A DNA stretch of 64,000 nt from positions 48,277,847 through 48,341,846 of the forward strand of contig CP154954.1 in NCBI GenBank assembly GCA_039621445.1, read 5' to 3'. Every line of letters starts with the position of its first letter. The stretch's first letter is position 1. The DNA is from Euglena gracilis (taxonomy: Eukaryota). Below are positions 1-64,000 of this stretch, piece after piece. The notes beneath the pieces are model-generated. The model had not been told where the DNA came from. It worked only from the letters and a program-made list of their open reading frames with translations, and did no database searches. The position numbers and the translations under genes are program-made.

Positions 1-235
1 TTTAAGACCCCGGGGGGGGTCCCCCCCACCCACCCAGGGTGGCGCGGGACCCCCCGGGGGGGGGGCGCCCCCCCCCCAAATCGGGCCCGTTAAAGGCAAT
101 CTTCAAAATTTTCGGCGCGAAGGTATACCTGGCGCCTCCGACGCGGGAGCCCCCCCCGGGGGGGGGTCCGGCCCGGACCCACCCACCCACCCCCCCTCCC
201 CCCCGGGGGGGTCTTCTGACTTAAAAAGAAGCCTG
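1..235. mobile_element. MITE family A copy, truncated by the window start
   Basis: Body nearly identical to 3614-3889; ends with TIR CTTAAAAAGAAGCCTG. Confidence 0.85.
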
Positions 236-1984
236 TTTGGAAGATTTGGCCAGGCATCCCTTTAGTGTGTCCACAAGGATGCTGGTGAACACAATTTTTT
301 GGGGGGTGAACACAGGTGAACACAGAAAAAAATTGGTGAACGTATGAAAACACATAGAAAAAAAGTTTGGTGAACACAAAAAAAATTGATAAAATACGGG
401 GTCCAAATATGACGAGTGGGGGCATGAACAGTCCTACTTGTCAGAAATCAGGGTCCGGGTTTTCCACATGCGGTGTGAGGAAAAAAGGGGGGTTTTCACA
501 GGGATAGGTATAAATATATAGGGTCATAGGGTTTACATACGTATAGGGGTTTGGCGTAGACCTCTGTTTCATAAAAAAAACGCTTTTTACTTGCATGCCA
601 GTGATCAGAACCCTCGGAAAATGTGATATTTAAGCAAATTTAATATAACTCAATAAAAATACAGGAAATTGTAAGAAGATGGGGGGGAGTGGTTAAAGGT
701 TTGGAGACAAGGTTCCAAAAGAGAAAGTTTATGGGGCGACAATTTCCGGAAGGAGGGTGTAGGAAATGAGGTGAATGAATATGAAATTAAAACATGGAAA
801 ATGGGATGGATGAGTCGACCAATAGAGATGCTTTCACCCCACTGCCTTGTTGAAAGGAAAAAAAATATCCCAGAGCGTCAGAAATCTGCCTAAAGAAGTG
901 GTTTGCCGGTTGGCAGCTGGGTCTCCATCCACCCTGTATCGGGACTGCCTTCAGTCTGCGAGGGAGGAGGTTTGAGCAGCAGGTGAAGTGGAGCAGTGCG
1001 GTGGTCCACGAGGTGGTTCGACGGCGCCGACAGATCTCATTCCCAATCCGTCCCAGCTGAGTGAGAAGAGCCCAGATGGGGGGGGGCGAACCAATTCCGC
1101 ACAAAGCGGTGGTACATCAAAGTTTCGCTGTTTCGCTTTGTGGTTCAGCACAAAAAAAGTTTTGCCAAGCCCTGGATAAGCCGTTATGGTGAAAAAAAAA
1201 TCCAGCCACTTGCTTTCAAAAGCTCACACACCTGCAAATATGAATACACAATACCGTATAAGAATATATTATATACATTACAACATATTTTTTATATATA
1301 CAATATGTATACAATATAATATATTATAATATATAATATAAGAATATACACGTGAGAATCACATACACCAACACCCAAACTCTCCCAAGAAATGGCCAAA
1401 ATTTTACCTTATTTTTTCCCCCAGACACCCTGGGCATTAGCTCAACTAAACTGGACCACTTGGCACACTCTGGATGGATGTAAAGCAGACTCGCACCCAT
1501 TCAGCTGCCTCCAAAAACCCACCCACCCCCAAACCTATTGGTCAAGCAGGAAGAGACGAAGGTCTGGCCCCAATCGAATTGGGACCGGGTGACGGGTGGG
1601 GGGAGGAGGCGCAGTGGCGCGCAGGCGCCTTCGTGGCGTGCTCTTGGCCGGCGGAGCGCCGCGGCTAACCCTGCAGGGGTGGGGCAGGCTTGCGCATATG
1701 GGGGCACCCATGGAGCCCCAGCCGTTGGCCTTGAGGCTGAGGGGCCCAGCAGTGGGGCCCAAAATCTGTTTGACGAAAAAAAAAACACACCAAGCAACCC
1801 CACAACACCCCAAGCCAGGTGGGGGTGTGGGCGTGGTCCTTGACAGTTTGATCTGGGGGGGGGGTGCCCTCCCGATCAAGGACCCACTAGCCCCCCTCCC
1901 CCAATCGAAGAGGGGGCGGGGTGGGGGGCACCCCTTCCCATTTACACTCCAGACACCATCCTCATATCGAACCGTGAGGTGCCC

Positions 1985-2222
<238 letters not shown>

Positions 2223-2790
2223 CAGCATCCCTTTCAGTTTCCTGATACGTGGGATGTTGACCAGGGATCAGCAGGCATCAGCAAAGTTTGCCACCGGACC
2301 AACCAAGCTCAGGCGACAGCTTCCCAGGGAGCCCTTTTCGAATGTCATGCCCATTGGAAGCGTGACACAGCAGCTGGGAGGGGCCCCAAGGAGAGAACTC
2401 CCAGGGGGGGGGGTCGCCAACGCTTGGCAATGACCTGTCTGGTGGTCAGGGATGGCAATGAATGTATTGTGCGGCACCCTTTCCTTGTGGGTGCAAAGAA
2501 TTATTTGTAGCAGGAACACAAATTTCCCATAACAATCCTCAAAGAAGAGCTCTCTGCTCAGGGAGCATTGGTTGGGCGAATGGAAACCAGGGAGGGGCAC
2601 TCAATAGAAAATCGCGCAACCCTGGTTGATCCTTAACCCGAACACCCAAGGGGAGGGGGAATCAATTTTATGAAACACACAAAGGAAGGCGGGTTAGCAG
2701 ACCAATCGGCAGCTGTGGGGAGAGGGAATGCACATTGGGGACACATACGGTCAAAACGAAGGCCCTTCCAACCTTTCGCCTGCAACAGAC

Positions 2791-3037
2791 CAGGCTTCTG
2801 TTTGAACGACGCCGGGCGGTGTCTTGCGCTGTGGGGTGTCTGCCCATAGCAGGCCCCCTCCCCCCCATTTGGAGGCGGTTCTGGATCCCAGTGCCCATCC
2901 CTTGAACCCAATTCTCGGACGTGTGTGCTGCAAAGCACTCTCCCCCCAAAACCGACCCCTGGGTTCAAAAGTGCATACCCCCCCCCCTGCCCGTCCACAG
3001 CATCCCCAGGGGGGGGGCTTCCTTAAAAAGAAGCCTG
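2791..3037. mobile_element. Degenerate MITE with family A-like TIRs
   Basis: CAGGCTTCTGTTTGAA...TTAAAAAGAAGCCTG; flanks CAACAGAC/CAAGGGAT match at only 5 of 8. Confidence 0.55.
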
Positions 3038-3613
3038 CAAGGGATGCACAAGGTTGGAGGACTTTCGGTTTGCAATTCATGGAAGCCAGCTGGCCAAACC
3101 TGCGCTTCTTCGGGGCTCCCCCCCTGGCACAGGCCCTTCGGGTGGTAAACCACACCAAGCTTGAGGCTGTTGGTTGGGCTGTGTCCAAAGACTGAGTGAC
3201 CAGCATCCCCACGGGGGAGGGGGGCAGTTTTCCCCAAGCCCAAATCCACCCACCCAAGTTTTTTCGAAGACACACACAAACGACCCCCAACACCCACCCA
3301 CCCATCCAAAATTCACCCAAAATCGGAGGAAAAACCCTGAAAAAAATTCCCAGGCGACCAATGGCGAACCCCTCCGGGGGGGGGGAGTCCAGGACGGTCC
3401 TCAACGGAAAGGAAACTTCCCGACCCAGCACAGTCACTGAAAAATTCATAAGAAAAATGGATAAAGATGATAATATTTTGGCAAAAATTGTTCGACTTCG
3501 GGGGAAAAAGTGATTTCTGGCATCCTTGGACCACCGCTACCCAAAACGTCAAAAAATACGTTTTTCGACTTTTTGTTTTCTGCCTCCATTCATCCAGGAT
3601 TGGCCATTGGCTG

Positions 3614-3889
3614 CAGGCTTCTTTTTAAGCCCCGAAGGGGGGGGGGAGGGGGGGGCCCCCCCCCCCACCCCCCCAGGGTGGCGGGACCCCCCCCCCGGGG
3701 GGGGGGACCCCCCCAAAATCGGGCCCGTTAAAGGCAATTTTCAAAAAATTTCGGCGCTTCGCGCCGAAAAGGTATACCCAGCGCCTCCGGCGCGGGACCC
3801 CCCCCCCCCGGGGGGGGCGCGGGCCCGCACCCCCCACCCCCCCCCCCCCCCCCCCGGGGGGGGGGTCAGGTGACTTAAAAAGAAGCCTG
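3614..3889. mobile_element. MITE family A (hAT-like)
   Basis: 16-bp TIR CAGGCTTCTTTTTAAG; perfect 8-bp TSD ATTGGCTG. Confidence 0.93.
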
Positions 3890-4344
3890 ATTGGCTGTCC
3901 CTTTGGCCAAAAGGCGGTCCTTAAGGGAACCCACCCCCCACCCCGATGGTGGGCAGGCCGGGGGGGGGGGGGTTAGGCAAGTCTTTCATGAATCTATGGC
4001 TGTCTGTTTTTGCCCAACCAAAATAACGGAAAAGCTTCAGAAGTCGAAAGGATATGCGGCTTGATTGTGCTGCAGCAAAAAAAAAATGATCAGGACACCC
4101 AAGAAGAAAAGAAGCTGTGTTTGCCACGATGGGGCGGGAGCAGGTTTCGCCAGCACCGGGGACAGGGTTCAGGCAGGGCCGGACAGGGACTCGCCCGTCA
4201 CGACCCTGACACAGCGCCCTGGGTTGGCAAGAGGGCACAGGGGGAAACCCTCTCACTGTTAGCTGTGGGACGGTTCGCGGGTCAGGTCCACCGAGCTGCA
4301 GGAAGGGATGGGGGGCAGGGCGTAGGGGTGGGTGGGGGGGCGCC

Positions 4345-7300
4345 GCTCATTTAGGGGGTCATCCGCCAGGCCGAGCAGCTCGTACGCCACCATCCCCAGC
4401 GTTGCCGACAGGCCGCTGGCCCGTGAATCTGCCTGTGGTCTAGTGGAGGTGGTCCACACGTCGGCCGTGGCCCAAAATGGAAGCACATTCCCCTGGGCCA
4501 GAGAGGGGTCAGAGAGGGGGGGAGGGCTGCAATGGACTTTTCAACATCGACAAATCACCCACCGCTTTACGGGGCTCCAAGAACATCACCCTGCTGAGTA
4601 TATATATTATGTAATATTTATAAGTAAATATACATATATACACACACATAATATATATATATATATATACGTATATAACATACATATAATAAAAAATACA
4701 TATGCAGGAGGGAAAACAACAGATTGTCTCCCTGAGCACAGGACAAGGAGAAGCCCCACGGGTGCCTCAACCGTCGGCCGGGGGCCTGGCCTTGCCCTTC
4801 AGGTGCACATCCTCCAGCCGGCGGGACACCACCCGCCCCTCCACCGCGGCGTGCAGCTGCGGTCCGAGGAGGATGCGCGTGTGCCGCTCCTTGTTGAGCC
4901 CCTCGAGGCGGCTTGGGCTCAGGTCCAACCCGACAGGGCTCCGTGTGTGGGGGGGGGTCAGAGGTTGGGGACCCCCCTTGCCACACTGTACTGACCCCTC
5001 AGCCCTCCCCAGTGGGGGGGGGGGACAGCACAGCCGAGCCCCGTTGGGCCAAAGACGGTGCACGTGGCAGCCACGGATGCATGTCGTGCTGGGCAGAGCG
5101 GGGGCATCCCGGCAGACGCGGGAGCCAGCGGCGGAGGGTTCCGGGCCTGGCCGCCACGTTGACCACGTCCCCCACCACGGTGTAGTTCATGCGGTGCCGG
5201 GAGCCGAAGATGCCCGCCCGGACCTGCCCCGCCTCCAGGCCCATCCGCCCCGTGAGGCGACGGCGCGGGGCCGCCGCCGGGCGTGGCGGGGGCGATCCGG
5301 AGAGGCGCCGGGCCCGGGCACGAAAGGGGGACTCCAGCCGGGGCTGGAACCCGCCCCCCCCCCCCCCCCCCCCCCCCCCGCAGAGCTGTGACGGGCAAGG
5401 TTCGGTGCGACGAAGGGCCGGGATGGCATGGAAATGAGGCCCCCGCACCCCAGACCAAACCTTGCCCGCCGACCCCCGGGGGGGGGGGGAGATCAGCGCC
5501 GCCGCGTGGGTCTGTGTGGAACGGACGTCAGGGCAAGGGGGGTCCATTGGAGGCAGGGTCCCCCCCTTTCTGCCTGGGCTTTGGAACAGGAGCCTGCTCC
5601 CAGCCTCCCACTGCTGCGTTTCAACTGCCAACGTTCGGGAAAGGAGCCAAGGAAACAGACCGCACTCAGACACCAGTCAGAGGTGCGGACAGAAGGCCCC
5701 CCCAGGCCCGGGGGGCGTGGGAGAGCGGAGACCACCCCCAAGTCGCTCCGCTGAAGGCATTTTCCCAAAAATTTCTGGAGCTTTGCGCTGCCCTGGTGCA
5801 GGACCCGCGGGGGGGCCGGCCCCAGACCCACCCACTCACCCCCAGCGAGCCTGGCTGGGAATGGGGTTGGGTCCCCCCCCCCCTCTGCTGCGCAAAGGCT
5901 GCTGGGCAGCCCTCTGGGACGGCAGCCCCGCGGGCGCAAGCCCTGGCCGGCCTGCCCGTGCAGCATCCACTCCGCGCACGCCAGCGCGGCGCTGCACGCC
6001 CGGAACTCGTGGTCCGGCACAAGGGACGGCGTGTTCCAGAACGCCATCACACAGTCCATGGCAGGGCCGGGCCACGCAAAGCGGTCATTGTTGGGTGGGA
6101 CCCCGATGGCTGGCGGGGGGGGGGGGAGTCGTCCAACCTGGGCTCCGCCTTGGGGGCCGATGTACTTGTCGATCACGCCGCAGCGCTGCACGATGATGGT
6201 GGACAGCTCCCCGAAGAACGTGCCGATGCTCTCCACGAGCAGCGCCGCGTCGGTGGACTCCGTCAGCGCGGTGAAGTTCTCGATGTCGAGGAAGAACACC
6301 GTGGCGCGGGTGGGCACCATCGACAGCGCGGCCAGGGGTCTCATAAATTAGGAATCCCCACACCAAATTAGGCTTCCCCAAACTCAAATTTGAAAATTTT
6401 ATGCTTCAAAATTAGGAATCTACCTCCGTCTGGCGGGGATGCACCCTGTTGAGGAGACACCTGGGCGCGATGGGGGTGCCGTGCTTCAGGCACGGTTGCA
6501 GCACCTCCACAGGCAGGAATCGCGCTGGGGCCGCAGGCGGCCGCCGCGTGCACCGATGAAGGAACGCCACACCACACAACCTATTAACCCCAAGGGGAAG
6601 AGGCATTCACTTCAACACTTCCAAAAGGCAGTCAGTCACTAGCACCCTTGGTTGGCTGGTTTTTCCAGAGTGACTGTGACTGACTGGATTTTGGTTGAAA
6701 TCTCAAGGTCACGTTGAAAAACTCTCAACGTGACCTGCGCCAAAGATGCCACCTTCAAAAATTTCTGTGTGTGATTTTGTAGTCAAATTTCCCTGGATCC
6801 CTGATTGCCTACCTCTGGGGAGGTCAGCCAGCAACTAATGATTTCCCGCCCCGACCCCCCGACTGACCCCCGGCCGACCATCGGTGGTGGCCGCCTGGCC
6901 ACGGTGTCCAGCATGACGCGCATCTTGGCGAAGGAGTCCATCATGAGGCTCAGCTCCCGAACGCAGGTCCCCCGCGAGGCGGCAGTACTGGCCAGATCCA
7001 GCTCCACGCAGCGGTGCATGTCCCGCCGGAAGGGCGCGGCCACGAGGGCGACCGGTCCAGGTGTGCCACCGCCAGCTTCGCCTGGGCACCCATTTACTGA
7101 CAAGAAAATTTTGAGGGGACAAATGAGAAATGAAATAGCGGGAGGAACCCATGGGGTGAGGGAGTGGACGCCCTCCGCCTGGGCATCCATGATCCCTCCC
7201 CCTCCATTTAGGTTATGTTGGTGTTTTTGTCAGTGTTTTTTTTTTTCACTTTGGCGGGATAGGTCCAAGGTTTTCTCCTGTCATTCCGACCTCAAAAAAA

Positions 7301-10300
7301 CAGCAAAAAAAACACGCAATTCCCGTGAGAGCCGGGGTCAAACCCGAAATCGCCCGTATTTTGTCCGATCATGTGCCCTCACACTCACCCTTTGCAACGC
7401 CGGCGCTCAAAGTGGTTTTTGGTCGGTTTGCAAAAATGCGTAAATCGACCAAAAAAAGCTGAATTGCGAGACGTGCTGCCTAACTTCCAGCAGAAAACTG
7501 GCTCAGAGTTTGTTGGTTTAGTTCTGGAATATGGTGACACTCCATCCATAGAGGATCAGTGGGTACCCATTCAGAATCTTGTACCCGAACTATTTAAGGA
7601 AGGTGGGAATCCTCCAATGCTGCTCGAGTGAGAGCTAAGTGGGGGGTCCCGAGCCAGCAAGGCCCCTGGCAGGCGATTTGCCTCAGCGGGGCGGCGATGG
7701 TCCGGCTGGCGAAGAGCACCGCCGCCGCCGCCACGCCGGCCAGGCTGGAGACGCTGATGATGACCAGCAGGGAGACCGACCACCGGATGGGCCCGTCCAC
7801 GGCGGCAGGGCGGCCACCGTTCACCAGTGAGAAACGGACGACCCCACACGCCACACCACTGACCTAAGCAACTGGTTGCAAACATTGGTTTCACCACCTA
7901 CCCTCCCACCTGCACAGAAACGACACAAACACACATCCACACAGAAACACACGCAGAGATCACACTGGGCCGTCCATTTTTCTGACCAATTTCAAAATCC
8001 ATGTTTTTCAAATTTCAGCTGATTTTGTGTGGAGCACTTTGAGGGCAAATATCTCGGGAAAGAGGGGTCATTATAAAAAATGTGTGGAGACCTTTTTTGA
8101 TGGGTATTGGTATTGGCTACGACATGGGGTATGTCTGGGACCTCAACGCAGCACATAACCGCAGTTATGGCTGCCGCAAAATTACAAAAAATTGACACCA
8201 CGCAAAAACCTTGAAACGGTGCCACTCGAAAGTATGTGAAATGGAGTGATCACAGGAATCCAAACTGGAGGGATCAAGACGTTGGAAAGACTTAAACAGA
8301 GCCGTGATTTTTCCGGCTGGGATATGAAGATTTATCAGCTGAGACTTGATTGCATTTTTCTAAGCATTTTTTTGAAAAGATATCACGAAAAAAATTGGTT
8401 TTTCCAAAGGGGAGGAGACAATGACCAAGAAGAATGCTGCCAAATGCGATGCCATCCCTGAGTAGCACTGTAAGGGGTGGCCAGAACGAGGCGATAGGGA
8501 GTTGCATCCCCCCGTGACGGGTTCAGAGCCCTGAATGAGCAGAGCTGCACGAGATGCGCCGTGCATCAGGCTGAACCTTTCATCTGAACAAAAAAAAAAC
8601 GTCTGTTCAATAGATGGCCTGGCTGTTGCACCTGGCTCTGATCGCAGATCTCAACAATGCACCTCACGGCTAGCCTTGGTATTTCTGAAAAGAACAGATG
8701 CACACAGAAATTTGGGGTAAAATAGCAAATGTGGCGAGGGGGCTGAACCACTCCAGAAATAACCGGGAACTATCTTTTTGCCTCCGGGTCATTTGGCCAA
8801 TAACCTGGCGCAAACTCCCTGCCAGGTCATTTGAGACGGGACGTCCACAGAAGAACAAGGAACCTCTGGCAACCAATTCTTTGCTTGACAAGGTGCAGCC
8901 GCGTGGAAGCTCGAGGAGAAGCATCGTGGGGCATGCAGTGGGCCCCGGGCGTAACGATGTGCTGCCAGCTGACGAGGTAGCCGCCCGTCTCAACGGAGTC
9001 GACCATGGGGGCCCGGCCATCGGCCAAGGTGGAGGGGGGCAGCGCGCGGTATGTCAGCGCCACCACTGCGCAGTCGAAGCCCTCCCATTTCTGGCCAACA
9101 TACAAAGACCACTTTCCCGTTAATAAAACAGCGGATGGGGTGTGTAGGGTTGGATGGGAAGCCTTGAGGGGGGGGGGGGGGCGGACCCCCCCTCCCGACC
9201 CGGGGGGGGTGCGGGGGCCCGACCCCCTCACCTCGAAACTGGGGGGGGAGGCGAAAATCTTTCAATTTCATGGACGGGCAAAGGGCCAGAAATCGGGTCG
9301 AAAACGGTCAAAAATCCCTGATTTTTCTTTGAAATCGATCCAAAAATGCTCATTTTTTGAAATTTTTTGAACATTTTTTGGGGGGAAAACACCAACACAT
9401 CAAAAAATGGGCGATATGGCCAAAAGTCAGCAAAAGGGGTGTTTTTGCTCATTTTCCAGCACGCAGCGCCGGAAGAAAATTTTCTGCTATTTTTGGCACC
9501 TGTCAAGGAGGGGGGGGTGGGGGTCCGGACCCCCCCAACATCTAGGGGGGTGGGGGGAGGGCCGGACCCCCCCACCACCTTACCCCCCAGGGGGGGGGGT
9601 CGGGACCCCCCTCCACCCGAACCCGGTCATACGACCGGGTTCCTGCAACCTGTGACCGGGGGGGGGGGGGTGGTCATAACACCCCCATAACCTGCAACCT
9701 GTGACCGGGGGGTGGTCATAGATGAGGGGGCGGTCGTAGAAGTGTGTGAAAACTGTCCCAAAATGGCAGATTTACCCCCCCAAAATGTCTCATTTTTCAA
9801 AAATCCGGCGCTTCGCGCCGGCAGGGGAGACCTTATTTTGGGGGGGTCCATTTCATGGATTTTTGCTCGGACCGGCCGGGGGGGGGGACTTATTTTTGGG
9901 GGTTAAATTTTTCGCAACCTGCAACCTGTGACCGGGGGGGGGGTGGTCATAACACCCCCATGACCTGCAACCTGTGACCGGGGGGTGGTCATAAATGAGG
10001 GGTGGTCATACGACTAGGGGGGGGGGTACCTCAATACCGAAGGGCTTCCCATCCAACCCTGGGGGTGTGGGGAGGTGCCACCAGACAATTGCTTAAGCAC
10101 TGTCCCACCCCCCCCCCCGGGGGGGGTGGGTGACTGGTTTTTTCAGAGTGACTGACTGGTTTTGGGCCCAGACCCCCTCCCCCCCCCCGGGGGGGGGGGT
10201 CGGCCAGGAGTGGGCAAAAGTGGCTTGAGTGACCCCGGCGCCGAAGGCGCCGGAAAATTTTTTTTGGCCTAAAATGGCCTAAAGTGACTGGAAAGTGGCC

Positions 10301-13300
10301 GTTTTTCTGAGTGGCCGACCCCCCCCCCCCCGGGGGGGGTAGTGACTGACTGGCTTCCCAAAAAAAAGTGACTGACTGGTTTTTAAAAAAGTGGAGTGAC
10401 CCCCCCCTCCCCCCCCCGGGGGTCGGTAAGCAATTGTATGGGTGCCACTCTCCATCCGCCAGGGGCTCATCAATGTCGCCAGGTTTTGGATCTGCCCGCC
10501 TGGTTGTTGTGGAAAGGGTCCATCAAGATGAAACAGACTGGCCGAAGAAAAGCCTGGTAAACAGTGGAGGGGAGAGTGCTTTGCGGGCAAGAGGATGGGA
10601 GGGTTTGAGCCCTCCGCAGCCACCAACTTGCCGCCCTGGTGGACGTCGCCAGCAACCAGGCTGGACAAACCAGCGGCAATTTGTTGCGATGTTACGCAGG
10701 GCCTTTGTTTTCTTTTTCTTGCTGTTGGTGGAGGGAAAAAAAACGGTTGTGGCTTTCTGCGCCGTTGTGTGGCAAAGGGATTTTTGGGTCTTTGAAATAA
10801 TAGGGTTAAATCTAGGATTTAAGGCATAAAAAAAACACCCCAAATATGACCCCTGGATAATATTTGAATGTGATTTCAACACCTCAGGGGGGATTTATAT
10901 GTTGTGGAGGGATTTGGGTGGGAAAACCAAACTTCTGTGACCAAAAGCATGTATTATTTGAAAAACAATTTTGTTCTCATTCTGCCAAAAAAATGCAAAA
11001 ATTTAAGCAAAAAATTCCAGCTAGTGACCATATTTTTTGGATCAAAGCTGGCATAAAACTGCACGACTTGCGGCACATCCCCGGAGAGGGGGGGTTACTT
11101 TAGCTTACAAAGCCCCCAGGGGTTTTTTTTATGTGTTTGGCGGGGAGGGAGTTGTATTTGGGGGATATATATTTGGGGGGTTTAACTAACATTAGCCGTA
11201 AAGTTTGGACTAAAACTGCACCCCAACCCTGTTCCTTCAAAAAATTGCAAACTCGAGGCCCAGCCCTCCCCCCAGTCCCCCGTATTATCCCTCATCCCCA
11301 TGCCGAAAAAAATATTAACATAAAAGATTCCAAGCCACAACTCGGCTGCTGGTTGGTGCCACAGGTGGCGGCGATCAGCTTTCCCTGGCCGTCCACCAGG
11401 TAGGCGGTGGAGGCATCGGCTGCCCCGCCACTGAACTTCTGCAGCGTCAGCCGCAGCAGCGCCACCCAGTCCCCCCCAGGGCTGTCCTGTTGACGGCGCA
11501 GCTCACAGGCCAGGCTGGCGTTTTGGCCCCAAATCGGGGCCCCTGTGCAGGCTTCTTTTTAAGTCACCTGACCCCCCCCCGGGGGGAGGGGGGGCGGGTG
11601 GGTGGGTCCGGGCCGGACCCCCCCCCCGGGGGGTCCCGCGCCGGAGGCGCTGGGCATACCTTTTCGGCGCAAAGCGCCGAAAATTTTTGAAAATTGCCTT
11701 TAACAGGCCCGATTTTGGGAGGGTCCCCCCCCAGGGGGGGTCCCGCGCCACCCTGGGTGGGTGGGGGGACCCCCCCTCCCCCCCCCCCGGGGGTCTTAAA
11801 AAGAAGCCTGCCCCTGTGCGAGGGGGTGGCGTGTTGTTGGGAGACTGTGGCGATGGCTTCCACGGGCTCACACACTGCCTCCCTTGTCAATCCCGCCCCC
11901 ACTTGGGGGCCGATGAAATGGCAGCCACGTTGTCTTTGAAGGTGCACCAACTCATCACCTGTCCTCAGGGCACTGAAAGAGTGGGGGGGCCCCCGGGCAA
12001 GCACCTTCGGTCACCCACCCCTTTGGGCCCCGCATCGCCCTGCATCGCCCTAGAGCCATCCAATGGTGCCCTATAACCGAAGGCCAAAGTTCCTAGCCCG
12101 ACCTCAGACAACCCCCAGGCAACCTTACAATCAACCCCCAGGCAACCATCAGGCACATCCACACAAAATCCTCGTTGCTCACACTTTGCATCGGCCACAC
12201 TACAAAAGAGCATGCAGCACACAGGGAAGCACAGAGTCAGCCACGGTGAGGTGAAGGTTAATGTCAGGGTCAAGGTGACAGCACTGTCAATGACAGTGTC
12301 ACTGGGCCTCTGCCCTCTCGAGCTTGTCCAAACACCCCTGGCACACTGCCACGCGGGTGGGGGGCAGGGCATCCATCGGCTGCAGCACCCGCAGCTCCTC
12401 CAGCCGGTCCCACCACTACCTCTCCAGCAGCAGCAACCACTGCCGGCCGTGCTTCTCCCGACCACGCAGCTTCCTCCACTGAAGGAGAGGACGCTAGTCA
12501 GCAAAGGCCTTTGGGGGTCACACTTCCCGGGGGTCCCGCTTCTTGGCCTCCAGCCAACCTTCCTCGACATCCAACTCGCAACTTTGTGTATTAAATTTGC
12601 GGTTCGTTGGATGCCAATCCTTCCAAAGGCGCAGTATGCGCACCTTACACATGCGCATGTGCACACCCTACAAGCATCCTCGGATGCACATGCCCTACAA
12701 GCATCCACGGATGCACATGATCATGCACATGCCTACAACCGCAACTACAGTCGCCCGTTTATTTTTATCCCACAACTTAAGATTCCCCCCATAACCTCCC
12801 TCTCCCACCGGAGCATCCACTCCAGGGAGTCACTCAGGGAAGGCCAGACGAGCCAGGGAGGAACATCGTCGACTCAGGTACGAAGCAAGCACCAATGTGG
12901 AGGCTGTACGCAGGTATGCAGCAGGGGCACGTCAGCCATCCAAAATCTCCGCATCCAAAAAATCCAAAAAAATCCCCGCATCGCCCTGCATCGTCCTGCA
13001 TCGCCGTGCATCGCCCTGCATCGGAACCCCACCTTTGGCCTCCAAAATTCCCGCATCGCCCTGCAGCGTCCTGCATCGCCCTGCATCGCTGAAAGTGCTT
13101 GCCCCTGGGGGGGGGGTGCGCCATGCGTCAGGTTTTTGCCCGGCCGAAGGCCAGGCCGGAAATTTTCTCCACCGTATGATAATATCTACTGCTGTGTCAC
13201 AGTGCGATTCCCGATCTCCTCAAACACATGACCTTAACTGAATGGATATCTGTAACTCTCTTCCACATTCCACAGTGAGAGGTAGGGGGGGGCAATCCTC

Positions 13301-13921
13301 CTCCTGAACAGTGCTTTGGTCCGGTTGACTGATTTTTGGCCCAGCCCGAAGCACTGCACCACAGCACCAGGCAATTAGGTACTGGGTGTAAATATAAACA
13401 TGAACACATGCATGCATGCATGCATACATACATACATACACACACACATACATACATACATACATACATACAAACATATACATGCAACATACATACATAC
13501 ATACATACACACATACATACATACATACATACATACATGCATACATACATACATACATACATACATACATACATACATACATACATACATACATACATAC
13601 ATACATACATACATACATACATGCATACATACATACATACATACATACATACATACATACATACATACATACATAGATACATACATACATACATACATAC
13701 ATACATACATACATACATACATACATACATACATAGATACATACATACATACATACATACATACATACATACATACATACATACATACATACATACATAC
13801 ATACATACATACATACATACATACATACATACATACATACATACATACATACATACATACATACATACATACATACATACATACACAGAGAAATACACAC
13901 ACACACACACAAGACAGACAC

Positions 13922-13979
<58 letters not shown>

Positions 13980-16900
13980 GGACAGACACACAGACAGACA
14001 GACAGACAGACATATACAAACAGACATATATTCCCAAATCGGCCGAAAATGCCATTTTTGGGCACTTTTTGGCAAAAATTTATTAAAATGTATTGAAAAA
14101 AAATCAGCACGAAGCAAAGGGAGGGCTGCCCTGTACAGTGTCCTGCATCCACAGGAAGTGGACCACGCGGGTGCCATTGACCCGCGTCATGCGGTACTGC
14201 CCCACCTCCGTGAGGGTCCCGGGGGCCCCGCCCCTCGACCAGGCAGGCCGGAGGGAGCGGCATCCAGCCCCACCGCTTCCGTGATTTGGCTGCGGAGACT
14301 CCATCGGGACAAACCACATATTTCTGCCCCTGTTGGCATTGACTTGGGCGTGAGCACCAAAGTCGGTTTTCTTAAGGACCCGGGGGGGCCGGCTGGAAAA
14401 AAGTGCTGGATGGGAAACAGGTGCTGGCTGGACCCCCCCTAGGGGGGTCTGCCCGGCTGGGGGCTGGACCCGGCGGGTGCCCCAAAAAAAAGCCCAAAAA
14501 AGCCCAAAATCCAGCTGGGTGGACATTTTTCAGCCAAAACTTGGGGGCGAAGACCCCGAAGCCACCCAAAACGGCCACCTTTGGCAAATGTTGACCCCCT
14601 TTTTCAAAAATCGTTTCGATTTTTTTTTCCGGTCCAGCCCGGCTTCACCGGGATGGCCCGAACTTTATTTCAGCGGACCCTGGATGAGAGGTGCTGGCTG
14701 GAAAAAAAAGTGCTGGCTGGCTGGACCCCTGGGGGGTAGGGTCCAGGGGTTTTTTTAAGACCGGGGCGGGGGGGGGGGGGGTCCCCCCCCCACCCACCCA
14801 CCCCCCTGGGGGGGGGCCCCCCTGGGGGCGGAGGGGGTCCCGGGGGACCCACAAAAAATGGCCAAAAAATCGCGAAAAGTGCTAAAAATAGAATTTTTTC
14901 GGCGCCTGCGGCGCCGAAAAGTATATCCCACCCCCCCCCCCCCCCCGGGGGGGGGTCCGGCGGACCCACCCACCCTCCCCCCCCCACCCCCCCCCGGGGG
15001 TCCAAACTTAAAAAAATCCCTGGTAGGGTCCCCTCCGGCTCAAGGAAACCCCTGGTCGAGGTCAAGCGAGTTGGCAGTGTTTTGCTTTGGTCCCAGGGGA
15101 GCCATGCATGGCAGTTTGCAAAAATGATGAAATCGCTGAGGTCTTGTCAAGGGTTGGGACCTGCATCAGAAGAGAATTGCCCCCCACAATTTTGTTTTGA
15201 TTTCCATTTCTGGGGTATTTCTGACAATTTCCTTGGCTGACAAGTTGTCAACATGTTTTCTTTGCTCGCTCGTTGTGCCGCAGGACGCGCCAGCAGAATT
15301 TAAGAAGGCCGGGGTGGCGACCCCCCCCCCCGAGGGGCAGGGCCTGCAGGGACGTGCCGTCCGGGCGGTTCTCCGTCCACAGCCACGGCGCCACCCACAT
15401 CGCCCCGCGGTCCGGCAGGGCGAAATAGGCCTGTCCCTTGTCCGAGGGGCTGGCGTCCCACGACTCCAGCGTGGCTGGTGGCAGGGGCGGCCCGACTGCT
15501 CTGGAGGGAGGGTCTCCAGTGGGCTTCTGGGCTTCAGGGCTGATGTGTGCCAGGCACAGGAAAGCCGGGTGGGTGAAGGATGGTTGGGTGAAAGGGCGTT
15601 GACCCCCCCCCCCACCACCACCCGTAGGATCACGGAATTTCCATGCAGCTCTGCCTGAACCTCCCATCATGGGTCCCATGCCCAACATGCAAAACAAGAA
15701 ACCAAAACATTGATATGGCATCCGGAATGAGTGCGGTATGCGGTATGCGATGTGTGCCTGGCATTAAATCTGCTGAGTCCTTTGTGGAAGGTGAAAAAGG
15801 AGACGAAAATTCCTTGCCAGTCACCATGTTCTGGGTCGAAATCCTTCTTCTGATCTCTCAGACCTTTGACCCGGAGAATCACTCTGCGAACGAACACATG
15901 GGAAAATTATTTCCTGCTCCCAAGTCACTTTCATAACCATATACCCAACAAACGTTGCCCTCGCACATGGAAGAGTGCAAGGGTTGTCAGCCCACACTCG
16001 TCACCCGTGGGGCACCCCCTGGCCCCGAGGTTCCAGTGGGCGTCCACGTGGTCGCGGTACATGATGCTGGTGTTGGTGAAGTGCTCCCAGAACAGGTCCC
16101 GGCGGCCCTGCAGGTCCATGCGGCTTGCACAGAACTCCCACTGGTTGTTGTCAGGGCGGCCCGTCGCCATGAAAGCCTCCCAACGGACCCAATGGATGGG
16201 GTGGCCGGCTTTCGGCACATGGGGGCAGAAAGGGAAGGGGGCGTTTGACTGCAGCCAGCCGACCACAGCGCCCAGGACCCTCCAAGTATGCAACCATAAA
16301 CTGAATGATAACTGATGATTTTGATGAATTCAACTGAATGATGACTGATTGTCGAATTTTTTCACCTCTGCCATTATGCACAGGATTCACTACGCAAATA
16401 GTTCATGGTTTTGAATAACCATTCACATTTTCGACCCTCAATTCACAAAGCCACGAGCAAAACTGCGTCTTGCAACCTCTGTTTAAAATGTTCAGAAACA
16501 ACAAATTGCATTTCACCATGGAAGAACTTATGATGCGAAATCATTTCAAAAAAACAGGTTGACATAATTGGGATTTTCAGGGATTCTTGTGTCCCTATTG
16601 CTTGGAAAAAAAAGTTTTAATCGAGAGGTCAAAATACGGCAAAAAATGCAAGAATATTGAGAATCCCTTTTTTCTTAGGCCCCCCCAATGTAAATAACCA
16701 AACATGATTTTTTTTTGGATCATGCAACAAACTGAAAACTTGCATTCGTTTCTGGAATGGCACGGCACACAAGGTGGAAGAGCGGACATAAAGAGGGCTA
16801 TCCTGCCCACCTGCCACATACTCGTCTGGGTACATGGTGCAGATGCCGCCCACCCGCTTCACCACCAGGCTTCCTCACAAGTACCTCCTTTTGAGGTGAC

Positions 16901-19160
16901 GTTTCATCTGGAAAGCTCCAGTCGGTAAAAGAAACCAAATTCGTCACAACTCCCAGCCACCCCCCAAAATGACCCCAAAAATGCCCTGGAACCTTTGTGA
17001 CAGGAAAAAATGCAAACAAATTTAGCAACCCCCCGGAGTGGTTCCTGGACCCAAGGCCAGTCAGCAGTCCGCCCCCCCCCCCAACCAATACTCGTGGGGG
17101 CAAGAACCAAGGCGAAGCCTGCTCGCCACCCCCTCCATCCAAGGCAGCATCACCTGCTTTGACGGAGGCCTGGTCCGGGGGCATGCAAAGATTTAGCCAT
17201 TTCGTCTTCGGGATACATGGACTGGGCGAAGGGCATCGTTCTACCCAGATCGGCGGGTGCCGAAAAATTTCCCTCGAGGTTGGGTCGTTGCACATCTGCT
17301 GCCGGGGTATTCTTGTTTGATATTTTGTGGTGTACAACATATCTGAACCAACAACACCTGCGAACAAAAGGTTGCAGAACACCGACAACATTCGATGCAC
17401 AACAAAAATTTTGCTCCACATTTGCAGTTGGATTTGGGGGAGTTATGTCAGGATTCAGGATGAAAAAAAGAATTTGTGAGAACAAACCTGCATGCAAAAC
17501 ACCTGAAACCTCAGGGCAGGTCACTCAACATGCCAGCACTCTGTCCTGCACGGAAGGCTAAAGTCAGAAGGAGGACCGGCCCTGTCAGGCGGGGCTCCAG
17601 GAGGTATCCCACCAGTGGGCCCTCTTGGTGCCGCAGCCAACTGTCCCCGCCAGTGGGGGCTCCCAGGAATTCAAGGTGTTTCCCATGATGGACGGTCACA
17701 CCCTGAAGCCAGAACCAAGCACCTATAATCAAGCCCAAAAATTTCCCCATTTTAGGCCATTTTAGGCCATTTCAGGCCATTTAAGGCCATTTTAGGCCAT
17801 TTTAAGGTATAGGTGGGGGTTCTGAAAATCATAATTTTGCGTCATTTTTTTGAAAACTGAATCATAACGTGTGCAAACATTCTTTTTATTCAGTGAAAAG
17901 AAATATACATCCAAAAAAGCATGCAAAATTCATGAACACTGGATCAAAACCATAGGAAGCTCAACAAACCTTAATTTATTACCCATAGAGGATTTCTGAA
18001 CAATAAGAATTTACAGCAATGAAAAATTTTCAGGAAAAAATGTCGGACAAATATTAAAAGTTTTTACTAAATAAAAAAGTGTCCGGTTTTTGTACTTTTG
18101 TGAAATCCACACCATTTTGCAGGAATTCGCAAAAAAAGTCGTTTTTTTGAAAAATGATGCTGTTGCCTGGTGAAATTCAATTTGATTTTGGCATTGTTTT
18201 AGCATTGTTTTAAGAATCCAAGAAATGGAGATATCTTAAAAATAAAGTTTACTGCTGATAATTTGGATACACATATCTTGACTGAGAAAACGCTTGCAAG
18301 CAATGCTTTGATAGCAAATGACCTTGTGAAGGTTTTTTTTTGTTTTGTGAGCAGGCTGCTTTTTTACCAACCCCAGGGGGGGGAGGGGGCCCGGAGTGCC
18401 TTGGGGTGCCTGCCCAGGCAGGCACGACCCCCCCTCCCCGGGGGGGGGGTCGGATTTTGGCTTGCACCCAGGCCATTTTTGGTTCCCCAGCGCCTTCGAC
18501 GCTGGGGACTGTGCTAGGGCACTTTTGGCCGTGTGCCCTACCCCCTCCGGGGGGGGGGGTCGGATCGGATATATCTGGAAACTTTTTAATGTCTATACTC
18601 CTTCCTCATTTCTTTGATGATAAAGGTGATGATTTTTGATATGGTTATGGATAAATTCGCCATATAAAATGATGTCTTCAGGTCATCTGTAATGACTCAG
18701 GAAGATTTGAAATCTTTCTACATAAGGAACAATAAATCTGTTAGCGATGAAGAAGAAAAAAAACATTTCAGGAGGACATATAAAAATTTTATTCTACTTC
18801 CCTCATTTTTTTGACTTTGTAAACATATACATGAAAAAAGACACCGAAACACACAACAACAAAAGACACTGAAAATCATCACCTGAATGTCTTCAGATGC
18901 TCACAAAAAATTGTTGCGCAACAAATTTTTTTCCATTCTAGGTGCCTGGCCAGAACCCCCCCCCCCCCCCGCAAGTGGCACCACGTCCGGAAGGGAAACC
19001 CACCTCCAAGGCAGCCCAAACCATGAGAGGGGCGCCCCCCTGAGCCATGAAGTTGACCCAGTAGTCCGCCTCGTCCAACGCGGCCTGGATGTTGGCGTAC
19101 AGCACGTGGAAGTGCTGGGCCGACACCTCCGCCAGCAGGTCGTACCCCAGCCCCTGCGTC
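4345..19160 (-). CDS. Receptor-type class III adenylyl cyclase, multi-exon (large ectodomain with Cache-like segment, TM helix, HAMP-like linker, cyclase domain); 5' and 3' ends not resolved
   Basis: Spliced exons give TVFFLDIENFT...VIDKYIG|DCVMAFWN...AGIFGSRHRMNYTVVGDVVNVA|SRLEGLNK...HLKGK|TLGMVAYELLG. Both metal-binding Asp, the substrate Lys/Thr and the transition-state Asn/Arg are present. Upstream exons encode a TM helix (7672-7800), a HAMP-like segment (6901-7028) and AYLVDGQGKLIAAT (11365-11410). Assignment of the exons above ~14 kb to this gene rests on strand and codon style only. Confidence 0.88.
4404..4791 (-). other. Non-conventional intron
   Basis: GGC-CAG-GCC...GGC-CTG-TCGGC|A; removal gives KGKTLGMVAYELLG. 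Confidence 0.88.
4792..4914 (-). CDS. Adenylyl cyclase exon: SRLEGLNKERHTRILLG...HLKGK
   Basis: Joins the upstream exon as GTG GC|A AGC CGC (VNVASRLE) and the downstream exon as AA|A ACG (KGKTLGMVAYELLG). Confidence 0.9.
4915..5152 (-). other. Non-conventional (euglenid-type) intron
   Basis: GGC-CAG-GCCCGG...TTGGAC-CTG-AGCCC|A; removal gives the conserved VNVASRLE. Confidence 0.9.
5153..5260 (-). CDS. Adenylyl cyclase exon: GRMGLEAGQVRAGIFGSRHRMNYTVVGDVVNVA (5' boundary approximate)
   Basis: Cyclase signature region. Confidence 0.9.
5958..6056 (-). CDS. Adenylyl cyclase exon: DCVMAFWNTPSLVPDHEFRACSAALACAEWMLH
   Basis: Completes the DKYIGD motif; followed by an intron starting GGG-CAG. Confidence 0.9.
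6057..6155 (-). other. Non-conventional intron, 99 nt, in frame and stop-free
   Basis: Splits DKYIG|DCVMA; starts CCC-CAA-GG and ends CC-CTG-CCATG; no GT-AG solution. Confidence 0.85.
6156..6327 (-). CDS. Adenylyl cyclase exon: LSMVPTRATVFFLDIENFT...GVIDKYIG
   Basis: First half of the class III cyclase domain; phase-consistent junctions on both sides. Confidence 0.92.
6328..6466 (-). other. Non-conventional intron
   Basis: GCC-CAGGTGTCTC...GAGACCCCTG-GCCGC|G; 9 of 10 terminal bases pair. Confidence 0.85.
6467..6526 (-). CDS. Adenylyl cyclase linker exon: ARFLPVEVLQPCLKHGTPIA
   Basis: Phase-consistent with the exon ending at 6901 (MLDTV|ARF) and the exon starting at 6327 (IA|LSM). Confidence 0.8.
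7672..7800 (-). CDS. Adenylyl cyclase transmembrane exon: VDGPIRWSVSLLVIISVSSLAGVAAAAVLFASRTIAAPLRQIA
   Basis: Hydrophobic helix followed by a HAMP-type P-L-x-x-I start; joined upstream to YRLVLATPYSA (8464-8500). Confidence 0.82.
7801..8463 (-). other. Non-conventional intron
   Basis: ACT-CAGGGATGGC...GCCGCCCTG-CCGCC|G; joins TPYSA|VDGPI. Confidence 0.75.
9145..10061. mobile_element. MITE (hAT-like) with internal or nested repeats
   Basis: TIR TAGGGTTGGATGGGAAGCC / GGCTTCCCATCCAACCCTG; TSD GGGGTGTG; a second copy starts at 63910. Confidence 0.88.
10082..10440. mobile_element. MITE (hAT-like)
   Basis: TIR CAGACAATTGCTTA / TAAGCAATTGTATG; TSD GGTGCCAC. Confidence 0.88.
11360..11883 (-). CDS. 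Adenylyl cyclase ectodomain exon(s) interrupted by MITE 11548-11810
   Basis: After removing the MITE plus one TSD the frame reads RQCVSPWKPSPQSPNNTPPPRTGAPIWGQNASLACELRRQQDSPGGDWVALLRLTLQKFSGGAADASTAYLVDGQGKLIAATC with no stop. Confidence 0.65.
11548..11810. mobile_element. MITE family A, inverted relative to the 3614 copy, inserted in a cyclase exon
   Basis: TIR CAGGCTTCTTTTTAAG; perfect TSD CCCCTGTG. Confidence 0.93.
13405..14025. repeat. Compound (TACA)n/(GACA)n microsatellite
   Basis: Direct inspection. Confidence 0.98.
14125..19160 (-). CDS. Probable further ectodomain exons of the cyclase gene (~14130-14215, 15365-15480, 16040-16180, 16805-16865, 17590-17640, 19040-19160)
   Basis: Short GC3-rich open segments, e.g. 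TLTEVGQYRMTRVNGTRVVHFLWMQD, NNQWEFCASRMDLQGRRDLFWEHFTNTSIMYRDHVD, GYDLLAEVSAQHFHVLYANIQAALDEADYWVNFM. Confidence 0.55.
14744..15022. mobile_element. MITE nested in an older element (~14364-15054)
   Basis: CAGGGGTTTTTTTAAG...CTTAAAAAAATCCCTG; TSD GTAGGGTC. Confidence 0.9.
17751..17806. repeat. 10-bp tandem repeat (TTTAGGCCAT) x~5
   Basis: Direct inspection. Confidence 0.9.
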
Positions 19161-19785
19161 CGGAAGGCACTGACCGTTGGGGGGCGAGGGCCGCGCCGGA
19201 AGCGACCCTTGGTGCAACTGATGATTCGAAATTCCATTGTTTCGCACTTTTTTGCCTTTTTTGTGTACTTCCAACTTTGAGGTGCCTCGCTGCCCTTCCC
19301 CTATTCTGGTGTTGGCCTCTGGGTTGGCCAAAAGCCAAGCGGTCAGCGCTTTGGGCAGGCAACTCCCTCACCTTTGCTTGTGGCCCATGAATACGAACAT
19401 GCGGGAAAACAAAAGTGGTTTCAGCTGCATTTCAGGAACGCTGTGCCATTCTTTGGATGCCTGGGATCGCCTGTGCGCTGGACCAGATCCGATTCAGAAA
19501 TCGGGGGGGGGGGGCGACAAGCACACTGATCCAAAAACCCACACCCCAAGGAATCTAAATCTGATAAGGCAGTGAGCACAACTTTGATTTTGCTGTTTCG
19601 CGCCGTGATTCGTGTTTTTCTGTTGCAATTCTGGTCATGTTTATGATTGGGGTGAGAGAGCAGAATAAGGTGAGTGTTACAATTCATTTAAAAAAATTCA
19701 GGCCGAAATCAGGCAAAAATTAGCCCTTAAATTTTTGCCTAAACACAGGCCGAAATTTATTGAGATTATGTCAAACCCCCAACAA

Positions 19786-19870
19786 AACCCTAACCCTAAC
19801 CCTAAGTCCTAAATCCTAAATGAAACCCAAACCCTAATCCTAACCCCAACCCTGGTCCTGACTCTAACCT
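19786..19870. repeat. Degenerate interstitial (CCCTAA)n telomere-like tract
   Basis: Three perfect CCCTAA units followed by variant hexamers. Confidence 0.75.
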
Positions 19871-22819
19871 GCGCTGTTCCGGAAAAAAAAAGTTCCTGTG
19901 GAGGCGCATTCTCCCAAGGATAAAATGCGGGAGACCCAGTAGCGGAATGTGTTGGACCGAAAGCTCCAGTGCGTTATGCCACTGCCGCCCATGGGGGGAA
20001 CCCCTCTCCTGGAGTTCCAGCCCGCCGGCCGGAAAAAGGAGTTTGGCTCGGAAAACGGTGCTGACTGCCCCCCCCTCCAGCCCCAAAAACCCGAAAAAAA
20101 CGACACCATTTTTGGGCCATTTTTGAACATTTTCTTCAAAAAATTTCGGTCCAGCCCAGCTTTTGCGGGAAAGAGAAACGTCATTTCCAGGGAATTTTTT
20201 GAGCCGGGGGGGATCTTCACCCCATGGGAGGTCCGAAGCCTGGTCGGGGGCTGCTGTCCGGGGAAAAAAACCACAATGACGCCAGGAGGCCCCCGAGCAT
20301 CACAGGGATGGAGCTGCAGACACTGATGGAGACAGCAAGCACACAGGTCAGCAACATAGATTCACTTGATGACCCCCAGTGGGATTTCCCCACCCTTTTC
20401 GAAACCCACACACGCACGACCCCCCCCCCGGAGGGTCCACCAACCCACCCACTTACCTAAAAAAACAATTAAAAATGAAAAAGATGAACTTTTTTCCTCG
20501 ACTCGTCCAGACTCGTCCAGCCTGGACTTACCCATGGCCACCCCAACCCTTGGGAGGGGGGGGGTCAGTGGCCCCACAAAAACCCACCTCTTCAGGTCAG
20601 GGGGGGGAGTCCACAGGTGTTAAGCGAATCTATGGTCAGCAACAGCACCGGCATCGCTGGCAAGGCCTGGGGGCTTCACTTTACGTGGGATGCTATTGCA
20701 AAACTTATTCTGGCTTTTGGTGGATTCCTTGGCGGCCATGATGCTCTCTTGGGGTTTCTCAATACTGCGCGTGATTTCTGACACATTTTGTCCTCTGTAT
20801 CATCGCTCTCACGGGGAATCAAGTGGGAGTGGGAAGGGATAGGAGGGTGACGTTGGAAATGGGGGTTGACTTGTAGATACAGGAGCTTCGGGGCATTGCC
20901 ACACAATCATGTAATGCATGCATTGGCGTAAAGTCTTTCAGAGGTGAAATATTAAAACTTACTGGGGAAAACAGTGCAAAATTCAGCGATTCTCGCTTGG
21001 AATCTGACCCCAACTGCAGACCTGGACATGAACTTTGTCGGCGTTTTGGGGGCGGTGCTGACGGAGGCTAGGGGTGCTGCGTTGTGAGGCTGGGCCTTCG
21101 CCACCTCCACAGAGAATGAGACTTTGTCAGAGCCAAGCATCGGGCTGTCTGTGGCTGACATGAGGAGGACTGTGAGGAATTGAGTAATATTTTGGCAATG
21201 CTGTTGCTTTTGTTCCCGTTTGGAATTCATGCAACAAACTAGCACATTGAGGCGTACCTTCTGCATATTTTACACCCTCCCCAATGTGCATTCCCAAAAT
21301 TTTAATGCATTTTGGGGGTCATGTTCACGCGTATTTCAACCCCTTTCTGTTTATCCATTCGTTGTCAACCATTTCAGGGATTGTATTGATGTGTTCTGCT
21401 GTCTGTTTGAACAGTGGCCGTCTGATGTCTGTTGCTGTTGTAAACGTCACAACGTCCAATTCACTTTGACTTCATCCATCAATCCATCAATCTAAAAAAA
21501 AGCAATACTTTTCAAGCACATTCAAAAAATCGCCCCCATTCAAGGTCTCCTTAATTTCGAAGGTTTCGTTGCAACTTGCAAATGGGAACTGCAATGGGGG
21601 GGGCTTGCGAATGGGAACCTTGGGAGTGGGAACTGCACTGGGGGGGATTGTGGGAAACCTTGAAGAGGAGCTGGGTTCCTGCACACGTCCAAGCACCTCC
21701 AGGCACTTGGCATTTTAATAACATCGTTGGGATTTGTCGGGTTTTGAATGTCGGAGTCCTGGCACATGATTATGGCAGTATTTGATCTGAGGCAAATGAC
21801 GTCTTTTGGCGACGTTTGCCACTTTTCCCCACTTTTGCCAACTTTTGCATACTATGCCCACACCATTTCTTTAATTCAATGCAATCCAGTTGTAGTAATA
21901 TCAACGAGCTGGTTGCCAAATGCCAAGCTTCTTTTGATCTCTAATGAATTCGGTGTGAAAGAGCAGAAAAAATGACAGCGTTTAACTTTTTTTGACTCAA
22001 AAATTTAGGTGATTGTATTGGTGTTGGGCCATGAGACTTTCTGCTCACTGACAACAAGCTTCTTTGAACCCAACAACAAAGAAAGCTGTTTAGGGGGCTC
22101 TCATTTTCGAACAACCTCTGGAGACACAAAGAAAACCTCTTTTTTTTATTATAAAAAAATCACCACAATCAATCATCATAATATTCCTTTTGGGCAAGTT
22201 TGTCCATCTTTTTGTCAACAATCTATTCTTCCAAAAAATTGCAGTGTTGTCGGAATTTGTCGGGATTTGTCAGGATTTGTTGGAACTAATATTTCCAGAG
22301 GTCCAAAAAAAGTGTTGTCTGGATTTGGCAGGATTTGTCAGGATTCGTCGGAATTTGTAGGGAGTTGTCGGGATTTTTCGCTGGAGGTGCTTGCACACAT
22401 CATGCCTCAGATGTGTAAAACCGAAATTTAGGGTTTGCGTGCTATCTTGATACCGAAGTAAGGCATAAACTGAACCAACAAAATCAACTGAAAAATCAAT
22501 TTTAAATGAATAAAAATTAGTAGTGAATTCCAGGTCCATCTTTGGACCTTGGGGCTAGGGAGTAAGCAACACTCGCTTCCACCTTGGACACAAATGTGAA
22601 ACCAATCCCAGCGCAGGCAAGCCAGCGACATGCAGGTTGGTGGACGGCCTATTGAACAGTGTCCCGGGTTGGGGGCGTCGACGGGGAGGGACGGGGTTTA
22701 TGTACAGGTGTACAAGGGTGGGGAGGTGGAGTGGGTAAATGTTGATCTGACGCAGGGGGCGAAGGAGGCACGACACGACAAGACGGGCGCGAGCGGACGG
22801 GGTAGGGGGCAGGGACGGG

Positions 22820-31090
<8,271 letters not shown>

Positions 31091-33204
31091 TCGTCGGGGG
31101 GGGGGGGGTGAGACCGGTTGCCTGGTGATCTGCTGAGCGCCGGTTGGTGAACGTTGAATAATAAAGATTTGAGGGCGTGATTTCAAAATAAAAAAAATCG
31201 AAAAGGCACGTCCCGACTGCCCAAGTCGGGTGGGGTTTCCTTGAATGCCTGCTGAGTAGGCGATATTTCTTTCGACCATATTTTGACCTTAAACACCCCT
31301 TTAAAAAATGTCCTTCGTTTTGTCCAAAATGACTTAAAGCGCATTAAAATGCCTTAAAAACCCTGCAAAACTAAAAATGCCTTACAAAAACCTCTAAAAA
31401 AGAACATTCTGGAAGAATGTTCTCCGGATGAATGAAGATGAAGTGACAAAATTCCAGCAAAACAACAACAAGCCAACCCCAGAAAGAAAAATGATTTTTG
31501 GCATCTCTTGAACATTGTCCATCAACCCACACTTGAAAAGAATGAGCGTTTGCCCTTTTGTATGTTTTCGATAACCACCCCGCCCTGGGGCCGCCCTTGG
31601 GAATATACCTTCAAACCCCTTAAAAAACCCCTTCGGACGTTTTTTTTTTGAAATCTTTCCGGCTTTAAGGATGATCTCTGCTGCCGAGACAGGAACTCGG
31701 TCCCCCCAGGGCGCCCGGCAATACAACCGTCAGTTGTGGCATCCGCCTCAGGAAAGTCCAGGGGCGGGGTGGCTGGCAGCCAAGGGAAGGGGACTGAGAA
31801 GGGGACTGGGGGGGTCCGGTTCCCGGAGTTCCGTGGCAGGCAGGGGAAAGGCGGGCACGGGGGGAGGGATGAGGGAGGGGGAGCGCTGCGTGGCCGGGGG
31901 CGGCGCCGGGGCGGGTGCCGGCAGCGACCAGCTGGGCTGCCGGTGGGGGGGGGCACACGGCAGAGACCAGTCCCTCTCCTTGGCCAGAGGGCCGCTGCCT
32001 GCGGCGGGGGCGTCCTCCGGGGCCGGGTCCCCCGTCAGGTCCTCCACCCGGAGGTCCGAAGCCTCACTTGGGGCCTCGACCGGCACCCTCCGCTCCGCCA
32101 CGCTGTCCTGCGTGCCGGGCGCTGATACCCATGGGCTACCGCCAGCAGGGTCGGTCTGGAGGCGGTGGACACAGCCAGATGCAAAAATTGTAAAAAGTGC
32201 ATTTTTTTGTTGGCTGCTCTAAACCTTTGCACAATCCACAGACATATGCCATTTACAGGAGTTATTCACATTTTAAGTATGCGGAATGCATGATATGATG
32301 TTCGGGTTCGATTCTTCTGACCGAATATAACCAACAAAACAAAGCCACAAAGGGCGTTGAAAATACATAACACTACGCTAGACAGATTTTATGTGCCATG
32401 CCATAATGCATTTGCCAAATTATCTTTTGCATTCTCTCAGAAGAAAATCATCGCATCATCCCCTTGTCGTTATTATTTGCTTCATAATTCTTTGAAATCC
32501 CGAAAACCCCCAACAAATTAACAGGCATATCGGAGATAATTCGTCGGTTATGCTTCTACAAAGCGACTGCCCAGGCGGTTCTTGTGGGGCAGCCACGGCT
32601 TGGGGGGTGTCATTTGAGGGGCCGGGTGGGGGGTTGAGGGCCGACTCCAGCTCAGAGACATACACCGGCGGTGCGCCGAGAGAGGCGGCGCCTTGCTATG
32701 AAGAGACTGCCAGGGAAGGCCTCCAGATAGATCCGAAGAATTCAAAATTCAAAATGAATCAATGCGTTGCCTTACTGGAGATTGAGTATTGCAGACCAGA
32801 ACTGATCTTCCCATTGCAACTCCCTTGCACACTCAAAAATTCCTGCCTCACCACTCACACCCCTTCCCACCGGGAGGGAAAGGCAGCGCCTGCCGGCGGT
32901 GCGCACTATGGGGCGGCGGCCGTGGTCCTTCTCGGGGAAGACAGCCAGCCCCGACAGCCCCCGGTGTGGGCCACGGGGCCTCTGTTGCGACGGGAGCTGC
33001 ATTTTGTGCCTTGACTGATTGGCTGCCATGGGAAATACAAGCACCGGTGCAGGGGGTCGGACCTGGCGAAACCCAGCTTGTCAGCATAATGCAGGTGCGT
33101 GATGGACGTTCTGGGTGGAAACTTGCTTCTGACTTCTGTGCTGGGGAACACAGGACGAGTCTGGGGGGGACCTGCATACTACCCCCCCCCCCGGGAAACT
33201 GTCA

Positions 33205-33430
33205 CCTGACAGGTTGGCCAGTACCAGGGACCCTGACAGTTTCCCGGGCAGGACCCTGACAGTTTCCCAGGTGGGGCATTTCAAGGGAAAGTCAATGAAA
33301 AATGACCCTGACAGGTTGGCCGGTACCGGGGACCCTGACAACTTCCTATACTGACAGGTTGGCCGGTACCGGGGACCCTGACAGTTTCCCGGGCAGGACC
33401 CTGGCAGGTTCTCGGGCATGACAGTTTCCC
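33205..33430. repeat. Tandem degenerate ~50-bp units (CTGACAGGTTGGCCGGTACCGGGGACCCTGACAGTTTCCC)
   Basis: Three near-identical units visible. Confidence 0.85.
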
Positions 33431-36109
33431 GGGGGGGGGGGGGGTAGGTAACACAGTGTGCAAACACGCTTGATGCACGCCCAAACATGCGCATGCACAC
33501 ACCGGTTTTCAAAAAAACTAGTGCACACCGACTGACACACTGACCCAAACACAGCGAAGAAGGAACCCCCGGGGTGGGGACTGGTGAAGCGACGACCGGG
33601 CGGTGGACGGCAGAGAGGACAGGGTCGGGGCTTCGGCTGCAGGGGAGGGGGAGGCCGGGGCGGGGGACGCGGGGGCCGAAATGTCGCGTTGGTGGGGATC
33701 CGCAGAAAGACCGGGGGAGGAATCTGCGTGCTTCAAGGCCAGTGGGACGGGAGAGTGGCCAAGCCCAAGCTATGCTGGGTGACTGGCTTTGGTGGTCGGT
33801 GCATTTGGCAAAAAAATAAATGGACCAAAACACATGCCGTTCATCCCCGGTTCGCTTGGAGCAGTGGACGGCAATGTTCTGCCAGAATGCCTGATGGAGG
33901 GCCACACCCTCAGTCAATCAAACATTTTCCTACTAAATGTGCCGCAGTCCACCTCTCTCCACAGAAACACTGATATTTTCAAAAAAAACGTAGGATAAGT
34001 GGTGGATGACTTTCTGCCAACCATTCCACCAGAAAATCTGAGCTCGGAGTCAGAAAAGAGCAACCAAAAATGAAGCGATGACAAACACTTTGGGGAAACA
34101 CTGCAAAAAAAAACCTTGAAATTCCAGGCCATTTTCCATTGAACAGAAAGAAAGGGTGGCAGAATGTTGCTGCCGTCTTCTTGAAACACCAACGCGGGCT
34201 GCGGATCCTCACCTGCAGTCCGTGCGAGGTATGCAAAGCGGCCTTGTGAGGCCATCCCGTAGCCCCGGCGTGCCATGTCATTCGCGATGGCCTGAGAGGA
34301 AATGGGCGGTAGGCCCTCCATCAAGATGATACTTGCAGGACGATATCTTGGCAAACAGGTAACACACGGTGGTACCCAAGGTGGCATTAACCCCCAAAGA
34401 AAGTCACCAGTATCTTATATTTTGGGTTTCAGCTTTAGACTCTCCTCCCAACTTGTTATGACATTTGTGTGACACATACTGTCCTGATAACTGTGGCCTC
34501 CCAAGAGACTCACCTCCTCTTTGGAGACCTGTTTGTGGTTGCAGAAAAACTGGTGGTCACTGGATAAAGAACACAGGAGGGCTGCCACAAGTTACTTGTT
34601 GATTTTGGTGGCAAATTGTCCACCTTACAAAAGGAACACGGGATACGCACACACACCACACACACAACACACACAACCCAGCCACCACGCACATGCTTGC
34701 GCAGCAGTGGTCACACACCTGGTCCAGCTCGTCCATCACCTGGCGGTGGAACGCGGACTCCGGGGGGTGTGGGGGCGTGTCGCTCCCGCTGGGGGAGAAG
34801 GGCGGCGGCGTGAGCGGCGACCACGCCCACATCCCCGGCCCGCCGCCGCAGGTCCGGCCGCTGCGTCCCGCAGACCCCGCCGGTGGGAGGAGGCCTGCGG
34901 GAGGGGGATGAAGGCCTTGCCCGACACCGATGGAGGTATGGCACTTTTCAGGCATTGAGGTGAGCATGTGGCCGTGTTGATACGGTACATTTCTGGTTGA
35001 GCTCGCCCCGGATAAATGGCTGAGTGGGGGTGTGCCCGGGACCAGTTGGTTAACGCCGGCACAGCTGCATGGCCACGAACATGCTGGTTTTTCAAAAGAA
35101 AAAACTCATAGCACCCAGACATAACAGTCCCGGACCACAACGCCAAAAACACGAGACGGAAATATGCCACACGCAAAGATGACTTGCGCTTTTTTTGGAC
35201 ATAAGGTGAACGGTGTACGACATATTTGGCAGCGAATGACGACGACGTGTCTGAGAATTACAGGGGTTCGTAGCTCGGGGAGAGGGAAAGTGCGATTGCA
35301 ACGACGGGCAGACACGGGGAAAGGTGATGATACAGGTGAAATGGATAAAAGCTGTGCTTCAAAGACCGTCAGAAGCCGCTTCAGGTCCCCGCCAAAACAA
35401 TCTGCCTTCCGCCTGCCCCATTCTTCGGAGGTGAGTTGCAAACTTGGGCCCGATGTTGCCATCAGTCTCCGGAATTTCAGGGTCACAAAATTTCCTGTGG
35501 AGAAAATAAAAACGCCCACAAAACTGGCTAATTCCCCTGCGCGTGGTGGACTTCAGATGTCACTGGGAAGAGGCCGCAATATATTATCATTTGTGTGGCG
35601 AAGATCTGTGCAACAACGGTGTCGGCCTCCTCGTAACTCGTCCTCCACCGGCTGGAGGAGTGGGCCGGCAGACTTGGACTTCATAGCAGCTGGGAGCAGG
35701 GAGCAAAGGCATTGGCAGCCGTTTTGAAAAGAAACTTTTTGTTTGGACGTGTGTGCGTATGAGTGTGAGAGCATCCCCCCCAGGAAATTGTCACCTGTCA
35801 GGTACTTAGATGCTTGATGACCTCACAGAGGTATGTGGCAGGCCCCTATAATGACAGTATCCCAGGGTCCAGGTCAGAGGGAAAAAGGTGGCACTTTCGA
35901 CCCCCCATTTACCAACAGTCCAGAAAAAAAACCGCTTTTCACATTTTGGTCTGGGCATAAAATCTAATCATTTTTCACCTTCGAAAAAAATCCATTTTCC
36001 GGGAGAAAACGTCAAATTTTCCATTTTCCTATGTGACAGCCTATGGAGTTCAGGTGCCAGTTTCCCAGGGGAGGGGGGCATCAGGCAAACCCCCATTTTC
36101 CTCCCGCCC

Positions 36110-39100
36110 CCACCCTGGCCAGCTGGTTGAAGAAGAACGCCGCCTGGTCGGACTCCCCGATCACAAACACCTCCGCCTTCACCTTGAACTGCTGGCCCGC
36201 AGGCCGCCGTCCGGCACGGCCGCCGACGCCCCGGGACACTCCCGGGGATTCCGGGCCGAGCCACACCACACAGCGCCGCGGGACGCCGGCCTGGCCCCAG
36301 CCATTCCTTCACGACACTCTCCTTGATCTGGCTCTGCAGCACCCGCTCCACCACGGCGCTGGTCCCGCCGGCAGGGCGGCCCCCGGCGACCCAGCCGAGC
36401 CCCGAGGACGCCAAATGAAAAAAAGAAGTGAATGAATTTATGTGTATGAATACGAATGATGAAAAATGAGCACAGGAGGGTTTTTTGGCCCTAAATAAAC
36501 ACTCTGCGGACTGGCCAAACCACAAGAAAATCGCCTTCTGACGGGGGGGGGGTAAAGAAAGGTGTGCCAAGCATTTTTTTGCAGAACCAAAAAGCTCAAT
36601 TGACACCTCGCCCAATACATCCCCCCCGAAAATTGCCAAACCCAGGTTGTGTTGGGTTTGAGCCTGATAAGGTGTCAGGATCCCCAGACTTTTTGAGCCT
36701 GTGGCCCTGGAAATTGTCGGCAGCCAACATTGGGAATCAGCCACAGGCAACCAGGAAGCACAACAAAGAAAAAAATATACTTTGATATAGGCGGTGGGTG
36801 GTGAAAAGGGTGGCCGGCAGGCAAAAAAAGGTCCGGCGACAGGGGTGGATCTCCCAGATTCACTTACTCTTGGTGAGCCCCCGGGGCTGGCACCTTTCCC
36901 CAGGTTTACCCGCCCATTTTGTTTGAGAACCCAGTCAAACACGAACCCCCTCCCCCGGGGGTCGACCAACACCAACACCAACCCATCAAAACCAACCCAA
37001 AATCAGCCCTGAATTTTCCCCTTGACTCACAGGTGGGGGGGGGGGTCCAGCGGCTGAACCTACCCACCAGTCTCAAAAATCACCGGGGGGGGGGGGGAGG
37101 GGTTGAACTGGTGTTAAACGGTTCGACCCCTCTGAGTTAAATGAATCTCTAATCGAGGACCCCGCAGCGTTGTGGCAGACAGTGAGGGGCATCGCCCTGG
37201 GCGCCGTTGTCACAGCCGTCGCAGCCGCACAGCCGGCCCGCCCGCGCCACGCAGTCCAGGCAGCCCGCCGCCGCGTACCCCCGGGCCTCGGCGTAGGCCG
37301 CCATCGCGTCCATGTCGACGCGGTCGATGATGGCCAGCATCGCCGCCCCAGCCCGGCCCAGGGCCCAACGCCAACGCCCCATCGGCGGTTGCTGTCCACC
37401 GGTGCGCCACCCGGCAGCTCAATGCGGTGGCAAAATGATTCGCCCGGCAGTGTACGCAGCAAGCAACCAAGGCTGCCATGACCAGGGAATTTCTTAAGGA
37501 CCCCCCGGGGGGGGGGGGTCCAGCCTCCGGCTGGCAAGAAGGCTGCTGGCTGGAAACGAGCTGCTGGCTGGACCTCCCCCCCCAGGGGATGGGGGGGGGG
37601 GGGAGGGTCCGGGGCTGGAGGGGGCTGGGCTGGACTGGGTCGATGAAAAACAAAATTTTCTAAAACATTTTTGCCTTCTCGACATTTTGATGGATGGAGA
37701 TAGATCAAGGCTGGGGGGCTGTGATGGAGGAAGCTATGATGAGAAAAAAAATGGAGGGACAGCTGGTGAGCTGGGCAGCCCAGTTGGCTGGCCAGCCTGC
37801 AGCCGGCTGGCCCGGCCTCTGGCCGGGCTGGACCCAACTTTATTTCACTCGATCCCCCCCGGGGGGGGGGGCTCTCAGCCCAGACTTGGGCTGCTGGCCG
37901 GATTTGAGCTGCTGGCTGGCTGGACGCCCCCCCCCGCCACGGGGGATAGGGTACCCTCCGGCTTAAGAAATACCCTGGCTATGACTGCTGCTGCACATAC
38001 AGCGCCAGGCTGCTGCGGCACACGAACAGCAACTCACTGCGGCGGTGTACAGAAGACTCTTTTCTGCGGCATCCTGACTGAAGTGTGCTACCAACTACCA
38101 ACTGGGAGGCGAGGAAGGCCAGATACTGGCACTAGGCCAGGCGGGGGGCACCAGCAGCCGGTCCATCTGGCAGCAGCACCATGGTCCCCTGGATTGACTT
38201 GTGGAGACACTCTGTTCCCGCAACCTCTTTACGTGTCTACTGCGTTCTAATCCCGGTTTTCAGAAACTTCAGTCAAAACCTCCATTGTCTGATGTGGAGT
38301 GCAGGCTACCTTTTGAGACCCCGGGTGCGGCCACCCACCCAGGGTGGTGTGGGACCCCGGGAGCACGATGCAGCACGGGATCAGCGGGGACAACGGCCAC
38401 CGACACCCGATCACCGCCCCCCCCTCCGAGTGGGAAAGCCCTGAGGGGTCCTGCCTTCCCACTGCTGCCAGCAGAAAAAGAAGCCTGATGGGGGACAGGA
38501 GGAGAAGGTGCCGGTTTCGATGCATGAGACATCCAGCCGCAGCGTATCTCACCTCGAAACCGGCACCTTCTCGGACCACTTGTAACCCTCGCTGCCTGAG
38601 AGGAGTCCCCCCTGCGACCTGGGGATGATGGGCGATGCGTCACCCATCATCGTATCAGTGTATCTCTTAATTCCCGCCTTCCCCACACGCAGGAACCAGT
38701 CAGCGGTCAACCATGCACCGGGGAAACCCGTGCAAGGCGATTCAAGAACCTTCGAATAAACTTCACCTATGTTGAACCCATGGATGCACCCATGATGCAC
38801 CTGTAGACGGCATGCACAACAACTCATTCCCACAATCAAATAAAAGAAGTTTTACAACAACGGAAAAGCCATCACAAGACAACGAAAAAAAATCACCCTG
38901 GGGGAGCCCCGGGGGGTGACCTGAGGGGGGTGGGTGAATGATCCGGGAGAGGGCCAGGGAGGCCATGGCCGGCGCACCAGCCGCAGCTGGATCCCGGCCT
39001 CCTTCGCCCGCAGGGGCACTGCCCGCTCCAGCGTCTTCAGCAGGTAGTCCGCCCCCAGGGAGCTGGGAGCCGGCCCCCTGGCAGAGGATCCCCATCGGAA

Positions 39101-40925
39101 AGCCCCCCCGCCCCCCGGCATGCCGGCCGTGCTCCGACGAAGAACACGAAACCACGAGGTGGGTGGGGTGAGAATGGGGGCCACAAAAGATGCATCAAAG
39201 GTCTTAGGCGGAAGTTGCCTGATGAAATTTATGCCAGACACCTCGGAAAAAAAAATACCAGATTGACCACCCACTCAGACTTGAATTGTTTTCAAATTTG
39301 GATTGCAGCTGAAAAAATATCTCATTTCAAACAACGACAATACCGAAAAAGCAAAATCCCACTTCATGACAATATAAACAGGGGAGGAGGGAATGCAACA
39401 CGGACCCTCAAAAAACGTGACGCAGAAAAACACAAATAAAAAGCAAATAAAAAGCAAATAAACGCAAAGAAAAACGCAAATTGCATGTAAAACTCCTTTA
39501 GGAGCTCCCCCAGGATGTATAATTTTCCACTGGAGAAATCTAAGAATTCGGCTCCACCAGGGGAAACTTTCCATTTTGCATCGTGTTTTGTTGTCCAAAA
39601 AAAAATGCAAAGATGACAGAAAATTGACAAAAATTTTGGTCTCGGGGGAAAATCAGGGTCAAACAAAAAATGTTTCATGTTCAAACTAATTTCGCCGGGA
39701 AAAATAATTGCAAAAAAATTGCAATAATTGCAAAAAAAATTTGCAAAAAAAGCAAAAAAAAACCCTCAAATTTTGCTAAAATCGAAAAAGGCAAAAAAAC
39801 ACACAAAAAATGGATTTGCGTTTTTCCCCCTGATGAAATTAAATAATTCTTCACTCACAACACCCCCCCCCCCCAAAATGGGTGTAAATTCTTGACTGCG
39901 ACATATGTTGTAAATCTGCTGCATCATCAAAATCCATGGTAGGTGCAATTTTTGCCTATTTTATTTATTTATTTATTTTTTCCTTTCCATTTCAATCCGA
40001 ACATGGCAGAAACCATGGGAAAATTTCACAAAATATGTTCCAACACAATTTTTTCCTGTAGAGGTTAATAAAGATGTGGGTGAATATTAAATGGGCAGCC
40101 GAGATCGAGTCCAAATGAGGTTATTACTTAGGATATGCTATTTGGGGTTAAATGCAAAAAATAAATGTGAGACTGATGTGTCCTGTTGCATTGTCCTTGC
40201 ACTTGGGTCCACAGGAAACCACAAAAAAAATCAGTTTAAGCCTGTGCAATGAGGGGCCACTGGCTTAAACAAGATGTAAGCGAGCACATAATTAGGAGAC
40301 AGTGGGTTCACAGGGTTGAAAACAGTTTCCTGAGTGCCACAGTTTCCCGGGGAGGACATTGATCTGGGGGGGGGGGGTAGGTAGGCAGGTTTCCCTCAGC
40401 ACGGCGGGCTCACACTGGCCACCCAGTGCCTTGAGGGGGCCGGAGGGGTCTGGAGGAGGAGGTTCACGTTCTTTGCCGCTGCCGCCGCCGCACGGCTGAC
40501 GTCCACCATGGATGGTGGCAGGCCAACCCCCACTGGGACCTGTCCGGGGGTTATCCTTTGGGCCACTGATGAACGCAAATGGGCGGGACGGGCGGCACAT
40601 GGAAGCCCACAAACAAACCTCCCAACCCACTGGCAAACAACACATGCTGATCGAGGCAGACCAATAATCAGAAGACCAATAATCAGAATGAAAATTGGAA
40701 GCCTTCCATGTGAAAAATATCGGAATCCTCTCCTCAAAATTCAAAACAGTGGCGGGTGTGGTGAATTGGTTAACTGGGCTTGGAGGACAAAGACTAGTTA
40801 TTTCGCAGAGGCGCTTTCCCCCAGAACAGAATCCGACCCCCCTTCACCCGTGGGGGCGTCCTGGCCCGAATCTTGCCCAGGTCCTCCAGGGTGCGATCCA
40901 GCAGAATGTTGATGTAGAACGGCAT
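36110..40925 (-). CDS. Uncharacterised multi-exon protein, or N-terminal part of the metacaspase gene, starting MPFYINILLDRTLEDLGKI
   Basis: GC3-rich exons ~40868-40925, 40455-40510, 38980-39070, 37260-37345, 36298-36360 and 36115-36195, several bounded by N3-CAG / CTG-N5 intron ends; no family recognised. Confidence 0.6.
37483..37977. mobile_element. MITE (GGCTGG-rich family; relatives near 14364, 23734, 51720)
   Basis: TIR CAGGGAATTTCTTAAG / CTTAAGAAATACCCTG; TSD GCCATGAC/GCTATGAC (7 of 8). Confidence 0.88.
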
Positions 40926-42184
40926 TTCACGTCATGCAACCCCGCAGGCGGCCGGGGCGATGGCTGGGCAGGGGGGCAGGGGCAGGGTCTGCACAAGGAG
41001 GGTGTAGGCCGGGGGGGTGCCCCCCACCGCTTTTAATTCAGCGTGGCTATGACGCAGATGCCGAACATAACTACTTGAAACACATTTCGCGATGCAGTGA
41101 GAGAACGGCCCTTTGAGTGCCTTTCAGCGTGCCCTTCGACCGTGCCCTGTGTGTGAGACCTTTGAGCGTGCCCATTGTGAAGTTGCGCAAGTTTTACCGG
41201 GGAGGGGGGAGAAGTGGTTGACTGGTTACTTCTGAGTGACTGCCTGGTTTTAAGTCTGTTGCTGAGGCTGTACAGGAAGGCCTGGTGGGGGGTGGATTGA
41301 TCCCCCCACCCATCGCAGCATCGCGAGGAAAAAATCCTTCGGCACCGAAGGCACCAAAAGAAAAGTTCGACCTAAGAATCGGTGCCCTTTCCCAAACATG
41401 ACCTTTGGATTGGATAAAATCCTTCCCAAAAATGATCCTTACCCATCCCCTGGAGGTGATTGATTTCTCAAGTAAATGATATTAATTATGCTTTTAAACT
41501 CCAAAAAAGGCGCCAAATTTTCATGAAGGCTAAGCTTACGCATGTTATACTTGCAAATGGAATATCGGTGTGAAAAACAGCCAAGGAAACCCCAGCGGCC
41601 ACTGATTCAGTCAGATGGCAAAGAAACCCACCCAGTCAATGGTGTGAAAAAAAAAGGTCCAACAATGTTCACAGCAAATCCATTTTTGATCCGAACAAAA
41701 TGCATCACCCATCAGTGAGATATGTTTTGTTAAAAATAAAAACTGCTAAGACAAAGAAATGCACAAAACAACGACAGGATCATACAAAAAAGCCAAAGCT
41801 CTGGGAGGAACTATCTCTGGTCTATGTTACAAGGGTCAAAAGGGTCAAGACGGTTCGCTACGGTGAGTGAGTCATGGTTTGAAGCAGGCTCTTCTGTACG
41901 CATAGGTTCGGAAAATAACATGCCACTGAGTTTATTTCAAAGAACATGTTGCACCTCAAGGGTCGCTGCAAAGGCAACATGCCTCCCCCCTTGTCTAAGA
42001 ACTAAAAAAAGATGGGGAAGAACTGGGGTGGTGGTGCTGAATTTGTCAAAATAGGGGGTGCTGAGACAAACCGACAAGGGGGCCGTTGAAAAGGACAAAT
42101 TTCCCATTTGGGGGGGTCCACTGCTAAACTTACAGACATGTTGGCGCAAAAATCAACAAAATCTCACCAAATCAGGATTCAGAG

Positions 42185-42512
42185 ATACATACATACATAC
42201 AGACAGACAGACATACATACATACATACATACATACATACATACATACATACATACATACATACATACATACATACATACATACATACATGCATGCATGC
42301 ATACATACACACACATACATACATACATACATACATACATACATACATACATACATACATACATACATACATACATACATACATACATACATACATACAT
42401 ACATACATACATACATACATACATACATACATACATACATACATACATACATACATACATACATACATACATACATACATACATACATACATACATACAT
42501 ACACACACACAT

Positions 42513-42555
<43 letters not shown>

Positions 42556-42622
42556 TACATACATACATACATACATATGTATATAGGTGTATGTATGTAT
42601 GTATATATATATATATATATAT
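42185..42622. repeat. Compound (TACA)n/(GACA)n/(TA)n microsatellite
   Basis: Direct inspection. Confidence 0.98.
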
Positions 42623-44929
42623 TATAAACATAGAAATTTCCTGATATATTCCTTAAAAAAGACACAAAAAAAACCTTATAAAAGATGGGGCTCAACTGGG
42701 GGCTTAGATAAAGGTGGTGCTAGAAAAGAGGGGGCTTGCACGAACTCCGGGACCATTCTCCCAGTCATAACCATCCTCTAAACCCGCACCGCCCTTACCC
42801 AGGTTTGTGCTGTATGTGCTACAAAGTGCATTGATGACCTACACCAAATATACAAATGAACAAATCAGATTGAGTTCTGTAGAAACAATCTTTGATAGAT
42901 GGGATGTCCGAGTTTGGGTCAGAGTGCTTGTTGACAGAGTGCTTGTTGGTCTGCCCCTTTCAGAAAAGCCTTGGCTGGAGTTGGAGAAGGTTCACAGAGA
43001 TTGATGCATTTCGCAGTGGACATGGAATGGGGTGCAGAGTGAGTATCGCGTGCCATGCAAACAACACACCACATGTATGGAGGGCAGAGGGGGCCGGTGG
43101 GGAAAGACGCGGATGCATACCCAAGACGGCACTCAGAACCTCAAATCAACACTGGAGGGGGAGGGACACTCTCTGGAATTATCACACCAAGCATTGGGAA
43201 AATGCCAACAAAAAAAAACGTTCCCTAAACTGGGCTGGTTCGACACAAAGCCAGGGGGAGACGTCCCGACCCACCAACCGGGTCTCACAGTTGACGCCTC
43301 CGGCCAACATAAACGCCGGCGGGGCCAAGCAAAGGGAGCTTTGCTTTGTTTTTTCCCGCTGTGCATCGCCCAGGCGGAAATGGCCCTCCTGTCAAGGTGA
43401 CGTGGCGTGGCGGCGGAATGGTGGGGACCCCTCCAGGCCAAAGGTGAACTCACCCACCCCCAAACCCCAGGCCCTCAGGGGAAAAGGCCATTTCACTGAC
43501 TGCAACCCTGTTGTTTCTGGTTGGCGGAATTTGTCTTTTTGATGACATAACATTTTATGTTGCACCTGTTGTAGCACTTGTAAATCCGTCATACCCGAAT
43601 TCGACGACATGGATAGTTGGTTGAAGAAGAGCAACAATTAACACTTCTGTACGGCACCTGTTGTGATGGAAGATCATTGGTCCCATGCCAGTCCTTCCCC
43701 ATGCATCATCCAATTATGTGACAAGAAGCTGACCAGGTCACTTGGTAAGTAGAGGGAGTAGTGCAAAATAAGATAGGGCCAAAAAAAACCCGATGGAAAG
43801 GTTGAGCAGGTGCATAATGAGCTTCCTCCTCCCTGCGGAGCGGGAGATCCAGCATTGGTTGATCGGTCACGTCCACTGCCATTCAACAGGCGTCCAGGAA
43901 GGAAAGCCCCCCCAAAACAACAAACAAACAAAAACAACAAAACAATTTTTCCAGTTCACTTTTGGGGAATTTGAAGCAGAAGTTTCTCAGGGCTCCGGGG
44001 GAGGTATCCCGTACCTTCCTTGCTTACCCTCCTCCCCCCTCGGTCGAACGACAGGCAACATCTGTTCTGGACATAGGGTTGTGTTACCAAAAAAAAAGTC
44101 CTCTAGCCAGGGGGGGGGGGTGCATGCCGCCCCGGGAAACTGTCTCAAGCCAAGTTGGCTAATGCAGAGGTATTCAACAAGTTTCAATGAGGACAGGCCG
44201 CGAGTGCAGGACTAGAGGATATTCCCCACCAACTAAAAAAATCAGAAAATTTTGATTTATTTGCGTGTTTGTGGCTGGGGAAAAAAGCACCTTCAATTTT
44301 TTTTGACTTGGGAAAGAGGGTTTGGATTCCTTTCAATAAAATAATGCAGAAATTCTCAAAAAAAAGCCAGGAGACAGGGGAAGGAGACAGGTCCCCACGA
44401 GGACAGGATAGCTGGCACTGGCTGGAAAATTTGGGCTGGCTGGAAAAAGGCTGTTGGCTGACCCCCCCCCCCCCTGGAATGGAACTAGCCCGATTAATCA
44501 AAAGTCGACACTGCAAAAAACCCAAAACTGGTTATGGGGGGAAAACGTTTTACCTTTTTGACCAAAAATTTGTGCCCACAGCCAACCTTTGCACCCCTGC
44601 AAAAAGGCAGGATCCACTATCGACCAGCCGCCCTTCCAACGGCTGCAAAACTCGTCGATGGGAGAGGGGTCCGAAGCCGGAAAACGGCTGCTGGCTGGCG
44701 GGCTGACCGACGGATTTTTTTTTGGACTGACTGACTCGTTTTTTTTTGCTCCAGACCCCCCCCCCCGGTCGGCTAACAATGCCCAAAAGTGGCCACCTGG
44801 TGTCGAAGGAAGGCACCGGAAAGGAGGTGGGCTGCTCCCCAATTACGTTTGCCGGCCATCTGCCCAGTCTGCTCAACGGGAGGTGGACGGTCTCCCCACT
44901 GCTGCGGGTCAGCAGCAGAGCCGGCAGCC

Positions 44930-47900
44930 CTTGTGCTCGTGGACGACGGAGGCTGGCATGTGGCGCAGCACCGGCAGCATGATGCCCAGGCCGTGGAGGA
45001 ACAGCACCGCCGGGCCGGCGCGGCGCCTCCCGAACCATTGGTCCCCCCCCCCCGGCGGATGTGGGGTCCCGGAACCGGACCACCCTGGCGGCGAAACTGG
45101 GCACGGTGGCCGATGGCGTCCGTTTTGAGTTTCCAGAAACTTGCATTCGACATCAGAAGCTCAGGATCGAAAGGGCAGAAAAAATACAAAAACAATTGGC
45201 ATTGCAGAAAGAAATTACCTAAGTTGCCTTCGGCAGCCATTTCAACTCGCTTGGGGGTGGGGAAGAGGTATGGGGTTACAAAGACACCATGGAAGGAATT
45301 CGTGGATTTCTGGTGCTATTGGCGTAAACCAAATGGCCCCGGGCCAAAGCCCCTGGCTGGACGACAACCAAACCCACACATATACGTGTGTAGGTTTGCT
45401 CTCACTGAAATTGCACAACACAGCCTGAAGTGGGATGTGAGAGGCCGCTGGTGTCCCCTTTCCGGCTCCAGATGGAGCGGCCTCCCAAGGCAGAGGCGCT
45501 GCCCCGCGTAGCACCGCGACGAGGGTGGCCCAGGCGGAGGCCGTCACCCCCGGCAGCAGGAACGCCGTGATGACAAACGGTGGCCAAGGCCCTTGGTCCT
45601 CGGGTCCGTCGACCAAGTGGTGTGGCGTGCTGGTGCGGTGTTAGGGATGGGCTGCTGGAGGACCGGGTGGGTTGCTGGTGACTGGAACTGGACGCGGCCC
45701 AGATGCCCCCCCGGGGCGATTTTTAAACCCCCGGGGGGTCCATCTCAGTGGCTTGAAAATTTGGGCTGGCTGGAAAAAGGCTCCTGGCTGCCCCCCCCCC
45801 CCCCAGGGCCCAGGGGTCGATCTGGGTGCCGAAAAATCGAAAGCGCAAAAATGTCCAGAAAATTGCCCAAAGGGCGGGAGACGGGGGTCCGGGGCTGGGA
45901 AAAAAACTGCTGGTTGGCTGGACCCCCCGGCCCGGGGGGGGGGGGTCAAATTTTCTTCAGCTACGCTCTGCCATAGGTTGCTATCGGTTTTCCCACCTCT
46001 CAGAACCGGCGGACAGAAAGCGGCGCCAAACGCCTCAGAGCAGAAGGGTGGGCAGACACGAGTAGAACACGACGAAGTCCAGGATGAAGTGCAGCTTCCG
46101 CTTCGTCTCCCGCGAGGCGATGATGCCCAGCAGAAGCAGCAGCGACTGCAGGGGGCGCCACTCGGGTTGAGGGAAGGAGGGGAGGGGCGGGATGAGGTCG
46201 CTGCAGGCTGCACAGCTGCAGTTTTCAAAAATGCGCAAATCGGCGAAAAAAGCTTAAATGCTTAGGAATTGCTTAGATGCGCAGCCTAAATGGGATGGAG
46301 GTCGGTACAGGCTGCATGGCGCCTCCAGGAGAGTGCCTCCTCAGCCCTAACCACCCCTGAGGAGGGAGGGGTCACCAATAGCCCCACTCCGGGGTCCAAA
46401 CTTTGACGCGAGCTGTCGGAACAAAGATTGGGTGCATATCCATCCTGCGGCCCGGCCTGGCCATGCTGAGGGTCCACAACGTGATGAACAGCACGGACAG
46501 GAGGAGGGGGAAGAGCAGGACGAAGAGCGCGTACGCCAGCACGGTCAGCACCAGCACGCGGCGCATGCGGTTGGCGGGCACGAGGGCCGCCAGCCGGAGG
46601 TGGGCCTCCTGGGAGCGGAGGAAGTCTGGCGGCAGCCCTCGTCCTCTGCACCCCCGCCCCTCCGGTCTCCACGACAAATGCAAACCATATGGGGGGATTG
46701 TTGGGGTTCCTAAACTGTAAAAAAAACAACCTTCGGCGCTAAATATTTTGATCCAAAAACACAGCCAGGCTGCCCAACTTAACACCTGTTTCGGCCTGTT
46801 TTCAGCCATTTTTGCCTCATTCAAAACTGAAAAATCTGCTGCAAGAGAGGGCAGTTGGACAGAAATTAAAACTCCTTGATGAGGGGGGGGGGGTACAGGG
46901 CTGGAAAAATTCTTCTGGCTGGCTGGCAGGATTCCCCCGGGGTTCCTACCAGCTTCAGCCTTTTGAGAGGGAATCTTGGTGTACGAAAGAACCCCGCGCC
47001 AAGTTCATAAGGGTCTCAGGAATCCCCCCCAATCCGTGTGGCTGGACAAAGGGCTGGGCACCATGTACTCGTTGACCTCCTCCACAAACGTGACCACCAG
47101 GGCGTTGGAAATGGTGGACAGCGTGTCCGGGGACGACCCGATTAGCACATACGACAGCCAGAACACTCCCGGCCAGGGGGGCGGGGGCGTTGGCCACGGC
47201 GCCAAAGAAGGGTGGGGTCCCCTGCCGCATGGCCGGGCCAAGAGCTACCCCCCACGCGTTCGCCCCGCCCGCAAAGCGGCATTTTCCGGGAAGGTCGGAG
47301 ACTCCCCCCCCCCCTGGTCCTAGGCCCATGGCATACTGGAACGCGGCCAGGGACGTGGTGATGAGCAGGGGCGAGGCCGCGACGAACCGCGCCCGCCACC
47401 CCTTCTCCTCCGTCCGCCCCGGCGCCAGCCGAGGCCGCAGGTTGGGGGGGAGAGGGTTTGGCCCCAGCACACAGTCCGGCGCAATGCAGGGCCGGGGCTG
47501 CGCACACCGCAGGCCAGCAGGACGTCCACGACGCGGAACAGGATGGAGGCGTGGGCAATGTCCCCCGTGAGCAGCCGCAGGAACACCACGAGGAGCACCA
47601 CCACCCTCCGGCCGGGCAGGGCCAGGGGAGGGAGCCTGGTTGCTGGGGACGATGACGTCAGGAGTTCGAAAAGCGTCGGTGGCGACCAGGACCTTTTCAC
47701 ATCAAACAGATTTGCTTACAGGACCGACCTGCCTGGAATACAAGCAGAAAATGGACGGGGGAATCAGAGTTTTTTTGCTGGCTGAACCTGACCAACCCGG
47801 GGGGGGGGCTCGGAGTGCCCTGGAGTGCCTGGGCAGGCAGGCAGGCATAACCCCCCCCGGGGGGGGGGGGCCGGTGCCTGCCTGGTTGTGGGCCAAAACG

Positions 47901-50900
47901 TACCCAGAAATGGGCTTTTCTGGGCTTCTGGCGACTTCGGCGCCGGAAGTGCCTTGGCCGAGTGCCCAGGCACTTTTGGACATGTGCCCAACCCCGGGGG
48001 ATTGGATCTGGGTGTCTTGGAGTGCCTGCCCAGGCAGCCCCCCCCCCCCCAGGGTGGGGTCGGCACCGCCTTAAATTTCAGTCTGTTCCAGGGGGCTACA
48101 GGCTGTTGGAAAAAAAAGAACAAACAGGTGGTTGCGTTGGAAAATGACTATGGGAAGCCAGGGAGGTAGACAGTCCCGGCTCATGTGGACAGCGGAACGC
48201 CCGCCCGACCCACCCTTGGCAAGGGGACACGCCCGGGGCGGGTCACCACCACCACCTCGCCGGCGTTGTCCACCGCCGCGTCGCGCAGGGCGACGGAGAC
48301 GATGACGAGCAGGCCGAGCTGCATGCACATCGTCAGCGTGATGGCGAGGAAGTACAGCAGGAAGTACAGCGTGCTGGGGGACTCCCACCGGCTCTCTGCG
48401 GCAGGCTGGGGCACCCAACACTGGTCTGAGCAGGGGGGGGGGGGAGGGCTTAAAAAACCCCCCCACTCAGGTATGCCGAGGGACGTGTCCAAATCCTGGC
48501 CCAGGTCCAGCCGGATTTGGAGATTTGTGGTGTGACAGAAAAATGAAAAGTTGGGGGGGACCATAGACGGGACAGCCCGATGACTGGCCCTTCTCTGGCA
48601 TCATGAGGTACTCGATGTACTTCTTCAGGAACTGCCCGCAGGTGTCATGCGGCAAATGGTGGCATAGCTCGTCCGCGACGCAGGGGCTGGGCTCCGGAGT
48701 GTAACCACTGGTCCTAGCTTGTGTTGTTGATCTGTCAGTGGTAGGTACTGGCTGGTTCGCTCCTTCCAGCTGGACCCTGCGAGGGTGTGAAACCGCACTC
48801 AAAATGCACACAAATGTGCGTGGGGACGCAGGTGTGCATGCGTGCACGCCCGTGTGCACAGACACCCACCCGCACCCTCCAACGCGAACAGGGGAGTCCA
48901 GGGACCAGCCCGGCAGGCTTGCTCAGAGGCAAGGGTCGCTGCGGCTTCTTGATGGGGTTTGTCCCCGGGGCTGGAGGAGCAGCCGAAGGGGCCGAGGCAG
49001 CATTCATCCGGCGGAGCCCATCACAGTCTCCCTGGGGGAAACAGAGCGGCCTCTGTGCTGGCGTGGGGGCGCATCCCTCACACCCAACCTGTGTTGTTTG
49101 CGGTGTTGTTGTCGGGGTGGCCGACAATAATCCAGTAAAAAAAATCTGTGCCGAACTACGGGCGCCCGTTTTCCATGCACTTTTGTGTGGTGTGCCGCAT
49201 AAAATATTGATGCGCATCGCGGGGCTGATTGGATTCATCCCCCACAAGCCATCCCACCAAGGCCAAATGTTCAGCTTCGAGCCTGGCCGGCGCACTGATG
49301 CAGCAAATCCAGGGCATACATGCAGGTCACCGCAAGCTAACACGAGGACACGTCACCATTGATCGCACAACCAAAGCGGGAACTACCCAGCCCGCATACC
49401 AAAGCGGAGGAGGGAAGAAGGAAGAGGGAGGAAAGGAAGAGGTGACTGCGCAAGTTGGAGAGGGGACGGAGTGCGAGGTTGCAGGTGGAGGGACGAGCCC
49501 AGGGTGGCGAGGTTGAGGCCGCCGGGTAAAAGGGGGGGGGGAATTCCCAGAATTCTTGGACACAATGACAATCACATATCGCAATTTTGCACAATGGAAT
49601 GAAATTTTGCAAAAATGCTTGCACAGCAGAAAATGACCTCCTCATGAAAAGAATCAGGGAAGGGAAGGAAGGGAAAATATTGTCTCAGGTTGCCGTCCAC
49701 AACAGTGCTCATGTGCCAATGTCAATCTGAAATCTAGGCAGCCCAGACAGGGGACGTTCACTAAGCATTGGTATTGCTGTAAAAAAAAAAGTGACAAACA
49801 AGACAATCCAGACAACTCCTGTTCAGGGCAAGGGGGTTCACAAGATATGATGGGCGCACACATTGCTGTGTACCTCGCTGTTGGGCTGGGTTAGTGGAGA
49901 GGTGAATAGGGGCCAATGAGCCATAATTACACAGAGACAGGTGGTCAGGCAGCTGTAAGCATAGGGTGTGGGTGAGGTGTGGGTGGGTATGGGGCATGGG
50001 TGGGTTTGGGGGGGGGGGGGCTACCCTTCTGTGCAATTGTTGCCATTGTATGTGCAGACCAAATTCGACTAATGAGCGCCAGGTTTCAGCTTCAAAAAGA
50101 AGGGGGGAATATACATACAAAAAAATGAAATGAAAAAAGCACGCGATGCACACAAAACATATTTCCACCATTGCCAAAGCCAAGAAAGCCGACACAACGA
50201 AAAGAAAACGAAAACTGCTTCCAGCGGAAAGATGGCCACGCAAATCTGACCACACCCCAGCTGCCCTTCAGCAGTGGGATCCGCCAGGGGTGTTGGGTGA
50301 GGGGGTGGTGGGGGTGGGGGTAGGCAGATTCAACAAACACGTGCACTGGTCGCCCCTTGGTCGGGGGATGGGCCCCCCAAACAGGGGGGGGGGAGGGGGA
50401 GGGGGTGATCCCAGAGCCCCTCCGGAGAGGGGGGGGTAGGGGGTCGACCCACCCCAGGGAAAACTGTTGAGGGCTTTAAAAAGTGCGTTTTCGGGGGATT
50501 TTTTTCCCCATCAAATTAAGCTTTCCGGTGCAAAGCGCCGGGGAAGAAAATAGTTTTATTGATTCCAGGGGTCCCTGGACCCCCCTCGGCCTGGAGGGGG
50601 GGATGGTTGGTCCGGACCCCACATCCACTGTGGGAGGGGGGGTCAAACCCCCCTTCCCCATGTACAAAACCAATAATCGCTTGATACCCTGGCCCCATTG
50701 GCTGATTGATGTCAACTTGGATTGCATTGGCCCTGGGCCAAGAAGATGATTTTTGTTATGTGAAATAGTGTGGGGGGGACCCAGTCAGGCCCATACAAAG
50801 CACAACGCAATGGCAGCGATTTGTGGCGGAAAATCATCCAGGCAAAGAGAGGAAAAGTTTTTAAAAAAAAAACTTTCCGAAAAATTGAAAGGCAGGGCCT

Positions 50901-53900
50901 TTCAATTGGTTTGTCCATCTGCATGCCAGGTGGGCATTTGAAGAACAAACAAGGAGGACCCCAGAACAAAAACAGGGGAATCAACGCTGGCACTGATCGT
51001 TTTTCTGCAGTTTCCCCGCTGCGCATGGAAAACGCCGGAGTTCGGTGGGCAGCCTCTCCTGCAGCTGGGAGGGCACGATGGCGCTCACGTTGACGGATGA
51101 CTCGTGGCGGATGAGAGGCAGCATCATTGGGGGCAGGCCAACCCCCGCAAGGGTTGGACGGTACACCGGATTGGGGGGGGGGGGTTGGCGTTGTCACATG
51201 GGGGGTAAGGCGGGACATTCCCCCTGCCTGGCTCTGGTCAGCGAAGGATGAAGAGAGGGGAGTGTGCAAAGGGTTCATATGAGGAGGTTGGTTGGCGTTT
51301 GGCCCGGGAGATTTTGGGGCAGGGTCAAGCGGGGGACGACAAAAAAAAACAACGCGTGCTTCGGCGTGCATTTTGGCTTGGGGAGCGAACGTTATTCGCA
51401 AGAATGTTATTTGCGTTATTTTTTTTGCAAAAAAAACAGCACAAATTCTGCAGTCTCGGCGGCTGAACCCCCCAATGGCAGCCCCGCCATCGCCCGCCGC
51501 TCCGGAGTGGGCGACCCGGGGCGGGCCTGGGGGACATGCCATGGATGACCAGCATGAGCACCACGGCGATGAGGACGATGGCCCCCGAGTCCCCGATTTG
51601 CGGCAGCCGGAAGAGGCAGACGGCGAAGATGACGGTGGGCAGCAGCGGCGGCAGGGCTGGGGGGGGGGGGGGCTGCCCAAGCTGCCACTCCGCACTGTGT
51701 CCCCGGGGGCCCACAGGCAGCGGTTTTCTTAAGGACTTGGGGGGGGGGGTCCCGGGGCCGGCTGGCAGCTGGACCCGGTGGGTACTCCTAAAAAAAAAAA
51801 GGCAAAAAAGCCCAAACCCAGGCAGGTAGGCATTTTTTTCAGCCAAAATTTGGAGGTGAAGGCCCAAAGCCACCCAAAGTGGCCATTTCGACCCCATTTT
51901 AAACCACTTTGGCGCTTCGCGACAAAAAATTTCAAAAACAACTTTGGGGCCAGCCCGGCTTCGCCGTGCTGGCGCAAACTACATTTCAGTGGACATCCCC
52001 AGGAGGGGTGCACAGCCTGGCTGGAAGCTGCTGGCTGGCTGGGCCCCTGGGGGGGGGGGCAGGGTAGGCCCCCTCCAGCTTCCCCCTGTCCACAGGAAAG
52101 GGTGAGGGGCAGTGATCCCTGGCGACCACACTGACCTGCCCACTTATGCAGGGCTTGGGGGCCCAATGTCTCACCAAACCGACCCCAATACACAATACCA
52201 TCTACAGGAGGCCGAAAGAATTATATCACGTTGAATGCCAGCGGCAGGACGTGGGAGGGCGAAAGTGGCCTCGGGGCGCTGATTGGTGTGTGCCCGCTGA
52301 CGAGCATTCACGCCTGCAACCGTCAAAGTTGGATGTGTGCGAGCATCCATCATTGTCAGGGATGCTCGCGATCATCTACTTTGGGGGGGGGGGATTGAAA
52401 ATTGTTCAACAGCAATAAACCCTCCTATTTATACTCCAGTTTGGTGGCTGGTTCAATGAGGATAGCAACTATAGGAGAGCAACGGAGGCTCAGAGCGCTT
52501 TCAAAAAGGGTGCTACAAAGTCTATGTTCCAAAGCGCCACAAAGGTCTATGGTTCTCTTTGTGCTGTACCCGATACATTTGCATGTGGTGCACATTGACT
52601 TCTCTTTTCGGTGCGCGCCATGATTTTTTGCAGGATGTTGTGCGCGTGGTTTTTTCCTCTTTCTCGCAAGAGAATAAAGAGCGGTCATTAATGGTGGGTT
52701 AAAATGGAGATTGCTTCTTTTTTGACAAGACTAAAAAAAGCATGCTTCATTTTTAATGATTTAACATTTTTTTTATGACAACGGAGGTCTTCAGAACCAG
52801 GATACCCAATTTCTGATGAATTCCTGTTTCAAACTCAATTGACATAAGAACATTGTTTAGACAGCGACTTGGGTCTTAAAAGGGTTCGAGCTCTGTCGAA
52901 ACTGCACCCTGTGCAAAAATATCTCAAAAATACAACGGATGCAAAAAAAACAACAATTCGATGAACTCTGGGGGGAGGCCAGCTAATATCACTCACGAAC
53001 AACTTTATATGCCCGACGATAGACCCCTTCCTAATTTAATCGGAAGTGAGGTTTTTGTGTGCAGGTGTTGTGTTAATGATTTTCTCAAACTTCGGTAGCG
53101 ACCTTCGACAACCTTTTCAACTGTGACATGAAAAAACTAATTTGCAGTTGCTGTGGCGAAAGAGAGCAGCAACACCGTGGAACGGCAGAGAAACGACCCC
53201 AGTGGACCGCAGCACAACCATTCAGTTGCATCAAACACTCTGCACACCGCACCAGCAGGCACATACATTCCCACCCATTTCCCGTGCCCAGCCCTGGGAA
53301 TGTAGTACAGGAAGACGTTTAGGAACACCCGCGCCACAGAGCGGGAGAGGAAGAGGATGGCCGGGGCGAGGGCCGGACCGCGGCACACCACCCCCCACGC
53401 CATTGCCCATCCCATGGGCCCCGGGACTGAGAGGGGCTGCCAACCGGGCTGCCCCCCTCCCCGGAGCCCGAAGGCTGGGGGTCGTCCCTGGGCAGGACGG
53501 CGGAGATGACCAACATGCAACACAACAGGAAGAGGACGCACAGAAGGAAAGGCGGGAGGGGAGGCCCCCGGCGTGGGTGGGGGGACGGCGCGCGCTGCAT
53601 GGGGTCCCGGTCCCCGTCAGCATTTTCTCCGACTGGAAACCCGGTCATTAACATCGGCCGAGAGCATTTCCACCCGGGGGGGGGGGGGGGGGGGGGCTGG
53701 ACGCGCTGGACTTGGGCCAGTACAGCCGGCCAACTGACAAAAATGCGAGCTGGGCCATCTCCTGGAGGGGGGGGGGGTAAGGTTTGGAGAGATTGGCCCA
53801 ACCAGTTGCTGCAGGGAACTAGTTGCGTCCCAAAACCAAGGGGGAAAATCCAAATGCAACTGGGTCGCAAACTTTCCAAACTTTTCCAAACTTTCGAGGG

Positions 53901-56900
53901 ATAACCAAAAAAAAAACCTCAAGAACCATGAAAATTTCAACCAACAAAATTTCGTGCCAAAGACTGGGACCAGCTTTGTTTGGGCAGGCCCAGCAGCCGA
54001 AACAATGGCTAAAAAAAATCTGGCAGGCAGGACACCTTCCCCAGAGGGTTCACCTCTGGCTTTCAAAAAAACCCTGAAAGCATGTAGTAGTGGTGGCGGT
54101 CGACCCGCCCTCCAGGTCTGGCGTCCCCCTCCCCCCTGTTAGCGTAAGGGGGAGGGGGGCTTCCCGGCAGGAGCAGGACGACGAGGGTGTAGTACATCAT
54201 GAGGAGGCGGGCGCGGCCCCACTCCCGGGCGATGGTGGGGTCCGCGATGCGCTCCAGCTGCCGGTGGATGTCCTGGCCGCAGGGCGTCGCCTCGGCAGCC
54301 TGCCCTCCGGCGGTACCAACATCCCCCCCCCCCGGCGCATTGGCCCCAACGGTCCGGTGGGGCCAACCTCGGGGACCACGTGGACTCCAACAGCCCGGGG
54401 GGGGGGGGGGGGCAGGGCGGGGCTGGACAGTTGGGCTGGCCGGCAGGACCAGCCCAGGAGTGGGGCCCCTTCGGGGGAGGCGGGGCCCTGCTCGGGCGTG
54501 GAGGAGCTGCCCCATGTAGTCGTCCACCTGCAGCACGAACGTGACGACCAACGCGTTGGAGATGGTTGGGGGCCAGGGCCCGCGGCCGCGTCCACTGGGG
54601 GGGGGGGGGGGGGAGGGACCGTTCGGACATCAATTGGAAAAGTGCTTACTGCTGCGCCAGTACGCTGGAAGTTGCCTTTTCCTGGCAACAGCGTGCTGGG
54701 CGGTTTGACCCCCACCATGCTTGTGCTTACCAACCGGGGGGGGGGGGGAGGGGGGGGGGTGCTATAGGGTGCCTGCCCCTAGCAGGCACACCCCCCCCGG
54801 GGGGGGGATAGGGGTCCGGGCCGGACCCAGAAAATTTTCATTGAAAATGGCCGTTTCCGGGCCCCCGGCGCCTTCGGCGCCGGGGTCGGAGGGGGGTGCC
54901 TGCTAGGGGCAGGCACCCCCCAAAACCCTACCCCCCCCCCCGGGGGGGTCAGATCGGGTGCTATGGGGTGCCTGCCCCTAGCACCCACCCCCTCCCCCGT
55001 GGGGTAGGCACCCGACTAAGCACAAGCCTGACCCCCACACTCACCACCGGTGGGCAGCGTCCACTTCCCACCACCCCCCATGGCACTGTCATCTTCAAGC
55101 ATGGTTTGCCATCCCACTCACGTATACCGTGTGTTCTGGTGGTGCCTCCTTGTCGTGGTTGCATCAATGTGTGTGCGTCTTGCGGGTATTTTTTTGGCGA
55201 GTTGCGGACTTTTTTGGCGTGTTTGTGTCATATGTGTTTGTTGTTGGTGCTTGAGCTTTTATATTCCCATTTCTGTTTATATTCTGCTCGTCATGTGGGT
55301 CTGTTCTGTCCCGAGGTTCTGTTCTGTCATGCTCTGGGGTGTTCTCTTTGGGTGCAAACCCACATGAAAAAAAATAGAGTTGGGATCCTGTGAGAGATGG
55401 TGTCGGTGGAGGCAGAGATGACGAGGAAAGAAAGCCACAGGACGCCGATGCCGGTGCCGTACTGGATCGTGGCTGAGGCAGGGCCCCCGCTGGCAGCCGT
55501 GGGGACGCACACCCCCCGCGCAAAGATGCAGACACACCAAGAGGGAATCCCCCAGGAGGAGAGGGGTAGCCAGAGGGGGCCACTTTTGGTTCAATTCTAG
55601 GGTCCAAAATTTCTATTTCTGTGTTTTATCCCATAAATAGATGAAACTCCCCTCAGCCCGATCCCACCCTTAAAGGGGAGGGGGAGTCCGTCAGACCCAT
55701 ATCCCCGTGGTCCAACCTTTAAAAATATACGTGAGCGGAAAATGTGTGCAGGAGATGTGGCTGCATTTACATCAAAACGTCAGAGTTCGCGCGGTATTAA
55801 CTTAAAACAACCCCTGTGTGATGTGTGGCGTATGGGCAGCACCCAATGAGGAGCAAGAGCAAGAGCAAGAGAGCCTGCAGCCAAGCGGGGCGAGCGGCTG
55901 GCCCGGGCAACGACGCGATCAGGAAGAGGCTCTTGCGGTCGGACTTGTCCTCCTCCGCGCTGATGACGTCCACGAGCCGGAACATCACAGTGGCGTTCTG
56001 GAGGTCCGTCGTGATGATGCAGAGGTACACCACCGCGAGGGCGATGGGCCGCAGGGCAGGGGCAGGGGGGGCCACATAGGTCGCAGGGGGGTGGGGGAGG
56101 TCAGGGAGTCCGGCGATGAGCGGCCCGAGTGGCTCCGCCGCAGCGTCCAGGTGCACTGCGACGTGTGTCGACGGTGTCCCGGTGGGGCAAGCTGGGCTGG
56201 CAAGTCATTGGGGCCCAACTCAGCCACGGCACTCGGCATCGCGGGGCCCCCCTTGGGCAACGACCAGGTCGTCGGTGTTGCTGTGGGTGTCGGAGATGCT
56301 GGCGGCGACCAGTCCCAAGAGCCCGATCTGGATGGAGACGGTGAGGGCGATGGCTGGGGGCCACGGACTGCCAAAAGGGGTGACTATGGTGCGGTGGTGC
56401 GTAGGGAGGGCATGGCTTTCGCAGATATGTTGGACGTGTTGTGTTGCGTTGTTGCTTTTGACATGTACAACAAACGGCATGCCCTGCAAGTCACCAAATT
56501 AGAAGCCCAGTGGGACTTCAACAAATCACTTGCAATGAAACGTAATGCAATGCAAATCAGCCACAGCTAGTGCGGTGTGCCATAATTATTGCAGCAGAAG
56601 TATATTTGCATTCAAATGCCTTTTATCTGGAGATTCATGGTTTCCTTACCTGTAACTCATGGAACCCCGAGAACATTGGACCCAAAATTCACATCACAAG
56701 CTTTTGCTCGACCTGCACTGAAGGCATCCTTCGAGTTTCACCTCTGCTTAATGGGAATGGGTTTCTTGCTCTTTGGTGAAAATCACTGGAAGAGGTCAAG
56801 GGATTTTATTTGGGGCGGGGCGAATGTGTTACAAAAGTTGTGCACGTCAACTGGAAGCACTTGTGTTGTACGGTTACCGAGTGGCAGCCCGTAGGGCAGG

Positions 56901-57100
56901 GCATACACCATGAAGACGAGGAACTTCGACTTCTGCGCCAGACCCCCCCCGCCCCATCGTGCATCAAGGGACACACACAGCCACAGCTCGCGAGGCAAAG
57001 GCCAGTGGGGGTCTGCTCTGGATTTTGCGGTCATTCACGTCCACGAAGTCGACGTAGCGGCAGTCGCAGGGGCCAGTGGGAAGGTGTCTGCGTGAGTGGC
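44930..57100 (-). CDS. Uncharacterised multi-pass membrane protein with two homologous TM modules (or two tandem paralogs)
   Basis: Many hydrophobic GC3-rich exons. Module 1 (53300-57100) has ...IQYGTGIGVLWLSFLVISASTDTIS|TISNALVVTFVLQVDDYM. Module 2 (45500-48680) has ...FQYAMGLG|VFWLSYVLIGSSPDTLSTISNALVVTFVEEVNEYM. Confidence 0.75.
47169..47319 (-). other. Non-conventional intron
   Basis: GAC-CAGGGGGG...CCCCCCTG-GCCGG|G; joins MGLG|VFW, matching the paralogous GTGIGVLW. Confidence 0.85.
54716..55030. mobile_element. MITE inside intron 54568-55393
   Basis: TIR CATGCTTGTGCTTA / TAAGCACAAGCCTG; TSD ACCCCCAC. Confidence 0.87.
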
Positions 57101-59413
57101 ATATACCTGTGGGAGTGATAGACTGGTCCCATTAAAATGCGCACTTAGCCACTGGGAGCAGCAATTGGCCGTAGATATCTTTTGGTGGAGGCGCCGTCCC
57201 AAAACCTGATGGTTTGCAAATTCCATTGCTTTCTCATGATTATTGAAAAAAAAATCATGCTCTGTTGTAAATTTCTGAAAATCTTCGTTGATTTTTTTTC
57301 GAATCAGGGATTCTCCAAATGAAATCACATCACACCAAAAGTTGGCCTGAAGAGACCAGAAACATCCAAAGAATGGATGGATCCCAACACCCACCACCCA
57401 CCAGCGAACAACCAACCCAACACCCAACACACACGTTTGGAAAGAGGCGGCATCCTGTCTGTGCACCAACCAAAAAAGAGCCCGTTAAAAAGCCATCAAA
57501 CCAGGGTGGTGAGTTTGGATGAATCCGAGGGGGTCTATGTGGGGGCGGCGGACAGGTGTACGATGGCCTTCTTGAGGGCCTTCGAGGTGGTGGGGAGCAA
57601 CTTCGCAGCCACTGTGGGGCTGGTGACGGTGTTGTCGTCATATGTCGCTGGCTGGGCGGTTGTTGGGGACTCCAAAATGTTCACCCACACACACAGACTC
57701 TTGCACCCACCTACCAGCACAGCAACGCACCCGCACCAGCAATCTCTGGAATGATAAATGACGTTGCGACGTGTCATTGCTCAACCAACCCCCTGAATCA
57801 CCCACTCACTCCAGACACACTCATGCGCACAAGCAAATGAACACACAGCACACAACACACGGACAAACGAACAAACACAACACAACACAACACAAATACA
57901 CACGCACACATGCGCATGCACTCACGCAATATATGTCAACTGTCAAATATACCCACAAGGAACATCTCATTATTTTGCAGGTATTTTGGTGCCAATCTGG
58001 GCTGCCCCCAATCGAAGCGGTATGTCCCATAGGCAAGCGTTTTGAATGTCAGAAAACGAGACCATTTACTGCCGCCCAGGGCTGGCTGGCCACGCGGTAC
58101 GGCTCTCCCCCTGGCTTGGCCAACATCGGATCATAAACGCTGCGGAGAAGAGCAGCAATGCAGAGCAGTAAAGAGGTCGATCATATCGGCGTGCTGAATC
58201 CCAGCGCTTGGCTTCACTTCCATGAAATTGATTGACATTTTCAAATCGGGAAGGCACTTTGCAAGGGAGACCTCGGTCTGTGTTTCAGAATGCGTCCGTA
58301 GTGACATCCGCAGCAGTGGATGATACAGCAACGAGCATGGGAAATATATGGCCGTGGTGGCATAATAAGATGTGCAGAAATGTAGGCAACCCTGTGGCAT
58401 GGGGGACTGTGATGGGGTCAAACTGTTAAAGGTCAGAGGGGTCATCCGCCGCACACAGCAGCTGTGATGCCTGCCTGCCAGAAAACCCCAGGCAAAGGTC
58501 AGGCCAAGGGAGGAGCGGTTTGCAGAAGGAGTAGCAGTGGCAGCTCCCAGCGGGCAGATGTCGTTGCAAACTACACACACAAAAGGCGTTAATGGTGGGT
58601 GTACCCCAGGCTGGTTCCACATGATGCAAGGGTCATTAAGGGCAGGTTGACTGAGCCGTTGGCAAGAAATGTCTCCGGATCCCAGAAGCATCCAGAATTC
58701 CCCTCACAGCATTTCTCAGGACTGCCCCCCCTGCACGTTTGCATGCTGGCTATTCTATCCATGCTCCATGTCTTACGGACGTGCCATCAATTTGGCTGTT
58801 TCCCCACGCAGAAGAACAGAAGCAGATGACGATGGTTATGGTTGTGCACCAAAAACTGACGATGCATTCCAATTAAAGAAAAAAATGCATTTTGAGGGAT
58901 AACGCATGCTGAATGCTGCCAAAAAAAAACGGATTGCAGGCTAATGGTCGATTAGATTAGAGGACCATCTTGTGCTACCACATCATCAGGTACATCGAGT
59001 TCTTAAATATTGTTCCAAGAAATTGTTCTTTGGGCAATGGCAGTCAGCTGCAGCTCGTTGGGGGGCACTGGATGCCATCAGGACAGGCCGGCCTCCATGA
59101 CAGCGAAAGGCCAGGCACAGGGTCCATTAAAGGGTGGTAAGGTTGTGGCGAACCCCGCCCCGACCCCCCCCCGTCAAAGTGGGGGTTAACCACCTGAAAG
59201 TGGGATGGCCAAAACGATCGTTTTCTGTTCGTTCAAGGTGGCTGGCTGAAAGATTCCCCCCCCCAATGCCAAAAACGCGATGGCAATTCTTGGAAAGACG
59301 TTCGTCTAAAAATGCTAAAAATTTTCGGTGCCAAGCGCCGGAAGGAAACGTTTGCGTTTTGAGGTTTGAGTGACTCCCAAAGCTGTGCCCCTTTGGACAC
59401 CTCCCACCTGAAC

Positions 59414-59923
<510 letters not shown>

Positions 59924-61964
59924 GTGTGTGGGTGCATGTGTGGGTGCGTGGGTGGGTGGGTGTGTGGGGGCAATTGTGGGTGTGTGGGTGTGGGTGGCGG
60001 ATGGGTGGGGGTGTGGGGAGGTGGAATGCGCTTACAGGCATACAGCATTGACCATCCCAGTCAACCTCAGTTGGACCACAGGAAAAACTCCAAAGAAAGC
60101 CACTGCTGGACACACCCACATGAGAGGGGATGAACACAGATGCTAAAGATTTTCATTCAAATTTTTGGAGTGTTCCTTCGCATTTAGTTCTAAGGAGACC
60201 CCTGAGGATCATTCCACAGGCTCTGCTAACCAGCATCGAATCGTTGGCGAACCACCAAAAGAGTGGCGGGATCACCCAAGCGCAATTGAGCAATGGCTGC
60301 CTCTCGATACAAAAGGCAGTGCGGCAGGTGAGAGTGTGAGAAGAGGGCGAGGCTGGATTAGGGACGGTGCATGTGTCGGAGGCGGTCATGTGTAGGAGAC
60401 GCATGGTCAGTGGGCCAGCGGCTGCCGCTCCTGCCCCCACGGCTGCGGCTCCACCTCGAGCTGAGGCAGAGAGGGGAGGGCGACGGTGGGAGCCAAGCAC
60501 CTATGGCCAGAATCCCAGATTCAGCCACGGCGAGACACACCCAGTCACGCCCAAACTACGCTCCGGGCCCGTCAAATCACCAAAGGAGGCTTACAAAACA
60601 AAATTTGTTTGGGTGCGTTTTTTATTCAAAATTTTTGACCTTGTTATGTTCTGAGGGTATGGTTTGGGAGTTGGTTGAGGGTGAAGATGCTGTGAAAAGT
60701 TGTCGAAACAATCCTCTGGTCCTGAATTTTTTGGACACAGTTCAAAACTGCAATTATGGCGTTTCAAAACTGTTATATTCTGCATTTTATCCACATTTGA
60801 AAGGTTCTCTCAGCCATCGTCAGTTTGAGGTTGAGGAGGGTTGGACCCCCCCCAGCTCCAATTATATCCCAGTGGCTTGATAGGGGGGTTACTGCAACAT
60901 CGTCGTCCTTGGGGAAGGAGGCTAGTTCGAGTTCCAAAAGCCCAGGAGAGTGACATACATCCCAGTCAAATGTCCATTTTTTTTATAATCCGGCACCCCC
61001 CTTCCCAGACCAAATAATTCCCCCCCAAATAAAACCCGACAAATGCAAAAATCCAAGAATCACTCGCCTCACCCCAAATTTGACCCCACGCAACCTGTAA
61101 AAACGACTGAAATCCAAAGATGAGACTGATACTTTAGCATTTTTGAGGCCCAGGAGTCATGTGAAATGTCTAGTTGGAGAGCAATCTCACAATTAATGAA
61201 GTATTGGGGAATTGGGCGTTTGGGAACCCTGAAAACTCTTGGGGTCAAAGGTCGGTCAAACAGACTCGAAAAATAGGATCGTCACAACAAATAAAATAGG
61301 ATCGTCACCCCCCCCTGGATTTTCCAATTTTTCATTTCATTTACACCCCGAATTTTTTTCGCATAATCCTGCATAATGACGTGCTTTTGGGTCAATTTTG
61401 ACCTTGAAAATTGTGCAGGATTATGCGGGATAATGCGGGCCAAAATATTCCTACCTGAATAATGCTCAATTATAAGTGTTATAAAACAATGGAAAATATG
61501 ATTCAAGAATGACAAAACCTATTTTCTGGAAAAAAACTGCTGCTTCTCAGGGCCTGTTCTTTTTGCATTCTCACAAAAAAAAGCAAATTATACGGGATTA
61601 TGCGAGATTATGCAGTCTGCAATTTTCCCCTCCCCTGCCAGTGTGTAAATGCAACTGGGGGAACCCGGTCACCATCTTCGCACGGTAAACCCAGCAAGGA
61701 CATGAAGCACACTGCAAAGCTGGCCGGCCACCGAACCTGTATGTTCGAACTTCATGTGTTCGACTTTCCATCTCCATCCATCTTTTTTGTGCACATGGGT
61801 GGGTCTGGGGGGACCTCAGCAAACCGATACCTTTGGGGCCTCGTTTACACCTCAGGGCCCAAGCAAAGCAGCAGCCATGACAAGGAGGAAAAGAACGCAG
61901 GTCAAGGAGGAGAGTGGCAGCGCGTGGTCCTTGGGCAACGGGGGCACACAAATTCATCTTTCAT

Positions 61965-63625
61965 TTCTGAGGCGTGCATTGGCGGACCTGCCGGCCACAC
62001 ACCTCGGGCTCCTGCTTCTCCAGGAGTCCCCACACGAACCGGAGGAGACTGATGGCCAGCTTGATGCCGCACATCACGAGGTCCAGCAGGAGCGTGAAGA
62101 GGATGAAGTAGGCCACCATCCGCCAGATGCCGTCTGTGCGAGGCGGAGAGAATAGTGCAGAGAATCTCACACACAGAGAAAATGGCATAGCAGAGGTGAT
62201 CGCATCCGTCCATCCGAAGAATGGACTGATGTCGAGAAAATTGGCTCTGTGCACAGATTGGAAAAATATATGCATTTTGCAAATATTTTAAACATATCTA
62301 AAACCATTGCATAAATATACAAAAACATATGCATATTATTTATCGTTGACCTTATTCAATTTATTGAATTTACTAACATTGCACATGTATTTATATTTTT
62401 ATAAATAGTTCAAAAATAAATGCCTGCAGGGACTGGCAAACTGATTTTATGGCCAATATCTTGAGTTTGACGCTGATAACCAAATAATGACTGCCCTCAA
62501 GCCATAAAATAAACCCTGAGTTCATCATTTATCATTTAATTGTTTATTCCACGTTGCTTTCAAAAACTTATACCCACCACTGCAACCACTGCAAAAGACC
62601 GCATTATTGGCACACATTATTGGCAAACAGGCTCCTTTGACCCCCGTTTGTCTGGCCTCAGAAGCATAACGTGGACAAGACCAAGCCCACACGAGGCGTC
62701 GCACGAAAGTGCAGGCAGGAGGGCGGCACACACTGGGGCTGCCCATGTCCACGTCTGGCAGCCACGCCGGCAGCCACGACGTCCCGTCCTTGATCTTGAC
62801 GCAGTAGTGGCTGTTCGCCGCGACACAGCACTCCCGCTGCTTCGGGTGGCACGTCCACGTGGCCTTGAAATCTGGAGGGGGGCAGCGCGACTGAGCGCCT
62901 TCCAGACGTTGCTGGCCGGGGAATCCACATATGGCAAGCAAAAAACGGTTTGAAAATGAGAGACGACACAAAGGTACCATCCAAGCATGAAATAGAAGAT
63001 GCACATACCCCACATCAGCAGAAGCTTTGAGGGGTCTGTTTGAGTTTTCGGTCCCATTGTATTAATGGGGAAGACATGAAGATGCACAAAAAAGCTATCG
63101 TTCGTCTCCCTCGTGCTGGACTTTTGAAACTTCAACGACATCGAGTGTTGTCCCCTCCCATCCGGGAAAAAACTGCACGTTCCAGTTTTCAAAACCCCCC
63201 AAAAGACCCTCCATCATTTTTTTCTGCCGGTGCAGGCAGGGGGGGGGGCGTGCGCCACACTTTCGTTGGCGTGGTCCGGGCACGTCAGCAGCTGCAGCCC
63301 GCCGCCCACCGGGCCCGGGGGGAGGCCGAGGCACTTCTGGAACAGCTTGAACCAGGCTGTTTTTTTACCAACCCCGGGGGGGGGGGGGCGGTTTCCGGAG
63401 TGCCTATGAGTGCCTGCCCAGACAGGCACCCCCCCCCCCCGGGGTGGGGTCGGCACCCGAGTAAAATACGGCCTGGCTTGAACGCGCCGAGGGTCGGAGA
63501 GTAATAGAACTGCTGGGCGGCGGTCTTGCTGCAGGACTTCGGGGCGACGTTGACGCGGTTCGGCAGGGCCTCCAGGCAGGCGGTGGAGGTGCCCTTCAGG
63601 TACTGCAGCAGGTACGGCCCTGGGT
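61965..63625 (-). CDS. Cys-rich extracellular domain followed by a TM helix; multi-exon, continues toward the window end
   Basis: PYLLQYLKGTSTACLEALPNRVNVAPKSCSKTAAQQFYYSPTLGAF|KLFQKCLGL...TCPDH; WTCHPKQRECCVAANSHYCVKIKDGTSWLPAWLPDVD|ITDGIWRMVAYFILFTLLLDLVMCGIKLAISLL. Confidence 0.7.
63353..63475. mobile_element. 123-bp MITE inserted in an exon (relatives at ~18352-18570 and ~47790-48070)
   Basis: TIR CAGGCTGTTTTTTAC / GTAAAATACGGCCTG; perfect TSD GCTTGAAC. Confidence 0.92.
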
Positions 63626-63909
63626 TTGGAGGGGGGGGGGGCGTGGGGCGGTGGGGCCGGATTGTGTGCAGGGCCCACGGCCATTGTCCATTACTGATGG
63701 TCGGTGTGAGCGAGAGGACACAATGCGAGGTGGGCGGGTGGGCGGGGCGAAGCCATAGCGGTTGCTGAGTCGGGGGCGGTGTTCACCTTTTGTCCAGGCT
63801 GCCGCTGTACCGTGCCGTGACCCCACGGCACCGTGGGGGGGGGGGCAGGCACACCCTGGTCGGAGCGCGGGGTGGGGCTCGGCTGCGCCGCTGCCAGATC
63901 ACACAGCAG

Positions 63910-64000
63910 CAGGGATGGATGGGAAGCCTTGAGGGGGGGGGGGGGGGCGGACCCCCCCCCTCCTACCTCGAAACTGAGGGGGGGGGGGCGAAAATTTTTC
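63910..64000. mobile_element. MITE copy (same family as 9145-10061), truncated by the window end
   Basis: CAGGGATGGATGGGAAGCCTTGAGGG...ACCTCGAAACT matches 9145-9262. Confidence 0.8.

Follow-up and report, generated by a model that had tools for sequence, protein, structure and literature searches.

A miniature transposable element in a coding exon of Euglena gracilis is very probably removed from RNA as a nonconventional intron

Host gene and reading frame

The window (the whole stretch of 64,000 nucleotides that was analysed) contains a Euglena gracilis gene with a probable intron of 131 nucleotides that coincides with a MITE and one copy of its target-site duplication (TSD) (Table 1). The host protein is a conserved, Cys-rich euglenid protein of ~211 amino acids with a hydrophobic stretch at the C-terminus. 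Removal of the 131 nucleotides on the minus strand results in an ORF of 199 codons that reads ...QQFYYSPTLGAFK|LFQKCLGLPPG... across the junction; with the element retained, the frame is shifted and a stop codon is met near position 63285. The spliced ORF is identical to P0001 of Euglena longa in 163/200 positions (81.5%), end to end and with no gap at the junction, and to P0002 in 123/193 positions, again continuous across the junction. P0001 is the best homologue and its GGOE01 accession belongs to the E. longa transcriptome, which fits a euglenid host. Both the exonic nature of the flanks and the healing of the frame by deletion of 63348-63478 had been proposed in an initial annotation of this DNA, made from the letters alone, and are borne out by these alignments and translations.

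Table 1. Features of the locus, with positions counted from the first letter of the window
Feature	Position	Strand	Description
Host gene, part within the window	60282..63909	-	6 exons, 4 conventional GT-AG introns and the 131-nt intron; 5' end outside the window
Exons of the host gene	63909-63854, 63618-63476, 63344-63261, 62871-62734, 62133-62003, 60460-60282	-	From RNA joints and pieces
Upstream exon	63476..63618	-	PYLLQYLKG...YYSPTLGAFK; final bases are TSD copy 2; X18 contig with 0 other letters
Downstream exon	63261..63344	-	Encodes LFQKCLGLPPGPVGGGLQLLTCPDHANE; RNA pieces
Probable nonconventional intron, 131 nt	63348..63478	-	5'-AGC CAG ... CTG GTTCA-3', A opens the next exon; only register that fits the published code
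MITE, 123 bp	63353..63475	.	Starts CAGGCTG, ends CGGCCTG; imperfect TIRs CAGGCTGTTTTTTTAC / CAGGCCGTATTTTAC
TSD copy 1	63345..63352	.	GCTTGAAC on the plus strand, GTTCAAGC in transcript sense
TSD copy 2	63476..63483	.	Second GCTTGAAC

The inserted element and its repeat family

The element has the length, the CAG...CTG ends and the perfect 8-bp TSD that the initial annotation described. Its interior is a palindrome of a G-run and a C-run, and it looks like an internal-deletion derivative of relatives of ~300 bp. The TSD octamer has two exact matches in the whole window, one on each side of the MITE. At least two matches anywhere are common by chance (65/100 shuffles) and the significance of the pair therefore lies in its placement on either side of the element. 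The bases that border the two copies mismatch (A/G before, C/G after): the repeat cannot be extended to either side and the TSD is thus exactly 8 bp long.

Relatives of the MITE are found in the window at 18352-18453 (81.9% over 105 nt), 47791-47867 and 48012-48067, and two that the initial annotation had not listed are at 54727-54807 and 54968-55019. The relative at 18352 is nested within an element at 17716-18948, and no right end was found for it within ~3.6 kb when CTG with at most one TSD mismatch was sought. The relative at 54716-55030 has a CAT tip and violates the splicing code discussed below in either orientation.

Reads and contigs were examined over positions 60100-64000 of the window. 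The genomic DNA is represented by X2, a single run of contigs from which the window itself may derive; rare variants can be lost in contigs. The summed DNA word depth over the element is 118,051 and 794,921 in two bins versus ~100-130 beside it, a difference of thousands-fold, and 8788 X2 contigs were placed on the examined stretch. Contigs and reads from other copies depart from the locus abruptly at 63350-63353 and 63475/63476, where the TIRs have their tips, with loose ends at 63353 in the DNA and at 63475/63476 in the RNA.

Nine CA...TG TIR elements with perfect 8-bp TSDs are present in the window, four of which can be read as at least one base longer; one of the nine lies within the stretch with read data. 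Removal of the other TSD-flanked elements in silico left several frames open around each, as the DNA is GC-rich. To obtain a chance expectation, the window was scanned for CAG...CTG at distances of 30-3000 bp with an exact 8-bp flanking repeat, with 200 dinucleotide shuffles as control. There were five matches, in each of which 8 or more of the 10 bases at element positions 4-13 are complementary, and the 200 shuffles had no match with a TIR of at least 7/10 (mean 0, max 0). Among the 64 terminal trinucleotide pairs, CAG was the only one with more than one such combination of TIR and TSD, and when TSD matches were tallied for 140 TIR pairs, their distribution peaked a second time at 8. The mobility that had been proposed from the relatives at ~18352 and ~47790 is upheld by the repeat depth, the sharp repeat boundaries and the eight further TSD-flanked relatives.

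Direct repeats of this length can be explained without a transposase, as the scar of a double-strand break that was repaired with captured filler: this is the source offered for a strain-specific gapC intron of E. agilis with eight-nucleotide direct repeats (PMC4770533). For the locus described here such an origin is very improbable. The 8-bp flanking repeats are perfect at nine different TIR elements, the TIR tips form sharp limits of the repeat unit, and the targets have a palindromic preference, with T2/A7 in 9/18 half-sites (p ~0.0096) and G1/C8 in 12/18 (p ~0.0006), calculated from these nine sites only. All three features argue for a cut-and-paste transposase rather than for repair filler. 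The perfect TSD and the near-identity of the element to the family majority would fit the recent insertion that the initial annotation had proposed; no empty site was seen.

Superfamily of the element

hAT transposons typically have CAG termini, short TIRs with tips of the pattern YARNG, 8-bp TSDs and a GTnnnnAC-like target, with nTnnnnAn as target preference. The tips in the family are CAGGC, CAGGG, CAGAC, CAAGC, CATAG and CATGC: positions 1-3 fit YARNG and the fifth position often does not. The element may have a hAT affinity, judging by the length of its TSD, by its termini and by a target preference that is weak. Assignment to another superfamily with 8-bp TSDs (P, Merlin or an unnamed one) is a serious possibility, if not the one we favour; this would affect only how the element is classified and would leave the splicing interpretation given below untouched. 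Pfam searches found no family, and no transposase, in 10/64 window ORFs of at least 180 amino acids; Rfam had no family at gathering score in the whole window. P elements start with CATG, as does the relative at 54716. Merlin families with 8-bp TSDs are known in E. gracilis, and Merlin TIRs have a terminal 5'-GG (PMC8101967). The TSD length alone is compatible with Merlin, but the 5'-CA tips of the elements in the window speak against it; the combination of CAG termini, short TIRs, TSD length and target resembles that of hAT.

Removal from RNA

Transcripts were taken from two raw RNA-seq runs chosen by species label, X21 and X24, and from the contig run X18, whose RNA nature is only guessed. 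An RNA joint from 63344 to 63476 skips exactly 131 nucleotides, the junction that the initial annotation had predicted, and it has the positional ambiguity of 8 nucleotides that a TSD of 8 bp predicts. Read support is thin, consisting of eight reads (six with six starts in X21, two with two starts in X24) and one contig of X18. This contig has 1135 nucleotides and a depth of 40.5 and does not differ from the window in any of the six exon pieces. Every junction-spanning RNA record has the deletion. At position 63461, where the locus has G, all 24 RNA reads (12 from X21, 12 from X24) have the C of the family majority, and none is therefore assignable to an unspliced transcript of the locus. A back-joined RNA form of the element is not among the forms listed, at a place where reads of thousands of copies overlap. 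In the DNA run X2, no contig has the joined form, and the joined forms of the four other introns are likewise absent: there is thus no intron-less retrocopy to be seen in this run.

The nine possible registers of the 131-nucleotide intron have the borders GT..TG, TT..GG, TC..GT, CA..TT, AA..TC, AG..CA, GC..AA, CC..AG and CA..GC, and GT-AG, GC-AG or AT-AC borders are absent from all nine.

The X21 reads near the junction have variants that are absent from X2 (63491 G>T in 7/8 reads, 63498 A>G in 8/10), and further X21 variants found neither in the window nor in X2 are at 62756, 62819 and 62858. Most X21 reads of the junction area are therefore attributable to a different allele or strain; the window haplotype is carried by X24, by the X18 contig and by one or two X21 reads only. 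This second expressed haplotype is what one would expect if the copy with the MITE were a null allele and the 'spliced' reads came from an allele with an empty site, from a paralogue or from an uninserted strain. Even so, we regard this as very improbable: the X18 contig equals the window in all exon pieces and still lacks the 131 nucleotides, and X24 has the variant bases at 63491/63498 in 0/3 reads, yet contributes two joint reads. The DNA points in the same direction, as the joined form is missing from X2 and the X2 contig that crosses the junction (63446-63639) has a depth of 82.5, close to the 89-128 of single-copy neighbours and not half of it. In addition, the sequence fits the functional splicing code exactly.

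Fit to the nonconventional splicing code

The experimentally (genetically) defined code for nonconventional introns of Euglena is N3CDG/CH'GN5-6|R with a strict 3-nucleotide donor spacer (PMC12501133), and the euglenid consensus has CAG at +4..+6 and CTG at -8..-6 (PMC11282704). The register 63478..63348 reads AGC CAG...CTG GTTCA|A, with a donor spacer of 3 and an acceptor spacer of 5 nucleotides, and matches the code; the 3+5 split and the CAG and CTG positions had been recognised in the initial annotation and agree with both publications. Downstream of nonconventional introns the exon has a purine at its first and a C at its third position (PMC3935182, PMC12501133), and the downstream exon of the locus opens with AGC. 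The final nucleotide of both the upstream exon and the intron is A, and not the pyrimidine that is usual, if not obligatory, at these positions and was found in most of 74 introns (PMC3935182).

The intron folds with a minimum free energy of -87.3 kcal/mol (z -4.59; 1/200 shuffles was equally stable), and the predicted terminal stem pairs C+4 with G-6, A+5 with U-7 and G+6 with C-8. A stable hairpin flanked by direct repeats is also the classic setting for template-switch artefacts, and the RNA evidence is entirely cDNA-based: reverse transcriptase could have jumped between the 8-nucleotide repeats without any splicing. Such an artefact is extremely improbable here, since no junction-spanning record retains the element, none of the 24 reads at 63461 has the locus's version of it and the conserved gene is in frame only when the 131 nucleotides are deleted. 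Furthermore, when introns of like design are knocked in, the function of the gene is restored in living cells of E. gracilis (PMC12501133).

A transposon insertion as a probable nonconventional intron

The explanation that we consider very probable is that a MITE has inserted into a coding exon and is cut from the RNA, together with one TSD copy, by nonconventional splicing. A non-autonomous DNA transposon with short CAG...CTG TIRs would have entered a coding exon of the gene for a conserved Euglena membrane protein, with duplication of 8 bp at the target. The inverted ends may then form a long hairpin in the pre-mRNA that brings the junctions together, and the euglenid nonconventional-intron machinery would cut 3 nucleotides upstream of CAG and 5 nucleotides downstream of CTG. 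As 3 + 5 = 8, the excised piece corresponds to the element plus one TSD copy, and the mRNA regains the sequence from before the insertion, whatever the TSD reads. The sole extra demand on the target would be a purine at TSD position 6. That the two spacers add up to the TSD length offers a simple reason both for the spacers of the code and for the 'slidable' boundaries of these introns.

A MITE origin of nonconventional introns was proposed in 2014 (PMC3935182), in 2018 it was asked, as a matter still to be settled, whether they derive from transposons (PMC6221363), and in 2025 the origin was still considered unclear or merely plausible (PMC12501133, PMC12621601). In our literature search, which was thin on subscription journals, a link between a defined Euglena transposon family and nonconventional introns was found as hypothesis only. 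The idea is thus not new, and the locus is a concrete case of it: a bounded and repeated TIR element, an intact TSD, a conserved exon, exact removal and obedience to the code are joined at one place. It supports, for one case, the birth of nonconventional introns from transposons, and turns the question of their origin into a genome-wide count from assembly and RNA-seq data.

More tentatively, the cutting rule itself, 3 nucleotides before CA(G) and 5 nucleotides after (C)TG, could reproduce at the RNA level the precise excision of a transposon and be adjusted to the 8-bp TSD that one CA...TG superfamily makes; we find this reading attractive but would not quite bet on it. If it is true, most nonconventional introns would be remnants of one such superfamily; in E. 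agilis, the nonconventional kind accounts for 71.8% of introns (PMC12501133). The junction features, a C at +3 of the exon and a base class shared by the two junctions, would then be a GTnnnnAC-like target preference seen twice. The offset of 3 and 5 nucleotides would leave the excised hairpin with a 2-nucleotide 3' overhang, a geometry that could hint at the kind of nuclease. From the locus itself it can be predicted that exonic insertions of these elements with CAG/CTG tips are largely harmless, which would help to account for genomes as intron-rich as those of Euglena.

Comparison with known systems

The intron resembles euglenid nonconventional introns (Milanowski et al. 2014, 2016; Nomura et al. 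2025) in the absence of a GT-AG register, the CAG/CTG pairing, the stable stem that joins the ends, the boundaries that can slide through direct repeats, the purine at position 1 and C at position 3 in the exon downstream and the presence of conventional introns in the same gene. It differs from them in that it is also a TIR element, bounded and present in very many copies, that has a perfect 8-bp TSD and relatives at other sites of the window, and from most of them in that upstream exon and intron end in A instead of a pyrimidine. A parallel in its junctions is intron 4 of E. agilis gapC, a nonconventional intron with 8-nucleotide direct repeats at the junctions that is strain-specific, young, not linked to a repeat family and ascribed to break repair (PMC4770533). 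Unlike gapC intron 4, the locus described here has a family, TIRs and other TSD-flanked copies, and no presence/absence polymorphism is visible.

Introners and MITE-derived spliceosomal introns are known from Micromonas, dinoflagellates and Fritillaria (PMC11282704). As in these, an exonic DNA transposon is removed from the RNA, the TSD helps to set the boundaries and the frame is healed. Introners, however, are removed by the spliceosome through splice sites that the element or its TSD brings along or that are co-opted from either, whereas the locus follows the CAG/CTG hairpin rule with spacers of 3 and 5 nucleotides.

With hAT MITEs the element shares the 8-bp TSD and the short TIRs starting with CAG, and the weak target preference of its family resembles GTnnnnAC; it departs from the usual type by its palindromic G-run/C-run body, and the family is known here without a linked hAT transposase or dimerisation domain. 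Ds elements in exons use cryptic spliceosomal sites and their removal is imprecise; Ds insertions of maize were reportedly seen to be spliced out of transcripts by Giroux et al. in 1994. Like Ds, the putatively hAT-type element is an exonic insertion that behaves as a de novo intron but, unlike that of Ds, its removal is exact, through the 3+5 rule.

The element, its target-site duplication and its relatives

On the forward strand, the sequence reads GAACA GCTTGAAC / CAGGCTGTTTTTTTACC...AAAATACGGCCTG / GCTTGAAC GCGCC: a segment of 123 bp is bounded by two copies of GCTTGAAC (63345-63352 and 63476-63483), the only ones in the 64-kb window. The neighbouring bases mismatch on either side and the repeat is therefore exactly 8 bp long. 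Thus, the 8-bp target-site duplication (TSD) and the inverted CAG...CTG ends described in the initial annotation are both present; the terminal inverted repeats (TIRs) are imperfect (CAGGCTGTTTTTTTAC versus CAGGCCGTATTTTAC). Two or more matches to this 8-mer are common by chance in the window (65 of 100 shuffles), and the unusual feature is the arrangement of the copies, not their number. A scan of the window for CAG...CTG segments of 30-3000 bp with an exact 8-bp flanking repeat returned five matches, each complementary at no fewer than 8 of the 10 bases in positions 4-13; no match with complementarity of at least 7 of 10 arose in 200 dinucleotide shuffles. CAG was also the only one of 64 terminal trinucleotide pairs tested that gave more than one TIR-bearing match.

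The element had been regarded as mobile because of relatives elsewhere, and this is borne out by related ends at 18352 and about 47778, by repeat depth, by sharp unit ends and by TSD-flanked kin. Along the stretch, DNA word depths sum to about 100-130, compared with 118,051 and 794,921 in the two bins that hold the element; this sum does not equal copy number (a warning of the tool) and is read only as 'repeated thousands of times'. Of the DNA contig run X2, 8788 contigs were placed on 60100-64000, nearly all at the element. These contigs depart from the window just ahead of 63350-63353, and RNA reads from other copies depart just past 63475/63476 (six in RNA-seq run X21, five in RNA-seq run X24, one contig of X18, a run taken to be RNA by guess); with divergence points at both edges, the repeat unit ends at the TIR tips. 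The left end of a relative at 18352 is identical to the tip of the element at 22 of 23 positions; this closest left-end relative (18352-~18560) is nested in the 1233-bp TSD-flanked element 17716-18948 and a recognisable right end was not found. Relatives of about 300 bp are at about 47778-48085 and 54716-55030, and the 123-bp copy looks like an internal-deletion derivative with two ends of such relatives joined.

A relaxed scan of the window (CA...TG tips, TIR at least 12/14) returned 140 pairs, with flanking-repeat matches peaking at 1-3 and a second peak at 8 (8 pairs). Nine elements, including the focal copy, have perfect 8-bp TSDs, and three further pairs with 7/8 flank matches probably represent similar insertions of greater age (Table). 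The flanking repeat can be extended by at least one base in four of the nine. The eight others are 123-1233 bp long with tips CAG/CAA/CAT...CTG/ATG; most have G-run/C-run palindromes and a central TTCGGCGCC core, at a density of about one per 7 kb of the window. The TSDs lean palindromically to GTnnnnAC (G1/C8 in 12 of 18 half-sites, p ~0.0006; T2/A7 in 9 of 18, p ~0.0096), based on nine sites only.

Table. Exon pieces of the host gene and TIR elements in the window
Feature	Position	Strand	Source
Host-gene exon piece	63909-63854	-	X18 contig
Host-gene exon piece	63618-63476	-	X18 contig
Host-gene exon piece	63344-63261	-	X18 contig
Host-gene exon piece	62871-62734	-	X18 contig
Host-gene exon piece	62133-62003	-	X18 contig
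Host-gene exon piece	60460-60282	-	X18 contig
TIR element, perfect 8-bp TSD	3614-3889		
TIR element, perfect 8-bp TSD	10082-10440		
TIR element, perfect 8-bp TSD	11548-11810		
TIR element, perfect 8-bp TSD	14744-15022		
TIR element, perfect 8-bp TSD	17716-18948		
TIR element, perfect 8-bp TSD	20355-20634		
TIR element, perfect 8-bp TSD	23926-24048		
TIR element, perfect 8-bp TSD	54716-55030		
TIR element, perfect 8-bp TSD (focal copy)	63353-63475		
TIR pair, 7/8 flank matches	21690-22393		
TIR pair, 7/8 flank matches	23041-23159		
TIR pair, 7/8 flank matches	37483-37977		

Exact removal of 131 nt from the host transcript

Reads and contigs of X21 and X24 (from different studies), X18 and X2 were placed on 60100-64000 only. 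One X18 contig of 1135 nt matches the window in six pieces with no differences. Four of the five gaps read CT..AC on the forward strand, which is GT..AG for a minus-strand gene, and in the strand-specific run X24 all exon reads are on one side, matching a minus-strand gene. The remaining gap, 63344 to 63476, skips 131 nt and can slide over 8 positions, as the TSD predicts; GT-AG, GC-AG and AT-AC ends occur in none of the nine registers open to it. RNA coverage at this joint is low: six reads with six starts in X21, two reads with two starts in X24, and the X18 contig all contain the junction of exactly 131 nt that had been proposed. None of the five joints is present in X2 on 60100-64000, hence an intron-less retrocopy is not seen in this DNA. 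The element has a single listed difference from the majority of near-identical copies, G at 63461 (C in 98% of the depth); all 24 RNA reads covering this position carry C, and therefore none is assignable to an unspliced transcript of the focal locus. Past 63909 (63909/63910), X18 contig and RNA reads depart from the window sequence: an additional intron or the first exon of the host gene is located outside the window end.

Joined by coordinates, the six pieces encode an open frame of 199 codons with the stop in the last exon, while retention of the element shifts the frame to a stop near 63285, so that removal restores the reading frame as predicted. With the 47-residue upstream exon as query, both candidates matched: P0001 (211 aa, accession GGOE01, the Euglena longa transcriptome according to a preprint) and P0002 (205 aa, JGI source). 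Alignment of the spliced product with P0001 runs from the signal-peptide region as far as the C-terminal PLAH and gives 163 identities in 200 positions; with P0002 there are 123 in 193. Both homologues read straight across the junction (LGAFKLFQKCLG and LAAFKLGKKCLG); the host gene is therefore conserved, the host organism closely related to E. longa, and the removal base-exact. This conserved product, together with the six-piece contig, establishes the flanks as exonic. The product is about 211 aa long with a Cys-rich region and a hydrophobic C-terminal stretch; an N-terminal hydrophobic leader is visible in P0001. Precomputed Pfam annotation lists no domain for P0001 or P0002, the only two homologues found in this length range. 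Within a conventional intron of 1542 nt, DNA word depth rises 3-4 fold at 61279-61671, a sign of a further sequence that is moderately repeated. Long microsatellites of the (CA)n/(GT)n and related types are found at 59400-60050 and at about 1540-2230, 13380-14080 and 42100-42700, where they give rise to spurious long ORFs.

Agreement with nonconventional intron rules

A 2024 review places CAG at +4..+6 and CTG at -8..-6 of nonconventional (NC) introns and describes TSD-like border repeats (PMC11282704). Knock-in mutagenesis by Nomura et al. 2025 yielded the signature 5'-N3CDG-/-CH'GN5-6|R, with a donor spacer of strictly 3 nt and an acceptor spacer of 5 nt, 6 nt being tolerated (PMC12501133). 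With the register set at 63478..63348, the intron is AGC-CAG...CTG-GTTCA and the downstream exon opens with A, G, C, in agreement with positions and signature as given in these papers and with the original reading as an NC intron. The usual pyrimidine ahead of each cut is absent, with A at both positions. The intron RNA folds into a single long hairpin with an MFE of -87.3 kcal/mol (z = -4.59), a stability equalled by 1 of 200 shuffles; the hairpin pairs +4 with -6, +5 with -7, +6 with -8 and +1..+3 with -3..-5, leaving -1 and -2 unpaired.

These features suggest a model in which a transposase acting in trans would make an 8-bp staggered cut, as the TSDs imply, and insert the element. Once transcribed within the exon, the TIRs would zip the ends together and the NC machinery would measure outward, 3 nt from CAG and 5 nt from CTG; the 3-nt/5-nt rule was shown in vivo by others, and the excision product is provided here. 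As 3 + 5 = 8, element and one TSD copy would be removed together and the original codons would return. Under the transposon model, three published oddities would result from the 5|3 split of the TSD: 'slidable' boundaries, the same base class at both junctions, and a leaning to C at exon +3, which is TSD position 8 of a GTnnnnAC-like target. By arithmetic, the 3/5 offset would leave the excised hairpin with a 2-nt 3' overhang; any tie to a particular nuclease class is speculation.

Haplotypes and age of the insertion

X21 reads by the junction are mostly variant (63491T in 7 of 8, 63498G in 8 of 10); neither base is in the window or X2, and X21 thus largely reports another haplotype or strain. 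The window haplotype is seen in the X18 contig, in X24, where 0 of 3 reads are variant, and in one or two reads of X21. Alternative bases at 62090, 62756, 62819, 62858, 63491 and 63498 make up roughly half to most X21 reads and none are found in X2 or X18 at these six exon positions, which points to a second allele, a paralogue or a strain. The X2 junction contig (63446-63639) has a depth of 82.5 versus 89-128 in most neighbouring single-copy contigs, the exception being 63654-63864 (depth 42). Such a depth argues against an empty allele hidden at equal dose and is compatible with a rare one; the DNA side is one run, X2, possibly the assembly's own source. The perfect TSD and the near-identity to the family majority suggest that the insertion is recent.

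Comparison with known introns and transposons

A MITE origin of NC introns was put forward in 2014 (PMC3935182) and restated in 2016, 2018, 2024 and 2025. A strain-specific NC intron of E. agilis gapC with eight-nucleotide direct repeats was credited to break repair in a 2016 paper (PMC4770533). Provisionally, since supplements and most subscription journals fell outside the search, no publication was found that links a defined repeated TIR/TSD family with an NC intron, and none that names hAT or an 8-bp TSD for NC introns; the 2025 PNAS paper uses neither term, nor does the 2024 review. The finding is not a categorically new phenomenon; it is a genuine, well-supported case that gives an old hypothesis a concrete and testable form.

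Its TSD length, its CAG tips and a weak target bias make the element a putative hAT member. A Pfam scan of ten of the window's 64 long ORFs gave no match of any kind, and thus no transposase. Merlin elements of E. gracilis also have 8-bp TSDs (PMC8101967), but they end in GG, whereas the tips of the focal element are CAG.
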